Positions 1-64,000 of a stretch of 64,000 bases of DNA are shown piece after piece. The notes below the pieces were generated by a model. It saw only the letters and a list, made by a program, of their open reading frames with translations, did no database searches and had not been told where the DNA came from. Origin of the DNA: an uncultured Acidobacteriota bacterium. GTDB lineage: Bacteria; Acidobacteriota; Thermoanaerobaculia; Multivoradales; JAGPDF01. A program made the position numbers and the translations under genes. Numbering within the stretch: position 1 is the stretch's first letter; every line of letters begins with the position of its first letter. Where the stretch lies: contig CAWAGZ010000004.1 of assembly GCA_963781755.1 (NCBI GenBank), positions 272,937 through 336,936 on the forward strand, written 5' to 3'.

Positions 1-1086
1 GCCGGCCTGGACTCGGCGCTGGTCGCGGCTCTGGCCGCCGCGGAGCGCCGCGCCGCCGGCGCCGCGCCGCCCACGGCGCTGACCCTGACCTGGGCCGAGG
101 CGCGCGGCACGCCGGCCGACGAGGAGCCGCTGGCGCGCGCGGTGGCCGCGGCGCTCGGCCTGCCGCACGTGGTGCGCGAGGTCTCGGCCGCCTCCGTCCG
201 CGAGGCGCTGCCCGAGATCCTCGCGGCGATGGACCAGCCCTCGATCGACGGCTTCAACACCTGGCTGGTCGCCCGGCTGGCGCGCGCGGAGGGGTTCAAG
301 GTCGCGCTGTCGGGTCTGGGCGGCGACGAGCTCGCGGGCGGCTATCCGTCGTTTACCGACGTCCCGCGCTGGCGCCGCCGCGCGGTGCTGCTCGACCGGG
401 TCCCGGGACTCGCCGGCATCTGGCCGCCGCTCGCCCGCTCGCGCTTCCCGGAGCGGCCGAAGCTGGCCGGCCTGCTGCGCTTCGGCACCTCGGCCGCGGG
501 CGCCTACTACCTGCGCCGCGGGCTGTTCCTCCCCTCGGAGTGGGAGGCGATGCGGGTGACCGCCGCCGGCCGCCGGCTCGACCTCGCGAACGCCTACGAC
601 CCGGGCCTGGACGCCTGGGAGCACCTGCGCGAGGGTATCCTCGGCCCGACCCGAGGTCTGCTGAAGGACCCCTGGCGCGCGGTGCACCGGATGGAATCCA
701 CGATCTACCTGCGCCACCAGCTCCTGCGCGACGCCGACTGGGCCGGCATGGCCCACGGTGTCGAGATCCGCGTCCCCCTGGTCGATGCGCTGCTGCGCAC
801 GGAGCTCGAGGCCGCGAAGTTCGAGCCCGCCCGCTCGAAGGGCAAGCGCGCTCTGGCCCGCCAGGTCTTCGACCACCTCGCCGCCGACGGCGGCCCGGCG
901 CTCCCGCCCGACCTCGTGACCACCCTGTGCGAGCGCCCGAAGACCGGCTTCCAGCTCCCGATCGCCGACTGGCTCGACCCCGCCCACACCGGCCTCCCGC
1001 GCCCGGTCGGCGCCCAGTCGCGCCGCCTGGCCGAGCTCGTCCTGTCCTCCTTCGGCGTCGAGGTGAGGGATGACGACGGCGGCTGA
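1..1086 (+). CDS. asparagine synthetase (glutamine-hydrolysing) family amidotransferase, C-terminal synthetase domain; 5' end lies outside the window
   Basis: The frame is open from position 1. The translation AGLDSALVAA...SIDGFNTWLVARLARAEGFKVALSGLGGDELAGGYPSF matches the AsnB PP-loop (SGGLDSS-like) and the conserved synthetase region. It sits at the edge of a polysaccharide locus, like EPS-associated AsnB-type amidotransferases. Confidence 0.85.
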   Translation, partial: AGLDSALVAALAAAERRAAGAAPPTALTLTWAEARGTPADEEPLARAVAAALGLPHVVREVSAASVREALPEILAAMDQPSIDGFNTWLVARLARAEGFKVALSGLGGDELAGGYPSFTDVPRWRRRAVLLDRVPGLAGIWPPLARSRFPERPKLAGLLRFGTSAAGAYYLRRGLFLPSEWEAMRVTAAGRRLDLANAYDPGLDAWEHLREGILGPTRGLLKDPWRAVHRMESTIYLRHQLLRDADWAGMAHGVEIRVPLVDALLRTELEAAKFEPARSKGKRALARQVFDHLAADGGPALPPDLVTTLCERPKTGFQLPIADWLDPAHTGLPRPVGAQSRRLAELVLSSFGVEVRDDDGG

Positions 1087-2506
1087 GGGCGCCGCGACGG
1101 CGGAAGAAGCGCGCACGGCGGAGCGGCCGGCCGGCGCCGCGGAGCCGCCGGCGATCGACGTGGACGCGCTGGCCGGCTCGCCGGTCGCGGTCGGCGGCGA
1201 GCTCGAGCCCGGACGCGCGCCGCTGTTCGACCCGGCGCGGCTGACCGACCGGCTGAAGCGCTGGACCGGGATCCTGGCGACGTTCTTCACCGCCCAGGCG
1301 GCGACCCAGGCGGCGAGCCTGACCGCCGGGCTGCTGTTCGTGAATTTCCTGCCGCTCGAGCAGTTCGCCTTCTACACGCTGGCCTCGTCGGTGCTGGTGA
1401 CGCTGGCTTTCGCCACGGACCTGGGCAGCTCGGCGGCGATGCTCCACTTCTTCCACCGCTCGCGCCAGGAGGCAACGAGCTTCGAGCCCTGGGCGGCCGC
1501 GGTGACGTCGCTGCGCCGCCGGCTGTTCGCGCTCGGCGCGCCGGTGGCGGTGGTGGTGCTCTGGGTCTGGGGCACGAAGCGCGGCATCCCGCGCCTGCCG
1601 CTGGCGGCCGCGGAGGTGCTGGTCCTGGCCGCGGCGTGGTTCCAGATCGCGGGCACGATCTCGGTGCTCCGCCTGCGCCTGGAGGACCGCTTCGGTCCCA
1701 GCTACCGGGCGGAGATCCTCGGCGCGGTGACCCGCCTCGCGCTGGCCGCGACGCTGATCGCCGCCGGCTGGCGCCTCGCCTCGCCCGCCCTGGGCACGGC
1801 GATGGCCGCGGCAATGGTCACGGCCTGGCTCGCGCGCGGCGGCGCGGCGGGCGCCCGCGGCGTCGCCGCCGCGGCGATCGCCGCCGGCCGCAAGCAGGTC
1901 GTCCGCTACCTCGCACCGACGCTGCCGAGCGCGGTCTATTTCGCGATCCAGGGTCAGTTCGTGATCTGGCTGGCGGCGACGTTCGGCGGCACGACCAACC
2001 TCGCCCAAGTCGGCGCCCTCGGTCGCCTCGGCCTCCTGGTCGGCTTCTTCTCGAATCTCGGCCAGGTGGTGTTCCTGCCCAAGCTGGTGCAGATCGCCGA
2101 CGAGCGCACGTTCCGCGCCCGCTTCTTCCAGTTCGGTCTCTTCCTGGCCGCTCTGGCCGGCGCGCTGTGGCTCGCCGCCGCGATGGTCCCGCACCTCTTC
2201 CTGCTGCTCCTGGGTCCGAACTACGCGGGCCTGACGAACGAGCTCCTGATCGTCGTCGGCACTTCCGGCGTGACGCTGCTCGGCGGCTACGTGGTGGCGG
2301 TCAACAACGCGCGCTCGTGGAACCGCTGGCAGGTCGGCGCGCTCACCTTCCTGGTCCTCTGCCAGATCGCCCTGGCGTTTTCGCTGCCCCTGAACACGAC
2401 CGCCGGCGTCCTCTGGTTCGGTCTGGGCTCGGCGGTGGCGGGATCCTTCGCTCAGAGCCTCATTCTGATCCTCGGATTCGCGAGGCCCCGGTGGGTCCGA
2501 TGGTAG
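1070..2506 (+). CDS. polysaccharide flippase/exporter, Wzx-like (MOP superfamily) multi-TM membrane protein
   Basis: The 478-aa ORF has about 12 hydrophobic segments. ATG at 1070 is preceded by AGGTGAGGG and overlaps the upstream stop. The locus context is polysaccharide biosynthesis. Confidence 0.7.
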   Translation: MTTAAEGAATAEEARTAERPAGAAEPPAIDVDALAGSPVAVGGELEPGRAPLFDPARLTDRLKRWTGILATFFTAQAATQAASLTAGLLFVNFLPLEQFAFYTLASSVLVTLAFATDLGSSAAMLHFFHRSRQEATSFEPWAAAVTSLRRRLFALGAPVAVVVLWVWGTKRGIPRLPLAAAEVLVLAAAWFQIAGTISVLRLRLEDRFGPSYRAEILGAVTRLALAATLIAAGWRLASPALGTAMAAAMVTAWLARGGAAGARGVAAAAIAAGRKQVVRYLAPTLPSAVYFAIQGQFVIWLAATFGGTTNLAQVGALGRLGLLVGFFSNLGQVVFLPKLVQIADERTFRARFFQFGLFLAALAGALWLAAAMVPHLFLLLLGPNYAGLTNELLIVVGTSGVTLLGGYVVAVNNARSWNRWQVGALTFLVLCQIALAFSLPLNTTAGVLWFGLGSAVAGSFAQSLILILGFARPRWVRW

Positions 2507-3066
2507 GCGGGGCCAGCGTCCGGCGCCTCAACCTCGGTTGTGGCCGGGATCATCGAGCGGATTACCTCAACGTGGACAGCGTGAGCGATGTCGAGCCGGA
2601 TCTGCTCTGGGACCTCGACTCTCTGCCGCTGCCGCTCCCTGATGGCCATTTCTCTGAGATTCTCGCTCTGGACGTCGTCGAGCATCTGAGCAGCATCGTC
2701 GCATTCATGGGGGAGGCCCACCGGCTTCTCGTGGACGGCGGTGAGCTTCGGATCACGACGCCGCACTTCTCCTGCTCGAATACCTTCAGGGACCCGACGC
2801 ACCGCTGGCACTTATCCTATTTCTCGTTCGATTACTTCACGGACGAGCACCCGCTCGCTCACTACTCGAAGGCGCGGTTTCGGGTCGTTCATCGCCAGAT
2901 CGCTTTTCACAATTCGCTGGTGAATCGCTTGGTCTCACGCCTTGCGAACCGATACCCCGAGCGCTATGAGCAGCGATACGCCTGGAGCTTCCCAGCATGG
3001 TTCCTGGAGTTTCGACTCGCCGCCGTGAAGGGCGGATCGGCCGAGCCGATGAGAGCGCCAGGATGA
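2500..3066 (+). CDS. class I SAM-dependent methyltransferase
   Basis: The NLGCG...LDVVEHL motif matches SAM-binding motif I and post-I. ATG at 2500 overlaps the upstream stop (ATGGTAG). The preceding 1636-2499 stretch of the same ORF is Arg-rich junk antisense to the flippase gene. Confidence 0.75.
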   Translation: MVGGASVRRLNLGCGRDHRADYLNVDSVSDVEPDLLWDLDSLPLPLPDGHFSEILALDVVEHLSSIVAFMGEAHRLLVDGGELRITTPHFSCSNTFRDPTHRWHLSYFSFDYFTDEHPLAHYSKARFRVVHRQIAFHNSLVNRLVSRLANRYPERYEQRYAWSFPAWFLEFRLAAVKGGSAEPMRAPG

Positions 3067-4178
3067 AGGTCGTTCTGGTGAGTCCGACGTGCGCGGATAC
3101 GGAGATCGCCCAGGGCGGCGGCGAGCGCTACGTCGAGGAGTTGGCGAAGGCCCTCGCGGACCGGGTCGAGACGCGCCTGGTCTCGTTCGGCCGGGAGCGC
3201 AAGAGGGAGCGCCCGAAGCCGGGCCTCGAGCGCGTGATCCTGAAGAGCTGGACCCGCGACCCGCTGACGCCGTTCGCGCCGGGGCTGCGCAAGGCGATCC
3301 GTGGCTTCGACGTGGTGCACTGCTTCCAGTACTACACGTTGCCGACGTTCCTCGCCGCGTTCTTCGGCCACCGGCAGAGGAGCCGCGTCTTCGTGACGGA
3401 CCTGGGCGGCGGCGGCTGGACCCCCGGCTACCAGATCGACCAGTCGCGCTGGATCGACGGCCACCTCCCGATCTCGGAGTACGCGGCGACGATGCTTCCC
3501 CGCGGCCGCCCGAAGCCGGTTCACGTGATCTACGGCGGCGTGGACCTCGAGAAGTTCAAGATGCGCGAGAAACCGGAGCACGACGGCTCGGTGGTCTTCC
3601 TCGGCCGCCTCCTCCCGCACAAGGGCGTTCACTACCTGATCGACGCGATGCCCCCCGACCGCACCCTCCACGTCATCGGCCCGATCGCCGACGAGACCTA
3701 CCTCGCCGACCTCCACCGCCGCGCGGAAGGTAAGCGCGTCGAGTTTCACCACGGTCTTTCGGACGAGGAAGTCGTCGGTTACCTGCAGCAGGCGATGGTC
3801 TACGTCCACCCGACACCGGTGGACGAGAACGGTTCGGCGGGGGTGAACGAGCTGCTCGGATTGGCTGTACTGGAGGCGATGGCGTGCGGTTGCCCCGCGG
3901 TGGTCACAAGTGTTGCCTCTCTCCAGGAGATCCTGGCGGACGAAGCAGCCGGCTTCGAGGTGCCCGCCTGTGACAGGGAGGCCTTGAGACAGAGTATCGA
4001 GAGGACCGCCGCCGAGAAGGAGTGGTGGAAGCTCTCGAGAGCGGCCCGGCGGGTTGTCGAGGCTTGTTTCGCCTGGGACCTGACCGCGGCGAGCTGCATG
4101 GTTGAGTACGCGATCTCCTCGGATTCGGGGCATGAGGCGCCGGATCGTCGGGCGGCCGAGGAGAAGAGCCTCGCATGA
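3063..4178 (+). CDS. glycosyltransferase family 4
   Basis: The MKVVLVSP N-terminus and the C-terminal GT4 motifs (VHPT...E..G..LEAMACGCPAVVTS) are present. ATG at 3063 overlaps the upstream stop (ATGA). Confidence 0.8.
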   Translation: MKVVLVSPTCADTEIAQGGGERYVEELAKALADRVETRLVSFGRERKRERPKPGLERVILKSWTRDPLTPFAPGLRKAIRGFDVVHCFQYYTLPTFLAAFFGHRQRSRVFVTDLGGGGWTPGYQIDQSRWIDGHLPISEYAATMLPRGRPKPVHVIYGGVDLEKFKMREKPEHDGSVVFLGRLLPHKGVHYLIDAMPPDRTLHVIGPIADETYLADLHRRAEGKRVEFHHGLSDEEVVGYLQQAMVYVHPTPVDENGSAGVNELLGLAVLEAMACGCPAVVTSVASLQEILADEAAGFEVPACDREALRQSIERTAAEKEWWKLSRAARRVVEACFAWDLTAASCMVEYAISSDSGHEAPDRRAAEEKSLA

Positions 4179-4263
4179 GCTCCAATGCGGCCGCGCGGAC
4201 GTTCGGTAGGGCGGGCGCCACGAGGCGATCCCGAGCTACCGCAGGCGAGGACGTGTCTCGGGG

Positions 4264-5352
4264 ATGAGGGTTCTCGTGGTCTCGCACCCGCCGCTTCTCC
4301 CGGAGCTCGGCGCGGCCCAGATCGCCCTGTCGCTGGCTCGCGGACTGGAGTTGGAAGGCCATGAAGTCCGCTCTTGGAGCGCCGCTCCCGTTGGAGAGAA
4401 CGAACGGAGCTTGGCCCAGAGCGGAGATGGCCAGCGTCGACTCGAGGAGTTGATCGCGGCCGACGGACCGTTCGACGTTATCGACGCCCCGGCGGACCTC
4501 ATCGGAGATGGAGTCCGTGGAGCAGGGTTCGTGGTCGCGAGATCCGTGCAACCGGAGCTGGAATATCGGTGGGTCGAGCTCCTCGAGCAGTTGCGTCGGA
4601 ATCCCCTCTCGCCGCACCTCTTTCTGAATGCTTTGCGGTCTGCCCGCACGGTCGCTCGGATTCGACGAGGCTGGCGGCGCTCCTCGCTAGTGCTCTGCCT
4701 GGGCACGACGGAGAAGCGCTGGATGGAGAGGCGATACCCTGGCCTGAGGCGAGTTCTGGCCAGCTATCGCATCGCGCCTCCTCCGGCAGACCGGGAGGTC
4801 TTTCGAGGTGTCAGAGGTCGGCGCAGCGCGGGCGGAGTCGGCGCGGCGGGGCGACGCTTCCTCTGGCTGGGCCGTTGGTCAGCCCACAAGGGTACGAGAC
4901 ACCTGACGTCCTTTCTCCGAGGGCTGCGAGAAGGTGATCGAGTGACCGTGGCCGGATGTGGCTCGGATGGCGTCCACCAGCTCTCGTCACTCGGGCTCTC
5001 CGAGGACCGTTTGGAGATCGTGCCCCGATTCCAGCGCTCGGAGCTGGGAGGACTCCTCGAACGCCACGACTCGGGCCTATTTACAAGCCTGGCGGAAGGG
5101 TGGGGTCTGGGCCTCCAGGAGATGCTCGAGTCGGGATTGCCGGTCTTTGCTACGCGTGCCGGCTGCGTGACGGACCTGGAGCCGTATTTCGGCTCTCGAA
5201 TCTCTCCCTTCCCCCCTCCTGCGCAAGGACCCGAGCCGCACGCCCTGGGACAAGTCGATTGGATGCGCTACGAGAAGGCGTTCAACTGGCAGGCGATCGC
5301 CCGGGAATACATCGTCCTCGTGGACTCTATGCGCCGAGGAAGCGGGCCATGA
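4264..5352 (+). CDS. glycosyltransferase family 4
   Basis: It has the MRVLVVSHPP N-terminus and GT-B fold motifs, and a compositionally normal 362-aa ORF. Confidence 0.75.
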   Translation: MRVLVVSHPPLLPELGAAQIALSLARGLELEGHEVRSWSAAPVGENERSLAQSGDGQRRLEELIAADGPFDVIDAPADLIGDGVRGAGFVVARSVQPELEYRWVELLEQLRRNPLSPHLFLNALRSARTVARIRRGWRRSSLVLCLGTTEKRWMERRYPGLRRVLASYRIAPPPADREVFRGVRGRRSAGGVGAAGRRFLWLGRWSAHKGTRHLTSFLRGLREGDRVTVAGCGSDGVHQLSSLGLSEDRLEIVPRFQRSELGGLLERHDSGLFTSLAEGWGLGLQEMLESGLPVFATRAGCVTDLEPYFGSRISPFPPPAQGPEPHALGQVDWMRYEKAFNWQAIAREYIVLVDSMRRGSGP

Positions 5353-6542
5353 CCGCAGAAGATGCACGCGGCGCAACTGCACCCGAGTCCTTGCAGAGTT
5401 CCCGAGAGAACTTCAGTGCTCCACTCCGACTCAACGTCTACTTGACTTGCGAAGCCGACGAGAGCCTCGGCTCGGCCTACGTGGCGTTGGGCTTCGCTAG
5501 AGGCCTGGCGGGACGAGGTCACGCCGTGAAGATCCGCGAGCCGAGAGACTACGAGCCGCTTCGCGGCTGGGGACGTGCAAACTTCTATCGCCAGTCGGTA
5601 GGGCTCGCCAGGCAGGCAATGCGCGACGTGCGGAACGACTGCCCCGACATCGTGCTCTTCTATGGTGGCGAATCCTGGCTCGCCATCGAGCGGCTCTCGA
5701 AGCTCGGTCGCAGCAGGCCGTTGATTGTCGTGCACTCGAACGGGCTCGAGCCTCACATGTCCTTGCTCATGCGTCGAGCCGAAGAATTCGGACGAGTGAG
5801 ACGGCGCCGCTGGTTCCAATTCGATCTCTCGGGCCTCGCTGAGCGGGGCTTCCGGAGGGTCGACGGGCTCGTCCTCGTAAGCCAATTCGATGGTGCGTTC
5901 GCCGCTTCGAGAGCTCTCCCGAGAAGCGCCCGCAGACTCGTAATCGAGAATCCCATTCCGGAGTTGTTTCTGTCTCCGCTGGGTGAGCTAGAGCGAGAGA
6001 ACGTCGTCGGCTACTGCGGTGGATGGACGGAGATCAAGGGTGTCGATCAGGTCCGCGTGGAGATTCCGCACTTCCTGCGGCGTAACGTCGACTGGAGGTT
6101 CCGCATTCTCGGAGCCGAATGCGAACTGCTCGCCGAGGATTTCCCGCCGGACGTTCGCAGCAGGATCGAGTCCGTGCCCCGGGGTTCGAGGGAGGGCAGC
6201 TTGCTGCGGGAGTACGATCGCCTGGCGGTTCTCGTGGCTCCTTCCATCTACGAGAGTTTCGGACTAGTCGTGGCGGAGGCCATGTCGAGAGGGTGCGCAG
6301 TCGTGGCTACGCCGGTCGGGTTCGCCGCGAGCCTCGAGAGCGGCGAAGAAGCGATTCACTGCGATAGCGAGAAGCCCGGGTCCTTGGCGGAGGCTCTCGA
6401 GCGGCTTGCGCGGAGCCCGGAAACCAGGGCGCGACTCGCCCGGAAGGGTCGAGCGCGGGTCGAGTCCCTGAGATGGAGCAGCGCGATCGATGCCCTCGAG
6501 AGCACGCTGATTCGCTGGAGACGAGAGGTTGGACTTGCCTGA
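5349..6542 (+). CDS. glycosyltransferase family 4
   Basis: An internal ATG at 5349 overlaps the upstream stop (ATGA). The C-terminal ESFGLVVAEAMSRGCAVVATPVG motif is typical of GT4. The upstream part of the 4956 ORF is junk. Confidence 0.75.
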   Translation: MTAEDARGATAPESLQSSRENFSAPLRLNVYLTCEADESLGSAYVALGFARGLAGRGHAVKIREPRDYEPLRGWGRANFYRQSVGLARQAMRDVRNDCPDIVLFYGGESWLAIERLSKLGRSRPLIVVHSNGLEPHMSLLMRRAEEFGRVRRRRWFQFDLSGLAERGFRRVDGLVLVSQFDGAFAASRALPRSARRLVIENPIPELFLSPLGELERENVVGYCGGWTEIKGVDQVRVEIPHFLRRNVDWRFRILGAECELLAEDFPPDVRSRIESVPRGSREGSLLREYDRLAVLVAPSIYESFGLVVAEAMSRGCAVVATPVGFAASLESGEEAIHCDSEKPGSLAEALERLARSPETRARLARKGRARVESLRWSSAIDALESTLIRWRREVGLA

Positions 6543-7584
6543 CCGGGGCCGTCGATCGGCCGCGGGTTGGGCTGGCGGTGGCTCCGCGGGCCCCGAAACG
6601 ACGGGGAACGGTCTCAACCTCCAGATCGCGCCCCCAGGCGGCGGCGTCGCCGCCTACGCCGAGTGCCTAGCTCGCCACATGCCAGATTCACGAGTGCAGC
6701 TTCTCTCCGACCATGGCCGGGTACACGCTGCAGTCTCGGCCGCGCGACCACGTTCCCTGCTCCTCCAGTACGCCGGCTACGGCTTTCAGCCGCGGGGAGT
6801 TCCGAGCGGCATCCTCTCCGCAGTCGATTCACTCCGTGCCGCCGCTCCGGATTGCAAGATCGGAATCTTCTTCCACGAGGTCCATGCATTTGGTCCGCCT
6901 TGGAGGAGTTCCTTCTGGCTAATGCCGATTCAGCGCTCGCTGGCCCGGCGCCTGCTCGAACATTCCGACGCTGCGGCCACCAGCCTCCCTCGGTACAAAC
7001 AGCGGCTGGGATCGGCTCGCCACGGAAGCCATGTCGAGGTCCTACCGATCCCTTCAACGGTTGGTGAACCGAAGAATGTCGCGGATTGGCAGACGCGACC
7101 GAGGCGGCTGGTCGTCTTCGGTGGTGAGGGAGTTCGGAGCCGGGCCTGGAGCGCCGAGCGGGCCGCCCTTGAATCGAGCTTGTCGGTCATCGAAGTGGAC
7201 GAGATCGTGGACATCGGACCCGGCGATGTGGCGCCGGATCGGATCGGCGGCGTGCGTGTAGTCGCGCGGGGTGCGATCGAGCCGTCCGAGGTGAGTCGAG
7301 AGCTCGCCGGCTCAAGATTCGGTTTCATCGCCTATCCGCCGGACTACCTCGACAAGTCGACGGTGTTCGCTTCCTATCTCGCTCACGGATTGGCGCCACT
7401 CGTGGCGTGGTCGGGCCTACGGGGGCGCGGCCCGGAGGCGGGAGAGACTTGGCTCCGAGCGGGGAAGGGGATCGGAAACGATGAGGTGCTGGCGAAAGTT
7501 GCCAGTCACTCGGCTGCCGCATACGAGCCGCGCTCCCTGGCCCGCCACGTTCGTTTCTGGATCCGGAGCCTCGCTGGAGCGTGA
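6529..7584 (+). CDS. hypothetical protein, glycosyltransferase-like (GT-B-like two-domain pattern); start uncertain
   Basis: A 351-aa ORF fills the gap between two glycosyltransferase genes and has 4-bp overlaps on both sides. It has weak GT-B-like features. Confidence 0.45.
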   Translation: MDLPDRGRRSAAGWAGGGSAGPETTGNGLNLQIAPPGGGVAAYAECLARHMPDSRVQLLSDHGRVHAAVSAARPRSLLLQYAGYGFQPRGVPSGILSAVDSLRAAAPDCKIGIFFHEVHAFGPPWRSSFWLMPIQRSLARRLLEHSDAAATSLPRYKQRLGSARHGSHVEVLPIPSTVGEPKNVADWQTRPRRLVVFGGEGVRSRAWSAERAALESSLSVIEVDEIVDIGPGDVAPDRIGGVRVVARGAIEPSEVSRELAGSRFGFIAYPPDYLDKSTVFASYLAHGLAPLVAWSGLRGRGPEAGETWLRAGKGIGNDEVLAKVASHSAAAYEPRSLARHVRFWIRSLAGA

Positions 7585-8603
7585 GGATCTTGATCCACTC
7601 CCCGGCTTTCCTTCCCCAGGTGGGTGGCCTGGAGATTCAGACGGCGATGCTCGCGAGGGGTCTCGTCGATCTGGGCGACGACGTCACGGTCCTGACCCGG
7701 ACCCCTGGTGGCGGCGAGGCAGAGAGCTACTCCGTCGTCCGGAATCCGAATCCGCGCGAGTTCCTGAATAGCGTCCGTCGGAGCGAGGTAGTCCTGCATC
7801 AGAATCTCTCGCTCCGAGGGCTCTGGCCTCTGGCGGTGGTCCGTCGACCGCTCGTAGTAGCTCATCACAGTTGGTATCGCCGCACCGACGGGAGTGCGGG
7901 AGTTCGCGACTGGATCAAGCGAAGAGTCGTTGCGAGAGTCGCTGGCTCGATCTCGGTTAGTCGGGCGATCGCGGAAGATCTGAAGTCGGAATCCAGAGTG
8001 GTTCCAAACGCCTACCGTGACGAGCTGTTTCGTGACACGGGCGCTCCGGAACGCATTCGAACCCTTCTCTTCGTTGGACGGTTGGTATCCGACAAGGGTG
8101 CGGACCTTCTGATCGAAGCGCTCGCTCGCCTCGCGCTGGGGGGCCGTAGGCCCGACCTCACCGTGGTCGGGGCAGGTCCCGACCGGGTCGGTCTGGAAGG
8201 CCTCGCGGCTCGTCTCGGTGTCGAGCGCCAAGTCGAGTTTGCCGGGCTGCTGGAGGACGCCCGTTTGTCGGAAGCCTATCGAGCGCACAAGATCGTCGTC
8301 GTGCCGTCTCGTTACGAGGAGCCCTTCGGAATCGTCGCGCTCGAAGCGATTGCCTCGGGATGCGTCGTCGTTGCCTCGGAGGGGGGCGGCCTGCGGGATG
8401 CCGTGGGCCCGTGTGGCCTGCTCTTCGCCAATGGCGATGTGCCGGCGCTCGCCGATGCTCTCTCTCGCCTTCTCGATTCTCCGGAAGAAATTGAGGGCCT
8501 CAGGAAGGAGGCACCGAATCACCTCGAGCGCCACCGCCCGGGAGCCATGGTCCTGGCCTACCGGGAGGTGCTCGCGCGGGCCGTGGCCGGAGGGTCGGAG
8601 TGA
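7581..8603 (+). CDS. glycosyltransferase family 4
   Basis: The MRILIHSPAFLPQVGGLE N-terminus and EPFGIVALEAIASGCVVVAS motif are present. Confidence 0.8.
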   Translation: MRILIHSPAFLPQVGGLEIQTAMLARGLVDLGDDVTVLTRTPGGGEAESYSVVRNPNPREFLNSVRRSEVVLHQNLSLRGLWPLAVVRRPLVVAHHSWYRRTDGSAGVRDWIKRRVVARVAGSISVSRAIAEDLKSESRVVPNAYRDELFRDTGAPERIRTLLFVGRLVSDKGADLLIEALARLALGGRRPDLTVVGAGPDRVGLEGLAARLGVERQVEFAGLLEDARLSEAYRAHKIVVVPSRYEEPFGIVALEAIASGCVVVASEGGGLRDAVGPCGLLFANGDVPALADALSRLLDSPEEIEGLRKEAPNHLERHRPGAMVLAYREVLARAVAGGSE

Positions 8604-10022
8604 TTCTCCGGGCCGGAGTCGTCCTGCTGGTCCTCGTGGCCGCCGGTTGGGCGGCGCGAAACTGGCGCCGCGGGCTCGAGGCGGCTCTGCTTCTACTGGT
8701 CTTCGAGGGAGCGCTCAGGAAGTGGGTGGTTCCGTCTGCTTCGAGTTACGTGTACTTCGCGAAGGACCTCCTGCTGCTCGGCGTCTACTCCGGTTTTCTT
8801 CGCGAGAGGAAGTCTCGAGCTCGTTTCGGTCGCGATCCCCGAGGTGTTGATCCTGACCCTGGGGGTCGCTGCGACGATCGCGATGCTGGACATCTTCAAC
8901 CCTCACCTGCCGAATCTGCTGGTCGGGATCCTCGGGTTCAAGGCCTATTTCTTCTACGTTCCGCTTCTCTGGGTCGTCCCTGTCGCCTACCGGGACGAAC
9001 AGGCGGTCGCGACCTTCATCAAGCGCTATCTCGTGGTGGCGATCCCGGTGGCGCTTCTCGCGGTGGCGCAGTTCTTCAGTCCGGGAGGAAGCTGGATCAA
9101 CACCTATGCCCGGACCGAGGGACCGTCGGCGACCGCGATCACCTTCGGAGCGGTGGAGAACGTTCGGGTGACCGGGACCTTCTCCTTCATTACCGGTTAC
9201 GGTTCCTATCTCCAGGTCATCTCCTTCCTCGCGTTGACCCTCCTGGCCGTGCGTCGTTGGCGGTTCCGGGGCAGTCTGATCGGCTACTCCGGGCTGGCCC
9301 TCGCCGTCCTGGGGATGCTGATGACGGGATCCAGAGGACCAGTGTTCACCCTGATCATCTTCCTCCCGATCTACTGGCTCCTCGGCGTGGCACGGGAAGG
9401 TGGCGTGCCGGCGCTCGGACGGTTCCTCCTGGGGATCGGACTGGTTGCATCCATCGTCAACGTCGTCGGTGCGGATGCGGTGGAGGCCTTTCGAGCTCGG
9501 GCGGCCGGGTCGTCGGACGTACAGAGTCGGATCATTCAGCCATTCCTCAACCCGATTCGGATCGCGCCGGAAGTGGGGATCGCCGGATACGGAACCGGGG
9601 CGACGCACCAGATGGCCGAGGTGGTCGCTCCGGGTCTCTATCCATACTCCTGGCTGGAGGGATTCCAGTTCGAGGACGAGCCGAGCCGGGTCATGGTCGA
9701 GCTCGGCTTCCTGGGATTCCTGGCGTTCTTCGCGGCGAGGACCGGTCTCGTCTTCCTCGCTCTGCGAGCCGTCTTCCGGTTGAAGCGACCGCTTCCCCGC
9801 GCCCTCGCGCTCTCCTGCCTGCTGCTCTTCCTCGCGCAGCTCACCGGAGGCGTGGTGTTCAACGTCACCGAGGACGTCTACTACTGGTACTTCGGCGGTT
9901 TGCTCTTCTTGGCCGAACGGCTGGAGCGCGACGCGCGGGTGAAAGTGCCGCCAGCTCGCGAGCGGTGGCGCGCCGAGCGGGATCGCGGCAGGGGAGTGGC
10001 CGTGGCGGGGGTCGCCGGGTGA
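8600..10022 (+). CDS. Wzy-type polysaccharide polymerase / O-antigen ligase family membrane protein, interrupted by a +1 frameshift near 8794-8797
   Basis: The N-terminal TM segment is in frame 2 (8600 to about 8797: MILRAGVVLLVLVAAG...YVYFAKDLLLLGVYSGF). The rest of the multi-TM protein is in frame 0 (to 10022). Removing one T from the TTTT run at 8794-8797 restores a continuous 474-aa protein (..YSGFFARGSLELVSVAIPEVLILTLGV..). Confidence 0.65.
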
Positions 10023-11218
10023 GCCGCAAGGTGCTCGTGAGCCACCCGGGGCGGCAGCACTCCCACCGAGCGGCGGCGGCGCTCGAGCGGGCAGATCTCC
10101 TGGCGGGGTACTGGAGCGGAGTTCCCAGCGTCGAGGAGCACCGAGGTGCGGTGCCGGCTGCGCTCTGGAGCCGGTGGGTACGGTATTCGCCGACCGGTCT
10201 TCCAGCGGCGAAGGCGCGGGCGGCGGTTCGGGTACCGGTGGAGAGAAAGGCCGGGAATCTGCTTCCCGGGGCCCTCGCGTTCCGGGTCGACCTGCACGCG
10301 TGCCGATCGTTCGACCGCTGGGTGGCACGGCGCCTCGGGGAGGTCGGGGCGGGAGCGGTGCTGGCATGCGAGATCTCGGCGCTCGAGACGTTCCGGGAGG
10401 CGAAGCGGCGGGGTTGGGTGACCTTGCTCGACGCGCCGGCGATCCACCCGGCGGCCCAGGACCGGTGGCACGGGTACCGGGAGCCCGAGAGCGTGCACCG
10501 GCGGATCGTCGCGATCAAGGAAGAGGAGATCGAGCTGGCGGACGCCGTGGTGACCGTGTCCGAGTTCGCGCGGGGGACCTACGTCGCCGCGGGAGTTCCC
10601 GCCGAGAAGGTCCTGGCGATCTCGCTCGGCGCCGATCTCGGGGTGTTCGGCGCCGGCGAGAGGCCGGCACGGGAAGGCGTGTGCCGGTTCCTCTTCGCGG
10701 GCGCGCCGATCGAGCGCAAGGGATTCGATCTGCTCGTCGAGGCGCTCGGCCTGCTGGACGGTGAAGACCTCGGGTTTCACCTCCGGCAGGTCGGACCGCG
10801 TGGAGAGCTGTCCGGCCTTCTGGGCCACATGCCGCCCGAGACCTGGTCGGTGGCCGGTCCGCGCACCCAGGGGGAGCTCGCCCGGGAGATGGCGGCCGCC
10901 GACTGTCTCGTCCTGCCGTCGCGCAACGACTCCTTCGGCATGGTCGTGGCCGAGGCGCTCGCCGCCGGGATTCCGGTGGTCGCGAGCGACCACGTCGGCG
11001 CCGCCGACCTCGTGCACGAGGGGGTGAACGGCTGGATCGTCCCGGCGGGCGACCTCGGAGCGCTGACCGCGAGGCTCCGGACGTGCGCCCGGTCGCCGGA
11101 GAGCCTGAGGGCGATGTCGGGTGCCTGCCGCGAGAGCGCCCGCGAGGCGACCTGGGAGAGCTATTCCGAGCGCTTCGTCCGCGCGCTCGAGCCGTTCCTG
11201 GAGCGTGGGCCCGGGTGA
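10019..11218 (+). CDS. glycosyltransferase family 4
   Basis: GTG at 10019 overlaps the upstream stop (GTGA). The C-terminal NDSFGMVVAEALAAGIPVVASDHVGAADLV motif is typical of GT4. Confidence 0.8.
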   Translation: MSRKVLVSHPGRQHSHRAAAALERADLLAGYWSGVPSVEEHRGAVPAALWSRWVRYSPTGLPAAKARAAVRVPVERKAGNLLPGALAFRVDLHACRSFDRWVARRLGEVGAGAVLACEISALETFREAKRRGWVTLLDAPAIHPAAQDRWHGYREPESVHRRIVAIKEEEIELADAVVTVSEFARGTYVAAGVPAEKVLAISLGADLGVFGAGERPAREGVCRFLFAGAPIERKGFDLLVEALGLLDGEDLGFHLRQVGPRGELSGLLGHMPPETWSVAGPRTQGELAREMAAADCLVLPSRNDSFGMVVAEALAAGIPVVASDHVGAADLVHEGVNGWIVPAGDLGALTARLRTCARSPESLRAMSGACRESAREATWESYSERFVRALEPFLERGPG

Positions 11219-12387
11219 AGATCCTCCAGGTCGTACCGACCTACCTGCCGGCCGTCCGCCACGGTGGCCCGATCCGCTCGGTGCACGGCCTGGCGCGTGC
11301 GCTCGTCGCCCGCGGTCAGGACGTGACGGTCTACACGACCCACCTTCACGGTCGCGGCGTGCTCCAGGTTCCGACCGACCGCACCGTCGACCTCGACGGC
11401 GTCGCCGTCCGCTACTTCCCGGTCTCGACTCCACGTCGCCTGGCGCGCTCGCCGGCCATGGGGGCGGCCCTCAACGCCGGGATCGGCGGGTTCGACATCG
11501 TGCATCTCCAGTCGATCTTCCTCTGGCCGACCGCGAGCGCGGCGCGGGCCGCGGAGCGGGCGGGCGTGCCCTGGGTCGTCTCGCCCCGGGGCATGCTCGT
11601 GCGCGAGCTCTTCCGCCGCCGCGGCTGGCTCCGGAAGCGCGTCTGGTTGGCGGCGTCCGAGCGCAGGACGCTCGAGCGTGCGCGCAGGATCGTCGCCACC
11701 TCCGAGCTCGAAGCGACGGAAGCGGCGGCGTTCCACCTCCGCCTGCCGCCGATCGAGGTGCTGCCCAACGGCGTCGATCCCCTCTCGCCAGCGCCGCTCG
11801 AAGCGCTTCCCGAGGAATGGCGCGGGTTTCTCGCCGAGGGCGTGCCGTTCCTCTTTCTCGGCCGGCTGAGCTGGAAGAAGGGCCTCGACCGCTTGGTGCA
11901 ATCGTTGACCGAGGTTCCACAGGCCCGGCTGGTGCTCGCGGGCAGCGACGACGAAGGCATCGGCGACGGGCTCGACCGGCTGGCGGCCGAGTGTGGGGTC
12001 GCCGGGCGCGTGCTCCGGACCGGTTGGGTGGAGGGCGAGATCAAGGCGGCGCTGGTCGGCGCCGCCCGAGCCCTGGTCCTTCCCTCGATCTCCGAGAACT
12101 TCGGCAACGTCGTGCTCGAGGCCTGGAGCCTCGGCGTGCCGGTCGTCGTCGGCCGCGGCGTCGGGCTGGCCGACGAGGTCGCGGCGAACAACGCCGGGCT
12201 GGTCGTGGCGGACGAGCCGGTCGTTCTCGCGGCCGCCCTGCGCCGGCTCGCGGAGAACGCGGAGGCCGCGCGAGAGATGGGGAAGCGGGGCCGCTCCGCG
12301 GCCGAAAGGTACTCCTGGCCCGCGATCGCGGCACGGGCCGAGGCGATCTACGCCGAGGTCGTCGCGGAGCGGGGAGGGAAGCGTTGA
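11215..12387 (+). CDS. glycosyltransferase family 4
   Basis: GTG at 11215 overlaps the upstream stop. The VKILQVVPTYLPAVRHGGP N-terminus and ENFGNVVLEAWSLGVPVVV motif are present. Confidence 0.8.
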   Translation: MKILQVVPTYLPAVRHGGPIRSVHGLARALVARGQDVTVYTTHLHGRGVLQVPTDRTVDLDGVAVRYFPVSTPRRLARSPAMGAALNAGIGGFDIVHLQSIFLWPTASAARAAERAGVPWVVSPRGMLVRELFRRRGWLRKRVWLAASERRTLERARRIVATSELEATEAAAFHLRLPPIEVLPNGVDPLSPAPLEALPEEWRGFLAEGVPFLFLGRLSWKKGLDRLVQSLTEVPQARLVLAGSDDEGIGDGLDRLAAECGVAGRVLRTGWVEGEIKAALVGAARALVLPSISENFGNVVLEAWSLGVPVVVGRGVGLADEVAANNAGLVVADEPVVLAAALRRLAENAEAAREMGKRGRSAAERYSWPAIAARAEAIYAEVVAERGGKR

Positions 12388-13520
12388 GGATCGTCTTTCT
12401 GCTCGAGCGCCCGTCGCAGTTCGACGCTCCGCTCTTCCGGCTGGCCGCCCGTGATCCGGAGCACCGCTTCACGGCGTGGTTCACCGCGAGCGACGCCTCG
12501 CGGCCGGTCCGGGACCCCGAGCTCGACCGGACGATCGACTGGGGCGGCGACCGGCTGGAGGGCTACGACTCCGAGGTGGTTCCGCCCGCGGCCGGACGCG
12601 GGTGGTTCGCCGAGCGGCTCGCCCGCGACCCGGCCGACCTCCTGATCGTCAACGGCTACACGCGCCGGATCTACCTGCGGGCGGCCCGCGCCGGACGCAC
12701 CGCCGGCGCCGCGGTCGCGCTGCGCATCGACACCGTCCGCTTCCCCGGCGAGCCCGCGCCGTCTTGGACCCGCCGGCTGCTGGTCGGCAAGCTCCTGCCG
12801 CGCCGCTTCGACCGCTTCCTCGCGACGGGGAGGCTCGCCGAAGAGTTCCTCCGCGCCTGCGGCGTGGACCAGCGGCGGATCGGCCGCTTCCCCTACGCCG
12901 TGGACGCGGCCGATTTCGCACTTCGCTCACGGCTGGACGACGGCGAGCGGGAGCGGGTCCGCGAGGGGCTGGGAGTCCGTCCCGACGCCAAGGTCGTGCT
13001 CTCGCTGACGAAGTTCTCGAGCCGCGAAGCGCCCTGGGATCTGGTCGAGGCGCGGGAGCGCCTGCCGCGCGCGGACCTCGACTGGGTCCTGGCGGGCGAC
13101 GGCCCGCTGCGCGGCCAGCTCGAGACGCGGATCCGCGAGCGAGGGCTCGACCGCATGCGTCTGCCGGGCTATGTTCCGTACCCGGAGCTGCCCCGCTTGT
13201 ACGCCGCCGCCGATCTGTTCGTGCACCCCGCGCGCGAGGAGCGCTGGGGGGTCTCGGTCGCCGAGGCCCTGGCCTGCGGCCTGCCCGTGGTCACCAGCGA
13301 CCGGGTCGGGGCGGGCTGCGACCTCGTCGTCCGCGGCGAGAACGGGGAGGTCTACCGCTCGGGATCCGGGCCGGAGCTGGGCGCGGCGATCGAGCGTGCG
13401 CTCGCGCTTCCCGCGGACGGGATCGCGGCCGCGAGCCGGGGCGTCCTGGATCGCTTCGGCCTGGAAGCGACCTGGAGCGGTTTGGTCGCGGCGGCGGGAG
13501 CTTCGAGGGTAGATCGATGA
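12384..13520 (+). CDS. glycosyltransferase family 4
   Basis: TTG at 12384 overlaps the upstream stop. The EERWGVSVAEALACGLPVVTSDRVG motif is present. The upstream part of the 11121 ORF is out-of-frame junk. Confidence 0.75.
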   Translation: MRIVFLLERPSQFDAPLFRLAARDPEHRFTAWFTASDASRPVRDPELDRTIDWGGDRLEGYDSEVVPPAAGRGWFAERLARDPADLLIVNGYTRRIYLRAARAGRTAGAAVALRIDTVRFPGEPAPSWTRRLLVGKLLPRRFDRFLATGRLAEEFLRACGVDQRRIGRFPYAVDAADFALRSRLDDGERERVREGLGVRPDAKVVLSLTKFSSREAPWDLVEARERLPRADLDWVLAGDGPLRGQLETRIRERGLDRMRLPGYVPYPELPRLYAAADLFVHPAREERWGVSVAEALACGLPVVTSDRVGAGCDLVVRGENGEVYRSGSGPELGAAIERALALPADGIAAASRGVLDRFGLEATWSGLVAAAGASRVDR

Positions 13521-14380
13521 CGGATCGCCTGCCGCTCACGGTCCTGGTCACGACGCGCAACGAGGCGCCGAACGTCGAGCGCTGCCTGGCGAGCGTGCGC
13601 GAGCTGGCGGACCAGGTCGTGGTCCTCGACTCGGAGAGCACGGACGGGACGGTCGAGATCGCGCGCCCACTGGCCGACGAGGTCGTGAATCTCGAATACG
13701 ACCACTCGCGGATCATCCCGTGGATCTTCCAGTGGGCGCTGGACCACGTCGAGATCCGCAACGGGTGGGTGCTGATCCTGGAGGCCGACCAGGCGGTGAC
13801 CCCGGCGCTCGCCGCCGAGATCCGGGCGCTGCTCGGGCGGAGCCAGGTCGCCGAGAACGGCTTCTTCATCCGCCGGGCGCAGTTCTTCCGTGGCCGGCGG
13901 ATCCGCTTCGGCGGCTACGGCAGCAAGCACCTGCTCAAGCTCTTCCGCCGCGGCAAGGGGCGGCTGGATCCGGAGGAGCAGGACACGCGGGTCTACGTCG
14001 AGGGGCCGGTCGGGCGACTTCGGCACCCGATCGAGGAGTGGAACAAGAAGGAGGACGCGATCCTCTTCTACCTCGAGAAGCACCTGCGCTACGCGGAGGC
14101 CTTCGCGCGCGAGGAGCTGGCGCGGCGCCAGGGGCTCGAGTTCGCGGGCAAGGCGAGGTTCTTCGGCACGCCGGACGAGCGCATTCTCTGGCAGAAGCGG
14201 ATCTGGTACCGGATGCCCCTCTACGTCCGCCCGTTCCTCTACTTCTTCTACCGCTACTTCCTCCGCCTGGGCATCCTCGACGGCTGGAACGGCTTCGTCT
14301 TCCACTTCCTTCAGGCGTACTGGTTCCGCCTGATCGTGGACATCCGGCTGGCGGAGCTGCGCAAGGGCGCTGTCAAGTGA
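13517..14380 (+). CDS. glycosyltransferase family 2
   Basis: LTVLVTTRNEAPNVERCL...VVLDSESTDGT matches the GT2 DXD-type N-terminus. ATG at 13517 overlaps the upstream stop. Confidence 0.8.
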   Translation: MTDRLPLTVLVTTRNEAPNVERCLASVRELADQVVVLDSESTDGTVEIARPLADEVVNLEYDHSRIIPWIFQWALDHVEIRNGWVLILEADQAVTPALAAEIRALLGRSQVAENGFFIRRAQFFRGRRIRFGGYGSKHLLKLFRRGKGRLDPEEQDTRVYVEGPVGRLRHPIEEWNKKEDAILFYLEKHLRYAEAFAREELARRQGLEFAGKARFFGTPDERILWQKRIWYRMPLYVRPFLYFFYRYFLRLGILDGWNGFVFHFLQAYWFRLIVDIRLAELRKGAVK

Positions 14381-14453
14381 CGGCTCCTCGTTGGAACACG
14401 GTGGGGCAACCGGCGTCACCTCGAGTACGGGATTCGAGCGGCGAGAGCTCGCG

Positions 14454-15689
14454 ATGAGTTCTCCAGGACGAGAACGGGGTCTTGCGATCATCTGCCCCAG
14501 TGCAGACCGATTGGATTGCGGAATCGGCAGCTACTCCCGCTCGCTGGCGCGCGAACTTAGTTGCGCCGGGGGCGACGTCATGGTGGTCATGGAGAGGTCG
14601 CAAGGAGCGTTCTCTGCCGATAGTGACCTCGAAGCCGTAGGTAGACTGGAAGTGCCACAGCTTCCATCTCTTCAGAGCTTGCGCAGGATCGCAAAGTCGG
14701 TTCGGGCGTCTCACTGCGACGCTGTGCTCCTCCAATATCAGCATCTTCTCTACGGCGCGAGGCCCTGGGTCTACTTCTTTCGGGATCTCCTGGGACCTGG
14801 TGAACACCACATGGGGCTGATCATCACCGTTCACGATCTACTGGAGCCCCACTTCTTTCGCGGTGCGAGATTCCTGCGCCGGTTTCTGATGGGACATCTG
14901 GTTCGTGGGGCAGATGCCATCTTCTTGTCGACGGATCAGATGAAGGCCGAGTTGCTCCAAAGGTTCGGGGACCTGGAAAGGGCAGAGGTCGTTCCTGTAG
15001 GTCCGTCGATACGGTTGGGCTCATCGGCCGGCGCGTCTCCTGCGTTCGCTGAGGAAGTGAGCCGAATGGCGGGCGAACGTGCCATCGTTCTCTGCTTCGG
15101 CCTGGTCGCGGAAGATCGGGGACAGCTCTTCCTGGTCGACGCTGCGAGGCAACTCAAGCGGGAAGGACACGAAGGGGTTCTCGTCTGGATTGTGGGAGCG
15201 GATGCTCAGTTTGAGGCGGTGGGCAAGGGGGAATACCGCAGGAGGATCCAGCGAGCGATCGTGGAGAGTGACCTGGAGGGCAATGTCCGGATCGACGACT
15301 ATCGGCCGGAAGCCGAGATCAGCCTGCTGCTGGAGAGGTCGGCATTGGTCGCTATCCCCAGGCGCGGCGGTTTCTCCGGCTCGAGTACGGTTGTCATGTC
15401 TGCGCTCGAACACGGGAGGAAGGTCCTGACGTTTGGCGCCCGAGATCTCATCGACCCCGCCTTGCCTGCGGATCGGGTGATCTTGAGCGATCCGGATCCA
15501 CAGGCATTCGCTGCTGCGATTCTGGAGTCGTTGGCGCAGACCCGTCGCAGTGGAACTGTCGTTCCAGATCACTGTGACTCGGCCGCGACGGGGTGGAAGA
15601 GAGTGGTGGATGCGTACCTCGGGGTTCTGGAACTCCCCGCGGTAAGGGGAGGTTCGAGCGGCAGGCTGCCTGGGCAGGATCATGTCTAG
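14454..15689 (+). CDS. glycosyltransferase (GT4-like)
   Basis: A GT-B pattern is present. The start is either ATG 14454 (MSSPGRERGLAIICP) or the upstream ATG 14391. Confidence 0.6.
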   Translation: MSSPGRERGLAIICPSADRLDCGIGSYSRSLARELSCAGGDVMVVMERSQGAFSADSDLEAVGRLEVPQLPSLQSLRRIAKSVRASHCDAVLLQYQHLLYGARPWVYFFRDLLGPGEHHMGLIITVHDLLEPHFFRGARFLRRFLMGHLVRGADAIFLSTDQMKAELLQRFGDLERAEVVPVGPSIRLGSSAGASPAFAEEVSRMAGERAIVLCFGLVAEDRGQLFLVDAARQLKREGHEGVLVWIVGADAQFEAVGKGEYRRRIQRAIVESDLEGNVRIDDYRPEAEISLLLERSALVAIPRRGGFSGSSTVVMSALEHGRKVLTFGARDLIDPALPADRVILSDPDPQAFAAAILESLAQTRRSGTVVPDHCDSAATGWKRVVDAYLGVLELPAVRGGSSGRLPGQDHV

Positions 15690-17466
15690 GATGAGCATTC
15701 TCGGCCTCTCGGCGTATCACGCGGACGCTGCTGCTGCGGCGGTTGAAGGCGGGCACTGTGCTGCCGCTGTCGAAGAGGAGCGCTTTCGGCGGGTCAAGCA
15801 CTGGGCCGGGTATCCCGAGGAGGCGCTTCAGTGGTGTGCTGACGAGGTCGGGGGCGCGAGCGGAATCGAGGCGTTCGCCGTCGCCCGCCGGCCGCGGGCG
15901 TACCTGGCGCGGAAGGCCTGGCTGGCGTTTTCCCATCCGCGGAGTCTGCCGCGGGCGGCGTCGCGGGTACGGAATCTGCTCCAGATCGAGGCGTTGGCCG
16001 AGAAGGTGCAGGGGACGTTCGGGCTGGCGAAGGCGCCGCGGCTCGTGGCGGTCGAGCACCATCTCGCGCACCTGGCGTCGGCGTTCTATCCGTCGCCGTT
16101 CGAGGAGGCCGCCTGCGTTTCGGTGGACGGGTTCGGGGACTTCGTCTCGACCATGATCGCCAAGGGGAGCGGGAACCGGATCGAGGTGCTCGAGCGGGTC
16201 TGCTTTCCGCACTCGCTCGGCGTCTTCTACACCGCGATGACCCAGTACTTGGGGTTCCTCAACTTCGGCGACGAGTACAAAGTCATGGGGCTGGCGGCAT
16301 ACGGACAGCCTTCGTATGCGGCGGAGCTGCGGCGGCTCGTCCCCGGGAGGTCCGACGGGACCTTCCGGCTGGACCTCGAGTACTTCCGGCACCTGTCCGA
16401 AGGCGTCGAGATGAGCTGGGACGACGGGGCGCCCGAGCAGGGGCTGCTCTTCTCGCCGGCTCTGGAGGAGCTGCTCGGGCCGCGGCGGCGGAAGGACGAC
16501 GAGCTCGAGCCGCGGCACAAGGACCTGGCGGCCTCGATGCAGCGGGTCTACGAGGAGCGCTTCTTCGCGCTGGTGCGGCGGGCGCTGGCCGAGACCAAGA
16601 CGAAGCGGCTCGTGCTCGCCGGCGGTTGCGCTCTGAACTCGCTCGCCAACGGGCGCCTGTTCGACCACACCGACGTCGAGGAGGTCTGGATTCAGCCCGC
16701 GGCGGGCGACGCCGGGACCTCGCTCGGGGCGGCGCTTTGGGCCGCGCATGCTGTGCTGGGCCAACCGCGCGACGGTTGGGTCATGGAGCACGCCTCCTGG
16801 GGGCCGGGGTTCGACGAGGCCGAGGTCCGCAAGGCCGTCGCCGAGGGGGTCTCGGGCTCGGGCGGCCGGGACGGCCGGCACGGCGAGGTCTCGATCGCCA
16901 CCGCGGCGAGTGACGAGGTGCTCTGCCGGGAGACTGCGGAAGCGATCGCTGCGGGAGAGGTCGTGGGCTGGTATCAAGGGCGTTCCGAGTGGGGACCGCG
17001 GGCGTTGGGCAACCGGTCGATCCTGGCCGACCCGCGGCGGGCCGACATGAAGGACGTGCTGAACTTGAAGATCAAGCGCCGGGAGTCGTTCCGGCCGTTC
17101 GCGCCCTCGATCCTGGAGGAGCGGACCGGGGAGTGGTTCACGATCGACTATCCCGATCCGTTCATGCTCAAGGTCTACCCGATCCGGCCGGAGAAGCGGG
17201 CGGCGATCCCGGCGGTGGTCCACGTGGACGGCACCGGGCGCCTCCAGACCGTCTCCGAGCGCTCGAACCCTCTTTATGCGAAGCTCATCCGGTCGTTCGA
17301 ACAGGTCACCGGGGTGCCGATCGTGCTCAACACCTCGTTCAACGAGAACGAGCCGATCGTCAACACGCCGGCAGAAGCCCTGGACTGCTTCCTGAGGACG
17401 AAGATGGACCGGCTGGCGATGGGACGCGTGGTGCTGCGGCGGATTCCCGGAGAGGGCGCGGAGTGA
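15682..17466 (+). CDS. carbamoyltransferase, NodU/CmcH family
   Basis: The ILGLSAYHADAAAA N-terminus is diagnostic of NodU/CmcH carbamoyltransferases. The conserved C-terminal region (HVDGTGRLQTV) is present. The start may be ATG 15691. Confidence 0.85.
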   Translation: MSRMSILGLSAYHADAAAAAVEGGHCAAAVEEERFRRVKHWAGYPEEALQWCADEVGGASGIEAFAVARRPRAYLARKAWLAFSHPRSLPRAASRVRNLLQIEALAEKVQGTFGLAKAPRLVAVEHHLAHLASAFYPSPFEEAACVSVDGFGDFVSTMIAKGSGNRIEVLERVCFPHSLGVFYTAMTQYLGFLNFGDEYKVMGLAAYGQPSYAAELRRLVPGRSDGTFRLDLEYFRHLSEGVEMSWDDGAPEQGLLFSPALEELLGPRRRKDDELEPRHKDLAASMQRVYEERFFALVRRALAETKTKRLVLAGGCALNSLANGRLFDHTDVEEVWIQPAAGDAGTSLGAALWAAHAVLGQPRDGWVMEHASWGPGFDEAEVRKAVAEGVSGSGGRDGRHGEVSIATAASDEVLCRETAEAIAAGEVVGWYQGRSEWGPRALGNRSILADPRRADMKDVLNLKIKRRESFRPFAPSILEERTGEWFTIDYPDPFMLKVYPIRPEKRAAIPAVVHVDGTGRLQTVSERSNPLYAKLIRSFEQVTGVPIVLNTSFNENEPIVNTPAEALDCFLRTKMDRLAMGRVVLRRIPGEGAE

Positions 17467-17470
17467 CCCG

Positions 17471-18644
17471 ATGCCGACCCGTCTCGTCGTCGTCGCGACC
17501 CATCCGACCGACCACTTGGCGCCCTACCTGCGCGCGCTGACGGCGCGGCCGGAGATCGACCTCCACGTCTTCTACGCCCACCGGCCGGGCTCGGAAGCCG
17601 CCGGCCGTACCGGCGAGGCGGCCTTCGACGTCGCGCCGGCGCCGCTGCTCGAGGGCTACTCGTGGAGCGACCTCGAGAACGTGCGCGTGGACGAGGAGGC
17701 GCCGGACGAGTTCCGGGGGCTCGCGGTCAAGAAGATCCAGCGCCAGCTCGAATCGGAGCAGCCGGACGCGGTGATGGCGACCGGGTGGTACTCGAGGATC
17801 CTGAAGCAGGCGGCGCAGGGCGCGGGCAAGCTCAAGGTCCCCTCCTTCCTGCGCGGCAAGTGGAACGACCTCCAGACGCGGGGGTTCAACGGCCACCGCC
17901 GCTTCCGCTCGCTGGTCAAGCCGTTCTCGGGGTTCCTCGCGGTGGGCCGGGCGAACCGGCGGCTCTACGAGCAGGTGGGAGTCGCCGCCGAGACCGATCT
18001 TCGACGTTCCCTACGGCATCGACACGCCGCGCTACGTGGCGCGCGCCGCGGAGCTGCGACCGCAGCGGGCGGAGTTCCGCGCCGGCTGGCAGGTGGACGG
18101 CGAGGACTTCTGTGTCCTCTCGGTCGGCCGGCTGGACGAGACGCGGCGGCCGTTCGACCTGCTGGAGGCGATGGAGATCGGGCGCAAGGACCGGCGGGAC
18201 CTGCGGCTCCTGATGGTCGGCGCGGGTCCGCTCGAGTCCGCCGTCCGCGAGCGGGCGCACGAGCGCCGGCTGCCGGTGAGCTTCGCCGGCCACCTCTCGC
18301 CGGGCGACCTGGCCCGCGCCTACGCCGCGGCGGACGCGCTGGCGTTGGCCTCGGACGCGCGCGAGGCCTGGGGCTTGGTGGTCAACGAGGCGATGGCTTC
18401 GGGGATCCCGGCCGTGGTCTCGGACCAGGTCGGCTGCCGCGAGGACCTGGTCGTGGACGGCGAGACCGGCTTCTCCTTCCGCACCGGCGACGCGCGAGGC
18501 CTCGCCGCCTGCCTCGCCACCCTCGCCGCCGACCCCATCCGCAGCGCCGCCATGGGCGAAGCCGCCCGCGACCGAGTCGTCGCCGACTACTCGATCGACC
18601 GCGCGGTGGAGGGGACGTTGGCGGCGCTCGATGCCGTGCGCTGA
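17471..18644 (+). CDS. glycosyltransferase family 4, interrupted by a +1 frameshift near 17990-18000
   Basis: The N-terminal half is in frame 2 (to ..YEQVGVAAE). The C-terminal half is in frame 0 (IFDVPYGIDTPRY...EAWGLVVNEAMASGIPAVVSD). Removing one C from the CC at about 17992 restores one 391-aa GT4 protein. Confidence 0.65.
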
Positions 18645-18678
18645 TAGCACGGCCATCGGACACCGGTTGTCTAGGGCA

Positions 18679-20434
18679 CTACCGCAGATACCCGAGCGCG
18701 CGGAGCTGGAGCAGAGCCTTCTCGGAGTTCTCGGCTGCGAGGTGCGGAGACCAGGGGGGGATGACCGTCTCCAGGTGCCTCTCGAGTCGCCCGGTCTCGG
18801 GGGTGTCCGAGCCGGCGCGGTTGAATCTCTCGCGCAGGTCTCCGCGCTCGTCGTAGAGCTCGTACGTGTCGCCCCAGCCGTACCAGATCAACGATTCCGA
18901 ATCGGTGTCGATCCGGCGGGAGGCGACGATCGGGCGGTTGCGCCAGGACATCAGCGGCTCGGTGTAGTGCAGCGAGGCGTAGCGGACCGGGCGCCCGTGG
19001 TCGCGGCCCCACTGGGCGACACCGATCGGCTTCACCGTGAGGCGCGGGAGCAGGTCGAAGAAATCCCGGGCCTCGAGCGGAGAATCGAGCCGCGCGGGCT
19101 CCTCGTCCGGACCGTAGAGCAGGACCGGGAGGCGGATCAGCTCGTTGTAGAGCGTGTGGCCGTACCCCGCCGAACCGTGGTCGCCGAACTCCACTCCGTG
19201 GCTCGACGTGAGGAAGATCCAACACGGGCGGCCCCGGACGTGATCGAGGCGGCCGAGGAGCTGGGCGAGCTGGCCGTCGAGATAGCGCAGCTCCGCCTCG
19301 TAGGCGGGCAGGTCGGCGGCCAGGCCGTGACCCGAGGGCTGGCCCCCGCTCAGGTAGGGGGCGTGAGGGTCGAGGAAGTGGACGTAGAGGAACAACGGGC
19401 GATCCGGAGCCGACTCCGCGAGGGTCCTCTCGGCGGCCGTGCGCACGGCCTCCGCTTGGGCGTAGGGCTGGCCTTCGATCTCGTCGAAGACCTCGAACCC
19501 CTGGTCGAATCCCGCCGACTTGCCGACCGCGGCGTAGTTCGAGACCACGGCGGCCGTGTGGTAGCCGAGCGACTGGAAGCGTTCCGCGAGAGTCGTGAAG
19601 CGCGGGTCGAGCGCCTCGTCCCGGTCCCGGGCGCCGTGCTCCTCGGGGAGCAGGCCGGTGAAGAACGAGGCCACCGAAGGGCGGGTCCAGCTCGAATTGG
19701 CCAGGACGTTCGAGAAGACGATCGAGTCGGCCGCGAAGCGGTCGAGCTTCGGCATCAGCTCGGGAGCGCCCCCCCAGGCGGAGAGCGAATCGGCTCGGAG
19801 GCTGTCGATCAGGAGGAAGACGACGTCCGGCGAGTCGGCACCGGCGGAGGGGAGGTCGCGCAGCGTCTGCTCCGGGAACGCCGCCATGGGCCTGCGCCCC
19901 TGCGCGTACATCTTCGCCGGAGAGGGCCCCAGGACGGATTCGAGCGGCGCCCCGATCGAGTGGATCTTCTCCAGCACCACCCAGCGCAGATACTGCGAGG
20001 AGTAGTAGGTCGCGACCAGAGTCGCCAGCGAGAGGCCGACGCCGAAGGCGGTCAGGCGCCACCAGGTGAGTGGGCCGGAGGCTCGGCCAGATGAACCTCG
20101 AGTAGAAGTAGACGAGCGCCCCGCCGATCACCACCGTGAGGATCAGGTCGATGCGGTCGGGTGGCACGCCGAAGACGTCGCGCCAGTGGCGGACCAGGAT
20201 GTAGGTCGCCGCGAGCGAGGCCAGCGCGCCGGCGAACCGGCCCAGCGAGTGCGTGGCCGAGACGCCGGCCAGCAGCGTCGAGGTCAGCAGGATCAGGAGG
20301 AAGACGACAAAGGTCTCGGTGCCAGGGGTCAGCAGGACTCTGAGCTGGGACAGAGTCGCGACCGCTGGTACGGCTAGAATCGCCAGGCCGGCGACCAGCG
20401 AGCCGATGCGAACGAGAGCCGAGGACTCTTTCAC
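18679..20434 (-). CDS. membrane-anchored sulfatase-family (alkaline phosphatase superfamily; LtaS/EptA-like) protein, interrupted by a +1 frameshift near 20066
   Basis: The N-terminal 3-4 TM region runs from GTG 20434 to about 20068 ([17 protein letters not shown]...[17 protein letters not shown]). The sulfatase domain is in the next frame ([19 protein letters not shown]..). Removing one base from the GGG/CCC run at about 20066 gives a 585-aa protein. The 953-aa ORF 18671..21532 is a chimera of this gene and antisense of fcl. Confidence 0.6.
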
Positions 20435-20485
20435 ACCACCATGAAAGGTAGCACCGACCGAGGCGGAACGTTCCCACCCCCCGGG

Positions 20486-21430
20486 ATGGCCGGCCCGGTC
20501 TTCGTGGCCGGGCACCGCGGGCTGGTGGGCTCGGCGATCGTGCGCAGGCTCGAGGCCGGCGGCCGCTCTCCGATTCTGACCGCGGCCCGGGCGGAGCTCG
20601 ACCTCCGGGACCAGGCCGCGGTGGACCGGTGGTTCGATGCGAATCGGCCGGAGCAGGTCTACCTGGTCGCCGGGACCGTCGGGGGGATCTGGGCCAACTC
20701 GACCCGGCCGGCGGAGTTCATCTACGACAACCTGATGATCCACGCCACGGTGGTCCACGCGGCGTGGCGGACGAACGTCAGGAAGCTGCTCTATCTCGGG
20801 TCGTCGTGCATCTACCCGCGCGAGGCGCCCCAGCCGATGGCGGAGGAGGCGCTGCTGACCGGGGCGCTCGAGCCGACCAACGAGCCCTACGCCGTGGCGA
20901 AGATCGCCGGGATCAAGCTCTGTCAGGCGTACCGGCGGCAGTACGGGTGCGACTTCATCTCCGCCATGCCGACCAACCTCTACGGACCGGGGGACAACTT
21001 CGACCTCGAGGGGTCCCACGTTCTTCCTGCATTGATCCGGAAGTTCCACGAGGCCAAGGTCGAGGGGAAGCAAGCGGTGACGATCTGGGGAACCGGCTCG
21101 CCACGGCGCGAGTTCCTGCACGTCGACGACCTGGCCGACGCCTGCGTCTTCCTGATGGAGAGCTACGACGAAGACGGGCACGTCAACGTCGGCACCGGCG
21201 AGGACCTCTCGATCCGGGAGCTGGCCGAGATCGTGCGCGACGTCGTGGCGCCCGGCCTTCGGCTCGAGTTCGACACGACGAAGCCCGACGGCATGCCGCG
21301 CAAGCTCCTCGACGTCTCCCGCCTTCACGACCTGGGTTGGCGCCACCGCATCGACCTGCGCGACGGGATCCGCTCCACCTACGAGTGGTTCGAATCGTCG
21401 CTCTCCGCCGGAACGGTTCGCGGATACTGA
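20486..21430 (+). CDS. fcl: GDP-L-fucose synthase (GDP-4-keto-6-deoxy-D-mannose 3,5-epimerase/4-reductase)
   Basis: [18 protein letters not shown]...[11 protein letters not shown]...[19 protein letters not shown] is highly characteristic of Fcl. The start may be the in-frame ATG at 20441. Confidence 0.85.
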
Positions 21431-21434
21431 GTTC

Positions 21435-22202
21435 GTGTTCGGGGCGAGGCGGCTGCTCGAGAGACTCGCCCGCGGAAGGATCCTGCATCGCCATCTGCCC
21501 GCGGCCTTCGGTGGGCGCTCCGTCTTCGTCACGCCCGACGCCCGCCTCTCCTACCTGTTCCATCGGCTCGAGACGACCGAGAAGCTGCTCCTGGACTGGG
21601 CGGAGAGCTTCGTGCGCTCCGGCCAGTCGGTCTGGGACGTCGGCGCGAACTGCGGCGTGTTCTCGGTCGCGGCGGCCGTTCAGACGGGAACCGGCGGGAA
21701 GGTGCTCGCCGTCGAGCCCGACCCGTTCCTGGGTTCCCTCATCCGGCGGTCGGCCGATGCGCTGGCGCCCGAAGATGGCCAGATCGACGTCTTGCCCGCC
21801 GCGGTGGCGGAGGAGGCGGGACGGGGGGAGCTCCATCTCGCCGCACGGGGTCGGGCGGCCAACTGGCTCGACGGCAGCCCGGCGTCGACCCAGACCGGAG
21901 GAGTGCGCGGTTCGGTCGAGGTCGAGGTGGTGACCCTCGACGGACTGCTCTCGAGATACCGCCCGCCCGGCCTGGTCAAGATCGACGTCGAAGGCTCCGA
22001 GGACCGGGTGCTCCGCGGCGCCTCGCGCTTGCTGGCCGAGATCCGTCCCGTCCTGCTCGTCGAGGTCTCGGCACCGCATCGCGAGGCGGTCGGCCGTCGG
22101 TTGCGGGTCGCCGACTACCGGCTCTTCGACGCCGAGCGGGACCCCGGTTGCGAGGTCGCGCTCGGGACGCCGGCGGAGAACACCCTGGCCCTGCCGTTCT
22201 GA
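21435..22202 (+). CDS. FkbM-family methyltransferase
   Basis: VWDVGANCGVFS...VLAVEP...LVKIDVEGSE matches FkbM-family motifs. Confidence 0.75.
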   Translation: MFGARRLLERLARGRILHRHLPAAFGGRSVFVTPDARLSYLFHRLETTEKLLLDWAESFVRSGQSVWDVGANCGVFSVAAAVQTGTGGKVLAVEPDPFLGSLIRRSADALAPEDGQIDVLPAAVAEEAGRGELHLAARGRAANWLDGSPASTQTGGVRGSVEVEVVTLDGLLSRYRPPGLVKIDVEGSEDRVLRGASRLLAEIRPVLLVEVSAPHREAVGRRLRVADYRLFDAERDPGCEVALGTPAENTLALPF

Positions 22203-22215
22203 GCCGGGAGCCGCT

Positions 22216-23793
22216 TCACTCGCCGATCCGCTTCAGGACTTTCCAGGTCCGGTTCCTTCCCGGGAGCTCGGTCCACTCGTAGCCCGCGGGCGGCGGCCGA
22301 GTCTCGTCGAAGCCGAAGAGGATGTAGGTGGGGCGCTGGGCGAGGAGGTAGGGCAGGTCGGTCTTCTCGTGGCCGGGTGCGTGGGCGCCGGCCGCGCCGG
22401 CGGGCGCTTCGCGGCGGGCGATGTGGGGGTCCGTCACGCCCCAGTAGTCGATCACGCGGAGGCCGCTGAAGTAGGCGATCTGGCCGATCGGGCCGGCCAG
22501 CACCGAGTCGCCCGGGCGTGCGACGGCGGCCAGGTCGTGCGCCAGCTCGATCCGCTCGAGATCCGCCGGCGCCCAGACCTCGACGAAGCGCTCGAGCTCT
22601 CCGCGCGAACCGTAGGTGCCCAGCGCCACCAGTGAGATCGGCACCACGAAGGCCAGCGAGACCGCGGCGGCAGCCCGGCGCGCGATCTCCGGTCGGTCGG
22701 GCGCCAGCGCGGCGCGGGCGTCTGCCAGCTCGCGCGCCAGGTCCTGGATCAGCAGGTAGGCGATCGGGAGCGCGACGTAGAAGAAGCGCGAGCCGGGGAA
22801 GTAGTCGCCGCCGATCCAGACCACGTAGGCGGCGAAGGCGACCAGCGAGGCGGTGAGCAGGCGGCGGCGCAGCGCGGCCCCGGAGCCGGCCGGCGCAGGG
22901 CGGAGGCGCAGCAACGCCGGCGCCAGCGCCAGCAGCGGGACGAAGTAGCGCTCGCGCAGCGCGGCGACCAGATAGGCGGCGCCATCCAGCGCCCGTCCGA
23001 CCCGGCCGCCCGCGCCCGGTGCGTGGAGGTAGAACGTGTTCGGCAGGACGGCGCCGTAGTAGGAGAGCTTCCACGCGCACCAGAGGCCGACCGGAATCAG
23101 GAAGCCCAGCATCAGCCCCGCCAGCGCGCGCGACCGGGGTACCGGGATCCCTCCGGCTGCCGCGTGCTTCGGCTCCGGCCGGGGCGGGAGGGCCAGGACC
23201 GCGACCGCCACCGCCCAGAACAACCCCGAGTCCGGGCGCGCCATCGTCGCCGCCGCGAAGGCGAGGCCGGCCAACCACCGCGCCCGGCGGCCCCGGTCCG
23301 GCAGGAGCAGGAGCGCGGCGAGCACCCAGGCGGTCTGGAAGGCGTTCTCCAGACCGCTGACCGACCAGTAGTGGAACGACCCGTCGGCGGCGAGCAGCAG
23401 CGGCGCGACCAGGTTCGCGAAGCGGTGCCGCCGGCCGGCCGCCTGCCAACCCAGCGCGTAGGTCAGCGCCAGCACCGCGAGGCTCCAGGCCGCGCCCCAG
23501 GCGATCGCCAGGTGCGCCGCGGCAACGCCGGGCAGGAGCTTCATCCAGAGCGCCAGGAAGAGCAGCCAGAGGAAGTTCGTGTAGCCCTCGACCCGCTTCG
23601 ACGGCGCCGCGGGATCGAAGACCAGGCCCTCGCCCGCGACCAGGTTGCGCGCGTACGTGAACGAGATGTAGGCGTCGTCGTTGGTCTGCCAGCCGAAGGC
23701 GCGGGCGTTGCCCAGCTCGGCGGCGAGCGTCCCGGCGCAGGCCAGCGCCAGGACGAGAAGAACGGCGACGGCTCTGGACGAGTCCTCTCTCAT
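22216..23793 (-). CDS. multi-TM membrane glycosyltransferase, GT39/GT83 (PMT/ArnT)-like
   Basis: About 525 aa run from ATG 23793 (MREDSSRAVAVLLVLALA). Many TM helices are followed by a soluble C-terminal domain. The DAYISFTYARN segment resembles the DE/DD loop of lipid-linked sugar transferases. The upstream part of ORF 24012 is not coding. Confidence 0.55.
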   Translation of the reverse strand: MREDSSRAVAVLLVLALACAGTLAAELGNARAFGWQTNDDAYISFTYARNLVAGEGLVFDPAAPSKRVEGYTNFLWLLFLALWMKLLPGVAAAHLAIAWGAAWSLAVLALTYALGWQAAGRRHRFANLVAPLLLAADGSFHYWSVSGLENAFQTAWVLAALLLLPDRGRRARWLAGLAFAAATMARPDSGLFWAVAVAVLALPPRPEPKHAAAGGIPVPRSRALAGLMLGFLIPVGLWCAWKLSYYGAVLPNTFYLHAPGAGGRVGRALDGAAYLVAALRERYFVPLLALAPALLRLRPAPAGSGAALRRRLLTASLVAFAAYVVWIGGDYFPGSRFFYVALPIAYLLIQDLARELADARAALAPDRPEIARRAAAAVSLAFVVPISLVALGTYGSRGELERFVEVWAPADLERIELAHDLAAVARPGDSVLAGPIGQIAYFSGLRVIDYWGVTDPHIARREAPAGAAGAHAPGHEKTDLPYLLAQRPTYILFGFDETRPPPAGYEWTELPGRNRTWKVLKRIGE

Positions 23794-23950
23794 GCCGGCG
23801 GGAGACGGCGGGATGCTACCAATCCGAGGCGCCGGCCCCGAGCGCAGCGCGCCTCCGGTTAGGATGGAGTCGACCGTGGTGACACGAAGCCCGGAGGGCG
23901 GGCCGGGCAGAGCGGGACCCCGCCGTGGGCGGAATCGGGAGGTTCGAGCG

Positions 23951-24652
23951 ATGCCGTTGTTCGGCTGGTTCGGCAAGGGACCCAGGCAGGACGCTGGGCC
24001 GGAGATCCCCACGGACCGGCCGGAGACCGCCCAGGAGAGGCTGGCGCGGCTGATCCGGCCGGCGCGGCGGGACGAGCGGATGCTCGTCGAGTTCGCGCGC
24101 GAGCTGTTGCGCGGCGGCGAGACCGCCTGGGACCTCGGACCCGGGCGTGGCTACTTCGCCGCCGCCGCGGCGATCCTGGTGGACAAGTCGGGCGCCGTCG
24201 TGGCGGTCGAGCCGCACGCCCGGCGCGCCGCCGAGCTGCGGCGCGTCGCCGAGACCCTGGGATCCAACGCCGCCCGGTTCGAGGTGCTCGAGACCGGTCT
24301 CGGAGACCGCTTCGTGCCGGGCGAGACGCACACGGCGGTGCCGCGCCAGGTCAACTTCGAGTGGCTCCTCCGCCGGCTGCCGCGGCCCGACGTCGTGCGC
24401 GTCGGCGCGGACGTCGGCGACTCGCGGCTCTGGTCCGGGTCCGAGCGCCTGCTGGGCGAGGTCCACCCGATCCTGCTCATCGACGTCCCGCCGGCGATCG
24501 CCCACTGGCTGGGCACCCGCCTGCGCCACCACGGCTACGAGCTGTTCGACGCCGAGAAGAACCCCAGCGACCGCCTCAAGCTCCTCGACCCCGCCCGCCA
24601 CACCCTCGCCCTGCCGATCACCACGGCCCGAGACGAGGACCGGGAAGTGTGA
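23951..24652 (+). CDS. FkbM-family methyltransferase
   Basis: The start is ATG 23951 (MPLFGW), or 23864. WDLGPGRGYFA...VVAVEP...VRVGADVGD matches the FkbM pattern. Confidence 0.7.
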   Translation: MPLFGWFGKGPRQDAGPEIPTDRPETAQERLARLIRPARRDERMLVEFARELLRGGETAWDLGPGRGYFAAAAAILVDKSGAVVAVEPHARRAAELRRVAETLGSNAARFEVLETGLGDRFVPGETHTAVPRQVNFEWLLRRLPRPDVVRVGADVGDSRLWSGSERLLGEVHPILLIDVPPAIAHWLGTRLRHHGYELFDAEKNPSDRLKLLDPARHTLALPITTARDEDREV

Positions 24653-24665
24653 GCCGGACGAACCC

Positions 24666-25406
24666 GTGTACGAGCCCAGCGTTTGGAAGATCCTCTCGAT
24701 CCTCGAGGAGTCGGACCAAGTACTGGATGTCGGTGGTTGGGCTTGCCCGTTCAACCGCGCGCAATGGGTGCTCGACTCGGAACCCTTCGAGACTCGGGGC
24801 TTCTACCGGACCTTCGGAGGCCCGCCTAGCCAGGGCGGAGAGCGAGAGCACTTTTCCGAGAGAACCTGGATCCGGCGGGACATCTGTGACCGCGAGCCCT
24901 GGCCGTTCGCAGACAAGCAATTCGATTTCGTCATCTGTTCCCATGTTCTGGAGGACGTCCGCGATCCGATTGGAGTTTGCTCCGAGCTGATTCGAGTGGG
25001 GCGCAGAGGGTACGTCGAGACCCCATCCCGCCTCCTCGAAACTTGCCGGGGCCTGGAAGGTCCCAGGACCGTCGGCTTGAGCCACCACCGATGGTTCGTG
25101 GACTACGGCGCCACTTCGCTCACGTTTCTGATGAAGTACCATTTCCTACACAGCCATTTTCGCTTTTCGCTTCCCGCTTCCTTCGCGCGCCGAATTCCCG
25201 AGGAGGGTCGAGTCAGTTGGCTGTGGTGGGACGAGGAGTTCGAGTTCGAGGAACGGATCATCCACGGTCTCGGAAACCAGATGAGCGAGATCGCCGGATA
25301 CGTGGGCGCCCGCTATCGGTACTCGCGAACGCGGTTCCTCGCAGACCGACTGGAGGGTTCGGTGAGGAGGGCCCTATCCGGAGTGGCCAGGAGACTGGGC
25401 ACCTGA
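24666..25406 (+). CDS. SAM-dependent methyltransferase
   Basis: The start is GTG 24666, after the upstream stop. VLDVGGWACP...FDFVICSHVLEDVRDP matches the class I MTase motif I and post-II. Confidence 0.65.
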   Translation: MYEPSVWKILSILEESDQVLDVGGWACPFNRAQWVLDSEPFETRGFYRTFGGPPSQGGEREHFSERTWIRRDICDREPWPFADKQFDFVICSHVLEDVRDPIGVCSELIRVGRRGYVETPSRLLETCRGLEGPRTVGLSHHRWFVDYGATSLTFLMKYHFLHSHFRFSLPASFARRIPEEGRVSWLWWDEEFEFEERIIHGLGNQMSEIAGYVGARYRYSRTRFLADRLEGSVRRALSGVARRLGT

Positions 25407-25709
25407 TCCGCCCTCGAGGAATCCGATGCTCGTGGCTAGCCCGAAGTCCGACCGAGCCCGCGCGAGCGGCGCTTCCGACCGGAGGGATCCGGTCGGGGGA
25501 GGCGCGCGAACCGCGGGGGTGCCGGGGCCGGGTACAGACGAAAAGCTTTCAGTGAAGGGGATGGACGGGATCGTGCGCCCTCTCGTAGCGGCCGCGCGAC
25601 CGCCTGGGAGAGTCTTCCCATCTGTGAAGGCTTCTGTCGCGCCCTGGCTCCGTGGCATGTCTCCGGCGCGCCGTACCCCACGAGCCGGTCCGCAGAGAGA
25701 GAAGCGTCG

Positions 25710-26876
25710 GTGAAGCGCCCGCGGCGGGTGCTCTATCTGTGCGACTGGCTGCCGCCGGACTTCGGGGCGGTGGGGCAGTACGCCGTCGGGGCGGCGGAGG
25801 GGCTGGCGCGGCGGGGGGCCGAGGTCACCCTGGTCGGGCTCGCCTCGGCGGGCGACTCCGTCGCCGAGTACCGGGTGCGGCCGGGGCGGGTGCGCATCGT
25901 GCGCCTGGCGGCTGCCGCCTACGACCGCTCGCGGCTGGGCGAGCGGGCGGCGTGGACGCTCGCGACCGACCTGCGGCTCGTCGCCGCCGCGCTCGGCGCC
26001 TTCGCCGCGGCCGACGAGGTCTACTTCACCGGCAGCCCGCCCTTCCTCGTCCACTTCGTCGTGCCGTTGAACGTCCTGATGCGCAAGCGGCTCGTCTACC
26101 GCATCACCGACTTCCACCCCGAGTGCCTGATCGCCGAGCTGGCCGACCGGGCGCGCCTGGCGGGAGGCGGCGTGGACGCCGACGGGAGCGTGCCCTCCTG
26201 GCTCGAGGCTTTCCGGCGCTGGACCCTCTTCCTGCGCCGCCGCGTCCACCGCTTCGAGGTGTTGGGCGAGGACCAGCGCGCGCGGCTGCGCGAGATCGGC
26301 ATCCCCGACGAGCGCATCGAGCTCAAGCGCGACGACTCGCCGGTCGCCGTCTCGCCGGCCACCGAGCCGCTGCCGCGGCCGCGCGAGCTCGACGGCCGCT
26401 TCCTGCTGCTCTACTCCGGCAACTTCGGCGTCGCCCACGAGGACGCCACCTTCATCGACGGCTATCACCTCCACCACGCCGCGGGCAGCGGCCGCGTCGG
26501 GCTCTGGCTCAACGCCACCGGCGCCAAGGCCGACCGGGTCGAGGCGCGGCTGCGCGAGCTCGGGCTGCCGGTCCACCGCTCGCGGCCGGTGCCGCTCGAG
26601 CGGCTGGCCTCGCTGCTGGTGACCCCGGACGCCCACCTGATCACCCTGCGCGACGCCTTCGTCGGCTACGTCCTGCCCTCCAAGGTCTACGGCTGCATCC
26701 GCTCCGGCAAGCCGGTGCTCTTCGTCGGCTCGGCGGCGAGCGACGTCCACCTGCTGTGCAGCCGGCGGCTGCCGCCGGGTCGCTACCTGCGGGTCGGGAT
26801 GGACGACCCGCAGGGCGTCGCCGAAGCGCTCGAGCAGCTCGCCGGACCCGTACCCGACCGCATCGAGCTGCGGTAA
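25710..26876 (+). CDS. glycosyltransferase (GT-B, WcaI/GT4-like)
   Basis: A 388-aa ORF with a GT-B pattern (LLLYSGNFGVAHE). The long antisense ORF 25374..26750 is rejected. Confidence 0.7.
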   Translation: MKRPRRVLYLCDWLPPDFGAVGQYAVGAAEGLARRGAEVTLVGLASAGDSVAEYRVRPGRVRIVRLAAAAYDRSRLGERAAWTLATDLRLVAAALGAFAAADEVYFTGSPPFLVHFVVPLNVLMRKRLVYRITDFHPECLIAELADRARLAGGGVDADGSVPSWLEAFRRWTLFLRRRVHRFEVLGEDQRARLREIGIPDERIELKRDDSPVAVSPATEPLPRPRELDGRFLLLYSGNFGVAHEDATFIDGYHLHHAAGSGRVGLWLNATGAKADRVEARLRELGLPVHRSRPVPLERLASLLVTPDAHLITLRDAFVGYVLPSKVYGCIRSGKPVLFVGSAASDVHLLCSRRLPPGRYLRVGMDDPQGVAEALEQLAGPVPDRIELR

Positions 26877-26898
26877 CGTCCGCGCGGGATCTCTCGAC

Positions 26899-28152
26899 GT
26901 GCCACCGGTCGCCCAGGACTTCCTCGTGCTGCTCGCCGCCGCCGCCCTGGTGGCGGGGCTGGTGACCAGTCTGCTCGTGCCGCCCCTGGCGCGGCTGGCC
27001 TACGCCTTCGGCGTCGTGGACCGCCCCGACCCGCGCAAGCCCGAGGTGCGTGGCCTGCCGCGGCTGGGCGGGGTCGCCATGGTGGCGGGGATCGCCATCG
27101 CGTGCGGGATCGGCGCGGTCTTCCGCTGGAGCGTGTGGAGCCGGGTCATCCCGCGCGAGGAGCTGGCGGCGCTGGCGATCGGCACCCTGCTCGTCTTCCT
27201 GGTCGGCTTCGTCGACGACCTGATCGGCGCCTCGCCCTGGCAGAAGCTCCTGGTCGAGCTCGTCGCGGCTTGGCTGGTGGTGCGGGTGGGCTGGGAGTTC
27301 CAGGTCCTGCGCCTGCCGGGGGTGGGCGGGATCGACCTCGGGATCTGGGGCGGCGTGGTCTCGGTCGTCTGGGTCGTCGGGGTGACCAACGCGATCAACC
27401 TGATCGACGGCCTCGACGGGCTGGCCGGCGGGATCGCCGCGATCATCGCCGGGAGCCTGCTCGCCTACTCGGTCTTCCAGCACAACCAGGCCACGGCGAT
27501 CCTGTTCGCCGCGGTGGTCGGCGCCTGCGTCGGCTTCCTCTGGCACAACTGGGAGCCGGCGCGGATCTTCATGGGCGACGGCGGCGCGCTGACCCTCGGC
27601 TACCTGTTCGGCGCCCTGTCGCTGCACTCCTCGATCAAGGCGCCGGCGGCGGTCGCCATCCTGGTGCCGATCCTGGCGCTCGGCCTGCCGGTGATCGACA
27701 CCCTTCTGGTGATGTTCGTGCGCTTCGCCGAGGGGCGGGGGCGGCCGCTGGCCAGCCGCGTGGCGCGGATGTTCCGCGCCGACCGCAGCCACCTCCACCA
27801 CGCGCTCGAGAACCTCGTGCGCCGGCGGCGGCGGATCGTCGTCGTCCTCTACGCCACGGTGCTGGTCTTCTGCGCCGGCGCGCTGCTGGTGGCGCTCTCC
27901 GGCCAGGGCGAGCTCGGGCTGGCGCTGCTCGCGGTCGAGTTCGTGGTCGTCTTCGCCATGCGCCGCTTCGGGCTCGCCGCCGAGGCGCGCCGGCTGGCGC
28001 TCGACCAGCGCGCCGAGGCGCGCCGGATCTTCCCGTGGTTCAAGGACCCGTCGAAGGAGGCGCCCGCCCCGACTCCGGCCCCGACCCCGGCCGTGACTCC
28101 GGCCGTGACTCCGGACGGCGGGGCGGGAGACGAGGTCACTCCAGGGTCGTGA
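26899..28152 (+). CDS. wecA: undecaprenyl-phosphate N-acetylhexosamine-1-phosphate transferase (WecA/MraY family initiating transferase)
   Basis: The multi-TM ORF carries NAINLIDGLDGLA and FMGDGGALTLGY, the conserved motifs of the MraY/WecA family. It has a Pro/Thr/Ala-rich C-terminal tail. Confidence 0.85.
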   Translation: MPPVAQDFLVLLAAAALVAGLVTSLLVPPLARLAYAFGVVDRPDPRKPEVRGLPRLGGVAMVAGIAIACGIGAVFRWSVWSRVIPREELAALAIGTLLVFLVGFVDDLIGASPWQKLLVELVAAWLVVRVGWEFQVLRLPGVGGIDLGIWGGVVSVVWVVGVTNAINLIDGLDGLAGGIAAIIAGSLLAYSVFQHNQATAILFAAVVGACVGFLWHNWEPARIFMGDGGALTLGYLFGALSLHSSIKAPAAVAILVPILALGLPVIDTLLVMFVRFAEGRGRPLASRVARMFRADRSHLHHALENLVRRRRRIVVVLYATVLVFCAGALLVALSGQGELGLALLAVEFVVVFAMRRFGLAAEARRLALDQRAEARRIFPWFKDPSKEAPAPTPAPTPAVTPAVTPDGGAGDEVTPGS

Positions 28153-29875
28153 GGCCGATCACCGGCGCCGCGCCGGTGATCACGGTCAGCCGCAGCAGAT
28201 GCGGCCCGGCGGCGACCGGGCCGGCCAGGCGCAGCGTCGCCGTGCCGGCGGCCAGCGTCAGGGGCGCCCGGGCGCGGCCGTCCCACTCGGCGACCAGCAG
28301 CGTCGGCCGCGGCAGCGGGTGGGCCAGCGCCACCGCCAGGCCGGCGGCCGGATGCGCCGCCTCGAAGGCGAGCTCCGGCACGCCGCGCTCGAAGCGCCAC
28401 TCGGTGGGCTCCCAGCGCGCGGCGGCGGTGGCCTCCGCCGCGGCCGGCGACGCGGCGCCCCCGCCGGCCACTCCCGCCCGCTTCGCCAGCCGCCGCCAGG
28501 CCAGCCGGCGCTGCTCGGGGCGCTGCACTTCGGCGAGCGCGGCGCGCGCGCCGGCGGTGTCGCCGGCCTCCAGCCGCTGCCGCGCCGCGAGCATCAGGTA
28601 GGGCGCCCAGCTCTCGCTCCACAGCGAATCGGAGCGCCGGGCCAGGAGCTCGGCGCGCGCGCGGTCGCCGCCGGCCAGGGCGGCGAAGGCGGCGCTCTCC
28701 GACGGCAGCGCCCCCCCGGCCAGCCCCGAGAGCCGCCCGAACGCCGCCGGCGAGAGCGGGCAGCCGGTCGTCGTCACGACGCAGAGCGGCCGCGCCCAGG
28801 CCAGCCAGCGCTCGGCGGCGCGGACGAGCTCGGGGCTGCCCGGACCGGCCGGGCGCCGGGCCAGCGCGCGCTCGACCACCCCCGCGTAGCGCAGGTCGGG
28901 CGGGGCGGCGGCGAGCAGGTGATCGACGGCGGCGCGCGCCGCGGCGTCGCCGCGCGCGTCGGGTTGCTCGCGCAACGGCGCCAGCGCGGCGTCGAGCTGC
29001 TCTCCGAGCTCGTCCTCGAGCGCCCGGCGGGCGCGCTGGTGGAGCGCCGCGGCGCGCCCCAGCTCGCCCCGCTGCACCGCGGCGCGCTCGAGCCGGCTCC
29101 AGGTGTCGGAGTCGTCGGGCAGCAGCTCCTCGGCGCTCTCGATCGAGCCCGCCACCTCGAGCCAGCGGTCGAAGGCGCGGCGGCGGAAGTCCGGGTCCTC
29201 GAACGCCCGGCGCAGGACCTTCTCGGCGCGGCGCCGGCGCGCGCCGCCGAGGCCGGGCCAGATCTCGACGTAGACCGCCGCCAGCGCCCGCTCGGTGGCC
29301 GCGTCTTCGGGCGCGCGCTCCGCCGCCACGGCGAGCGGCCGCTCCCAGCCCTCCGGGTCGGTCAGCAGCCGCGGGTCGCGCCGGACCAGCTCGTCGAGCG
29401 CGGTGGCGACGCCGAGCAGGCGCGGCGCCTCGGCGCTCGCGGGCAGGAGCGCCAGCGCCTCGCGGGCGAGATCGGCGGCGGCTTCGAGCCGCGCCCGGGT
29501 GAGCTCCGGCTCGGGGGCGGCGCGTTCGGCGCCGGGGGCGGGCGAGGTGGCCGCGACCAGGGCGGCGCGCGCCAGCACCAGCCGCCGCTCGCCGGCGTCG
29601 GCCTCGCGCGCCAGGGCGCGCTCGAGCTCGCCGCCGGCCGGCAGCGGCAGCTCGAGCTCGCGGGCGCGACGCTCCAGCCGCTCGAGGTCTGCGTCGCGGG
29701 CGTGCACCAGGAGGAGAGCCCCGAGGGCCGCGACGAGCGCCAGGACGGCGACGGTCCAGGCCGCCGCGGCGGGGCGGAAGCGCCCGCGACCGGCCGGCGC
29801 CGCGCCGTCGTCGGGCGCCGGCGCTGCCGCGGGCGCCCCTTCTCTGGTAGCTTGATCGGCCTCGTCGCCGTCCAT
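28136..29875 (-). CDS. hypothetical membrane-anchored protein with a large Ala/Leu/Arg/Glu-rich helical domain
   Basis: A 579-aa ORF with an N-terminal TM helix (AAAWTVAVLALVAALGALLLV). Composition is protein-like, unlike the overlapping Arg-rich ORFs. It converges on wecA. Confidence 0.45.
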   Translation of the reverse strand: MDGDEADQATREGAPAAAPAPDDGAAPAGRGRFRPAAAAWTVAVLALVAALGALLLVHARDADLERLERRARELELPLPAGGELERALAREADAGERRLVLARAALVAATSPAPGAERAAPEPELTRARLEAAADLAREALALLPASAEAPRLLGVATALDELVRRDPRLLTDPEGWERPLAVAAERAPEDAATERALAAVYVEIWPGLGGARRRRAEKVLRRAFEDPDFRRRAFDRWLEVAGSIESAEELLPDDSDTWSRLERAAVQRGELGRAAALHQRARRALEDELGEQLDAALAPLREQPDARGDAAARAAVDHLLAAAPPDLRYAGVVERALARRPAGPGSPELVRAAERWLAWARPLCVVTTTGCPLSPAAFGRLSGLAGGALPSESAAFAALAGGDRARAELLARRSDSLWSESWAPYLMLAARQRLEAGDTAGARAALAEVQRPEQRRLAWRRLAKRAGVAGGGAASPAAAEATAAARWEPTEWRFERGVPELAFEAAHPAAGLAVALAHPLPRPTLLVAEWDGRARAPLTLAAGTATLRLAGPVAAGPHLLRLTVITGAAPVIGLTTLE

Positions 29876-29881
29876 CCGCGC

Positions 29882-30295
29882 ATGCTACCGCCCGATCCGT
29901 CCGCACCGGCCTCGCCGAGCTCCCCGACCGCTCCGGCGCGGCGGCGCCGGGTGGCCTGGCTGTGGGGGATCGGCGTCGCCGCGTTGCTGCTCGCGCCGCT
30001 GCCGCACGCCGCCGAGTCGCTGGTCTCCGACATCGGCGCCCTGCCGCTCGACAAGCTGATCCACCTCGGTCTCTTCCTCGGGCTGGCGGGCTCCTGGCGC
30101 CGGGCGCTGCCGCCGGCGCTCGCCGGCCGCCGCCGCTGGGTGGCGGTCGTGATCCTCGCGGCGGTGGCCTTCGGCGGCGCGCTCGAGCTGCTCCAGACGC
30201 TGCCCGCGATCGGCCGCGACGGCGAGTGGGGGGATGTGGTTGCCGATGCTCTCGGTGCGCTGTTGTCGCTGCCGTTGGCGGGGCGCTTTACCTGA
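29882..30295 (+). CDS. VanZ-like family small membrane protein
   Basis: The ATG 29882 portion of ORF 28199..30295 has TM segments and the DKLIHLGLF motif typical of VanZ-like proteins. The upstream part of that ORF is antisense junk. Confidence 0.55.
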   Translation: MLPPDPSAPASPSSPTAPARRRRVAWLWGIGVAALLLAPLPHAAESLVSDIGALPLDKLIHLGLFLGLAGSWRRALPPALAGRRRWVAVVILAAVAFGGALELLQTLPAIGRDGEWGDVVADALGALLSLPLAGRFT

Positions 30296-30662
30296 TTGCC
30301 TCGCCTCCCACCGAGAGACCTCCGCGCTGCGGACCGGCGAGCGAGTGCCATCGGGAGGGGCGGCCGAGGTGGCGCGGGCGCAGAGGTGACAGTCACGCCA
30401 CATCCGAGATGTGGCGTGACTGTCAGCGGCACGAGCACGGCGGAGACTGTGCCTCGGCGAGCGGGTGCCGGTGCGAACCGAAGGCGTCTCCAGGGGACAC
30501 CCAGCAGGCCAGGGTGTCCCCGGCGGAGACTGTGCCTCGGCAAGCGGGTGGCGGTGCGCACCGAAGGCGTCTCCAGGGGACACCCAGCAGGCCAGGGTGT
30601 CCCCTCGGGGAATCCACTGCCTCGCCAGTCCGCGGACTCGAGGTCTGTCATCGGGAGGGACC
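30296..30662. repeat. composite structured repeat: partial H module (30296-30365), palindrome P1 (30386-30426), two tandem H modules of about 83 bp (30441-30606) plus a 3' H tail
   Basis: P1 is GTGACAGTCACGCCACATC-CGA-GATGTGGCGTGACTGTCAG. Each H unit contains the hairpin GGGGACACCC-AGCAGGCCA-GGGTGTCCCC. The same family recurs at 45149-45625 and 48557-48725. Confidence 0.8.
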
Positions 30663-30794
30663 TTCACCGCGGCGAAGCGGCGAACGGCAGGCACAAGAAT
30701 CGCCCTGCCACTTCCCCCTTCTGTGGAAGCCTTTGCTTCTTGTGTTTGTCTTGGTCAGAAAGGTCGCGGCTTTGACAAGGGGGGGCGGGTGCCG

Positions 30795-30992
30795 TTAGCC
30801 TCTGGCGTCGCATTCGGAGAGGCCCGGTGGCGACGCCGGGCTCGGCAACCTGGGACGGACCCCCAAGGTGCCCTCCCGCCGGGGACGTTCTTCCAGCGGG
30901 GATGCGGTCGGCGGCTGCGGCCTCCGGCAACCAAGCGTCCGGCGGTCGAAATCCCGCTCTCCGATGCCGTGGCGAGCGGGATTTTCGTTTTT
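30795..30992 (+). promoter_or_regulatory. candidate SAM-binding riboswitch (S-box clan, SAM-I/IV-like core) with an intrinsic terminator in the metF leader
   Basis: The leader contains GGCAACC (30844-30850, repeated at 30925-30931) and AAGGUGCC, resembling the SAM-I/IV ligand-binding core. The hairpin CCCGCTCTCCGATGCCGTGGCGAGCGGG (30952-30980) is followed by ATTTTCGTTTTT. RBS GGGGGAAGAG and the metF ATG follow at 31014. Confidence 0.3.
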
Positions 30993-31013
30993 CGGGGGGA
31001 AGAGAATCGAGTC

Positions 31014-31967
31014 ATGAAGGTCACCGAACACCTCGAGCGGTCCTCGAGCCCGCCGATCAGCTTCGAGATCATCCCGCCGCTGCGCGGGGGCGACCTCGGT
31101 GCGCTGCTCCGGCTGACCGAGGACCTGGCGCGCTTCCGGCCGCCGTTCATCGACATCACCAGCCACGCCGCCGAGGTGGTCTACGAGGAAACGGCTTCGG
31201 GGCTGCAGCGCCGGATCAAGCGCAAGCGGCCGGGGACGATCGGGCTGTGCGCCCTGATCCAGAACAAGTACGGCGTGGACGCCGTGCCCCACGTGCTCTG
31301 CTTCGGCTTCACCCGCGAGGAGACCGAGGACTTCCTGATCGAGATGCGCTACCTCGGAATCGACAACGTCCTCGCGGTGCGCGGTGACGAGAACGACTAC
31401 CAGAAGCCGCTGCGCGACGGCAAGACGGCGAACGAGTTCGCGGTGGACCTGGTGAACCAGATCGCGGCGATGAACAGCGGCCGCTACCTCCAGGCCGACC
31501 TGCTCGACGCCGAGCCGACCGACTTCTGCGTCGGCGTCGGCGGCTACCCGGAGAAGCACTTCGAGGCGCCCAACATCGACACCGACGTCCGGCGCGCCAA
31601 GCACAAGGTGGACGCCGGGGCGAGCTACGTCGTGACCCAGATGTTCTTCGACAACCGGCACTACTTCGACTACGTCGAGCGCTGCCGCCAGGCGGGGATC
31701 ACGGTGCCGATCATTCCCGGGATCAAGATCCTGACCGCGCGGCCGCAGCTCAAGTCGATCCCGAGGAACTTCTACGTCGAGATCCCGGCCGCTCTGTCCG
31801 ACGAGGTCGAGAAGGCGCCCGACGACGCCGTGCTCGACGTCGGCGTGGAGTGGGCCGAGCGCCAGGTGCGCGACCTGCTCGACCGCGGCGCGCCGTCGGT
31901 GCACTTCTACGTCATGCAGAACGCCACCGCCGTCTCGCGCCTGATGGCGCGGCTGGGGAAGCTGTGA
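31014..31967 (+). CDS. metF: 5,10-methylenetetrahydrofolate reductase
   Basis: ISFEIIPP...CVGVGGYPEKH...YVVTQMFFD are conserved MetF motifs. Confidence 0.9.
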   Translation: MKVTEHLERSSSPPISFEIIPPLRGGDLGALLRLTEDLARFRPPFIDITSHAAEVVYEETASGLQRRIKRKRPGTIGLCALIQNKYGVDAVPHVLCFGFTREETEDFLIEMRYLGIDNVLAVRGDENDYQKPLRDGKTANEFAVDLVNQIAAMNSGRYLQADLLDAEPTDFCVGVGGYPEKHFEAPNIDTDVRRAKHKVDAGASYVVTQMFFDNRHYFDYVERCRQAGITVPIIPGIKILTARPQLKSIPRNFYVEIPAALSDEVEKAPDDAVLDVGVEWAERQVRDLLDRGAPSVHFYVMQNATAVSRLMARLGKL

Positions 31968-31983
31968 ATCGGGAGGCCGGAAG

Positions 31984-33648
31984 ATGAGACCCGCACCGCT
32001 CTGGAACGCCCTGCTGCTGGCCGGCACCGCGGCGCTCGCCGCCGCTCCTCCGGGAGCGGCCGGCGCGACCGCCGGCCCGTCGCCCGGGCAGGTCGTCGCG
32101 GGTCCCACCGCGACCGCGGTCGCGACGCCGCCGCTGGCGAGCTTCCAGGCCGTACTGCAGCCCGAGCCGTGGCCGAGCGAGAAGGCCGAGGACCGCGTCA
32201 ACCCGCTGGCGGACGAGCCCGACGAGGGGCGCCGCGGCACCTGGAACCGCCTCGGGGTCCCGGAGGATCCCCTCGCCGGCCGCAGCCTCGCCGCCGGCGC
32301 CGAGACCCCGACGCCGCTGTTCGACTTCGCGGGGACAGATCAGCAGCACGGCTGCAGTTGCGCTCCGCCCGACACCGTCGGCGACGTCGGACCGAACCAC
32401 TACGTGCAGATGGTCAACGCCACCAAGATCCGGATCTTCGACAAGACGGGGGCGCCGGTCACCGGAGTGATCGACCTGGCGAGCTTCTGGGCGTCGGGCA
32501 ACTGCCACAGCGATCTGGGCGACCCGGTCGTCGTCTACGACTGGCTCGCCGACCGCTGGCTCCTGGCGCAGTTCGCGACCCCTCAGCAGTTCTGCTTCGC
32601 GGTGTCGCAGACCGCCGACCCGACGGGGTCCTACTTCGTCTACGAGTTCCCGGCCTCGAACTTCCCGGACTACTTCAAGATCGGCGTCTGGCCCGACGCC
32701 TTCTACGTCGCGGCCAACGAGAGTCCGTACAGCGCCTGGGCGTTCGAGCGCTCGAAGATGCTCGTGGGACAGACCGCGCAGTCGCTCCAGGCGTCGGTTT
32801 CCGGCGACAACTTCCTGATGCCGGTGGACTTCAACGGCCACGCGGCGCCGCCGGCCGGGACCCCGGGCTACTTCTACACCTTCCTCGACGACTCCTTCCA
32901 CGGCGGAGTGGACCGGATCCAGCTCGGCTCCTTCCAGGTCGATTGGGCGACGCCGGGCAACTCGAGCTGGAGCAGCACCGACCTGCCGATCGCGTCGTTC
33001 ACCTACACCGTGTGCGGCTTCTTCAACTTCAACTGCGCGCCGCAGGCCGGGACGACGCAGAAGTTGGACGTGGTCTCGGAGTGGCCGATGTACCGCTTCA
33101 CCTACCGCCGCTTCGACGACCACGAGAGCCTGCTCGGCAACTTCACCGTCGCCACCGGCTCGCCGACGATCGCCGCCCCGCGCTGGTTCGAGCTGCGGCG
33201 GACCTCGGGCGCTTGGAGCCTGTACCAGGAGGGGACGTACGTGCCGTCGGGCGGCGTCTTCCGCTTCATGGGCTCGATCGCCCAGGACGCGAGCGGCGAC
33301 ATCGCGCTCGGCTTCACCGCCTCGAGCTCCACGATCCACCCCCAGATCCGCTACGCCACCCGGCTGGCTTCCGATCCGCTCGGCACCCTGGGGTCCGAGG
33401 TCACGATGACCTCCGTCCTGGTCAACGGCTCGCAGACCGGCTCGAACCGCTGGGGCGACTACTCGGCGATGGCGATCGACCCGGCCGACGACTGCACCTT
33501 CTGGTACACCAACGAGTACTACCCGGTGAACAGCTCGGGATCCTGGAAGACGCGGGTCGGCTCCTTCCGGATCCCCGGCTGCGGGGCGATCTTCATCGAC
33601 GGGTTCGAGTCCGGCGACGCCAGCCGCTGGAGCGTGACCCTTCCCTGA
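31984..33648 (+). CDS. secreted hypothetical protein (signal peptide) ending in the C-terminal tail FIDGFESGDASRWSVTLP
   Basis: A 554-aa ORF with an N-terminal signal peptide (MRPAPLWNALLLAGTAALAAA). Its C-terminal 18 aa are shared with the proteins ending at 42186 (+) and 42345 (-). Confidence 0.7.
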   Translation: MRPAPLWNALLLAGTAALAAAPPGAAGATAGPSPGQVVAGPTATAVATPPLASFQAVLQPEPWPSEKAEDRVNPLADEPDEGRRGTWNRLGVPEDPLAGRSLAAGAETPTPLFDFAGTDQQHGCSCAPPDTVGDVGPNHYVQMVNATKIRIFDKTGAPVTGVIDLASFWASGNCHSDLGDPVVVYDWLADRWLLAQFATPQQFCFAVSQTADPTGSYFVYEFPASNFPDYFKIGVWPDAFYVAANESPYSAWAFERSKMLVGQTAQSLQASVSGDNFLMPVDFNGHAAPPAGTPGYFYTFLDDSFHGGVDRIQLGSFQVDWATPGNSSWSSTDLPIASFTYTVCGFFNFNCAPQAGTTQKLDVVSEWPMYRFTYRRFDDHESLLGNFTVATGSPTIAAPRWFELRRTSGAWSLYQEGTYVPSGGVFRFMGSIAQDASGDIALGFTASSSTIHPQIRYATRLASDPLGTLGSEVTMTSVLVNGSQTGSNRWGDYSAMAIDPADDCTFWYTNEYYPVNSSGSWKTRVGSFRIPGCGAIFIDGFESGDASRWSVTLP

Positions 33649-33664
33649 CGCGGACGATGCGACC

Positions 33665-37186
<3,522 letters not shown>

Positions 37187-37372
37187 CCCAGTAGGGGTGG
37201 CAATCGCCGCGAAATAGCGCCGCGCACAGCTTCAGGCATCGGCTTCCGACTTCCCTGGGGCCCCCTAATGCCCTCGCCTACTCCAGTTTCAAGCGTGGAG
37301 CCAGGCTATGGCTCTCTCGCGTGGGCACTCCTCCCCGCGCCGACTGATGGCCGTGGGAGCTTCGAACCCGTG

Positions 37373-39439
37373 CTACTGCGGCGGCTGGCAGGCCCCTGGA
37401 TTCCCGTCGAAGACATCCGCTTCAAAGTTGTCGATCGAGTTCTCACCTTCCGCGAAGCTCTGGCCCGCGGGCTTCCATCCCTTGAAATACGCGACCGAAG
37501 TGCTCGGCGGCGCGTCGGAAAGAACTACTCCAGTGAGTACGGGCTCAGAGTTTACGTAGACGTCTGCGCTCGGTGGGGTCGTCTGATAGTTCACGAGAAG
37601 CCGGACATCCGTCTTGCCAAACGCCCAAGCCCCCACGCCCGTTGTAGCGTATGTTGTCGTTTGGTTGTTGTGAACCGTCTCCAGCGAAATCTCGAGCGGA
37701 GGTGCCGGGAACCTAGTACTCTGAGGATACCCGACAACTCTTATCAAGTCGTTGACGACGGTGCCCGCTGAGAGTCCTATCTCGAGGTGATTCAGTCCAG
37801 GCGTAATAACGCCACGAGTGCTTACCGAAGTCTGCTGCGACACGTTTGATAGCGCCAACTTGCCCCGCCATGTCGATTGTCCAGCGAGCCCTCTCGGTAC
37901 TGCGCTTCCCATCCAGATTCCCGTCTGGGCGTCTTGATTCCCCCAGGTCTCGGCGTTGTTGCCCGTCCATCCTGTACCGCCTCCCGCGTCTGGGAGCTTT
38001 CCATTCAGCCCTATGTTGCCCAACTCGCCGTTGAAGGCGTCTCTCGCTACAAAGGTCGGAAGCTCTTGAAACATCCGGCATGCCACGTAGTCCTTCTGCC
38101 ATTTCGCGCCTGCGCCACTTCCATTCGTGTTCCAGTCAACCCCACTCTTCATCTCGTTCATGATCTCAAAGATCATGTTGCCAACTCCACCCACCTCCTT
38201 TGCCACGAGCTCAAGATAGGCGTTCTGAATCGGAACAATCCTACTGTCGTTGAGAAACGCGTCAAGAGTATTACATTGATTCCCGTCGTTCTCAGAGTCG
38301 AAGAGTTCGATGCTCCCGCAGTCGTTCGCTTGGCAGCAAGCGCCATTCAGGTCGCCCCCATCGAGGAAGTCTATAGTCGGGAGATTCGCGTCCCTGTTGT
38401 ACGGGCTACTCGGCCACTGCCCAGGGCAATTGATGTCGTTGTCTATGAGGCCGTGTTTGTCGAAAAGGGAAAGCTGCACGACGATACCTCGGTCGGCGGC
38501 AAGTTGAGCGAACTCACGGAGTCGGGCAAAGAACAATGGGTTTAGCCCTGAGATGCTGAGGTCATAGTCGGGATAGCTTCCGGAGAACGGGGTAAGGCCC
38601 TCCGCGTGCGGGCTCGGACAAACCGCTCTTCCTGTCCACTGCTCGATCGCCCAGATTCGGGTCAGGTTTGCTCTATAGGTACGAAGCGTATCTAGGAATC
38701 CATCGTTAGCCCCAGTTCGCAGCAGAATGGCCCTATTCCCTGCTGCAAGAGCTCCCATGTGGCTAAATCCAATCAGCGTCGCTGGCTCCCCATTCCAAAA
38801 GAACACCTCCGTATGTGGAAAACTGATGTCGGGACTGATTCCCCGAGTCAGTGTACCGTTGGGTGACATGGGCGCATTCATTGCTAACCCAGCGCAGCCG
38901 GAGTCATGGATGTAGGCCATCATGTCTCGGGCACCCGGCCAGGGAGTGCCGTCGGTCTGCCAGGTGTTCCATCCGCCTATCGTGAGACCTAGCTTTGCCT
39001 TGTCAGCTAGGATGGCTTCATAGTGCTCGTAGTTCTCGAATCCGCGCGGCTTGGAGTGGTTCTGGATCGCTGAGCAAATCTCCCCAATGTAGCCTTTCTG
39101 CTTTTCATTCCGCGTCGCGCCGGTGAAGCTTGCGTCGTCGGAGTAGATCTTCGGCTTCTGGTCGGAACTCGTGTTATTGACGTAGCAGCGCGCTTGCACG
39201 AACGTATTATGAACCTTGTCGATATGGTAGGAGCTTGCTCCTACGTCCTGAGATCGAGCAAGTGCTTGGAATGGTTGTTGGTCGCAGGGATCACCGAATA
39301 CGACGGGGTGCTGGTTTCCTGAGATTATCCCACGCTGAGCGAGCGCCACTGGATTGATGCAGATGAGCGAGGCACCTAGTGCAAGCAGGAGTCTCCTATT
39401 GAGGCGCATGTTCTTGCGGACATGCGTCGGTTCTCGCAT
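37373..39439 (-). CDS. secreted glycoside hydrolase, GH5-like (cellulase family)
   Basis: A signal peptide (MREPTHVRKNMRLNRRLLLALGASLICINPVALA) follows a strong RBS (AAGGGAGGG) before ATG 39439. IFEIMNE resembles the GH5 catalytic acid/base NEP motif. The gene is about 50% GC in a roughly 70% GC background. Confidence 0.6.
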   Translation of the reverse strand: MREPTHVRKNMRLNRRLLLALGASLICINPVALAQRGIISGNQHPVVFGDPCDQQPFQALARSQDVGASSYHIDKVHNTFVQARCYVNNTSSDQKPKIYSDDASFTGATRNEKQKGYIGEICSAIQNHSKPRGFENYEHYEAILADKAKLGLTIGGWNTWQTDGTPWPGARDMMAYIHDSGCAGLAMNAPMSPNGTLTRGISPDISFPHTEVFFWNGEPATLIGFSHMGALAAGNRAILLRTGANDGFLDTLRTYRANLTRIWAIEQWTGRAVCPSPHAEGLTPFSGSYPDYDLSISGLNPLFFARLREFAQLAADRGIVVQLSLFDKHGLIDNDINCPGQWPSSPYNRDANLPTIDFLDGGDLNGACCQANDCGSIELFDSENDGNQCNTLDAFLNDSRIVPIQNAYLELVAKEVGGVGNMIFEIMNEMKSGVDWNTNGSGAGAKWQKDYVACRMFQELPTFVARDAFNGELGNIGLNGKLPDAGGGTGWTGNNAETWGNQDAQTGIWMGSAVPRGLAGQSTWRGKLALSNVSQQTSVSTRGVITPGLNHLEIGLSAGTVVNDLIRVVGYPQSTRFPAPPLEISLETVHNNQTTTYATTGVGAWAFGKTDVRLLVNYQTTPPSADVYVNSEPVLTGVVLSDAPPSTSVAYFKGWKPAGQSFAEGENSIDNFEADVFDGNPGACQPPQ

Positions 39440-39669
39440 GGAAACCCTCCCTTTCCCGGTTGCTGTCACGGCGGGACGGCCGCGTCAGCTTCAGGCAGTC
39501 CAAGCAGAGTCGCTCAGGCAGTCCACCGCCTTTCCGTGCCAGTGGGCAACCGCCCGTTGGGCGGGCTAATCGCCGCCTGTTCGGGCGGTCAGGTCTTCTT
39601 GGCACGCCGGTGTAAAGTGACTTTCGCCCAACGTCTCCTCCTCTGGCTGGTTCAAGTGGGGGCTGCCTA

Positions 39670-42186
39670 GTGAGAGTTCTCGGAATGGCTTCTGCGCTGC
39701 GGCTCCTGCCCCTGTACATCGCGATTCCCTGGGCAGGTCCCGCCCTCTCACAGCCAATACCGCTCGATTATTCCGAGCGCCAGGTGAATACATACACGCC
39801 CTGTGATCAGTGGCGGCCCGCTGTGGCGTCGGACCCGGACGGGTCGTTCGTCGTGGCCTGGACGAGCTGCGGGTCGCTGGGCAACGACGACTCCTTCAGC
39901 AGCGTGCAGGTGCGGCGCTTTGGCGCGGACGGCAACCCTCTGGATGCGGCAGACTTTCAGGTCAACATGTACACCGCCTACGATCAGCGCTACCCCTCGG
40001 TCGCGAGCGATGCGGAGGGGAACTTCGTCGTCGTGTGGGAGAGCTACGGATCGGCCGGTGGCGACGACGACGGGTACAGCATCCAGGCGCGGAGATTCGC
40101 GGCCGACGGGACTCCACTCGACGCCGCGGAATTCCAGGTCAACGCCTACACGACGAACCTCCAGCAGCGGCCGAAGGTCGCCATGGACCCCGAAGGGAAC
40201 TTCGTCGTCGTCTGGGACAGCTGGGGCTCGCCGACCGATTCGTCGGCCTACAGTGTCCAGGCGCGTAGGTTCGGCGCGGACGGAGCTCCGCTCGAGCCCA
40301 CGGAGTTTCAGGTCAACACGTTCACGTCCAACACTCAATTCACGCCGTCGGTGGGCGCCGACTTCGACGGCGGCTTCGTCGTCGGCTGGTTCAGTCACCA
40401 CCTGTGCGGAGGAGTCGAGTGCACGAGCATCGAAGCGCGCCGGTACCGCCGTGACGGCACCCCTGCGGACCCGGCCGAGTTCCGCGTCGACACTCCTGCG
40501 GGCAATGGCGTTGGCTCGCCGACGGTCGGCGCCGATCCCGCGGGCGAGTTCGTGCTTGCCTGGGAGATCACTCAACCGATCACCTTCCGCGAGAGCATCG
40601 GTGCGCGTCGATACCGCACCGACGGCACTCCAGTCGATCTCTTCGACTTCGAAGTCAGCTCCTACACCACCTGGGCGCAGGACCGGCCCTCGGTCTCCGC
40701 GGCCGCCAACGGCGATTTCGTGGTGGCATGGAGCAGCTACGGATCGAGCGGAGACGACCCCGGATTCAGCGTCCAGGGCCGCCGGTACCGTCCGGACGGC
40801 CCTTCTGTGGACCCGGGAGAGTTCCAGCTCAACGCCTACACCACGGGGAACCAGGTCCGGCCGTCCGTCTCACGGCGGCTGAACGGCGACTTCGTGGTCG
40901 CCTGGCAGAGCTACGGGTCGTTCGGCGACGACTCGAGCTACTGGAGCATCCAGGAGCGCCGCTTCGGGCGGCCGACGATCGAGGTGACGTCCAGCTCCGG
41001 AGCGACAGGCGGCCCGGACTGCAAGCTTCGCGACGCAATCGCGGCAGCGAATGCCGGTCAACCGGTCGGAGGCTGCCCGGGCGGAAACGAGGGGGCGGAA
41101 ATCGAGCTTCCGCCGGGGGCGACGATCGTGCTCACCGTCGCCGACAACGGGTCGAACGGACTTCCGCTGATCGCGAGGCCGATCACGGTCCGGGGTCGCG
41201 GCGCGACGATCACCCGGGACCCCGGGGTCGCCTGTCCGGTGGAACCGGAGTTCCGGATCTTCGAGGTGGTCGCGGGAGGTATCCTCGAGCTCCAGGACGT
41301 GACCGTGGCGCGCGGTTGCATCTCCAGTGGGAGTGGCGGAGCGGTGCTCGCGAGCGGCGGCACCGTTCTGCTGACCCGCGCTTCGATCGTGGGCAGCGAG
41401 GCGGGCTCCGACGGAGGCGGGGTCGCGGTGGTCGACGGCAGCTTGTTCGCGGCCGGCGCCACGGTGCGCGGTAACCTCGCAGCCGGGTCGGGAGGTGGCA
41501 TCTCGGTGTCGGGACTGGAAGGCCGCCTGCTGCTGCGTCGCTCGACGCTCTCTGGCAACGCCGCGACCTTCGGCGGTGGGCTCTCGCATGCGGCAGGCAC
41601 CCGGGCCTTGATTCGGACGTCGACGCTCTCCGGCAATGCGGCGCTGGGGTCCGGCGGTGGGATCGAGGCGGCTGGCTCCGGAGCGGGAAGCCGGGTGGTG
41701 CTCGACTTCTCCACGGTTACCGGGAATTTCGCCTCGGTCGGAGGTGGCTTGGACCTGGGATCCGGGACGTTCGATCTCCACGGCAGCCTGGTCGGCGAGA
41801 GCGCCTCGGGTGGAGACTGTGCCGCCGGCACCGGTGTCCTGGTCGCCACCGGTGCCAACCTCGACACCGACGGAACCTGCACGGCTCTGGCGGGGGGCCA
41901 CGTGTCGACGGTGGTGTCGCTCGACCTGGGTCCACTCCGCGACAACGGCGGATTCGTCTCAACCCGTGCCCCGCTCGGGGGCAGTCCTTCCCTCGACGCG
42001 GCGCCCGACTGTGCGAACCGCTCCGGCGCGGCTGCCCTCACCGACGAGCGAGGCTACCCGCGGCCGACCGACGACGACGGGGACGGCGCGCCCGCGTGCG
42101 ATCTGGGCGCGGTCGAGCGCGGACCGGTGTTCCTCGACGGCTTCGAGTCGGGCGATTTATCGGCCTGGTCCGGCGCGGGTCCCTGA
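39670..42186 (+). CDS. large secreted protein: seven tandem repeats of about 57 aa, then a CSLREA-type parallel beta-helix domain; ends in the tail FLDGFESGDLSAWSGAGP
   Basis: It has a signal peptide. The repeats follow the pattern FQVNxYTxxxQxxPSVAxDxxGNFVVxWxSxGSxGxDxxxxSxQxRRFxADGxP. The CKLRDAIAAAN motif resembles CSLREA. GGGxxxxG beta-helix repeats follow. Confidence 0.7.
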   Translation: MRVLGMASALRLLPLYIAIPWAGPALSQPIPLDYSERQVNTYTPCDQWRPAVASDPDGSFVVAWTSCGSLGNDDSFSSVQVRRFGADGNPLDAADFQVNMYTAYDQRYPSVASDAEGNFVVVWESYGSAGGDDDGYSIQARRFAADGTPLDAAEFQVNAYTTNLQQRPKVAMDPEGNFVVVWDSWGSPTDSSAYSVQARRFGADGAPLEPTEFQVNTFTSNTQFTPSVGADFDGGFVVGWFSHHLCGGVECTSIEARRYRRDGTPADPAEFRVDTPAGNGVGSPTVGADPAGEFVLAWEITQPITFRESIGARRYRTDGTPVDLFDFEVSSYTTWAQDRPSVSAAANGDFVVAWSSYGSSGDDPGFSVQGRRYRPDGPSVDPGEFQLNAYTTGNQVRPSVSRRLNGDFVVAWQSYGSFGDDSSYWSIQERRFGRPTIEVTSSSGATGGPDCKLRDAIAAANAGQPVGGCPGGNEGAEIELPPGATIVLTVADNGSNGLPLIARPITVRGRGATITRDPGVACPVEPEFRIFEVVAGGILELQDVTVARGCISSGSGGAVLASGGTVLLTRASIVGSEAGSDGGGVAVVDGSLFAAGATVRGNLAAGSGGGISVSGLEGRLLLRRSTLSGNAATFGGGLSHAAGTRALIRTSTLSGNAALGSGGGIEAAGSGAGSRVVLDFSTVTGNFASVGGGLDLGSGTFDLHGSLVGESASGGDCAAGTGVLVATGANLDTDGTCTALAGGHVSTVVSLDLGPLRDNGGFVSTRAPLGGSPSLDAAPDCANRSGAAALTDERGYPRPTDDDGDGAPACDLGAVERGPVFLDGFESGDLSAWSGAGP

Positions 42187-42344
42187 GCCCGCGGAGGGCG
42201 GCCGACCGGCTCTCCTGCTCGAGACGAAAAAGGCCGCGCGCCGCGCCGGACCGGAGGAGGGGAACCGGTGCGGCGCGGCGCGCGGCGGCCTGCCCCCGGC
42301 CGCCCGAGAGGAGAGGGCGGACCGGGGTCCAGAAGCCTGCGGGG

Positions 42345-44144
42345 TCAGGGCGTGGTCGAGGACCAGTTCGCCGTGCTGCCGCGCTCGAAGCCGTCGTCGA
42401 AGATCAGCCGGCACGAGGCCGGGAGCGCCGTGTCGCCGGCGAGCTCGACGATCTGGGTGCGCCACGTGTTGGTCGCGGGCGCCAGCTCGGCGACCGACCA
42501 GAGCGTGTTGCACGTCCAGTCGTGGGCGACGCCCATGTAGTCGCCCCAGCGGTTGCGGCCCTGGTAGTAGACGTTGTAGGTGCCGCTGCCCCCGGCGGTG
42601 GCCCAGAACGGACCGCTGGTGTCGACGAGGAAGTTGGTGTAGAGCTTGAAGGCGGCCGAGGGGTAAGCGGTGTCCCCCGAGTAGGTCATCGGCACGCCGA
42701 CCATCGGGTTGTTGAACAGGTCGCTCCCGACCAGCCCGACCGCCGGGTAGTAGTAGTCGAGCCCGCCGGTGAAGTAGTTGATGGCCCGGTCCTGGACGTG
42801 GCTGTCGGTGTTGATCTTGCTGACGTAGAAGCCCGAGTTGCTGCTGTCGTTGGAGTTGACGCTGAAGTAGAGCTTGTGGTTGTCGTAGGCCGCGGTCAGG
42901 GCGCCGGCGTAGAAGGTCTCGATGTCGTCGAGGACCGTGCCGGGCTGGCGCGCCAGCGGCGGGCTCGCGTAGGCGTCGACGGTCACCGAATACGGGTCGA
43001 GGTGCGGCGCGTTGCCGCGGTCGCCGGTCATCTCCCACAGGCAGGCCTGGTTGCCGCTGGAGTTGAAAGTGTTGACGAAGTAGGTGGCGCCGATCGAGCT
43101 TCCCGTGTAAGGGACGGCCGGCTGGAGCTCACGGGCGAGCGGGTTGCCGGCATTGGGCCAGTGCAGGCCCCAGAAGATCCAGCCGGCGGTGCCGGTGTCG
43201 GTGAAGATCGTCGGCCGGACGCTGTAGACGATGGCGTGCTTGAAGCCGCCGGCCCAGTAGTACTCGTTGCCGGTGAAGTAGAAGCCGAAATCGTCGGCCG
43301 ACATCCCCGAGTAGTCGATCCACGTGTCGGTGTTGTACCCGTCGTAGAAGTAGTAGAGCGACCAGGCGCCGAGCGGGTTGTCGGTGTGCGAGATGGCGAC
43401 GAAGGCATAGCTCTTCTGGGCGTTCGAGTCGCTGGCCAGCGCCAGCAGGACGAACTTGTTGTGGAACGGGTCGTAGATCACGCGCGGATCGAAGACCTTG
43501 CCGTTGGCGAACGACCAGGGGGACGGCAGGTACGGCAGCAGCGGCGCGAACAGGCCGTTCTCGAGGTCGTTGTAGGAGCGCTCGAGGCCGCCGTCCTTGG
43601 TGTAGATCGTCAGCCCGGAGTTGACCGACTCGACGATGTACTTCGGTCCCACGGCGATCACCGGGTCGGGCGGGATCCAGCCGGTCGCGGACTGGCCGGC
43701 GAAGGAGCGCAGGATGTCGCCGGCCGCCTGGGGCGCGGCCGGAGCGTTCGGAGCGTTCGGGTCGTCTGGGTCGGCCAGCGGCGCCGGAACGGGCGCTTCG
43801 CTCTCGACCGCGTCGGAGCTGGCGAAGAAGTCGCCCAGGCCGCCGCCGAGCTCGCCCTCGTCGTCTTCGACGTCGTTGGAGGAGCCCTGGGCGTGACCGC
43901 GCAGGACGCCGGGGATCCGGTCGGGGTCGCCGCCGGGGACGTCCGAGAGCCGGACGACGACCGGGCCGATCATCTGGAGCGAGCCACCCGGAGCGGCCGA
44001 AGCCTCGCCGGTGGCGGCGGCGGGCGCCTCGCCGGGACGGGGCGTCTCCTGCGGGGGGCGCGGAGGGGTGGAGCCGAACGCCGGCGCCGCGAGGGCGCAG
44101 GCGAGGGCCAGCGGGAGCAGCTTCACGTGCTTTGCGGTGGTCAT
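42345..44144 (-). CDS. secreted hypothetical protein (signal peptide MTTAKHVKLLPLALACALAAPAFG) ending in the tail IFDDGFERGSTANWSSTTP
   Basis: About 600 aa from ATG 44144. The N-terminal 324 aa of ORF 42345..45119 are Arg-rich out-of-frame overlap with the next gene and are rejected. Confidence 0.7.
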   Translation of the reverse strand: MTTAKHVKLLPLALACALAAPAFGSTPPRPPQETPRPGEAPAAATGEASAAPGGSLQMIGPVVVRLSDVPGGDPDRIPGVLRGHAQGSSNDVEDDEGELGGGLGDFFASSDAVESEAPVPAPLADPDDPNAPNAPAAPQAAGDILRSFAGQSATGWIPPDPVIAVGPKYIVESVNSGLTIYTKDGGLERSYNDLENGLFAPLLPYLPSPWSFANGKVFDPRVIYDPFHNKFVLLALASDSNAQKSYAFVAISHTDNPLGAWSLYYFYDGYNTDTWIDYSGMSADDFGFYFTGNEYYWAGGFKHAIVYSVRPTIFTDTGTAGWIFWGLHWPNAGNPLARELQPAVPYTGSSIGATYFVNTFNSSGNQACLWEMTGDRGNAPHLDPYSVTVDAYASPPLARQPGTVLDDIETFYAGALTAAYDNHKLYFSVNSNDSSNSGFYVSKINTDSHVQDRAINYFTGGLDYYYPAVGLVGSDLFNNPMVGVPMTYSGDTAYPSAAFKLYTNFLVDTSGPFWATAGGSGTYNVYYQGRNRWGDYMGVAHDWTCNTLWSVAELAPATNTWRTQIVELAGDTALPASCRLIFDDGFERGSTANWSSTTP

Positions 44145-44146
44145 GG

Positions 44147-45058
44147 TCACTCTCCTGGAGTGGGATCGGGACATCTGTCGAGCCATGCGGAGGTCTGGAC
44201 GGTGAGCGGGTCGCGCGGGCGGCCGTCGTCGAGACGCGCGTCGGCCAGCGGCCGGAGCGAGATCGCCTCGGCGACGTCGAGGCCGGAGGCGACGCGGCCG
44301 ACGACCAGCCACTTGCCCAACCGGGTCGGATGGTCGGCGAGCAGGATCGAGAGCTCGAGCCGGGCGCGGGTCGGCGAAGCGGGGACGAGCGCGACGGCGC
44401 CGCGCAGCGGCGGCTGCGAGTCGAGCCCGGGGCGGAAGCGGTAGCCGAGTGCTTCGAGGATCTCCTGCCGGCTGGTGCCGACCAGGAACGACGGGTCGTA
44501 GTCCTTCTCGAAGCGCTCGCGCCAGGCGGCGAGCCGGGGCGTCGCCGGCTCCTCGGCCTCCCCGTGGTCGTTGTCTTCGGCACGCAGGTCCCCGGACTGC
44601 TGCCCGGGGCTCTCGCGCTCGGTCTCGGGTGCGGTTTCGACTTCGGGTTTGCGGCGCGTGGCGGCGCGCTGGGCGGCGGGGAGGAGCTCGAACTGCAGGA
44701 CGTTCATCGCCTCGCCGGCGTCGGCGATCCGGCTCCGGTCGAGACCGAGCGCGGCGGCGTCGTTGACCAGCTCGACGGTCGAGGAGGCGTCCGCCGGCCG
44801 CGGCTCGAGGCGCAGCTCGAGGTGCGGCCGCTCGAAGTCGAAAGCCAGTCCGGCGAAGCTCGATCCGTCGCCCTGCTCGAGCGCCGCGATGGCCTCGGGT
44901 GACGCCGCGCGGTCGAAGCGCAGGACGATCGCCCCGGCGGTGGTCTCCAACCGCAGGCAGGGGTCGGGCGCCACGGCGGCGGGTTGCCGCCCGGCGCGCG
45001 CCGAGGCGCAGCCCGCGAGCAAGATCGCGCTCCACACCATCAGGATTCGTCGGTCCAT
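44147..45058 (-). CDS. putative lipoprotein with a cyclophilin-like (peptidyl-prolyl isomerase-like) C-terminal segment
   Basis: Signal peptide and lipobox (ILLAGCASA) are present. The C-terminal GKWLVVGRVASGLDVAEAI resembles the cyclophilin FGKV..GMDVV motif. It lies immediately upstream of, and co-directional with, the tagged secreted protein gene. Confidence 0.5.
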   Translation of the reverse strand: MDRRILMVWSAILLAGCASARAGRQPAAVAPDPCLRLETTAGAIVLRFDRAASPEAIAALEQGDGSSFAGLAFDFERPHLELRLEPRPADASSTVELVNDAAALGLDRSRIADAGEAMNVLQFELLPAAQRAATRRKPEVETAPETERESPGQQSGDLRAEDNDHGEAEEPATPRLAAWRERFEKDYDPSFLVGTSRQEILEALGYRFRPGLDSQPPLRGAVALVPASPTRARLELSILLADHPTRLGKWLVVGRVASGLDVAEAISLRPLADARLDDGRPRDPLTVQTSAWLDRCPDPTPGE

Positions 45059-45148
45059 TCGCACTCTCCACTTCCTGCCAGTCACCTAGGAGACGGGAAC
45101 CGCGGGGAAAAGCGGACACGGGGCGGCGAAGGTGGCGCCGAGGCTCAG

Positions 45149-45625
45149 GTGACAGTTACGCCACATCTCCGATGTGGCGTAACTGTCACCTCTCGAGCGC
45201 GACGCAGGCCCTGCCTCGGCGAGCGTGTGCCGGTGCGCACCGAAGGCGTCTCCAGGGGACACCCAGCAAGCCAGGGTGTCCCCTCGGGGAATCTCCCGCC
45301 TCGCCGGTCAGCGAACTCCAGGTCTGTCATCGGGAGGGGCGGCCTGGAAAAGGGGGACAGGCACCCATTTCCCACGGTTCAAGAATCTCGGCTGGGAGCG
45401 CTGCCGGGACTCGGAAATTGGTGCCTGTCCCCATTTTTCGGTCCTTCGTTCGATTGGATTGCGCGGCGCTCGGAGGCCAGGCCTCCACGTTGGCTGGCTC
45501 CTCCCGACGACAGACCTCGGCTTGGCGCACCGGCGAGGCGGGAGATTCCCCCAGGGGACATGCAGGCTTGCTGCGTGTCCCCTCATGACGCCTTCGTCCC
45601 GCCGCGGCACCCGCCGGCTCGCGCC
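45149..45625. repeat. composite structured repeat: palindrome P2 (45149-45189), H module (45215-45345) and an inverted H module (about 45470-45625)
   Basis: P2 has a perfect 19-bp inverted repeat, GTGACAGTTACGCCACATC-TCCG-GATGTGGCGTAACTGTCAC. H2 and H4 are mutually inverted copies, each containing the GGGGACAY.C...G.RTGTCCCC hairpin. Confidence 0.8.
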
Positions 45626-45645
45626 ACGGCTAGAATCGAGCTTCC

Positions 45646-46122
45646 TTGGCCGCAGAGACCCTTGCGCCTTCGGCGCCCGCGCCCGGTCTCCGGACTTCCG
45701 TGGCCGCGCTCGCGGCACTGGCCCGGGAATCGCCGATCGAGGTCGTGGTGACCACCGGCTCGATGGCGCCGGCGATCGCCGCCGGCGCGCGGGTCGAGGT
45801 CGCGGGGCAGCGGCGCTACCGGCGCGGAGACGTCGTCGTCTTCGCCAACTCGGCCGGGGATCTGGTCGTCCACCGGCTGCTCGGCCGCCGGCGCGTCCGG
45901 GGCTCGGTCCACCTGGTCACCCGCGGCGACGCCGCGCCGCGCGCCGACGGGCTGGTGCCGCCCGAGCGCGTCGTCGGCCGCGTCGTGGGCGGGGAGTGCG
46001 CGCCGCGGGTCGCCGACGTGCCGGCCGGCGACCGGCTGCGCGCCGCCGGGCGATTCCTCGGCTACCTGGCCGGTCGCGTGCGCGCGCGCGTCGCCGACCG
46101 GCGCGAACCGGGAGAGACGTGA
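45646..46122 (+). CDS. S26/S24-family (signal peptidase I / LexA-like) serine peptidase-like protein
   Basis: VVVTTGSMAPAIAAGARVEV matches the SGSMxP(T/A) Ser-nucleophile motif of signal peptidase I-type peptidases. It is the first gene of the operon, and the 4-bp overlap with the next gene implies translational coupling. Confidence 0.6.
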   Translation: MAAETLAPSAPAPGLRTSVAALAALARESPIEVVVTTGSMAPAIAAGARVEVAGQRRYRRGDVVVFANSAGDLVVHRLLGRRRVRGSVHLVTRGDAAPRADGLVPPERVVGRVVGGECAPRVADVPAGDRLRAAGRFLGYLAGRVRARVADRREPGET

Positions 46123-47087
46123 CCTTCGCCGCGGCGTTCCTGCGCGAGCCGGACCTGTTCCCGGCGCGCCCGGCGGGGGAGCCCTGGGGCACGGCGAGCC
46201 TGGCCGTGGACGCGATCGCCGGGCCGTACCTCTTCCTCGGGCTCTCGGAGGCGCAGCGCGAAGTGCTCGCGGCGCACTTCGGCGCGCGCGTCGTTGTCGG
46301 AGACCCGCCCGGGGACGCGACGCCGATCGTCGCCTTCCGGGTCGCCGCGGAGGAGCTGGTGCCGATCGTCGAGGAGCCGTGGGAGCTCCAGATGGACCTC
46401 GAACCGGCGCCGACCTGCGTGCGCTGGGCGACGCGGCGCTCCTTCGGCCGTCTCGACTGGCGCCCCGAGATCGCCGCCGCGCTCTGGCTGCCGGAGCCGG
46501 AGACCGGGACGCCGGACGCCCGCGCCGCCGAGGAGTGGATCGGGACCTTCGGCAACGCGCTGCGCATCGCCATGGCCCACCGCCTGCTCGCCGCCGGCGG
46601 CGTCCTGCTGCACAGCGCCGGGGTCGCCCGCGAGGGGCGCGGCTACGTCTTCTTCGGCCGCTCGGGGGCGGGCAAGTCCACGCTCGCGCGCCTGTCGCAC
46701 GAAGCCGGCCTCGAGGTGCTCTCCGACGAGCTCAACGCTCTCTACGAGCGCGACGGCGCGCCGGTCGTCGAGCGCCTCCCGTTCGCCGGCGACTTCGGCC
46801 GCGACCGGGAGAGCGTGGGCCTGCCCGGCGACGCCGCCGGACGGCGCGTCTTCCCGCTCGCGGCGCTGCTCGCGCTCGCCCAGGGCCGGCCGCCGCGCCG
46901 CGAGGCGCTGCCCCGTGGCCGGGCGGTGGCCGAGCTGGCGGCGTGCGCGCCGTTCGTCAACGTCGATCCGCACCGCTCGCCGCGCCTGCTCGAGACGCTC
47001 GAGCGGCTGACCGCGCGCTTCCCGGTCGAGCGCCTGACGTTCGATCTCGACGCCGGCTTCTGGAGTATCCTGACCGCGAACCGATGA
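46119..47087 (+). CDS. HprK-related kinase (P-loop; HprK-related kinase A/B family)
   Basis: GTG 46119 overlaps the upstream stop. The Walker A motif GRSGAGKST lies in an HPr-kinase C-terminal-like fold context (LLHSAGVAREGRGYVFFGRSGAGKSTLA). Confidence 0.7.
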   Translation: MTFAAAFLREPDLFPARPAGEPWGTASLAVDAIAGPYLFLGLSEAQREVLAAHFGARVVVGDPPGDATPIVAFRVAAEELVPIVEEPWELQMDLEPAPTCVRWATRRSFGRLDWRPEIAAALWLPEPETGTPDARAAEEWIGTFGNALRIAMAHRLLAAGGVLLHSAGVAREGRGYVFFGRSGAGKSTLARLSHEAGLEVLSDELNALYERDGAPVVERLPFAGDFGRDRESVGLPGDAAGRRVFPLAALLALAQGRPPRREALPRGRAVAELAACAPFVNVDPHRSPRLLETLERLTARFPVERLTFDLDAGFWSILTANR

Positions 47088-47111
47088 GAGCTGTCCGATG
47101 AGAGTCCGGCG

Positions 47112-47432
47112 ATGACCCCGGCGCCGTCCGGGAGCCCCCGATACCGCCGTGTCGCCGACGTGCGCTACCGCGTCCTCGACGGCGAGGCGGTGGTGCTGCG
47201 CCAGCGCGCGGCCGAGGTGCTGGGCCTGAACCGCGTCGGCTCGCGGGTGCTCGAGCTGGTGGACGGCGAGACCGGCGAACCGGAGCTGCTCGACCGGCTG
47301 GCCGACGAGTTCGAGGTCGAGCGGGCGACGCTCGAGGCGGACGTCCGCGCTTTTCTCGACGAGCTGGTCGCCGCGGGCGTGCTCGAGCGGCTGCCCGCGG
47401 CCCCGGGGGAGAGCGCGGAGACGGAGCGATGA
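47112..47432 (+). CDS. PqqD-family peptide chaperone (RiPP recognition element)
   Basis: A 106-aa protein (VLDGEAVVL...LNRVGSRVLELVDGETGEPELLDRLADEFEVERATLEADVRAFLDELVAAGVL) typical of PqqD/RRE proteins. Confidence 0.75.
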   Translation: MTPAPSGSPRYRRVADVRYRVLDGEAVVLRQRAAEVLGLNRVGSRVLELVDGETGEPELLDRLADEFEVERATLEADVRAFLDELVAAGVLERLPAAPGESAETER

Positions 47433-48548
47433 GCGCCGGCGGCGGCGAGGGCGCGGCGAGCTACGGCGAGAAGCTGGCGACCTTCTGGCGCGACAACCGG
47501 CTGTTCACGGTTCTGTTCGAGCTGACCTACCGCTGCAACCTCGACTGCTCGTTCTGCTACAACGACCTCGGCCTGGCCGGCCGGCCGCTGACGCTGGCGC
47601 GCTACCGCGAGGTGCTCGACGAGCTGGCCGTCCTGGGCACGATGCACCTGGCCCTGTCGGGCGGCGAGCCGCTGGCGCACCCGGACTTCTTCGCCATCGG
47701 ATCGCACGCCCGCGAGCGCGGCTTCGTGGTCCGGATCAAGTCGAACGGCCATGCCCTGCGCGGCGCCCTGGCGCGCCGGTTGCGCGACGAGGTCGACCCC
47801 TACCTGATCGAGATCAGCATCCACGGCGCGCACGCGGCGACCCACGACCGCCAGACCCGGGTGCCCGGGAGCTTCGAGCGTCTGCTGGCCAACCTCGAGG
47901 AGCTCAATGCGCTCGGGATCCGGGTGCAGCTCAACTCGACATTGACCGCTTGGAACGAGGCCGAGATCGGGGAGCTCTTCGCCCTGACCGACCGTCTGGG
48001 GCTGCCGCTCCAGGTGGACCCGGAGGTCACCCCGCGCGACGACGGCGACCGCACGCCGCTCGACATCGCTGCCCTCGCGCGCGGGCATCCGCCGGCTGTT
48101 CGAGCTGCAGCGCGAGCGCGTGGCGCGGGCTGCGGCCGAGGGCGCGCCGCCGCCGCCGCCGGTGGGCAAGCAGGCCGACTCCGCCGGCACGCCGGTTTCG
48201 GCGGGCAAGTACTGCGGCGCGGGCTCCTCGCACCTGACGGTGGATCCCTACGGCAACGTCTACCCGTGCGTCCAGTGGCGCCGGCCGGTGGGCAACCTCC
48301 ACGAGACGACCGTCGCCGAGATCTGGTCGTCGTCGCGCGGCCTCGCCGAGGTGCGCGCGGTCGAGGGGGAGGTCCTGGCGAACGTCGAGGCGCTGGGGCC
48401 GGACGGACGCGACCTCGGCCTCTGCCCGGGGCTGGCCGAGCAGCTCACCGGGCACGCGGCGCGCATCTACCCGGCGGCGGCGGAGCGGCTCGAGCTACGG
48501 CGCGACGTGGCGCGCGCGGGGCACGCCAAGCTGCCGATCGTGCGCTGA
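47429..48548 (+). CDS. radical SAM / SPASM-domain peptide-modifying enzyme, interrupted by a +1 frameshift near 48083
   Basis: The radical SAM core is in frame 2 (CNLDCSFCYN, GGEPL). The SPASM domain is in frame 0 (CGAGSSHLTVDPYGNVYPC) and ends at 48548. Removing one G from the GGG at about 48083 gives a continuous 373-aa protein. ATG 47429 overlaps the PqqD stop. Confidence 0.75.
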
Positions 48549-48556
48549 GGGCGAAG

Positions 48557-48595
48557 GTGACAGTTACGTCACAGACATAACTGTCACCTTTTTCG
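48557..48595 (+). terminator. intrinsic terminator formed by palindrome P3 plus a T-run
   Basis: GTGACAGTTACGTCACAGACATAACTGTCAC is followed by CTTTTTC, 9 bp after the radical SAM stop. Confidence 0.5.
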
Positions 48596-48725
48596 GGCCA
48601 CCAACGCCGGGTGCCGGTGCGAACCGAAGGCGTCTCCAGGGGACACGCAGCAAGCCAGCATGTCCCCTCGGGGAATCTCGCGCCTCGCCAGTCCGCGGAG
48701 CCGCGCTCTTTCACCGGCAGGCGAG
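48557..48725. repeat. composite structured repeat: palindrome P3 plus H module H3
   Basis: H3 (48600-48725) carries the hairpin GGGGACACGC-AGCAAGCCA-GCATGTCCCC and a conserved tail (CGGGGAATCTCGCGCCTCGCCAGTC). Confidence 0.8.
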
Positions 48726-49101
48726 GCGGGCGCCCTGCCGCTTTCCACTTCTCTTGCTGCTCTGGTCTTCTTCTGGAAAGGGAGTACCCGGTGGGCACCC
48801 GCCGGCGAAGCCAGGCGGCGCCCTTCGGCGGGTTGGTGGGGGTGGGAGGGTGGGCTGCAGGGCGCCGGGACCCGGGCCGCAGCGATCTACGAAGACACCA
48901 CCAGATTACAACCGCCCCCCTGGCCGAAGGCTTTTCCCGGGGAGCACAACGCCGCAACGGCTTCGAGCTTCTCGCGGTAGACGATGCGGGGCGCTTGGTA
49001 GCGGCCCCGCTCCGGTCTTCCCGGCTCGGTGCTCGCGTCGGCTTCGGTCTCGGGTCGGCGGTCGGTCATCGAGTCAGTCACCATTCGAAGGATGCATCAC
49101 G

Positions 49102-52100
49102 TCAGTTCTCGTCGCCCGAGGGGGACGGAGGCACGTCGATCACGGGCGCCGGGACGAGCGTCGCCGGATCGCCCAGCAGGACATAGAGACGGGCGAGCCC
49201 GGGGTCGCCGCCCTTCTCGAGGTAGCGCGCGACGGCCGCGTGCAGCACGTCGCCCAGGCGCAGGTCGGGTTCGTGGAACGCGGCGTCGGCGAGCGCGATC
49301 CCGAGCTCGCGCGCATCGCCCCGCTCCGACTTGCCGGCCGGCGCCCAGACCGCGATCGCGCCGCCGGCCGGCGAGCGCACCAGCTCGGTGCCCAGGGTCC
49401 GGAACTCGTGCAGCTCGAAGCGGTTGACCAGGCAGGTCATCGCGGTGACCACCGGCGTGCGTCCGAGGTTGGTCATCTGATCGACGTCGTCCAGGTTCAG
49501 GAGCGAAGGCGAGGCCAGGTTCTGCACGCCGCCGTGCCCGAAGTAGTCGAGCCAGCCGATGCCGGCCGCGAAGTCGCCCAGCAGGCGCGCGTGCGCGGCC
49601 TCGTTGCCCAGCGCCGAGACCGAGATCGAGTCCACGTTCATCGCCGGGGCGATGTGCGGCGCGACGCTCTGGGCGTCGAGCTCGAAGTCGTCGCCCTCGT
49701 CCGGCGCGGCGGCGACCAGCGCCGCCCGTCCGGCCCAGTCGCCTGCGCCGCCGCCCTCGTAGAGGTCGAGCTTGTGGACGAAGGCGGCGACGTCCGCCGG
49801 GACCAGCGCCGGCACGCGGCCGACCTCGATCTCGGGCAGGCCGTCGCCGTCCACGTCGCCGTAGCCGGCGTCGGCGGCGACCAGGCCGCCGGTGCCGACG
49901 TCGGTCGCGACCATCAGCGGCGGCACGAGGTCGCCGCCGTAGCCGAGGCGGTCGCGCAGGTCGTAGTTGCCGTCGCCGACCAGGACCGCGTAGCGCGGCC
50001 GCACCTGCCAGTGATTCCAGGCCCAGGCGAGGAAGCGGGAGATCGCGCGCGGGCCGTGGATGCCGGAGTCGAACTCGTCCTCGACGTCCTCGAGCCGGGC
50101 CACCATCACGCTCAGCCCCTGGCCGGCGCGGCGCGCCGCCAGGGCCCGCGCGGCGGGCACCAGGAAGTCGGGCGCGACGACGACGTACTCGGCGCCGGCC
50201 GAGGCCCGCAGCGCGCTCGGGCGGTCCGCTTCGACCGCGAGCGGTGCGCGGGCCGCGGCGGGCGAGACCGCCAGGTAGTCGCGGGCGCCACCCTTCTCGG
50301 CGAAGCCGAGATTCCAGCCGCCGCTCCCGGGCTCGAGCGCCGCGCCCACGAGGCGCACGGGCCGGTCGGGATCCGAGACGTCGAGCAGCAGGACGTCGGG
50401 ACGGCTGAACCCGGTCACGGCGGTGGCGCCGGAGTCGCGGAACGCGAGCCGGTCGTCGAGCGCGTGGTGGCTGCGCGTGTATTCGAGCGCGAAGCCGTCC
50501 ACCATGACGGTGCTGTTGGGGGCGCCGCCGCCCGGCCGCGCGTGCAGCGTGACCTGGTTGCCCGCGGGCAGGATCCGGGCCGGGTCGATCGGGTAGCGGA
50601 CGACCTGCGGAGCGAACCCGGTCCAGTTCGTGGTGCCCAGCGGCAGGCCGTTGAAGTCCACCTCGACCTCGTGCTCGTCGTCGATCCCGAGCGAGGTGTC
50701 GCCGAACAGGCGGACCTCGAGCACGGCCCCGCCTTCGCCGGTCGGGTCGGGGGCTTCGACCGGATAGTCGCGCGTCGTCGGGTGCGCGACGTCGGTCCCG
50801 AGCTGGTCCTGGAACCAGAAGTCGGAGGCCGGGTCGAAGGGCAGGGCGACGATCGAGATCAGGTCGCGCTCGGTCTCGACCCGGTCGGGAGCGGCTCCGG
50901 CGGGCGCGGTCGGCGCGACGGAGACCCCGCGCGACGGCATCGTCGCGCCGGAGCCGAGCGTCAGGCGATAGACGCTGTCGGCCTCGAGCTCGTCGGCGGG
51001 CGGGCGGCCGTAGAAGAGGAGCGCCGAGCCGTCGTCGGCGGCCAGCCACGGCGCCTTGGCGCCGCGGTGGGTGAGCAGGAAGCCGCCGCCGCGCAGGCGG
51101 TCGCGGACCGCGGACTCGGGTACGCCGAAGCGCGCGGCCAGGTCGGAGGCGTCGACCCGGTAGAGGCCGGCGTCGAGCAGGTGCAGCTTCAGCGCGCGCA
51201 CCGGGGTCGGAGCCGGCCCTGCCAGGGGTCCGCGCTGCGCGGCGAGCCGCGAGCGGCGCAGACGCGCCAGTTGGACCGGATCGGGACCGATCGCTCGGCG
51301 CGAGAAGGCGAGCGAGGCGTCGAAGCCGGCGGCGAGGTCGAGCTTCGCCGCGCCCTTCGGCGTCTCGGCGGCGGGCCGGAAGGGGCCGTAGCGGCGAACC
51401 TGCCCGTCGATCTCGACCTCCACCAGGGCGTAGATCGGGTCGGCGCCCGCGCCGGCGTCGACCGTGCGGTAGACCGCGCCCGCGGGGGCGGGAGAGTCCG
51501 CGAGGATCATCCCGGGCTGCACCAGTTCCCAGTCGCGGGAGTCGCGGTTCCAACGGTAGAGGTAGTAGCCCGCGGTCCGGTCCTCGGTCGCGGTGCGCCA
51601 CTCGACGGCGCCGCCGTGCCGCATCGGCGCGGCCGCGAACGAGGTCACCAGCGTGTACGTGGGCTGACCCGAGGTCACCGCCAGCTCGCAGATCGGGCCC
51701 AGGGTCGAGAGCGCTCGCGCCTGCGAGGCGTTGCCGGTGGCGTCTACAAAGCGGGCGCGGGTGCCCTGGGCGGCGGCGAAGTTGCTGTCGATGTTGGCGG
51801 TCCCTGTCGTGCGGATACGCACGCCCGAAAGGTTCGGGGTGACCCGGACGTCGTAGGCGAGGATGCAGGTCGTGCCGGCAGCGACCGAGCCCGGATTCCA
51901 GATCACGCTGCCCGCGGTCGCGCCGTCGGCCGGCTGCGAGGCGACGCTGCCGCAGCTCGCCTGGGCGCTCGACCCGGAGTACGCGACCCGGGCGTCGCCC
52001 GGCAGGTCGGCGACGACGACGTTGCCCGCGGTGGTCGTGCCCGAGAAGGTGATCGGGAACGGCGTCGGGTTGGTCACCCGCACGGTCACCGTCACCGTCG

Positions 52101-53892
52101 TGGTCTGACCGGTCACCGGCGGGTTCGGGCCCGAGCTGTAACCCTCGACCTGCTCCAAGTAGGGCTTGGCCGGCGGCCCGCCGCCGTCGCGCGGGAGGTA
52201 GACGCGGTAGGCGTTCGGCGTCGGGTTGGCCGCCGGCGTCGCCGAAGCCGACTCGAAGTCGGCGAACCAGACGTTGGCCAGGTTGCCGCCGCCGGAGTTC
52301 TGGGTCGAGATGCGGACGATCGAGTGCCAGATGCCGTAGTCGACCGCTGCCGAGTCGCTGGTCCAGGCGGTGATCGTCTCGCGGTTCCACTCGTTCCCGC
52401 CGGAGAGCACCGAGCTCTGGATGTCCTGCTGCCGGTCGCCGACGTTCGACGAGGTGTTGTGGCTGCGCGTCCACAGCTCGACGCGGCCGAACTCCTGGCC
52501 GGCGGAGCCGCCACCGATGCCGTTGCCGACGTCGTAGTCGAAGTCGTTCTCGAACGCGGTGCAGCCGCTGGTGATGTAGGGGTAGACGTCGTACGACCGC
52601 GTCGGGCCGTTCGTGGCGTTCAAGAGCCCGTACTCGGTGTGCGAGTCGTAGTAGACGTTGTACTCGGTGCCGCCCGCGCTGCTGTCGCCGTCGTGGGCGC
52701 GGATCGCGTAGGCGTTCTCGGCGCCGGTGTTGGTCACCGCGCCGGACATGTCCATCACCAGCTCCCAGTGCCCGGCGATCGGCGTGACCGCCGCTGCGGT
52801 GGGGGCGATCGCCAACGACACCGCGCGCCAGTTCTCGGCGGCACTGATCTGGAAGTTGCTCGCGCCGGAAGCGCCGGTCGTGGGGCGAGGCTCGAGGGCG
52901 ACCCCCAGCGTGACCCCGTTGGTGGCGTTCGGCGCCTCGATGTTGGTCTGCATCGCGGCCAGCGAGGCGTTCGTCAGATTGCGCCCGTCGTCCGCGATTC
53001 CGGCGATCCGCAAGACCATGCTCCGGGCGACGGTCGTCGTCACGCTCGGCGACACCGGGATCGTCCCGTTCCCGTTGCCGAAAGTCGTCGCGAAGGTCGC
53101 GGTGTTGACGTGGGTCAAGCGCAGCACCACGCCGACCGCTTCCCGCGTCGTGGCGCCGCCGCCGTTCCAGTTCACGTTGACGGGGCTCGTTTCGCTCCCG
53201 GTCGCGGTTCGGGTGAAGACCGCCATCCGCACATGGCTGTTGAAGATGTCGCCGGAATTCCCCTCGTCTCTGACGGTCCAGCCGGTCGGCGTGGCGATGC
53301 CCGGTGTGCCGCCGCTGCCGCGGGCGACGATGGCGACGAGCAGGTCGCCCGCGGTGATTCCACTCGGCAACGTGAGGTTGATCGACGTGCCCGAGCCGCT
53401 CGCCTTGCTCGAGGTCGCGGAGCCGGCGAGCGTCGGGCCCGTGGCGTTCGAGTCGTAGAGCGTCTGCCAGGTGTTGTCGGCGCCGGCGGGGTTGGCGCTG
53501 GTCCCGAAGTAGTAGTTGTTCCAGACCTCTCCGCCGCTGGGATCGAACAGCGTGTACTGCGCCCGCGTCGTGGTGCTGTCGTTCGAGTCGCGGTCGGCGG
53601 CGAGCTCGGTGGCGCCGCCGCTGTTGACGTCGGCGTCCCACATGTCCACGACCAGGCGCGAGGAGCCGGGGGGCACCTCGATGAAGTAGTGGTAGGCCGT
53701 GTTCAGCCCACCGCTGCTCGAGATGAAGTCGCCGTTGGCGGTTCCGTCACCCGAGCCGGCGGGCTTGAAGTGCTGGGTGGTCGCGTTGCCGCCGGCGAGG
53801 ATCGGCGTCGCGACGAGCGCCGCGGCGAGCAGGATCCCGGCCGCCGCATGCGAGGCGCGGACGAATCTCGGTCGGGTCGCTGGCGGAGTCAT
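49102..53892 (-). CDS. giant secreted protein (1596 aa) with a C-terminal peptidase C25 (gingipain-like, clan CD) domain
   Basis: Signal peptide MTPPATRPRFVRASHAAAGILLAAALVA. The Asn/Thr/Ser/Gly-rich beta-type N-terminal region is not recognised as any known domain. The C-terminal region has the C25 hallmarks VVAPDFLV..., YFGHGG (His) and AMTCL (Cys). The overlapping +/- ORFs (1719 aa and 1514 aa) are Arg-rich artefacts. Confidence 0.8.
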   Translation of the reverse strand: MTPPATRPRFVRASHAAAGILLAAALVATPILAGGNATTQHFKPAGSGDGTANGDFISSSGGLNTAYHYFIEVPPGSSRLVVDMWDADVNSGGATELAADRDSNDSTTTRAQYTLFDPSGGEVWNNYYFGTSANPAGADNTWQTLYDSNATGPTLAGSATSSKASGSGTSINLTLPSGITAGDLLVAIVARGSGGTPGIATPTGWTVRDEGNSGDIFNSHVRMAVFTRTATGSETSPVNVNWNGGGATTREAVGVVLRLTHVNTATFATTFGNGNGTIPVSPSVTTTVARSMVLRIAGIADDGRNLTNASLAAMQTNIEAPNATNGVTLGVALEPRPTTGASGASNFQISAAENWRAVSLAIAPTAAAVTPIAGHWELVMDMSGAVTNTGAENAYAIRAHDGDSSAGGTEYNVYYDSHTEYGLLNATNGPTRSYDVYPYITSGCTAFENDFDYDVGNGIGGGSAGQEFGRVELWTRSHNTSSNVGDRQQDIQSSVLSGGNEWNRETITAWTSDSAAVDYGIWHSIVRISTQNSGGGNLANVWFADFESASATPAANPTPNAYRVYLPRDGGGPPAKPYLEQVEGYSSGPNPPVTGQTTTVTVTVRVTNPTPFPITFSGTTTAGNVVVADLPGDARVAYSGSSAQASCGSVASQPADGATAGSVIWNPGSVAAGTTCILAYDVRVTPNLSGVRIRTTGTANIDSNFAAAQGTRARFVDATGNASQARALSTLGPICELAVTSGQPTYTLVTSFAAAPMRHGGAVEWRTATEDRTAGYYLYRWNRDSRDWELVQPGMILADSPAPAGAVYRTVDAGAGADPIYALVEVEIDGQVRRYGPFRPAAETPKGAAKLDLAAGFDASLAFSRRAIGPDPVQLARLRRSRLAAQRGPLAGPAPTPVRALKLHLLDAGLYRVDASDLAARFGVPESAVRDRLRGGGFLLTHRGAKAPWLAADDGSALLFYGRPPADELEADSVYRLTLGSGATMPSRGVSVAPTAPAGAAPDRVETERDLISIVALPFDPASDFWFQDQLGTDVAHPTTRDYPVEAPDPTGEGGAVLEVRLFGDTSLGIDDEHEVEVDFNGLPLGTTNWTGFAPQVVRYPIDPARILPAGNQVTLHARPGGGAPNSTVMVDGFALEYTRSHHALDDRLAFRDSGATAVTGFSRPDVLLLDVSDPDRPVRLVGAALEPGSGGWNLGFAEKGGARDYLAVSPAAARAPLAVEADRPSALRASAGAEYVVVAPDFLVPAARALAARRAGQGLSVMVARLEDVEDEFDSGIHGPRAISRFLAWAWNHWQVRPRYAVLVGDGNYDLRDRLGYGGDLVPPLMVATDVGTGGLVAADAGYGDVDGDGLPEIEVGRVPALVPADVAAFVHKLDLYEGGGAGDWAGRAALVAAAPDEGDDFELDAQSVAPHIAPAMNVDSISVSALGNEAAHARLLGDFAAGIGWLDYFGHGGVQNLASPSLLNLDDVDQMTNLGRTPVVTAMTCLVNRFELHEFRTLGTELVRSPAGGAIAVWAPAGKSERGDARELGIALADAAFHEPDLRLGDVLHAAVARYLEKGGDPGLARLYVLLGDPATLVPAPVIDVPPSPSGDEN

Positions 53893-54029
53893 CGCGGTCC
53901 TCAGTTGGAGTGAATGGATTCACACCGAAGGTAGCACAGCCAAGGTCCACCGTCCAATGGACTTCCCGCGCTCCCCCGCTCCCCGGAATCCGACCTGCCA
54001 ACCACCGTGACCGTCTATTCCGGTTAGAG

Positions 54030-54060
54030 GTGACAGTTACGTCACAGACATAACTGTCAC
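54030..54060. repeat. palindrome P4 (GTGACAGTTACGTCACAGACATAACTGTCAC)
   Basis: The same palindrome family lies 26 bp downstream of the stop of the minus-strand gene 54086..54628. Confidence 0.8.
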
Positions 54061-54085
54061 AGATGCCCCGGCGGCTCCTGCGGGG

Positions 54086-54628
54086 TCAGAAGGAGGCGTC
54101 CTGGACGATGCGCCAGCCGGCGGTGGTGCGGTGGAGGACGAGCAGGGTCGATCCGGCGGCCTCGGGGCGGTCCGGATAGCGCAGCGTCCAGCGCGCGACC
54201 ACCGAGGCCGCGAGCGGGCGCGGGGAGCGGTCGCCCGCTCCGTCGGAGTCGAGCGCCACCGGGGCCGCCCGGACCTCGAGGACCTCCAGCGAAAGGGCCC
54301 CCATGGCGTCGCGTGTCGGGTAGCGGCGGCGGTAGCGGGCCAGGACTTCGTCGCGGCCGTGGGTGATGCCCGTGGTCGGCGAGACGAAGGTGGCGTCCTC
54401 GGCGTAGCTCGAGCAGAAGGCGTCGAGGTCGCCGCGGGTCCACGCCGCCGCCTGCTCGTCGAGGAAGCCCTGGAGCTCGGCGCGCAACGCGTCGCCGGAG
54501 GAAGCGGCCTTCGCGGGACCCTCCCCGTTGCGCGGCTGCGCCGGCGATTGCGCACCGAACGCGACGGTCGCGCAGCCGATCACGATCGCCCAGCCGAACA
54601 CGCGAACCCAGCCGGTCGTTCCCATCAT
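54086..54628 (-). CDS. secreted NTF2-like / SnoaL-like (DUF4440-type) small protein
   Basis: ATG-ATG start at 54628 is preceded by AAAGG. A signal peptide is present, and the fold signature W..GD.DAF...YAEDA is present. Confidence 0.55.
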   Translation of the reverse strand: MMGTTGWVRVFGWAIVIGCATVAFGAQSPAQPRNGEGPAKAASSGDALRAELQGFLDEQAAAWTRGDLDAFCSSYAEDATFVSPTTGITHGRDEVLARYRRRYPTRDAMGALSLEVLEVRAAPVALDSDGAGDRSPRPLAASVVARWTLRYPDRPEAAGSTLLVLHRTTAGWRIVQDASF

Positions 54629-54687
54629 TGGAAGCCTTTCGTCTTGCGAGGTCTTGCGGTCGGGAAATGGAACGGAATCAGCGTACA

Positions 54688-55218
54688 TCAGAGGAAATAG
54701 AGCGTCTCGTCGATCCTGGGCCGGGCCGAGCGGCGGGCGAGCAGGCTCGACTTGAGGCGGAAGAACTCGGACAGGTCCTCCTCGCCCGGCTCGCCGGAGG
54801 CGTCGCCCATCTCGGCCTCGAGCGCGTCCGGGTCCTCGCCCCGCTCGAGGCGGTCGAGCACGTCGCGCAGCTTCGGTCCGGCCTCGAGCCCGGTCAGGTC
54901 GGTGAAGCGCCGCAGCACCCGCGAGAGCTGGCGCGGGTCCGGCTCGGCGGCGTCGTCGAGCGACTCGAACTCGCTGGCCATCGCCTCGAAGGCGCGCTCG
55001 AGGCGCTCGTCGTCGAGGCCGGCGAGGGGATCGGTCGCGTCGTCGAGTTCCGCGTCGTCGCCGCGCGAGCGCAGAGTGGCGAAGCGCGACGGCCGCCGCG
55101 GCAGTCGGGCGCGACCGCAGCGCGGGCAGGCCGGGCTCGCCTCGGGCGCGACGCGCGCCGAGAAGAAGCTGAAGACCGTGTGGCACCCGGCGCAGTAGAA
55201 CTCGTAGATCGGCACCAT
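54688..55218 (-). CDS. FmdB-family zinc-ribbon protein
   Basis: MVPIYEFYCAGCHTVF...CPRCG (CxxC...CxxC) is followed by an acidic tail. Confidence 0.7.
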   Translation of the reverse strand: MVPIYEFYCAGCHTVFSFFSARVAPEASPACPRCGRARLPRRPSRFATLRSRGDDAELDDATDPLAGLDDERLERAFEAMASEFESLDDAAEPDPRQLSRVLRRFTDLTGLEAGPKLRDVLDRLERGEDPDALEAEMGDASGEPGEEDLSEFFRLKSSLLARRSARPRIDETLYFL

Positions 55219-55301
55219 CCAAGTCTAACAAACCAAGGGCCTTAACCAAGTGGCTGGCACCTTTCTGCAACTTGACGACGGGGGCCAGAGTGCATAGTCT
55301 T

Positions 55302-55313
55302 CCGACCGGTCGG
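55302..55313. promoter_or_regulatory. perfect 12-bp palindrome CCGACCGGTCGG in the tetR/efflux promoter region; candidate TetR operator
   Basis: The palindrome lies 32 bp upstream of the tetR ATG, just downstream of a weak TTGACG-N17-TAGTCT promoter-like pair. Confidence 0.3.
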
Positions 55314-55344
55314 TAGGTATCGTCCGGCGGAGCGGAGGAAGGCG

Positions 55345-55989
55345 ATGGCCGAAAGCTCGATCCCGGAGGCAGGAGCGTCGTCGAGCACCCGCGAGCGGGT
55401 GCGGTCGGCGGCGATCGAGCTGTTCGGCGAGAAGGGCTACGACGGCGCTTCGATGAGCGAGATCGCCGACCGCGTGGGCCTCGCCAAGCCGAGCCTCTAC
55501 AACTACTACCGCTCCAAGGAGGACCTGCTGCTCGACCTGGTCGAGCAGGGGATCTCGTCGTGGCGGGGGGTCTGCATGGCCCCGTTCGCTCGGGAGGCGC
55601 CCTTCGAGCGGCAGCTGCGCGACCACCTGCGGCTGGTCGCCGAGTTCGCTTCCGAGCGGCCGCACCTCGTGGCGATCTTCCACCTCGCCTCGAGCCACGT
55701 CCAGGGCGAGCTCGCCGCCCGGGTCGACGAGCTGATCCAGGGCGAGGAGCGCGAGATCCGCGAGGCGTTCTCGCTCCGCCTCGAGCAGGCGCTGGCCGCC
55801 GGTGAGCTCGACGCGCCGAGCGCCGACGACGTCCAGGCCTTCCTCACCGTCTTCTTCCACGGGCTGCTCTTCCTGCAGACCAACGGGGCGCATCACTCGA
55901 ACGCCGTCGCGGACCGGATGCCGCAGGTCTGGCGCCTGCTCTTCCGGGCGATCAGCGGCCGCGAGCCGCGGGAGACCTACCCTTCGTGA
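55345..55989 (+). CDS. TetR/AcrR-family transcriptional regulator
   Basis: The HTH ERVRSAAIELFGEKGYDGASMSEIADRVGLAKPSLYNYYRSKEDLL matches TetR family. Confidence 0.85.
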   Translation: MAESSIPEAGASSSTRERVRSAAIELFGEKGYDGASMSEIADRVGLAKPSLYNYYRSKEDLLLDLVEQGISSWRGVCMAPFAREAPFERQLRDHLRLVAEFASERPHLVAIFHLASSHVQGELAARVDELIQGEEREIREAFSLRLEQALAAGELDAPSADDVQAFLTVFFHGLLFLQTNGAHHSNAVADRMPQVWRLLFRAISGREPRETYPS

Positions 55990-57350
55990 ACGCGCGCGGA
56001 AATCTGCGGATCGCCGTCGCGGCGGCCACGCTGGCTGCAGCGCCACTCGCGTCGGCGCGCGCCGCCCAGCTGACGCTCGAGGGCGCGGTCGAGACCGCGC
56101 TCGCCCGCAACCCGGCGCTGGCCGCGGTCGAGGAGCTGCGCGGGCAGGTCCGGGGCGGCATCGTCGAAGCCCGCGCCGACGCCTTTCCGCAATTCGCCCT
56201 GGTCAGCTCGTGGGGGCAGTCGAGGAGCCCGTCGCTGCTCAACAGCCCCGACTTCGAGGAGATCCTGGCGCAGTTCCCCGGCGGTACGTTCGAGCCCCGG
56301 ACCCAGGAGCTCTACCGCGCCGTCGTCGAGGTCACGCAGCCGCTGCTGACCTTCGGCAAGATCGGCGCCGCGGTGGACCTGGCCAAGCTCGTGGCGGAAG
56401 CCGCCGACGCCCGGGTCGCCACCGCCGTACTGGACACCGCGCAGTCCACCGCCGAGGCCTACTACGGCGTCCTCGCCGCGCGCGAGGGTCTGGCGACGAT
56501 CGAAGCGCAGCGGGAGTTCCGCCGCCACGATCTCGAGCGCATCGAGAGCCTGCTCGAGATCGGCGAGGCGACCGAGCTCGAGCGCCTGCGCGCGGTCTCG
56601 GCGCTGGCCGACGTCGAGCCCGAGGTGGCCGGCCGCCAGGGCGCGCTGACCGTGGCCGAGACGCGCCTGCGCGAGGCCCTGGCCCTGCCCCCGGGGGAGC
56701 CGCTGGAGCTCGCCGGCGTCGGGCGCGCGCTTCCCGAGCCACCCGCCTCCGTGGGCCTCGGCGAGTCCGCGCTCGCCCGGCGCCCGGAGGTCGACGACCT
56801 GACCTACCAGGAGGACGTCTACGAGCAGCGCAAGCGGGTGACCCACGCCGAGCAGTTGCCCCGGGTGGACTTGAACGGCAGCTACGGGCGCGAGGTGCGG
56901 CTGGTCGAGAACTTCACCGACCCGATCTACTCGGCCTGGTCGTTCGGGGTCCACCTGCGCTGGGAGCTCTTCGACGGCGGCCGGCGCCGAGGCCAGATCG
57001 CCCAGTTCGAGAGCCAGCGCCGGCAGCTCGAGCTGCAGCGCGCCGACCTCGAGGCCCGGGTCCGGCTCGAGGTCGACCAGACGCTGTCCGACTACCGCAC
57101 CGCGCGTGCCCGCGCGAGCTCCTCCAGCGTCGCCGCCGAGGCGGCGGGCGAAGCGCTGCGGGTCGCGCGCGAGAGCTACGAGCAGGGGGTGGCGACCCAG
57201 ACCGACCTGCTCGACGCCCAGAGCCGCGCGACCGCGGCGGAAGTGCTCGCGGTCGAATCGTTCTACGACGCCCTCATCCAGGCCTCCCGGCTGGATCGCG
57301 CCTTGGGGATCCTTCCCACGGCGGATTGGGCCGCGCTCGAGGAGAAGTGA
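55986..57350 (+). CDS. TolC-family outer membrane efflux protein
   Basis: Signal peptide plus the two-repeat architecture of outer-membrane factors. GTG 55986 overlaps the tetR stop. Confidence 0.8.
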   Translation: MNARGNLRIAVAAATLAAAPLASARAAQLTLEGAVETALARNPALAAVEELRGQVRGGIVEARADAFPQFALVSSWGQSRSPSLLNSPDFEEILAQFPGGTFEPRTQELYRAVVEVTQPLLTFGKIGAAVDLAKLVAEAADARVATAVLDTAQSTAEAYYGVLAAREGLATIEAQREFRRHDLERIESLLEIGEATELERLRAVSALADVEPEVAGRQGALTVAETRLREALALPPGEPLELAGVGRALPEPPASVGLGESALARRPEVDDLTYQEDVYEQRKRVTHAEQLPRVDLNGSYGREVRLVENFTDPIYSAWSFGVHLRWELFDGGRRRGQIAQFESQRRQLELQRADLEARVRLEVDQTLSDYRTARARASSSSVAAEAAGEALRVARESYEQGVATQTDLLDAQSRATAAEVLAVESFYDALIQASRLDRALGILPTADWAALEEK

Positions 57351-57354
57351 CGCC

Positions 57355-58446
57355 ATGACGCCCGCCTGCCGCCACCGACTCGCTCCCGCCGCTTCCGCCG
57401 CGCGCGCCCGGCGCCCGCTCGTCGCCCTCCTGCTGGCGCCCTGGTCGCTGGCGCTGCTCGCGGGCTGCGGCGGCGGCCAGGCCGCCGCCGATCCGCCGGC
57501 CGCCGCCACCGAGCGCGTCGCGCAGGTGCGGACGCTGACGCTCGAGCCGCGTGCGGTGGTCGACCGCGCCAGCCTGCCGGCCGATCTGCTGCCGCTGCGG
57601 CGCGCGACGCTCGCCGCCGAGGTCGGCGGCGCCGTCGATTCGGTCCACGGCGAGCTCGGGGAGGCGGTCGCCGGAAGCGCCCTGCTCGCGACCATCGACC
57701 AGCGGACGCTGGCGCAGCAGGTCGCCGAGGCCGAGGCCTGGCTGCGCCAGGCGAAGCTGCAGTACCAGCGGGCGCAGAACCTGTTCGACCGTCACGCGGT
57801 GACCCAGGCGCAGCTGCTCGACGCGGTGACCAACCGCGACGTCGCGGACGCCCGGCTGGCGACCGTGAAGCTCCAGCTCGACAAGTCCTCGGTGCGGGCA
57901 CCGTGGCCGGGGCGGATCGCGGCGCGGCGGGTCGAAGTCGGTGACTTCGTCGTGCCGGGCACGCCGCTGTTCGACCTGGTCGACACCTCGCGGCTCAAGG
58001 TGCGCGCCCCGGCGCGCGCCGCCGACGTGCCGTTCCTCGCCGTTGGCCGCCGGGTCGAGGTGACCGTGGACGCGTTCCCGGGCGAGGTCTTCCCGGCGCG
58101 CATCGAACGGCTCGGAGCGGAGCTCGACGGCACGTCGCGCACGCTCGACGTCGAGGCCGAGATCGCCAACCCGCAGAGCCGCATCCGTCCCGGGATGCCG
58201 GCCCGTCTCGAGGTGCCGCGGCGCGAGCTGCCGGACGCGCTCGTCGTCCCGATGTCGGCGCTGATCGAGATGGGCGGCGGCAAGGCGGTTTACGTCGTCG
58301 TCGACGGCCGGGCCTCCCGCCGCCCGGTCCGGCTCGGGCCGGTGATCGGCGAGGAGGTCGTCGTCGAGGGTCTGGAGAACGGCGCCCGGGTGATCGTCGA
58401 AGGTCAGCACGTCGTCGGCGACGGCCAGCGCGTCGAGGAGATCTGA
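57355..58446 (+). CDS. efflux RND transporter periplasmic adaptor subunit (MFP), lipoprotein
   Basis: Lipobox LLAGCGG and the adaptor-family pattern (coiled-coil, beta-barrel, MP domain) are present. Confidence 0.85.
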   Translation: MTPACRHRLAPAASAARARRPLVALLLAPWSLALLAGCGGGQAAADPPAAATERVAQVRTLTLEPRAVVDRASLPADLLPLRRATLAAEVGGAVDSVHGELGEAVAGSALLATIDQRTLAQQVAEAEAWLRQAKLQYQRAQNLFDRHAVTQAQLLDAVTNRDVADARLATVKLQLDKSSVRAPWPGRIAARRVEVGDFVVPGTPLFDLVDTSRLKVRAPARAADVPFLAVGRRVEVTVDAFPGEVFPARIERLGAELDGTSRTLDVEAEIANPQSRIRPGMPARLEVPRRELPDALVVPMSALIEMGGGKAVYVVVDGRASRRPVRLGPVIGEEVVVEGLENGARVIVEGQHVVGDGQRVEEI

Positions 58447-58447
58447 G

Positions 58448-61400
58448 GTGCGGCTCGGCGAGCTCGCGGTTCGCAAGCGGGCCACGGTCCTGTTCGCGTT
58501 GGTCGCGGTCGCGATCGTCGGCTCGTCCGCCTACGTCTCGCTGCCGCGCGAGAGCTTCCCGGACATCAGCGTCCCCAACATCCTGGTCTACACGCTGTGG
58601 CCGGGAGCGTCGCCGGCCGACGTCGAGAAGCAGCTCACCGACGAGCTGGAGCGCGAGCTCCAGGGGATCGACGGAATCAAGGAGCTCACCTCGACTTCGA
58701 CGGACAGCGTCTCGCTCGTCAACGTCGAGTTCGTCTCCGGGACCGACATCGACTTCGCGCTCCAGAAAGTCCGCGACCGCGTCAACATCGCCAAGGCCGA
58801 TTTCCCCGACGACGTCGAGGAGCCGGTGCTGCGCGAGCTCAACTTCTCGGACTTCCCGATCCTCCAGGTGCACCTCGCCGGCGACGTCGGTCCGGTCGAG
58901 CTGCGCCGCCTGGCCAAGGAGCTGCAGGACGAGGTCGAGGCGATCCCCGGCGTGCTGCGCGCCAGCCTCGTCGGCGGCGTCGAGCGCGAGGTGCGGATCG
59001 ACGTCGACCCCGAACGGCTGCGCCTCTACGGGCTCTCGCTCGACGACGTGGTGGACACCATCCGCGACGAGAACGTCTCGATCCCCGGCGGCGACCTCGA
59101 GCTCGAGGGCCAGACCCTGGCGGTGCGCGTCCCGGGCGAGGTCGCGGACCCGCGAGGGATGGAGAGCTTCGTGGTCAAGGCCGTGGGCGGCCACCCGATC
59201 CAGGTGCGCGACGTGGCGGCGGTCAGCTACGGCTTCAAGGACCGCTCGTCGTACTCGCGGATCGACGGCCACGAGTCGGTCTCGCTCTCGGTCCAGAAGC
59301 GGTCGGGCGCCAACATCATCGCGGTCACCGACGCCATCAAGCAGGAGGTCCGGCGGCGCCGGGCGACCTGGCCGGCGGGGGTCGACGTCACCTTCCTCGC
59401 CGACCAGTCGAAGGATATCCGGATCATGGTCTCGGACCTCGAGAACAACATCCTGTCCGGAGTCGTCCTCGTGGTCATCGTGCTGTTCTTCGCCCTCGGC
59501 CTGAGAAACGCGCTGTTCGTGGGCGCGGCGATCCCGCTCTCGATGCTGCTCACCTTCGTCGTCGTGCAGCTCGCGGGGATGACCCTCAACATGATGGTTC
59601 TGTTCTCGCTCGTCCTGGCGGTCGGGATGTTGGTCGACAACTCGATCGTGGTCGTCGACAACATCTACCGCCACGTCCAGGAGGGCAAGAGCCCGGTGGA
59701 GGCGGCGACGATCGGTACGCGCGAGGTCGGCTCGGCGGTGCTCAACTCGACGCTGACCACGATCGCGGCCTTCGTGCCGTTGTTCTTCTGGCCGGGCATC
59801 GTGGGCGACTTCATGTCCATCCTGCCGATCGCGGTGTGCATCGCGCTCGCGGCGTCGCTGCTGGTGGCGTTCACCGCAAACCCCACGTTCGCCGCCTCGT
59901 TCATGAAGCTCGGCCACGACCGCGAGGTGGTGGTGACCGACGAGGCGCGCGTGCCGGAGGGGAGCGGCCTCGGAGGACGGATTCTCACCTTCTACCGCGG
60001 GCTCCTGTCCTGGGCGCTCGACCATCGACTGGCCGTCGTCGGCGGCACGCTGGGGCTGTTCGTCGTGGTCCTCGCTCTGTTCGGCGCCTTCAGCCGCGGC
60101 GTCGAGTTCTTCCCCGAGACCGAGCCGCGCCAGATCTTCGCCTCGGTCGAGACCCCGCCCGGCACCCGCCTCGAGCGGACCGACGCGATCGTGCACGAGC
60201 TCGAGGGCCGCCTGGCCTCGCTGCCCGACGTGCGCGTGACGGCGGCGGCCTCGGGCGCCGGCGCCTCCGGCGACGAGTTCTCGGGCGGCCGCTCCGAGGG
60301 CGGCGACCCGACCCACGGCCGCGTGACGCTCGACCTGCTCGACATGGATCAGCGCTCGCAGAGCTCGTTCGACACGCTGGCCGAGGCCCGGCGCCGGGTC
60401 AAGGGGATTCCGGGCGCGACGATCAACGTCGAGAGGCCCGACGAGGGCCCGCCGGTCGGCGCCCCGGTCACGATCGAGATCGCGGGCGACGATTTCGCCA
60501 AGCTGGGCGAGATCTCGGAGCGGATCCGCAAGGCGATCGCCGACGTGCCCGGCCTGGCGACCCTGGAATCCGACTTCAACCTGGCGCGCCCCGAGGTCGT
60601 GGTGCGGGTCGACCGCGACCGCGCCGCGGAGGCTCAACTGACCACCTCGAAGATCGCCTCCACCGTGCGCACGGCGGTGAAGGGCACCAAGGCCTCGGAC
60701 TTCCGCGACGGCGAGGACGAGTGGGACGTCACCGTGCGCTTCGCCCCGGACGCCCGCGCCAGCCTCGCGGACCTGTCCCGCCTCGTCGTGGTCAACGAAG
60801 ACGGCCGCCAGATCCCGCTGGCGACCGTGGCGAGCGTCGAGACCGGGGCCGCGCTCGACTCGATCCGGCACAAGGACCGCCGGCGCGTGGTGACGCTGTC
60901 GGGCAAGGTCACGAAACCCGAGCTGGCACAGCCCGTGCGCGACGAGGTGCAGCGTCGGATCGCGGCGGAGCCCGGCCTGCTGCCCGTCGGCTACACGGTG
61001 CGCTTCGCCGGCGCCAGCCAGGAGGAGGACGAGGCCAAGGCGTTCCTCTCCAAGGCCTTCCTCTACGCCATCCTGCTCGTCCTGCTGCTGATCGTCGGGC
61101 AGTTCGACTCCTACGCGGTGCCGTTCATCATCATGACCTCGGTCGTCATGTCCACGATCGGCGTTCTGCTCGGGCTGCTCGTCACGGGCACGCCCTTCGG
61201 CATCATCATGACCGGCCTCGGCGTCATCTCGCTCGCCGGCGTCGTGGTCAACAACGCCATCGTGCTGCTCGACTACGCCGAGCAGATGCGGCGCAAGGGG
61301 ATGGCCCGCAGGACGCTGCTGCTGGTCACCGGCATGCGCCGGCTGCGTCCCGTGATGCTGACCGCGATCACCACCATCCTCGGCCTGGCGCCGACGGTGG

Positions 61401-61618
61401 TCGGCTGGGGCTTCGACTTCCGCCGCTTCCGCTTCGTCTCGGGCGGCGAGTCGAGCCAGTGGTGGCGGCCGATGGGCATCGCCGTGATGGCCGGCCTGGC
61501 CTTCGCCACCTTCCTGACGCTGGTGCTGGTGCCGGTGCTCTACGACCTGCTGCTCGACGCCCGCTCCCGCCTCGCCGCCCGCCGTGCCACCCGGGTGACA
61601 GTTACGTCTGTGACGTAA
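58448..61618 (+). CDS. efflux RND transporter permease (AcrB/CzcA family)
   Basis: A 1056-aa, 12-TM protein with the conserved AcrB motifs. Its last residues (..RVTVTSVT) are encoded by palindrome P5. Confidence 0.9.
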   Translation: MRLGELAVRKRATVLFALVAVAIVGSSAYVSLPRESFPDISVPNILVYTLWPGASPADVEKQLTDELERELQGIDGIKELTSTSTDSVSLVNVEFVSGTDIDFALQKVRDRVNIAKADFPDDVEEPVLRELNFSDFPILQVHLAGDVGPVELRRLAKELQDEVEAIPGVLRASLVGGVEREVRIDVDPERLRLYGLSLDDVVDTIRDENVSIPGGDLELEGQTLAVRVPGEVADPRGMESFVVKAVGGHPIQVRDVAAVSYGFKDRSSYSRIDGHESVSLSVQKRSGANIIAVTDAIKQEVRRRRATWPAGVDVTFLADQSKDIRIMVSDLENNILSGVVLVVIVLFFALGLRNALFVGAAIPLSMLLTFVVVQLAGMTLNMMVLFSLVLAVGMLVDNSIVVVDNIYRHVQEGKSPVEAATIGTREVGSAVLNSTLTTIAAFVPLFFWPGIVGDFMSILPIAVCIALAASLLVAFTANPTFAASFMKLGHDREVVVTDEARVPEGSGLGGRILTFYRGLLSWALDHRLAVVGGTLGLFVVVLALFGAFSRGVEFFPETEPRQIFASVETPPGTRLERTDAIVHELEGRLASLPDVRVTAAASGAGASGDEFSGGRSEGGDPTHGRVTLDLLDMDQRSQSSFDTLAEARRRVKGIPGATINVERPDEGPPVGAPVTIEIAGDDFAKLGEISERIRKAIADVPGLATLESDFNLARPEVVVRVDRDRAAEAQLTTSKIASTVRTAVKGTKASDFRDGEDEWDVTVRFAPDARASLADLSRLVVVNEDGRQIPLATVASVETGAALDSIRHKDRRRVVTLSGKVTKPELAQPVRDEVQRRIAAEPGLLPVGYTVRFAGASQEEDEAKAFLSKAFLYAILLVLLLIVGQFDSYAVPFIIMTSVVMSTIGVLLGLLVTGTPFGIIMTGLGVISLAGVVVNNAIVLLDYAEQMRRKGMARRTLLLVTGMRRLRPVMLTAITTILGLAPTVVGWGFDFRRFRFVSGGESSQWWRPMGIAVMAGLAFATFLTLVLVPVLYDLLLDARSRLAARRATRVTVTSVT

Positions 61619-61714
61619 CTGTCACGCACCCGAAGCCGGGTTCTTCCGGCGGCGGGACGCGCTGGATCCGGCGTTTTCCGGACGTGACAGTCACGTCCGT
61701 GACGTAACTGTCAC
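61595..61714. repeat. two palindromes of the GTGACAGTYACG family (P5 61595-61625, P6 61684-61714) between convergent genes
   Basis: P5 is GTGACAGTTACGTC-TGT-GACGTAACTGTCAC and P6 is GTGACAGTCACGTC-CGT-GACGTAACTGTCAC. Each overlaps a stop codon, of the RND gene (+) and of 61691..62251 (-). Confidence 0.8.
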
Positions 61715-62251
61715 CCGGCGGGAGAGCCACCAGCCGGCGACCAGGGCGGCGAGGGACCAGCCGACGACCTGGTCACAGAGTTGCGAAGCCAGGTACTCGC
61801 TGGGGAAGCCGTACCAGTTCCAGTACGAGAAGTCGATCGAGAGCGAGGCGAAGGCGCCGAGCGCGGCGCCGAAGGCCAGGCGGCGCCCCCAGCCGATCGG
61901 GCCCACCGCCGCCAGGACGAACGCCGCGAGCAGGCCGGCCAGGACGCTGGTCGTGGCTTCGATCGCCACGGAGCGGCCGAAGTCGAACGGCTCGCTGGCG
62001 GGAGTGATCGCCAGGATGCCGCGCGGCCGCGTGCGAAAGGCCTCCTTCATCTTCACCGGATCGGTTTCGTACGGGAAGAAGTAGAAGCCGGCCTCGGGGA
62101 CGCCGGCGGCGAGGCCGTCGAGGACGGTCGCCTGGTCGGGAAGCGCGGAGACGCCCGCTTCCCCCAGAGGCAGCAGCTCGTGGGAGATGAAGTTCCAGAC
62201 GAACACTGTCAGGCCGGCGAGCACGCCGGCGACCACCACGCGCGTTCTCAT
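61691..62251 (-). CDS. hypothetical small membrane protein
   Basis: About 186 aa from ATG 62251 (MRTRVVVAGVLAGLTVFVW), with four hydrophobic segments. Its C-terminus (RRVTVTSRT) is encoded by palindrome P6. Confidence 0.5.
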   Translation of the reverse strand: MRTRVVVAGVLAGLTVFVWNFISHELLPLGEAGVSALPDQATVLDGLAAGVPEAGFYFFPYETDPVKMKEAFRTRPRGILAITPASEPFDFGRSVAIEATTSVLAGLLAAFVLAAVGPIGWGRRLAFGAALGAFASLSIDFSYWNWYGFPSEYLASQLCDQVVGWSLAALVAGWWLSRRVTVTSRT

Positions 62252-62328
62252 CGTCCACCTCCGATGGGGACCTGCTCCGGAATCGGGTTTTCGGCGGGAG
62301 CTTACACTTGGCGCCACGGAGGTGGCCG

Positions 62329-64000
62329 ATGCGAGGAGCCTCGACCCTGCTCGCGGCGTTCGCGGGCTCGACGATCGTCCTGTGCAGCCTGCCCGCCGGG
62401 CGGGCGTCGCAGGCGGCGGATTCCACGGCGTCCGCGCAGCCCGAGGCGGCGCGGCTGGCCGGCCTGGTCGACCGCGAGTGGAGCTGGCGGCTGCGCGAGT
62501 TTCCGCTGCTGGCGACGTCGGTCGGGGTCCACGACTACGACGACCGCCTGGAGGACGCTTCGGCCGCGGCCGAGGAGCGCCGCGCCGAGGCGACCCGGGG
62601 GTTCCTCGCCGAGCTCGACGCGATCGACGCCTCGGCGCTCGACCCGGCGGACCGGATCGACGCCCGGATCTTCCGCGCCCAGCTCGCCGACCGTCTCGAC
62701 TCGCACCGGTTCCACGAGGAGCTGATGCCGGTCAACGCGGACTCCGGATTCCACACTTCGTTCGCGCTGCTGCCGCTCGGGGTGCCGCTCGCGACCGTCC
62801 GCGACTACGAGAACTACTGCGCCCGGCTCGAGGCGTTCCCGCGCTGGATGGACGACCACGTCGCCCTGATGCGGGAGGGGCTGGCGCGCGGCATCACGGT
62901 GCCGAAGGCGACGCTGGCCGGCATCGAGCGGACGATCGAGCCGCTGGCCGGGCCGGACGTCGAGAAGCACCCGCTGTGGGCGCCGTTCGCCGATTTTCCC
63001 GCGACGGTCCCGGTGCCCGAGCGCTCCCGCCTCGCGGAGCGCGGTCGGCGCGCGCTGTCCGAGGGGGTGATCCCGGGCTACCGCCGCTTCCTCGACTTCA
63101 TGGTGCACGAGTACGTGCCCGGGGCGCGCGAGACGCTGGCGGCCACGGCGCTGCCCGACGGCGAGGCGTACTACCGCTTCCTGGTGCGCGAGTACACGAC
63201 GCTCGACCGGACGCCGCGCGAGATCCACGAGCTGGGCCTCGCCGAAGTGGCGAAGATCCGCAAGCGGATGGAGGCGGTGATCGCGAAGACCGGGTTCACC
63301 GGCAGCTTCGACGAGTTTCTCCGGTTCCTGCGCACCGACCCGCGCTTCTACGCCAAGACGCCCGAGGAGCTGCTCGAGAAGGCGGCGTGGATCGCCAAGC
63401 GCATGGACGGCAAGCTGCCCAGCCTGTTCGCCACCCTGCCGCGACAGCCCTACGGCATCATGCCGGTGCCGGCGGCGCTGGCGCCCAAGTACACCTCCGG
63501 CCGCTATTCGCCGTCGCCGCGCGACTCGACCCAGCCCGGCTGGTACTGGGTCAACACCTACGCCCTCGACAAGCGTCCGCTGTTCAACCTCGAGGCGCTG
63601 ACCCTGCACGAGGCGGTTCCCGGGCACCACCTGCAGAACGCGATCGCCGAAGAGCAGGAGGATCTGCGCCCGTTCCGCCGCTACTCGTATCTCTCCGCCT
63701 ACGGCGAGGGCTGGGGGCTGTACTCGGAGTGGCTGGGGGTCGAGGCCGGCTTCTACACCGACCCCTACAGCGAGTTCGGCTTCCTGGGCTACCAGGCGTG
63801 GCGCGCGGCGCGCCTGGTGGTCGACACCGGGCTGCACGAGATGGGGTGGAGCCGCCAACGGGCGATCGACTATCTGAAGGCGAACACCTCGCTGCCCGAG
63901 GTCGAGGCGACCACCGAGGTCGACCGCTACATCTCGTGGCCCGGCCAGGCGCTCTCCTACTACCTCGGCTACCTCGAATTCCGCAAGCTGCGCGCGCGGG
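62329..64000 (+). CDS. DUF885-family protein (putative lipoprotein/metallopeptidase-like); 3' end lies outside the window
   Basis: ATG 62329 follows GGAGG. The signal peptide ends ...STIVLCS. The LHEAVPGHHLQ motif is characteristic of DUF885. The frame is open to the window end, and the ORF is absent from the supplied track because no stop falls inside the window. Confidence 0.7.
   Translation, partial: MRGASTLLAAFAGSTIVLCSLPAGRASQAADSTASAQPEAARLAGLVDREWSWRLREFPLLATSVGVHDYDDRLEDASAAAEERRAEATRGFLAELDAIDASALDPADRIDARIFRAQLADRLDSHRFHEELMPVNADSGFHTSFALLPLGVPLATVRDYENYCARLEAFPRWMDDHVALMREGLARGITVPKATLAGIERTIEPLAGPDVEKHPLWAPFADFPATVPVPERSRLAERGRRALSEGVIPGYRRFLDFMVHEYVPGARETLAATALPDGEAYYRFLVREYTTLDRTPREIHELGLAEVAKIRKRMEAVIAKTGFTGSFDEFLRFLRTDPRFYAKTPEELLEKAAWIAKRMDGKLPSLFATLPRQPYGIMPVPAALAPKYTSGRYSPSPRDSTQPGWYWVNTYALDKRPLFNLEALTLHEAVPGHHLQNAIAEEQEDLRPFRRYSYLSAYGEGWGLYSEWLGVEAGFYTDPYSEFGFLGYQAWRAARLVVDTGLHEMGWSRQRAIDYLKANTSLPEVEATTEVDRYISWPGQALSYYLGYLEFRKLRAR

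Follow-up and report, generated by a model that had tools for sequence, protein, structure and literature searches.

Intergenic repeats in a Thermoanaerobaculia chromosome are best read as a mosaic family of the BIME/BOX-like kind

What kind of element places the same palindromes and hairpins, again and again, between the genes of one bacterial chromosome? The stretch analyzed here (the window) comprises 64,000 nt of a Thermoanaerobaculia chromosome with 70.6% G+C. It contains six copies of a palindrome (P) at five loci and five copies of a hairpin module (H) at three loci. Three more parts complete the set: T, a tail rich in pyrimidines; U, a module rich in G; and a linker. Where modules are combined their order is fixed, P being followed by one to three copies of H and then by T or a terminator, and P, H and T each also occur on their own. 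Copy number is apparently low, with three composite loci in the 64 kb of the window and one in another 22 kb. A sequence-only reading of this DNA had described composite, structured, non-coding intergenic repeats resembling REP or MITE elements. That description holds: the modules are repeated, intergenic and separable, and self-BLAST among H copies gave E values of 1e-14 to 1e-46. The tandem units are 83 and 127 nt long, neither divisible by 3, and T copies differ by a 1-nt shift in register, both of which point to a non-coding nature. CRISPR had been rejected, correctly, as successive P copies start 14763, 3408, 5473, 7565 and 89 nt apart, the sequence between modules is itself repeated, and there are no unique spacers. 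Scanned against Rfam 15, the elements gave no match at gathering scores and only miRNA-like hairpin noise at permissive E-values; a Pfam scan of 38 ORFs of the window revealed no transposase or integrase family. The repeats are real, and are best read as a mosaic family of the BIME/BOX-like kind.

The palindrome consists of 12-nt arms, (AG)GTGACAGTYACG and CGTRACTGTCAC(CT), around a loop that is free to vary and measures 7 or 17 nt. The short form spans 31 nt with a 12–14-bp stem, and the long form 41 nt with a 19-bp stem. Half-site GTGACAGTYACG, allowing at most one mismatch, occurs 13 times in the window versus 0.37 times expected from shuffles, and all 13 matches sit within palindromes, leaving zero single half-sites elsewhere in the 64 kb. 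In this respect P differs from the DNA uptake sequences that double as terminators (DUS of Neisseria, USS of Pasteurellaceae). Both present a conserved, inverted word of 10–12 nt as a hairpin just downstream of genes, but single uptake sequences also abound within genes.

As had been claimed, the palindrome is found at no fewer than five loci. P1 (30386..30426; long form, 41 nt, 19-bp stem, loop CGA) starts 91 nt past the stop codon of an upstream plus-strand gene that ends at 30295. P3 (48557..48587; short form, 14-bp stem with one C.A) starts 9 nt past the stop codon of a radical-SAM gene and has a T run (CCTTTTTCGG) behind it; judged from these features, it would be a canonical intrinsic terminator in shape, on the plus strand. 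P4 (54030..54060; short form) has 33 nt identical to P3 and follows the stop codon of a minus-strand SnoaL-like gene after 26 nt. P5 (61595..61625; short form, perfect 14-bp stem) contains the codons for the final residues (..RVTVTSVT) of an AcrB-type gene, together with its TAA stop. P6 (61684..61714; short form) is paired with P5 as an inverted doublet with 58 nt between the two, a spacing also present in L016. A small membrane ORF (61691-62251, minus strand) takes its C-terminus and stop codon from P6, which also adjoins a 0.7-kb strain-specific segment. Stop codons thus precede five of the six copies by about 0–90 nt, and two of the copies overlap theirs. The remaining copy, P2 (45149..45189; long form, perfect 19-bp stem), lies between divergent genes, one of which (44147-45085, minus strand) starts ~90 nt away. 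This 5' location runs counter to a 3'-end role, as does the restriction of a canonical U tract to P3; P1, P4, P5 and P6 have no T run, and a P copy in L017 has CTTTTCC.

Orthologous sites were compared in L017 and L018, relatives whose coding regions are ~82–85% identical to those of the window. At loci C and D, all 24 of 24 arm bases of P are unchanged, and P4 is among the copies whose arms are kept. The loops at these sites differ (TCACAGA is replaced by TCTGTGG or CCATGGA), and the surrounding intergenic DNA is ~50% identical or unalignable. These data show arms under constraint, next to a loop and flanks that diverge. A metagenome scan placed the P motif at no fewer than 120 loci from at least four other phyla, with contigs labeled Anaerolineales, Omnitrophota, Alphaproteobacteria and Clostridia among the matches listed. 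For 90 unique copies among these matches, an ORF of at least 300 nt ends within 150 nt upstream in 74% of cases; A is enriched before P and T after it (3.6–3.7 observed versus 2.3 expected), and 38% of the copies listed have both an A run and a T run. The palindrome extends into its flanks, with AAG before P and CTT after it, beyond the pattern that was searched, and the foot (A)AG followed by GTGAC is seen in the window and in 50–58% of the metagenome copies listed. Across this wider class, spacer length ranges from 3 to 21 nt. Neighboring genes are ordinary housekeeping genes, with no common partner among the matches listed. Within the class Thermoanaerobaculia P is patchy; it is absent from five more distant loci, including the orthologous site behind the radical-SAM gene. 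Chance does not account for the same 12–14-nt arm in several phyla; a recognition factor common to them, or horizontal transfer, would have to lie behind it. Neither came to light, which counts against the explanation preferred below.

On these features P appears to behave like a REP-type 3'-end or terminator hairpin. The REP and BIME sequences of Enterobacteria and Pseudomonas are likewise short conserved intergenic palindromes (31–41 nt in the case of P), mainly at gene 3' ends. They also occur singly or, as in REPINs, as inverted doublets like P5/P6, form mosaics with other motifs, are kept at orthologous sites and have a plausible role in termination or in protection of mRNA 3' ends. There are differences too. 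The foot of the P hairpin lacks the GTAG tetranucleotide. The defining partner of REP is RAYT, a Y1 (HUH) transposase, and no RAYT gene was found in ~64 kb of this genome (38 ORFs, Pfam) or in ~150 kb of relatives. REP families are usually specific to a species or genus, whereas the P arm sequence is common to several phyla, and H and T have no REP counterpart. Intrinsic terminators resemble P in being stable hairpins after stop codons, and flanking A and T runs accompany P3 and about 38% of the metagenome copies listed. But the stems of intrinsic terminators are not known to be conserved in sequence between loci or phyla, as P stems are, and a U tract is missing from most P copies of this genome, which is high in G+C.

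Our preferred explanation, in which we place roughly equal measures of belief and doubt, is that the intergenic repeats are non-coding and form a mosaic family, whose modules are separable and have the following roles. As a hairpin, formed by the RNA itself or by single-stranded DNA, P would most likely terminate transcripts or protect them, and where it overlaps a gene end it would supply its own stop codons. The constancy of its arms may reflect a factor that recognizes the hairpin or correction templated by the hairpin itself. Arrays would expand and contract through slippage or unequal recombination at internal direct repeats, and dispersed copies could be substrates for rearrangement between loci. 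From position and sequence we infer that P probably acts in termination or at 3' ends; the mode by which the elements spread, and any trans-acting factor, are likewise putative.

Copies of H were located with nhmmer. H1 (30449..30521, plus strand) is truncated to the 5' part and hairpin, and is the first unit of an 83-nt tandem duplication (30438-30521 versus 30521-30604, 96.4% identity). H2 (30532..30660, plus) and H3 (45212..45340, plus) are full modules of stem type CC/GG; H4 (45497..45621, minus) and H5 (48597..48723, plus) are full modules of stem type GC/GCA. The duplication had been recognized before, as had the inverted pair, which is 81–84.5% complementary, and the stem variants, of which GGGGACACCC/GGGTGTCCCC is present three times in the window and GGGGACACGC/GCATGTCCCC twice. 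The module itself had also been seen, at about 110 bp; its length is rather ~130 bp, including a 55-nt conserved core able to form an interrupted 21-bp hairpin. Similarity between loci, correctly noticed, continues into a tail that had not been listed, namely T. A partial inverted H 3' tail (CCTCCCACCGAGAGACCT...) gives a weak nhmmer match (E = 0.29) at 30302..30341 on the minus strand, at the left end of element A. The linker GGGAGGGGCGGCCGAGGTGGCGCGGGCGCAGAG (30353..30385, plus) joins an H tail to P and is 100% identical in L001, L149 and L150.

The T module, ~95 bp long and pyrimidine-rich, carries small hairpins and hexamer repeats. The copy at 30679..30769 (plus) has GGCAGG..CCTGCC and CTTCC..GGAAG hairpins and TTGTCT-like hexamers, and ends on the –35 TTGACA box of the metF promoter; a diverged copy lies at 48713..48789 (plus). 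Next to the latter is U (48798..48881, plus), a hairpin with the G-rich run GGTGGGGGTGGGAGGGTGGG (48835-48854), which recurs in inverted orientation beside a T_inv/T_dir pair in L013, L014 and L015. Between the convergent H3 (plus) and H4 (minus), and at that locus only, is a strong bidirectional terminator-like hairpin (45352..45432), with an A run before it, a T run after it, and z = –5.0 and –4.9 on the two strands. H and T were found only in the window, in two ENA strains and in L001, which is the same organism (its PolA is 100% identical). H plus T is thus confined to one species-level Thermoanaerobaculia lineage.

Could H and T together be a family of small-RNA genes? The transcript would be H-sense (plus strand for H1, H2, H3 and H5, minus strand for H4) and would end at T or at the 45352–45432 hairpin; the conserved core hairpin and its loop would be functional, and the upstream P a 5' boundary or processing hairpin. 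We consider this unlikely, though several findings favor it. One or other terminator-like module lies downstream, in the H-sense direction, of all six H arrays in the window and its relatives, with H3 and H4 having the bidirectional hairpin in common. If H is transcribed, this indicates the H-sense strand, opposite to the strand given in the sequence-only reading. Among H paralogues the core is 92% conserved and the flanks 59% and 77%, a pattern that a purely structural or selfish reading leaves unexplained and that may reflect a function tied to the sequence, such as that of an RNA or of a binding site for a protein; gene conversion could produce the same pattern. Moreover, the full 21-pair helix is 94% paired on the H-sense strand, with 17 G.U cells that are mismatches on the opposite strand. 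But the 5' flank is the less conserved of the two, and no promoter-like motif was found upstream of any H. The folds of T have no advantage in stability over shuffled controls (z from –0.7 to +1.1), the outer helix of H4 is broken (CATGA in place of TCTCC) without a compensating change, and H5, between a convergent gene pair, sits behind the terminator-shaped P3 and ahead of T and U. The lack of an Rfam match also speaks against small-RNA genes, as does covariation that amounts to one event (see below).

A broader and rather less likely proposal makes the P hairpin the recognition element of an undescribed, REP-like trans-acting system that crosses phyla, joined here to a new H-sense small RNA. 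That system would be a horizontally spreading HUH-type enzyme (RAYT or IS200/IS605-like) or a hairpin-binding protein. It would span Acidobacteriota, Chloroflexota, Omnitrophota, Clostridia, Alphaproteobacteria and some viruses, rather than being species-specific, and the small RNA, belonging to this lineage, would be the conserved 55-nt H core read on the H-sense strand.

Alternatively, a protein may bind P as double-stranded DNA. The palindrome could then be an operator, a recombination site, or a site of the partition or nucleoid kind. As the sequence within each arm, GTGAC-N-GTYAC, is itself close to a dyad, P would be no hairpin but a pair of neighboring dimer sites. The kept arms and free loop suit such a site, as do arm centers 20 bp (short form) or 30 bp (long form) apart, about two or three helical turns, and the position of P at the borders of strain-specific segments. 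The 11-mer GTGACWGTCAC also forms tandem arrays with 11–12-bp spacing on plasmid- or phage-like contigs. (These arrays adjoin genes for small basic proteins.) However, a rigid site would not tolerate spacers of 3 to 21 nt, and a T variant common in this genome (GTGACAGTTAC) disrupts the internal dyad. At position 9 a compensatory C-G to T-A change between the arms keeps pairing, not a fixed half-site. Location after stop codons and the A and T runs suit a hairpin in the transcript, and no neighboring gene is shared. We judge a double-stranded site improbable.

How do the arrays change? They are located at synteny breaks, and strains that are ~95% identical carry arrays distinguished by tandem units of 83 and 127 nt. 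One 127-nt unit, comprising P and the 5' part of H, separates L013 from L014, and unit number varies among locus A of the window, L001, L013 and L014. A 418-nt composite recurs with 85% identity at an unrelated locus, where it lies ahead of polA instead of metF and has the same junction of truncated and full H. In relatives, element A is replaced by a 3.4-kb segment that carries a PKD gene and is flanked by U and T_inv/T_dir. This behavior recalls the BOX elements of Streptococcus pneumoniae (boxA, variable-number boxB, boxC), which are also modular, non-coding and intergenic, with fixed order, variable numbers of an internal module, strong predicted secondary structure and no encoded transposase. 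The present elements differ in having no sequence relationship to BOX, low apparent copy number, and P, H and T that also occur separately.

Movement as a non-autonomous transposon (MITE), with inverted T modules as terminal repeats and the transposase encoded elsewhere, would also place one composite at unrelated loci. Like the MITEs Correia (of Neisseria) and ERIC/IRU, the elements are small, structured, non-coding and dispersed, and may overlap gene ends and supply stop codons. Some have inverted terminal modules: T_inv and T_dir lie on either side of the polA-locus copy, and an 'empty' T_inv/T_dir pair in L013 forms a long hairpin (z = –4.4). But window copies carry one T or none, and conservation within T is lowest at its outer ends, where hexamer repeats vary. 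No target-site duplication, direct repeat at T ends or clean presence/absence site was found; strain differences are complex replacements of 0.7–3.4 kb, not clean insertions. Paralogues are 15% apart and strains 5%, so movement has not been recent. A simple MITE is therefore quite improbable, and of the earlier comparison the general REP/MITE-like character stands.

Selection on an H hairpin RNA, with plus-strand copies transcribed from the minus strand and the inverted copy from the plus strand, had been proposed from a compensatory swap in the stem. We analyzed covariation over 11 H copies (from the window, strains and paralogues) and 21 helix pairs. Both sides had changed in just 1 of the 21 pairs (CG in six copies, GC in four), and 16 of 500 shuffles reached the observed covariation score. 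The covarying pair is one historical event, since it belongs to a single haplotype that also has a C.A mismatch at the adjoining pair; as a sign of selection the swap is thus weak. The antisense strand had been chosen because a pair of the type-2 stem that reads C.A in the H-sense direction becomes G.U when read antisense, and the 10-bp core is indeed better paired on the minus strand (97.3%) than on the plus strand (94.5%). But this choice depends on one substitution within that haplotype, and the outer 11 pairs of the same helix give the opposite result, with 93.5% pairing on the plus strand versus 79.6% on the minus. The conflict between core and outer pairs leaves no strand indicated by C.A versus G.U. 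Terminator-like modules point the other way, and P mismatches include C.A as well as U.G on a given strand, without a consistent strand. We regard antisense transcription of a selected hairpin as very improbable. Finally, although some copies are highly similar, the suggestion that they are collapsed or duplicated assembly products of one locus can be dismissed almost entirely, as copies differ by 4–20%, their flanks are unique, and orthologous elements are present in three independent assemblies (ENA, JGI).

With at most one mismatch allowed, the P half-site (GTGACAGTYACG) occurs 13 times in the window versus 0.37 expected, and all 13 matches fall within six palindromes, P1 to P6, each built of two 12-nt arms. 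The copies at 30386 and 45149 are of a long form (41 nt, 19-bp stem), and those at 48557, 54030, 61595 and 61684 of a short form (31 nt, 12–14-bp stem). For five of the six, a stop codon lies 0–90 nt upstream, and P3 is followed by CCTTTTTCGG, which gives it the shape of an intrinsic terminator. P5 (61595–61625) overlaps the end of an AcrB-type gene and P6 (61684–61714) that of a small membrane ORF, where they encode the terminal residues ..RVTVTSVT* and ..RRVTVTSRT*, respectively. In both proteins the palindrome thus supplies the last 7–8 residues and the stop codon, so both gene ends have been reshaped by the repeat. Position 9 of the arms changes from C-G to T-A between copies, with C.A and U.G intermediates; since mismatches are found on either arm, no consistent strand is indicated. 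A 6-codon mini-ORF lies at P1 (30368–30388, GTG GCG CGG GCG CAG AGG TGA) and at P2 (45131–45151, GTG GCG CCG AGG CTC AGG TGA), its TGA falling inside the first arm. Each is 3′ of a G-rich SD-like stretch, GGGAGGGG at locus A (the element on the metF side) and only GGGGCGG at locus B (around 45 kb). These mini-ORFs are probably meaningless in 70% G+C DNA (70.6% for the window).

The hairpin module H occurs five times: in truncated form at 30449–30521, at 30532–30660, 45212–45340 and 48597–48723, and inverted at 45497–45621. The palindromes and H modules described in the sequence-only reading are therefore real, as are its tandem duplication (83 nt, 96.4% identity), its mutually inverted pair and its two stem variants. 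That description was incomplete, in that similarity runs on into three further modules. These are a pyrimidine-rich tail, T (30679–30769 and 48713–48789), a linker that joins the H tail to P (30353–30385), and a G-rich module, U (48798–48881). Within U, GGTGGGGGTGGGAGGGTGGG (48835–48854) forms a strong G-quadruplex motif of four G runs with 1-nt loops; in the relatives (L013, L014 and L015, at 6362–6447) the motif is on the opposite strand. In all six arrays H comes after P and is itself followed by either T or a terminator. H3 and H4, which converge at locus B, have a strong bidirectional terminator hairpin (z about –5) in common. None of the modules codes for protein; the tandem units have lengths that are not multiples of three, and the T copies are shifted by 1 nt in register. 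The same shift leaves no frame conserved for a small Phe/Val-rich or Cys-rich peptide from T. Annotators should not call genes from long ORFs running through the repeats.

For comparison, we gathered orthologous DNA through look-ups of a TetR-type regulator and of a 98%-identical MetF homologue, which sits on a 3.87-Mb ENA contig. The closest homologues of MetF itself (31014–31967) come from Thermoanaerobaculia (Acidobacteriota). The set comprised two strains with ∼95% identity to the window (L013, L014, L016, L149 and L150), a JGI relative with ∼82–85% identity (L017 and L018) and five more distant Thermoanaerobaculia loci (L140–L144). Copies of H came only from the window, the two close strains and a polA locus, L001. 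Exact H-core patterns matched one locus in the GTDB species genomes and none in JGI metagenomes or IMG/VR; four IMG/VR matches to a 17-mer are due to chance. L001 (CAWCIP010000027.1) is a 292-kb contig from a MAG that bears the label 'uncultured Solirubrobacterales'. The PolA it encodes matches, at 100% identity, a protein from the contigs that carry L014 and L013 and one from a 3.87-Mb ENA contig of the Thermoanaerobaculia relative; the next-best matches are from Thermoanaerobaculia. Either the label or the contig itself appears to be mis-assigned. L001 is no evidence that the composite jumped across phyla, being the same organism as the Thermoanaerobaculia relative, and the H family belongs to one species-level lineage.

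The sequence-only reading had taken compensatory changes in H as an argument for a selected RNA hairpin, transcribed from the minus strand for H1–H3 and from the plus strand for H4. Across 11 H copies, pairing in the interrupted 21-pair helix amounts to 94%. A change on both sides is seen at just one of the 21 pairs (CG in six sequences, GC in four), and the very four sequences with GC have a C.A mismatch at the adjacent pair. The covariation is one event inherited by several copies, and its score was reached by 16 of 500 shuffles; as proof of an RNA, the compensatory change is not established. Evidence on the strand conflicts. The 10-bp core is better paired in the antisense direction (97.3%, versus 94.5% for H-sense), whereas the outer 11 pairs favor H-sense (93.5% versus 79.6%), as do all 21 pairs together (94.0% versus 88.5%). 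The minus-strand reading is unlikely. The single sequences folded are unremarkable for this base composition (z –0.5 to –1.9), and no promoter-like site was seen upstream of any H. Rfam searches, at gathering scores for the whole window and at permissive E-values for loci A, B and C (C being the P3 locus), gave only miRNA-like hairpin noise. That H is an sRNA on the H-sense strand is in our view improbable, yet still live because the H core is better conserved than its flanks. Among seven paralogues, identity is 92% for the 55-nt core, versus 59% for the 5′ flank and 77% for the 3′ part, a contrast that a purely selfish reading does not account for; the core is subject to some constraint or to gene conversion.

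The elements also mark sites where close strains have been rearranged, besides putative transcript ends. The composite at the polA locus consists of T_inv (T in inverted orientation), H, linker, P, truncated H, H and T_dir (T in direct orientation), and fills a 720-nt gap between divergent genes. It is 85% identical to element A over 418 nt; the two have the truncated-H/full-H junction in common, and their flanks are unrelated. A 127-nt unit distinguishes L013 from L014. In relatives, 3.4 kb with a PKD gene take the place of element A, bordered by U and by a T_inv/T_dir pair that is 'empty'. A 0.7-kb segment adjoining P6 is specific to the window. Inversion of the P5–P6 segment between strains was dismissed, since the spacer aligns in neither orientation. 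A further 5-kb segment (37184–42225), which begins directly 3′ of the metH stop codon, is missing from both close strains; neither P nor H lies at its borders. It holds two large ORFs without a Pfam match, 37373–39469 (–) and 39670–42186 (+), the latter with internal repeats of period ∼174–177 nt (40018–40317 and 40661–40932). No transposase or integrase family was matched among the 38 window ORFs scanned.

P reaches further than H. In the close strain L016, all P copies at loci C, D (P4) and E (P5 and P6) are retained. In the JGI relative, those at loci C and D keep 24 of 24 arm bases; their loops differ, and the intergenic DNA beside them is about half identical or not alignable. The arms are thus held constant while loops and surrounding DNA diverge. 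The five distant Thermoanaerobaculia loci contain no P, including at the orthologous site 3′ of the radical-SAM gene. A gapped two-arm pattern matched 11 viral contigs and at least 120 metagenome contigs of 38–72% G+C. Among the matches listed, exact look-ups of neighbor proteins gave the labels Anaerolineales, Omnitrophota, Alphaproteobacteria and Clostridia. Also among the matches listed, 74% of 90 unique metagenome copies lie no more than 150 nt downstream of the end of an ORF (≥300 nt). The copies show an excess of A on their 5′ side and of T on their 3′ side, the palindrome is usually prolonged as AAG|P|CTT (beyond the search pattern, and as in P1–P4), and the adjacent genes are ordinary and unrelated. 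The G.U versus C.A strand test was set aside for the metagenome copies, as the search pattern biases its result. For the matches listed, clustering of neighbors brought together only orthologous loci and Pfam scans of neighbors pointed to housekeeping genes, so the idea of a common neighbor gene (RAYT, transposase or regulator) was dropped. An outer GGGGAC..GTCCCC stem is present at just 2–3 of ∼135 P sites and is no general link between P and H.

We read P as a putative REP-type 3′-end hairpin. Among known kinds, REP/BIME elements and modular BOX elements come closest: the P-H-T elements have the type of palindrome, lie between genes, include doublets and form a mosaic in which the number of units varies. 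P differs from REP in lacking a GTAG foot. The REP/MITE-like character first proposed is supported; the elements are not simple MITEs, neither a target-site duplication nor a clean empty site having been seen. CRISPR is excluded, as had been noted, and so are DNA uptake sequences as the identity of P. We file the family under mosaic intergenic repeats, a recognized kind. The P arm is identical over 12–14 nt across bacteria of several phyla, mostly at sites directly behind genes. A literature search with the half-sites retrieved no paper containing the motif, the matches being primers and unrelated sequences. When the common P form was compared by BLAST, plasmids gave no match and phages gave only partial ones at chance level. 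Conservation of the arm across phyla, rather than the H hairpin, is the part most worth pursuing. If one factor common to these phyla recognizes P, the REP/RAYT idea would reach past a single species.

Related palindromes were seen in other settings. On an Omnitrophota contig (L124, 441–8826), 9 kb contain five P-like palindromes, every one with housekeeping genes (Dus, RecG, FabH) on either side; a longer hairpin, GGGGACGGTTCTGTTTTTTA...TAAAAAACAGAACCGTCCCC, encloses three of the five. In a few metagenome contigs that look like plasmids or phages, the 11-mer GTGACWGTCAC is present as several sites or tandem arrays with 11–12-bp spacing (L117, 2912–3550; L060, L077, L112, L136; L091, L100, L080, L106). 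Often only 30–40 nt separate an array from a gene whose product is small and basic (M.DP.DT.T..L....RGRP..G.AMT.AERKRAQRAR..) and has no Pfam family. Array and gene may represent an operator or centromere plus its binding protein, and in the tandem arrays the word found in the P arm may be put to another use.

A glycosyltransferase cluster occupies the left half of the window. In the right half are metF and metH, an efflux operon (TetR, outer-membrane protein, HlyD and AcrB) and a peptide-maturation-type cluster (45646–48548) comprising a small ORF with a weak S24/S26 peptidase match, an ScmC-family protein, a PqqD-like protein and a radical-SAM/SPASM enzyme. This cluster is kept in all relatives and is convergent with the gene for a 1596-aa C25 (gingipain-type) peptidase. 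Upstream of metF, a promoter-like pair, TTGACA/TAGCCT (30772–30801), precedes a weak SAM-I riboswitch match at 30807–30908 (RF00162; 23.5 bits, where the gathering score is 44.4; E = 0.011), which is followed by a terminator hairpin and T run at 30948–30992 (GAAATCCCGCTC...GAGCGGGATTTTCGTTTTT). The leader resembles a divergent SAM riboswitch whose expression platform is a terminator. From 30810 on, the segment is kept in L013, with TTGACA/TACGCT upstream.

Follow-up and report, generated by a model that had tools for sequence, protein, structure and literature searches.

Why should three exported proteins, encoded close together in one acidobacterial genome, finish with the same 18 residues, and is that finish read by anything? 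Translation of the three genes, together with a six-frame scan of the window (the whole 64-kb stretch of DNA analysed here), confirms what the initial annotation had proposed, namely a common C-terminal tail, F-x-D-G-F-E-x-G-x4-W-S-x3-P-stop. The scan yields three matches to the motif, each exactly 18 codons 5′ of a stop codon, and a profile made from the tail (E 2.5e-13 to 6.9e-12 with these three) reveals no divergent extra copy in the window.

The tail and its three carriers

The tail ranges first given are correct, each having taken in the stop codon, which is entered separately in Table 1. At the nucleotide level, similarity among the three tails ends at a common CCC-TGA, so that what is conserved is a coding unit and not a DNA repeat. 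Each tail has three acidic residues (D/E) and at most one basic (K/R), with no hydrophobic stretch, and signal-peptide-like N-terminal segments are present in all three proteins, here termed A, B and C.

Table 1. Tails (tags), carrier genes and neighbouring features of the 64-kb window, in window coordinates
Feature	Coordinates	Strand	Description
Gene A	31984..33648	+	554-aa Sec-exported beta-propeller-like protein; large family without functional annotation
Tag of protein A	33592..33645	+	FIDGFESGDASRWSVTLP; stop codon 33646-33648; profile E 2.5e-13
Gene B	39670..42186	+	exported protein of ~835 aa; start GTG 39670 or ATG 39685
Tag of protein B	42130..42183	+	FLDGFESGDLSAWSGAGP; stop codon 42184-42186; profile E 6.9e-12
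Tag of protein C	42348..42401	-	FDDGFERGSTANWSSTTP; stop codon 42345-42347; profile E 4.4e-12
Gene C	42345..44144	-	599-aa exported protein, tagged; distant homologue of A; likely start ATG 44144 (MTTAKHVKLLPLALA...)
Lipoprotein gene	44147..45085	-	its stop has a 4-bp overlap with the likely start of gene C
HprK-like/PqqD/radical-SAM cassette	~45.6-48.6 kb		
C25 peptidase gene	49102..53892	-	1,596 aa

The body of protein A, for which a Foldseek search of the PDB returns generic propellers only, finishes at a conserved Cys, and the tag begins 3 residues further on. The family to which it belongs has more than 2,400 homologues, and the tag is present in 35 of the best 120. The others end at the last Cys of the body, or carry a PT-linker with a ‘[IL]YLP..’ tail or other C-terminal extensions. 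Among orthologues in this family the tag is kept down to ~55% identity, with conservative variants only, e.g. D-N-F-E-T. Protein B comprises, in order, N-terminal propeller-like repeats, a motif resembling CSLREA (CKLRDAIAAAN, by visual inspection), a beta-helix, a choice-of-anchor Q domain (aa 752-817) and, directly after it, the tag. Its relatives end in nothing, in the tag, in a truncated form of it considered below, in a TM+basic signal, in a ‘[YFW]LP[LV][IV].R’ tail or in a dockerin, the last being at the exact position of the tag in the homologues P0310, P0312 and P0356. Gene C and the adjacent lipoprotein gene have an orthologous pair in locus L077. The domains upstream of the three tails had been considered unrelated. 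For A and C this does not hold, their bodies being distantly homologous (BLASTP E 3e-7 for the N-terminal segment without the tail, and a common NRWGDY region), but it stands for B versus both, and also beyond the window, where at least 44 unrelated groups of carriers are found across genomes.

Spread and sorting-signal attributes

Eight attributes of small C-terminal sorting signals have been listed by Haft (bioRxiv 10.1101/2023.06.07.544157), among them a terminal cluster of basic residues (attribute 5), an N-terminal signal peptide on most carriers (6), dissimilarity of carrier pairs outside the signal (7), and homologues that are shorter or otherwise tagged (8). Six of the eight (1, 2, 3, 6, 7 and 8) are found for the present tail. 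With regard to position (attribute 1), the scan for protein-terminal copies in other genomes that the initial annotation had called for is strongly positive: in addition to the window copies at 18 aa from the stop, of the 123 in-frame matches listed from a DNA scan 58 have their stop at a distance of exactly 18 codons and 90 at no more than 24. The exactness of this spacing excludes a chance origin. Almost all of the 18-codon terminal matches are in MAGs of Thermoanaerobaculia, Holophagae or other Acidobacteriota, and by our own tally Acidobacteriota-lineage labels are on 73 of the 83 terminal-tag loci listed, internal copies of the motif being mostly from other phyla. The tail is widespread in Thermoanaerobaculia (Acidobacteria), and not local to the window. 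A profile search at E<=1e-3 retrieves 5,861 representative protein clusters, terminal and internal forms of the motif counted together, and in the proteins with a single motif among its top matches that motif is terminal in 44 of 51. A word-indexed protein search with the tail profile, which returned just 15 short fragments, is uninformative on breadth, and blastn of the window against the tag loci gives no match.

Several copies are present in one genome (attribute 2), with three in the window, three within 8 kb of locus L011, and at least 3-4 loci in several MAGs. The signature F-x-D-G-F-E-x-G is near-invariant (attribute 3), and though the search pattern itself accounts in part for the constancy of F, D, G, F, E, G and W across the samples, that of F-x-D-G-F-E-x-G is supported by the pattern-free profile search and by the orthologue series. 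Outside the search pattern, Pro in the last position (49 of 56) and Ser after the Trp (46 of 56) are also conserved, and the consensus tail ends in T-V-P. About a third of terminal tags have a length other than 18 (13-24 residues), some stopping right after the Trp, so that a strict reading from the C-terminus is not universal. Xanthomonadales homologues have a half-tag, ‘...F-x-[DN]-G-F-E-COOH’; it lacks the Trp, which is accordingly not indispensable.

A basic and hydrophobic N-terminus (attribute 6) is present in ~52 of 67 complete carrier ORFs, as well as in A, B and C, as judged by a heuristic scan rather than a dedicated signal-peptide predictor. With the tails removed, 84 carriers fall into 44 single-linkage groups (attribute 7), and Pfam and NCBIfam matches for 81 carriers are diverse: M36, S8, M28 and M14 peptidases, choice-of-anchor Q, J and B domains, FG-GAP, beta-helix and BNR. 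Alternative endings (attribute 8) are illustrated by the A and B families described above and by M36 carriers, which match models for myxosortase-, rhombosortase- and T9SS-dependent forms. More generally, homologues from other lineages have tripartite sorting signals, dockerins, other short tails or nothing at the site of the tag.

The two remaining attributes are absent. Translation stops 18 aa beyond the first Phe with no hydrophobic run (attribute 4), and instead of a basic cluster (attribute 5) the window tails have 0-1 K/R versus 3 D/E, and the consensus finishes in T-V-P. As the TM helix and the basic cluster are the attributes by which the known class is mechanistically defined, the analogy to sorting signals is positional and statistical only.

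Two further candidate features were rejected. Cys is enriched upstream of the tag (36% versus 7%), but it belongs to the bodies and not to the tag: choice-of-anchor Q ends in CD[IL]GA[FV]E, and the A family ends in its conserved Cys even when no tag follows. Frequent tandem tags in the top-150 profile list, a few proteins of which have two tail units ~21 aa apart, reflect a summed-score bias, there being none in 206 unbiased loci.

Known systems and a jelly-roll opening

No model of the tail is present in Pfam (2025 copy) or NCBIfam release 20.0, where even near-consensus tails have no match at E<=10, and nothing relevant to the motif strings or to sorting signals of Thermoanaerobaculia was found in the literature searched, in keeping with the original remark that the tail was not recognised as a described sorting signal. 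Also upheld is the exclusion of PEP-CTERM, LPXTG and GlyGly-CTERM types, since there is no TM helix and no hydrophobic run in the tails. Resemblance to tripartite signals (LPXTG/sortase, PEP-CTERM/exosortase, GlyGly-CTERM/rhombosortase, MYXO-CTERM/myxosortase, PGF-CTERM/archaeosortase) nevertheless extends to the extreme C-terminal location, the many copies per genome, the near-invariant signature, and the Sec-exported, otherwise unrelated carriers whose homologues elsewhere lack the signal or have another. The cargo families are also the same: M36 peptidases, choice-of-anchor domains and subtilases. However, the tag is acidic, without a TM helix or an Arg/Lys cluster, and has no similarity to any such model. 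Being acidic, TM-less and just 18 residues long, it is not presentable in the known way to an intramembrane or membrane-anchored transpeptidase.

Like the tag, the C-terminal domain (CTD) of type IX secretion (T9SS) substrates is a C-terminal signal without a TM helix, found in diderm bacteria on proteins that Sec exports. That CTD, however, is a folded beta-sandwich domain of ~70-100 aa, and the tag an 18-aa peptide. The window does encode, 7 kb away, a C25 peptidase with weak similarity to PorU (149.5 bits, the PorU cut-off being 420), and C25 homologues are near tags only at L069 and L107 among 239 loci. Dockerins are also modular, acidic, Gly/Asp-rich C-terminal appendages on diverse secreted enzymes, but the tag lacks the duplicated 22-residue Ca-binding segment, has less than a third of the dockerin length, and has no known cohesin-like partner. 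Neither the T9SS sorting-domain models nor dockerin (PF00404) has a match in A, B, C or the top families of the 81 carriers. Type I secretion substrates differ in having no Sec signal peptide and, usually, in having RTX repeats, whereas carriers of the tag have signal-peptide-like N-termini and no RTX family among their top domains.

A different type of relationship is to an internal motif. In Chloroflexota, Actinomycetota, Armatimonadota and archaea, a domain of ~190 aa, often located at the C-terminus, starts with a strand and turn of the sequence [ILV]-F-x-D-G-F-E-S-G-[DN]-x-S-x-W. The domain is probably a ConA-like jelly-roll, and the motif aligns weakly to profile positions 1-3 of Polysacc_lyase (PF14099) and CBM_4_9. 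In comparison with the internal motif of such jelly-rolls (CBM_4_9, Polysacc_lyase, LamG-like), the tag consists of the first 18 residues only and then a stop, with the rest of the domain absent. It also has Thr in place of Leu/Phe, a terminal T-V-P, and attachment to a folded body with no intervening PT-rich linker. In AlphaFold models of two unrelated proteins the tag has a pLDDT of 40-52 (~40-45 in A, where it lacks secondary structure and is not packed on the body; ~51-52 in B) versus more than 90 for the bodies. The tag is thus predicted to be a free, unstructured appendage, the low pLDDT being compatible with a tag read in trans and not proof of one.

Candidate functions

The reading preferred here, with a probability of about 0.55, is that Thermoanaerobaculia-type Acidobacteriota use the tail as a modular C-terminal tag for localisation, specific to their lineage and read in trans after Sec. 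Following Sec export the body would fold and leave the acidic peptide exposed. A dedicated reader in the periplasm, in the outer membrane or on the cell surface would then bind the peptide in trans. Probably the peptide would be added as a beta-strand or a hairpin, its C-terminus being read in a fixed register. By this binding the cargo would be brought to the cell surface or would leave the periplasm, through docking without a covalent bond or through cleavage followed by attachment. In the absence of a TM segment, a membrane-embedded enzyme of the sortase, exosortase or rhombosortase type would not be involved. Clustering of the genes neighbouring ~83, and then ~200, tag loci yields no reader or processing enzyme. 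The only recurrent neighbours are an ECF sigma factor and a Ser/Thr-kinase-TPR protein (10 and 18 loci), a recurrence that is, at a guess, roughly that of any large paralogous family. A third recurrent neighbour family proved to be an antisense shadow of the Ser/Thr kinase.

More specific, and possible though on the unlikely side, is that the tag is one half of a two-component system by which proteins are set on the outer membrane or carried beyond it, working as a split-domain dock or as a linear export signal. As a dock, the tag may be a detachable first beta-hairpin that completes a ‘headless’ ConA-like jelly-roll receptor on the cell surface, which may amount to a cohesin-dockerin analogue built by strand complementation; as an export signal, it may be read after Sec transport. 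On either version the Xanthomonadales half-tag may serve the same system, and the Chloroflexota ‘[YFW]LP[LV][IV]xR-COOH’ tail may be an independent counterpart. HMMs of the internal-type domain minus its first strand, run in six frames on the window and 119 loci, detect no headless partner in the window or in the terminal-tag loci, a result that, since the search was local only, leaves the split-domain idea neither supported nor excluded.

That the tail instead governs fate by proteolysis, as a degron or activation peptide for a periplasmic, PDZ-mediated protease of the Prc/CtpA type that processes C-termini, or as a protective cap in which a terminal Pro might resist carboxypeptidases, is unlikely. 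A fixed distance to the free C-terminus and a conserved T-V-P do suit carboxy-terminus recognition, and many carriers are peptidases, which are often in need of controlled activation. However, many others (FG-GAP, beta-helix, BNR and choice-of-anchor proteins) are not enzymes requiring activation. The part best conserved, and the sole content of the half-tag, is the N-terminal F-x-DGFE strand and not the extreme terminus, and positional exchange with sorting signals and dockerins points to localisation.

Slightly less probable again is a cis-acting or self-associating element that needs no reader, for instance a Ca2+-binding acidic hairpin for stability, oligomerisation or matrix binding. In jelly-rolls of the CBM/LamG type the first strand often supplies part of a structural Ca2+ site. 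The tail itself is acidic and rich in Gly (D, E and D with G), and a few proteins have two closely spaced units. Against this, AlphaFold packs the tail on neither of the two bodies modelled, the carrier bodies are structurally diverse, and the unbiased samples have no tandem copy.

The initial annotation had put forward recognition or modification of the tail by the nearby HprK-like/PqqD/radical-SAM cassette, together with its SipW-like and C25 peptidases, the Trp being a possible target. This is highly improbable. Proximity is in its favour, the cassette and the C25 gene being 3-7 kb from genes B and C, as is L069, where an orthologous C25 protein beside the same cassette has an inserted copy of the motif. 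Yet two tagged genes do not flank the cassette as had been described: B and C both lie to one side of the cassette, from which C and its lipoprotein gene diverge. The co-occurrence looked for at the level of loci is absent, since in 1.5 Mb around ~200 independent terminal-tag genes L069 is the sole place with rSAM/PqqD/HprK-like homologues, and it has no terminal tag. Linkage of the tag loci to C25, rSAM, PqqD, HprK-like and SipW genes is likewise negative. In L077, the closest available relative, the orthologue of gene C has kept its lipoprotein partner with no cassette present, and no copy of the motif is found in the C25 protein of the window. The best matches of the cassette are to RiPP-type systems (SynChlorMet, GeoRSP, PqqD chaperones), whose substrates are small leader-bearing peptides encoded with their maturase, and not Sec proteins of 550-840 aa. 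A modification of Trp would in addition have no target in the half-tag.

Scarcely credible is that the tail is a functionless stump, the first strand left from a lost C-terminal CBM or lectin-like jelly-roll, despite its near identity to the opening of the ~190-aa domain in the phyla named above and the weak alignments to Polysacc_lyase and CBM_4_9. A neutral remnant would decay and vary in length, but the tail keeps to a fixed 18 residues, with Thr systematically in place of the Leu/Phe of the internal motif and with a T-V-P absent from that motif. It comes directly after folded bodies instead of PT-rich linkers, at least 44 unrelated bodies bear it, the clusters that have it number in the thousands, and it is retained among A-family orthologues to the divergence given above.

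If the tail is a localisation tag read in trans, its interest extends beyond one locus. New envelope machinery has time and again come to light through short C-terminal sorting signals, with sortases, exosortases, rhombosortases, myxosortases and T9SS as examples. Here a signal-like tag marks protein clusters by the thousand in an acidobacterial class that is abundant but almost uncultured, and the tagged cargo consists of degradative enzymes and adhesin-like proteins that shape polymer use in soils and sediments. As the tag has no membrane anchor, the known intramembrane and membrane-anchored sorting enzymes are ruled out as its reader. The apparent origin from a lectin-like first hairpin would show a sorting or docking tag evolving from a domain fragment. 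The reader, once found, would mark out a new way in which diderm bacteria display proteins on their surface or secrete them, and the tag would then also be a simple annotation marker for the exoproteome of the lineage.

Tails of the window and their surroundings

The C-terminal tails that the initial annotation had described on proteins A, B and C are real, translation confirming each, and were rightly placed, save that every range given took in the stop codon. Scanned in all six frames, the window contains the 18-residue motif F-x-D-G-F-E-x-G-x4-W-S-x3-P (the tag) at these three sites only, each time exactly 18 codons ahead of a stop; a tail profile recovers the same three with no divergent further copy in the window. 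DNA likeness among the tails stops at a common CCC-TGA, which marks the tail as a conserved coding unit. Each tail is acidic (3 D/E, 0-1 K/R) and none contains a hydrophobic run. The claim that the upstream domains are unrelated holds for B with respect to A and C; the bodies of A and C are distant homologues.

Features of the window, with the tails of the three tagged proteins
Feature	Position	Strand	Length	Tail
Glycan/EPS-type biosynthesis locus	1-28152			
Protein A	31984-33648	+	554 aa	FIDGFESGDASRWSVTLP
metH (methionine synthase)	33665-37194	+		
Exported protein	37373-39469	-	698 aa	
Protein B	39670-42186	+	about 835 aa	FLDGFESGDLSAWSGAGP
Protein C	42345-44144	-	599 aa	FDDGFERGSTANWSSTTP
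Lipoprotein	44147-45085	-	312 aa	
Cassette and C25 cluster	45225-53892			
SipW-type signal peptidase (cassette)	45646-46122			
HprK-related protein (cassette)	ends 47087			
PqqD (cassette)	47112-47432			
rSAM/SPASM enzyme (cassette)	47429-48580			
C25 peptidase (convergent on cassette)	49102-53892	-	1,596 aa	

Several neighbors merit mention in their own right. The metH gene is broken across at least three reading frames (S-methyl_trans 1-126 in one, 133-282 with the pterin and B12 domains in a second, Met_synt_B12 in a third), which indicates assembly indel errors or a pseudogene; all three tag genes, unlike it, are intact. The exported protein between metH and gene B has no family match and no tag, and its gene, in an island of 54-59% GC within a window of 70% GC, may have been horizontally acquired. 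The lipoprotein has an LAGC lipobox and matches no known family. Its stop and the start of gene C overlap by 4 bp, and the pair is kept in L077, a locus from elsewhere (E 1.8e-72). The left half of the window encodes four GT4 glycosyltransferases, a carbamoyltransferase, a sulfatase, an NAD epimerase, an FkbM methyltransferase and a WecA-like transferase. Exosortase systems often reside in EPS loci, and none was present among the scanned ORFs, which cover part of the window.

Terminal and internal forms

A DNA scan with back-translated F-x-D-G-F-E-x-G-x4-W against one genome per species (185,579 species) gave at least 119 loci. Protein-terminal copies in other genomes, for which the initial annotation had advised a search, are strongly in evidence: among the matches listed, the tag is exactly 18 codons before the stop in 58 of the 123 that are in frame and whose locus includes a stop, and at most 24 in 90. 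Residues outside the search pattern are also conserved among the matches listed (Ser after Trp, 46/56; terminal Pro, 49/56), the consensus being [ILV]-F-[AS]-D-G-F-E-S-G-D-T-S-A-W-S-x-T-V-P-COOH. By a tally of record titles among these matches, 73 of 83 terminal-copy loci are labelled Thermoanaerobaculia, Holophagae, Acidobacteriota or related, with five unclassified and five from three MAGs otherwise labelled. Relatives of the window proteins include an orthologue of C in L077 and homologues of A in two further loci, L114 and L094, and on their evidence the window most probably belongs to a Thermoanaerobaculia MAG. Searched exhaustively with HMMER, 1.84 billion representative proteins yielded 5,861 clusters at E<=1e-3, terminal and internal forms of the motif together; it is within 24 residues of the end in 60 of 144 newly listed matches (44 at exactly 18), and terminal in 44 of the 51 with a single motif. 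Tandem tags about 21 residues apart occur in some protein matches (P0036, P0040, P0041, P0051, P0071, P0086, P0090, P0099, P0159), and with none among 206 unbiased terminal tags the arrangement is rare.

Internal copies are found in Chloroflexota, Actinomycetota, Armatimonadota, Vicinamibacteria and archaea, spaced at one per 190-290 residues. Of 92 proteins with several copies, 38 have 175-215 residues between the last copy and the C-terminus, so the internal motif stands at the head of a domain of roughly 190 aa. Matches of this domain to Polysacc_lyase (PF14099) and CBM_4_9 are weak and below threshold and begin at profile positions 1-3, a placement that fits the opening strand of a ConA-like jelly-roll. 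Compared with the internal motif, the tag is a specialized derivative: at position 9, 65% of tags have Thr and 74% of internal copies have Leu/Phe, the internal copies show no consensus like the T-V-P end of the tag, and the tag directly follows a folded body whereas internal copies follow a Pro/Thr-rich linker.

Carriers and what replaces the tag

Stripped of their tails, 84 carriers form 44 groups unrelated to one another; by a heuristic, 52 of 67 have a signal-peptide-like N-terminus. Source records name them 'hypothetical protein' or after the body domain only, the domains including M36, M28 and M14 peptidases, S8 subtilases, choice-of-anchor Q/J/B, FG-GAP, beta-helix, BNR and InhA-MAM. 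M36 carriers match NCBIfam models of myxosortase-, rhombosortase- and T9SS-dependent forms. Choice-of-anchor Q, named in NCBIfam for adjoining varied C-terminal anchors, occupies aa 752-817 of protein B and is directly followed by the tag.

The family of protein A is large and well conserved (more than 2,400 matches) with no functional annotation, its body ending at an invariant Cys. Of the best 120 homologues, the closest 35 have the tag, including a variant, F-x-D-N-F-E-T-x-G-T-T-R-W-S-x-x-A-P, still of 18 residues, and about a dozen end at the Cys; many other A homologues, among them Chloroflexi/Anaerolineae-labelled ones, have a PT-rich linker ending '[IL]YLP[LVI][VI]xx'. In the B family, what follows the choice-of-anchor Q terminus 'CD[IL]GA[FV]E' varies: nothing, the tag (19 of 120 homologues examined), a half-tag '...[IV]F-x-[DN]-G-F-E-COOH', a classical TM+basic signal, a '[YFW]LP[LV][IV]xR-COOH' tail or a dockerin. 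The half-tag, the first strand without the Trp, is at or within 1-2 residues of the protein end (B homologues P0303, P0304, P0309, P0311, P0337, P0361, P0369, P0371, P0387, P0391), and its organism-named carriers are all Xanthomonadales (Rhodanobacteraceae, Rudaea, Xanthomonadales MAGs).

In homologues of both A (P0204, P0236, P0242, P0257, P0244) and B (P0307, P0315, P0332, P0357, P0370, P0375, P0376, P0403), the place of the tag is taken by a second motif that is also short, C-terminal and without a TM segment. In the A family it reads '...[ILV][YFW]LP[LVI][VI]x(R/K)', 1-6 residues from the end after a Pro/Thr-rich linker, the labelled examples being mostly Chloroflexota/Anaerolineae MAGs; P0244 is named 'T9SS type A sorting domain-containing protein' by NCBI. 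This YLP-type motif appears to be a further terminal tag that is specific to its lineage.

AlphaFold2, with a 62-sequence alignment, gives a confident beta-propeller-like body for protein A (pTM 0.85), for which Foldseek returns generic propellers only, while residues 537-554 have pLDDT of about 40-45 and no secondary structure. The C-terminal half of B is a predicted beta-helix (pTM 0.90, mean pLDDT 91) with a tail at about 51-52. Low confidence on two unrelated bodies argues that the tail is not part of the fold, and the models place it outside both.

Possible readers and known signals

A recognizing or modifying role for the cassette, proposed because B and C were thought to flank it, is unsupported, since the two are convergent neighbors on one side of it, L077 has the gene C and lipoprotein pair with no cassette, and HprK-like, PqqD, rSAM and C25 genes are missing from the examined tag loci other than L069. 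The recurrence of the four in that locus, in a different order, points to a functional unit in its own right. The cassette resembles SynChlorMet/GeoRSP-type RiPP cassettes, with no precursor peptide identified. The C25 orthologue in L069 has the motif flanked by Cys (C...IFVDGFENGTFCAW) within an insertion of about 28 residues (aa about 1,135-1,165) that the window peptidase lacks.

Clustering of ORFs around about 83, then about 200 tag genes (1.5 Mb, metagenome scan included) found only two recurrent neighbors, an ECF-type sigma factor at 10 and a roughly 1,000-aa Ser/Thr kinase with TPR at 18 of about 200 loci (examples include L035, where the kinase gene abuts the tag gene, L048, L062, L131, L152 and L207). 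These are a regulatory pair from large paralogous families, and their recurrence may reflect regulation of exported proteins or an abundant paralogue family. Local searching revealed no 'headless' jelly-roll at the loci examined. By analogy with other many-to-one sorting systems, a putative reader, if existing, would be encoded away from its substrates.

Eight attributes of small C-terminal sorting signals have been listed (Haft, preprint 10.1101/2023.06.07.544157). The tag has 1, 2, 3, 6, 7 and 8 but lacks a TM helix (4) and a basic cluster (5), and is therefore outside that class. A criterion-by-criterion comparison also sets it apart from the T9SS CTD, from dockerins and from type I secretion signals. 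Pfam and NCBIfam contain no model that matches the tag, even when near-consensus tails are searched at E<=10, and full-text literature searching found no published description.

The tag is modular, terminal, interchangeable, characteristic in its cargo and related to a jelly-roll first strand, and no model or literature description covers it. The tails seen by the initial annotation spread far more widely than the window alone revealed, and the finding is much larger than its three proteins suggested. They belong to a C-terminal tag that has no annotation and no TM segment, is specific to its lineage and ends thousands of exported proteins. In its statistics and position this tag is equivalent to a sorting or docking signal, though outside every described class, and it would be read in trans and govern localization.

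Follow-up and report, generated by a model that had tools for sequence, protein, structure and literature searches.

A putative RiPP locus of an uncultured Acidobacteriota bacterium combines LPP-like maturation genes, a radical SAM enzyme and a convergently encoded precursor peptide

What is the substrate of a peptide-maturation operon that appears to lack a precursor gene? This question is raised by four genes in a 64,000-nucleotide stretch of DNA, hereafter the window, from an uncultured Acidobacteriota bacterium. The ORF check of the 45646-48548 region recovered four co-directional genes on the plus strand, where the initial annotation had placed them: a SipW/Sec11-type (S26B) serine peptidase (45700-46122), an HprK-like P-loop kinase of 322 residues (46119-47087, GTG start), a discrete PqqD-family RiPP recognition element (RRE) of 106 residues (47112-47432) and a radical SAM enzyme (47429-48548). 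The peptidase stop overlaps the kinase start in the GTGA of positions 46119-46122, the PqqD stop overlaps the radical SAM start in the ATGA of positions 47429-47432, and kinase and PqqD genes are separated by 24 bp (47088-47111). HMM searches upheld the proposed protein families at the superfamily level, and the proposal of a RiPP-type maturation operon is supported. Consensus scans of positions 45000-49300 detected neither a sigma-70 promoter nor an intrinsic terminator.

The view that this operon is an orphan is contradicted by an ORF located just outside the interval initially considered. Comparison of intergenic ORFs across homologous loci revealed a precursor peptide of 65 residues encoded on the minus strand (48887-49084). 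This ORF is convergent to the operon, 340 bases downstream of it, and starts 17 bp after the stop codon of the gene for a giant secreted PorU-like C25 cysteine peptidase of 1596 residues (49102-53892, minus strand). The precursor sequence, MVTDSMTDRRPETEADASTEPGRPERGRYQAPRIVYREKLEAVAALCSPGKAFGQGGGCNLVVSS, carries the leader motif YQAPRIV...LEAVA, and its predicted core is ALCSPGKAFGQGGGCNLVVSS. The ORF is conserved beside the cassette in the window and in the homologous loci L001, L002, L004 (two copies), L006, L008 and L014-L016. The Cys-containing ORFs upstream of the operon, previously put forward as candidates, were discarded: the region from 45120 to 45645 is made of REP-like and MITE-like repeats, among them a REP-like palindrome and an inverted repeat of 118 nt, and homologous loci have no counterpart of this region. 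We consider it likely that the window contains a complete RiPP biosynthetic locus formed by two convergent transcription units. The minus-strand unit would comprise the C25 peptidase gene followed by the precursor gene, which are probably co-transcribed, and the plus-strand unit would encode the four maturation proteins.

The precursor belongs to a large family, with at least 476 matches and 891 clusters at 50% identity (E<=1e-3), to which no Pfam or NCBIfam model corresponds. Among 158 distinct sequences, the Tyr of the leader motif YxxPxIL is present in 155 and an A-x-A site is usual in the leader. The core contains two Cys in 157 sequences and, again in 157, a Lys located between the two. 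It ends with a Ser in all 158. The resulting pattern, Cys-x(10-12)-Cys...Ser, is unusually conserved for the core of a RiPP.

Precursor and cassette are tightly linked in other genomes. We scanned metagenomes with a profile built on an alignment of 11 precursor sequences. When at least 1.5 kb of sequence was available downstream of the precursor, a radical SAM gene accompanied it in 38 of 39 loci, and in 30 of those 39 this gene was convergent and within 900 bp. All four maturation genes were found in each of the 7 loci (7/7) flanked by 6 kb or more on either side. The neighbourhoods of related cassettes thus do hold a conserved small ORF, against the orphan reading. A contig scan with a kinase alignment profile was dominated by generic P-loop patterns and yielded 6 relevant loci, including loci from Anaerolineales and Paenibacillus. 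The combination of peptidase, kinase and RRE with a radical SAM enzyme is widespread in Acidobacteriota. The precursor family defined here is large and uncurated, and the radical SAM enzyme that accompanies it likewise falls in no curated family.

The longest peptidase ORF starts at a TTG codon (45646), but comparison with homologues of 137-140 residues indicates that translation probably starts at GTG 45700, giving a similar protein of 140 residues. The peptidase scores 52 bits against TIGR02228 (archaeal-type signal peptidase I, cutoff 51.85) and weakly matches the S26 and S24 families of Pfam. It has no transmembrane segment, and its nearest solved structures are SEC11A and SEC11C. It is also related to LppS, the leader peptidase of the linear polyphosphorylated peptide (LPP) pathway, a homologue of which in locus L013 matches it in tblastn with E=7e-6. 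Counterparts of the LppS catalytic residues S29, H68 and D93 are retained in the motifs GSMAP, VHRL and GDxxxxxD, and some homologues have a Cys in place of the Ser nucleophile. Its initial description as a likely leader peptidase is reinforced by the homologous LppS, whose RRE-assisted removal of the leader was shown experimentally (PMC13381572). In L001, the same position is filled by a lasso-B2-type transglutaminase peptidase, as expected of a slot devoted to leader removal.

The kinase matched the models HprK_rel_A (32 bits), HprK_rel_B (27 bits) and ScmC (21 bits) weakly, below all cutoffs and through its P-loop, while precomputed Pfam annotation places its homologues in PF27840 (ScmC). 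Since a kinase alignment profile searched against solved structures matched the P-loop region alone, we used a predicted structure instead: the AlphaFold2 model (pLDDT 86, pTM 0.87) matches the PEPCK and HprK/P folds. LppK-like and lasso-kinase homologues share its residues His165, Lys186 and Asp203/Glu204. The statement that HprK-related kinases have no defined function is out of date, as PadeK, ThcoK and PsmK act on lasso precursors by phosphorylating their conserved C-terminal Ser (PMC9266682), and in the LPP core Ser3 is polyphosphorylated by LppK (PMC13381572). The PqqD protein matches PF05402 with 59 bits. Its top NCBIfam match is the lasso PqqD chaperone model and its nearest solved structure is the lasso RRE (B1 protein) TbiB1 (E=1e-7).

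The radical SAM enzyme contains the CxxxCxxC motif and matches Radical_SAM with 69 bits. Its match to the Pfam SPASM domain is partial, covering positions 1-48 of 67. The full SPASM motif has seven Cys for two auxiliary clusters. The C-terminal domain of the window enzyme is truncated and twitch-like, keeping only Cx12Gx4C and one more Cys, three in all, as conserved positions. The protein does not reach any NCBIfam family, its best matches, NirJ, AhbD, MftC and PqqE, being all far below cutoff. PqqE is also its nearest solved structure.

Gene content, the precursor family with its invariant residues, gene linkage and the conservation of catalytic residues were computed directly. By analogy with characterized systems, we infer every chemical step, the order of the steps and the cleavage site as follows. 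The discrete PqqD protein would bind the leader motif YxxPxI(V/L) and present the peptide to the three enzymes. The radical SAM enzyme would most likely introduce one or two crosslinks via the two invariant core Cys. These residues are compatible with Cys-to-carbon thioether crosslinks, although this bond type is a guess, and the invariant Lys may take part. The HprK-like kinase would (poly)phosphorylate a Ser residue, the invariant C-terminal Ser being the likeliest target. The soluble SipW-type peptidase would then cut the leader at the A-x-A site (LEAVA/A, the slash marking the cleavage), releasing a core of about 21 residues. The absence of a curated family for the radical SAM enzyme and its three remaining SPASM Cys count against this pathway, and the reaction type proposed for it is tentative for this reason. 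An operon that seemed to have no substrate is thus turned into a testable RiPP pathway, with a named substrate, recognition motif, predicted cleavage site and candidate residues.

We then considered what the neighbouring C25 peptidase implies. It matches PF01364 with 213 bits over residues 1236-1578. Its top NCBIfam match is the T9SS sortase PorU (NF033707), with 149 bits against a trusted cutoff of 420, which it does not reach. PorU (6ZA2) is its only solved relative, and the two proteins align at the catalytic His (GHGG) and Cys (TC) motifs. A C25 gene is adjacent to the cassette in L001-L004, L008, L014-L016 and the Anaerolineales loci L009 and L010, and lies directly upstream of the precursor gene in 12 of 34 metagenome loci, as it does in the window. 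The C25 peptidase is thus a frequent partner of the system. The peptide might be a dedicated partner of this peptidase and of the envelope polysaccharide machinery, as a cofactor, inhibitor or anchor, rather than a free secreted product. Besides the position of the C25 gene, this reading is favoured by its presence within the kinase/RRE/precursor clusters of two Anaerolineales genomes that differ in gene order, by a polyprenyl glycosyl-phosphate transferase gene upstream where C25 is missing, and by Wzy_C and NTP_transf_5 genes often found nearby, the latter in 5 of the 7 fully flanked related loci. The unusual conservation of the core points in the same direction, and LPP clusters likewise occur in capsule loci (PMC13381572). 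However, about 60% of the loci, and also L006 and L017, have no C25 gene, and synteny common to Acidobacteriota might account for part of the association. On balance we find such a dedicated partnership rather unlikely. The system's recurring link to a PorU-like peptidase and to polysaccharide genes suggests a role in the envelope rather than as an antibiotic, a hint that is also relevant to what LPPs and phosphorylated lasso peptides do for the cell.

As sequenced, the radical SAM gene is frameshifted, which also counts against the pathway proposed above. The protein is encoded in frame 0 from 47429 to about 48070 and in the +1 frame from there to 48548. Compared with L014 and L015, a one-base insertion near 48069-48071, outside any long homopolymer, splits the gene, and without the extra base the protein would have 372 residues. 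This insertion could mean that the locus is decaying: the radical SAM gene would be a genuine pseudogene, and the pathway would either be inactive or retain phosphorylation and cleavage alone. We hold this for improbable: the precursor and all other genes are intact, protein sequence is conserved on both sides of the frameshift and close relatives keep intact genes (372 residues in L014 and L015; 369 in the homologue from L002). Moreover, the gene is intact in relatives with about 94% identical DNA, and the housekeeping gene metH, also in the window, changes frame three times or more, which makes indel errors likely in this assembly. On these grounds, the frameshift is probably an assembly error.

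Three proteins of the window share the C-terminal tag ...DGFE.G....WS...P, always with five residues after the Trp. One could imagine that the mature peptide, crosslinked and C-terminally phosphorylated (elsewhere glycosylated), is a surface linker to which the C25 'sortase' attaches the proteins bearing this tag. In such a scheme the peptide, made beside polysaccharide-initiation genes, would be the acceptor or anchor for the three tagged proteins. If true, this would constitute a RiPP-based protein-sorting system in Acidobacteriota, but we regard it as very improbable. The initial suggestion that an operon without a small precursor acts on the C-terminal tags of secreted proteins (genes ending at 42186 and 42345) hardly deserves credence: although a common tag exists, a PorU-like sortase-type peptidase is encoded alongside and in two database entries a C25 protein ends with the precursor as an in-frame C-terminal fusion, the cassette has its own linked precursor gene, the tagged proteins lack the YxxP leader motif and do not accompany the cassette consistently, being missing from most homologous loci (e.g. 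L001, L004, L006, L008 and L016), and RREs of the window's type bind N-terminal leaders.

The preferred reading, a RiPP pathway acting on the convergently encoded 65-residue precursor, can be compared with known systems. Literature searches on HprK/PqqD/SPASM combinations and on Acidobacteria RiPPs yielded no description of the system of the window. The joint presence of an HprK-related kinase of the ScmC family, a PqqD protein and a radical SAM/SPASM enzyme recalls the SynChlorMet (SCM) and HPr-rel-A cassettes, as defined by comparative genomics in TIGRFAMs/NCBIfam. In contrast to SCM, the window has one radical SAM gene instead of two, together with a peptidase and a clear precursor. Scores against the SCM models are low (ScmC 21 bits for a cutoff of 125, ScmD 17 for 100, ScmE 63, ScmF 69 for 400), as are those against the HPr-rel-A models (TIGR04352 kinase A, 32 bits for a cutoff of 200; TIGR04353 PqqD, 24 for 35). 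To our knowledge, no precursor has yet been assigned to the SCM cassette. Membership of the SCM, HPr-rel-A, GeoRSP, mycofactocin and PQQ systems was rejected because scores fell below the cutoffs. With sactipeptide and ranthipeptide maturases of the SkfB, CteB and PapB type, the window shares a radical SAM enzyme with an auxiliary-cluster domain, an RRE and a Cys-containing core, but its RRE is a separate protein, and its radical SAM enzyme has a shortened SPASM domain with three Cys and reaches no curated family.

The system of the window also resembles phosphorylated lasso peptides such as paeninodin and pseudomycoidin. Common to both are an HprK-like kinase, predicted in the window to act on the precursor, a strictly conserved C-terminal Ser, a YxxP/WxxP leader and a separate RRE of the B1 type; L001 even has a B2-type peptidase. 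In contrast, the window has an S26-type peptidase and a radical SAM enzyme. A tblastn search with the L013 cyclase matched neither the window nor any of about 90 related loci, and lasso peptide membership was rejected for lack of the Asn-synthetase-like lasso cyclase (C protein).

A further close relative is the LPP pathway of Bacillota, with LppA, K, B, S, D and N (Popov et al. Nat Commun 2026, PMC13381572). There, the SpI-like peptidase LppS removes the leader and needs the RRE to do so. Both systems have a soluble SipW-type Ser/His/Asp peptidase, a discrete lasso-like RRE and an HprK-like kinase, and, as for LPP, related loci are often found among polysaccharide genes with NTP_transf_5. The acidobacterial leader, YxxPx(V/I)LSxxP(V/L), is collinear with the LPP leader: YIRPMVLSQQPVRFET/AQS of the L013 LPP precursor aligns with YERPRILSREPLEAVA/AVC. 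In this alignment, the LPP leader YxxPxVLxHQxIxFETxxS corresponds to the acidobacterial YxxPxILSxxPL, the FET/AxS junction becomes AVA/AxC and Ser3 becomes an invariant Cys. That Cys1 holds the position of the LPP phospho-Ser counts against the proposed pathway. The Ser beside Cys1 is replaced by Ala in 37 of the 158 precursor sequences, so that an LPP-like Ser3 site is not conserved. Among 1534 small ORFs, the acidobacterial precursor profile ranked the L009 candidate precursor first and an LPP-type precursor from L012 second, although its match to LPP precursors is weak, with an E value of 0.044 for a database of small size. The MsbA-like exporter LppD and the NTP-transferase LppN have no match in the 64-kb window, which is a further point against the pathway.

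The two systems differ in several respects. The radical SAM enzyme is an additional and invariant member of the window's cassette, whereas LPP has a linear product and no class-defining enzyme beyond the kinase. The core of the window's precursor belongs to the strongly conserved new Cys-x(10-12)-Cys...Ser family, the predicted cleavage motif is A-x-A instead of FET, and the host is an Acidobacteriota instead of Bacillota, with a PorU-like C25 gene as a frequent neighbour. In evolutionary terms, the peptidase/kinase/RRE module of the Bacillota LPP pathway would have been joined to a radical SAM enzyme and to a new family of Cys-containing precursors. The system of the window is thus an undescribed and widespread acidobacterial relative of the LPP pathway to which a radical SAM enzyme has been added. 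It extends to Acidobacteriota and Chloroflexota a peptidase/kinase/RRE logic that was described in 2026 as restricted to Bacillota (PMC13381572).

The four co-directional open reading frames at 45646-48548 (+) form an operon as the initial annotation had described it, and each of its junctions can be seen in the sequence: the peptidase and kinase genes overlap in GTGA (46119-46122), the PqqD and radical SAM genes overlap in ATGA (47429-47432), and 24 bp separate kinase from PqqD, in a window of about 70% G+C. HMM searches matched the peptidase to the archaeal/SipW-type signal peptidase I model TIGR02228 (52 bits, cutoff 51.85), the PqqD protein to PF05402 (59 bits) and the radical SAM protein to PF04055 (69 bits), with a partial SPASM match. 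The kinase gave weak matches to HprK_rel_A, HprK_rel_B and ScmC, confined to the P-loop region. Its homologues are plentiful in Acidobacteriota, the majority with the precomputed Pfam family PF27840 (ScmC). Its predicted structure (pLDDT 86) has a PEPCK/HprK fold, and His165, Lys186 and Asp203 are kept.

The operon had been considered an orphan without precursor. We compared the neighbourhoods of five kinase homologues and translated their intergenic ORFs. A conserved small ORF was present in every good locus compared, including the window, where it encodes 65 residues at 48887-49084 (-); the operon is thus not an orphan. This gene runs convergently to the operon, beginning 17 bp past the stop of the gene for a 1596-aa C25 peptidase (49102-53892, -). 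A profile search retrieved 476 or more relatives, none of them named or assigned a Pfam domain, and an exhaustive search gave 891 clusters at 50% identity; Pfam and NCBIfam contain no model for the family. Over 158 distinct sequences, the C-terminal Ser is invariant (158/158), the core contains exactly two Cys in 157 and a Lys between them in 157, the Cys-Cys spacing is 10-12 residues in 152, and the Tyr of the YxxP motif is found in 155. The consensus, read by eye from the aligned list, is RRP-YExPRILSREPLEAVAAVC(S/A)PxxPAKxNPGxCPSGPISS. These predicted precursors constitute a newly recognised and very conserved family.

Scanning metagenomes with the precursor yielded 80 loci. A radical SAM gene was present in 38 of the 39 that extend at least 1.5 kb downstream of the precursor, and was convergent to it within 900 bp in 30 of these 39. 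All seven loci that include 6 kb or more of sequence on each side contain the four operon genes (peptidase, kinase, PqqD, radical SAM), and five of the seven contain NTP_transf_5.

The initial annotation had proposed that the operon may act on C-terminal tags of secreted proteins, which is not supported, since the locus has its own conserved precursor. Three large, apparently secreted proteins encoded at 31945-33648 (+), 39670-42186 (+) and 42345-45119 (-) do end in a common tag, C..(I/F)F.DGFE.G....WS...P, and in each case five residues separate the Trp from the stop. The tag may be a sorting signal. Two tag regions and the whole 567-aa protein reached no NCBIfam family, and one tagged protein has only a sub-threshold choice-of-anchor Q match upstream of the tag. 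The same tag occurs in L002 (649-2358) and L014 (12894-15743), two related loci.

The Cys-containing ORFs pointed out earlier fall in a REP/inverted-repeat-rich region upstream of the operon. A 118-nt inverted repeat (45223-45614; arms 45223-45340 and 45497-45614, 81% complementary) looks like a MITE. A REP-like palindrome, GGTGACAGTTACG...CGTAACTGTCACC, recurs intergenically (45147-45191, 48554-48590, 54029-54041, 61594-61626, 61703-61715 and 30385-30397), with 9 arm matches for 0.02 expected by chance; one copy, located where the radical SAM and precursor genes converge, could serve as a terminator.

The radical SAM enzyme reached no curated family in HMM searches, and its closest solved structure is PqqE. 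In the acidobacterial clade only three Cys of its C-terminal domain are conserved, which is twitch-like; the homologue of L010 (Anaerolineales) has the full SPASM Cys set. The window gene carries a single frame change: the core domain is read in frame 0 as far as about 48070, and the C-terminal domain in the +1 frame as far as 48548. Compared with the intact genes of L014 and L015 (372 aa each, DNA about 94% identical) and L002 (369 aa, 85%), it has one extra base near 48069-48071. It could be a true pseudogene; an assembly indel is more likely, because metH (33701-37183) also has at least three frameshifts, aligning to its homologue as four consecutive pieces in different frames. Since metH is a housekeeping gene, its frameshifts suggest indel errors in the assembly.

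The C25 protein best matches the PorU sortase model and the PorU structure 6ZA2, with which its GHGG and TC motifs align. Its gene adjoins the precursor or cassette in the window, L001-L004, L008 and L014-L016, and in two Anaerolineales genomes, which differ in gene order, it lies inside the kinase/RRE/precursor cluster. Only 12 of 34 metagenome loci have it directly upstream of the precursor; where it is absent, the upstream gene presumably encodes a polyprenyl glycosyl-phosphate transferase, as its C-terminal sequence resembles one. Wzy_C and Bac_transf genes lie nearby in L003 and L016. In the database proteins P0326 (1426 aa) and P0243 (714 aa), the precursor is fused in frame at the C-terminus of the C25 protein, which may reflect read-through, an artefact of gene calling or a natural fusion. 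Immediately ahead of the fused precursor, P0326 combines a Cys-rich motif with a hydrophobic stretch and a basic tail, a segment that looks like a sorting signal.

Related clusters with differing cores were seen in two Anaerolineales loci: L009 (7632-13563) has a kinase, a Cys-free precursor (..KPYIKPAIVQELDLEARAGS..), C25, S26 peptidase and PqqD without a radical SAM gene, and L010 (5841-12058) encodes PqqD, a radical SAM protein with the full SPASM domain, a precursor with three Cys, kinase and C25. The predicted leader peptidase also varies. Cys takes the place of its nucleophile Ser (GSMAP) in L006 (6591-7001, GTCMVP) and L016 (11555-11962, GDCMAP), with the His and Asp positions kept, and in L001 (6564-6989) a lasso-B2-type transglutaminase-like peptidase (PF13471) occupies its position, an apparent non-orthologous replacement.

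The RiPP interpretation of the operon was right: the locus is a module like that of linear polyphosphorylated peptides (LPPs), with a radical SAM enzyme, that would act on the conserved precursor family; we infer its chemical steps by homology. In L013 (Paenibacillus violae), retrieved by a distant kinase match, precursor, kinase, PqqD, S26-like peptidase and ABC exporter genes are consecutive and adjoin a classic paeninodin-type lasso cluster; this gene row is the LPP system of Popov et al. 2026 (PMC13381572). There, LppK polyphosphorylates core Ser3, and the SpI-like LppS (catalytic S29, H68 and D93) removes the leader only with the RRE LppB; the leader motif is YxxPxVLxHQxIxFET|AxS (PMC13381572). 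The window peptidase retains the three catalytic positions of LppS, and the leaders are collinear, YIRPMVLSQQPVRFET|AQS in the L013 LPP and YERPRILSREPLEAVA|AVC in the precursor. The alignment puts a signal-peptidase-type A-x-A at the predicted cleavage junction of the acidobacterial precursor, whose invariant Cys1 falls where LPP has phospho-Ser. Popov et al. 2026 called LPPs restricted to Bacillota and mentioned neither a radical SAM enzyme nor a C25 peptidase (PMC13381572). L016 (4093-6845) has a further group of genes, for PqqD, a B2-like peptidase, a P-loop kinase and NTP_transf_5, between its C25 and precursor genes. This arrangement suggests that two RRE-dependent systems are neighbours there, as LPP and paeninodin are reported to be in Bacilli. 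The nearest solved structure to the window RRE is that of the lasso B1 protein TbiB1. In lasso systems, the target of the homologous kinases is a C-terminal Ser that is strictly conserved (PMC9266682), which matches the invariant C-terminal Ser of the precursor family.
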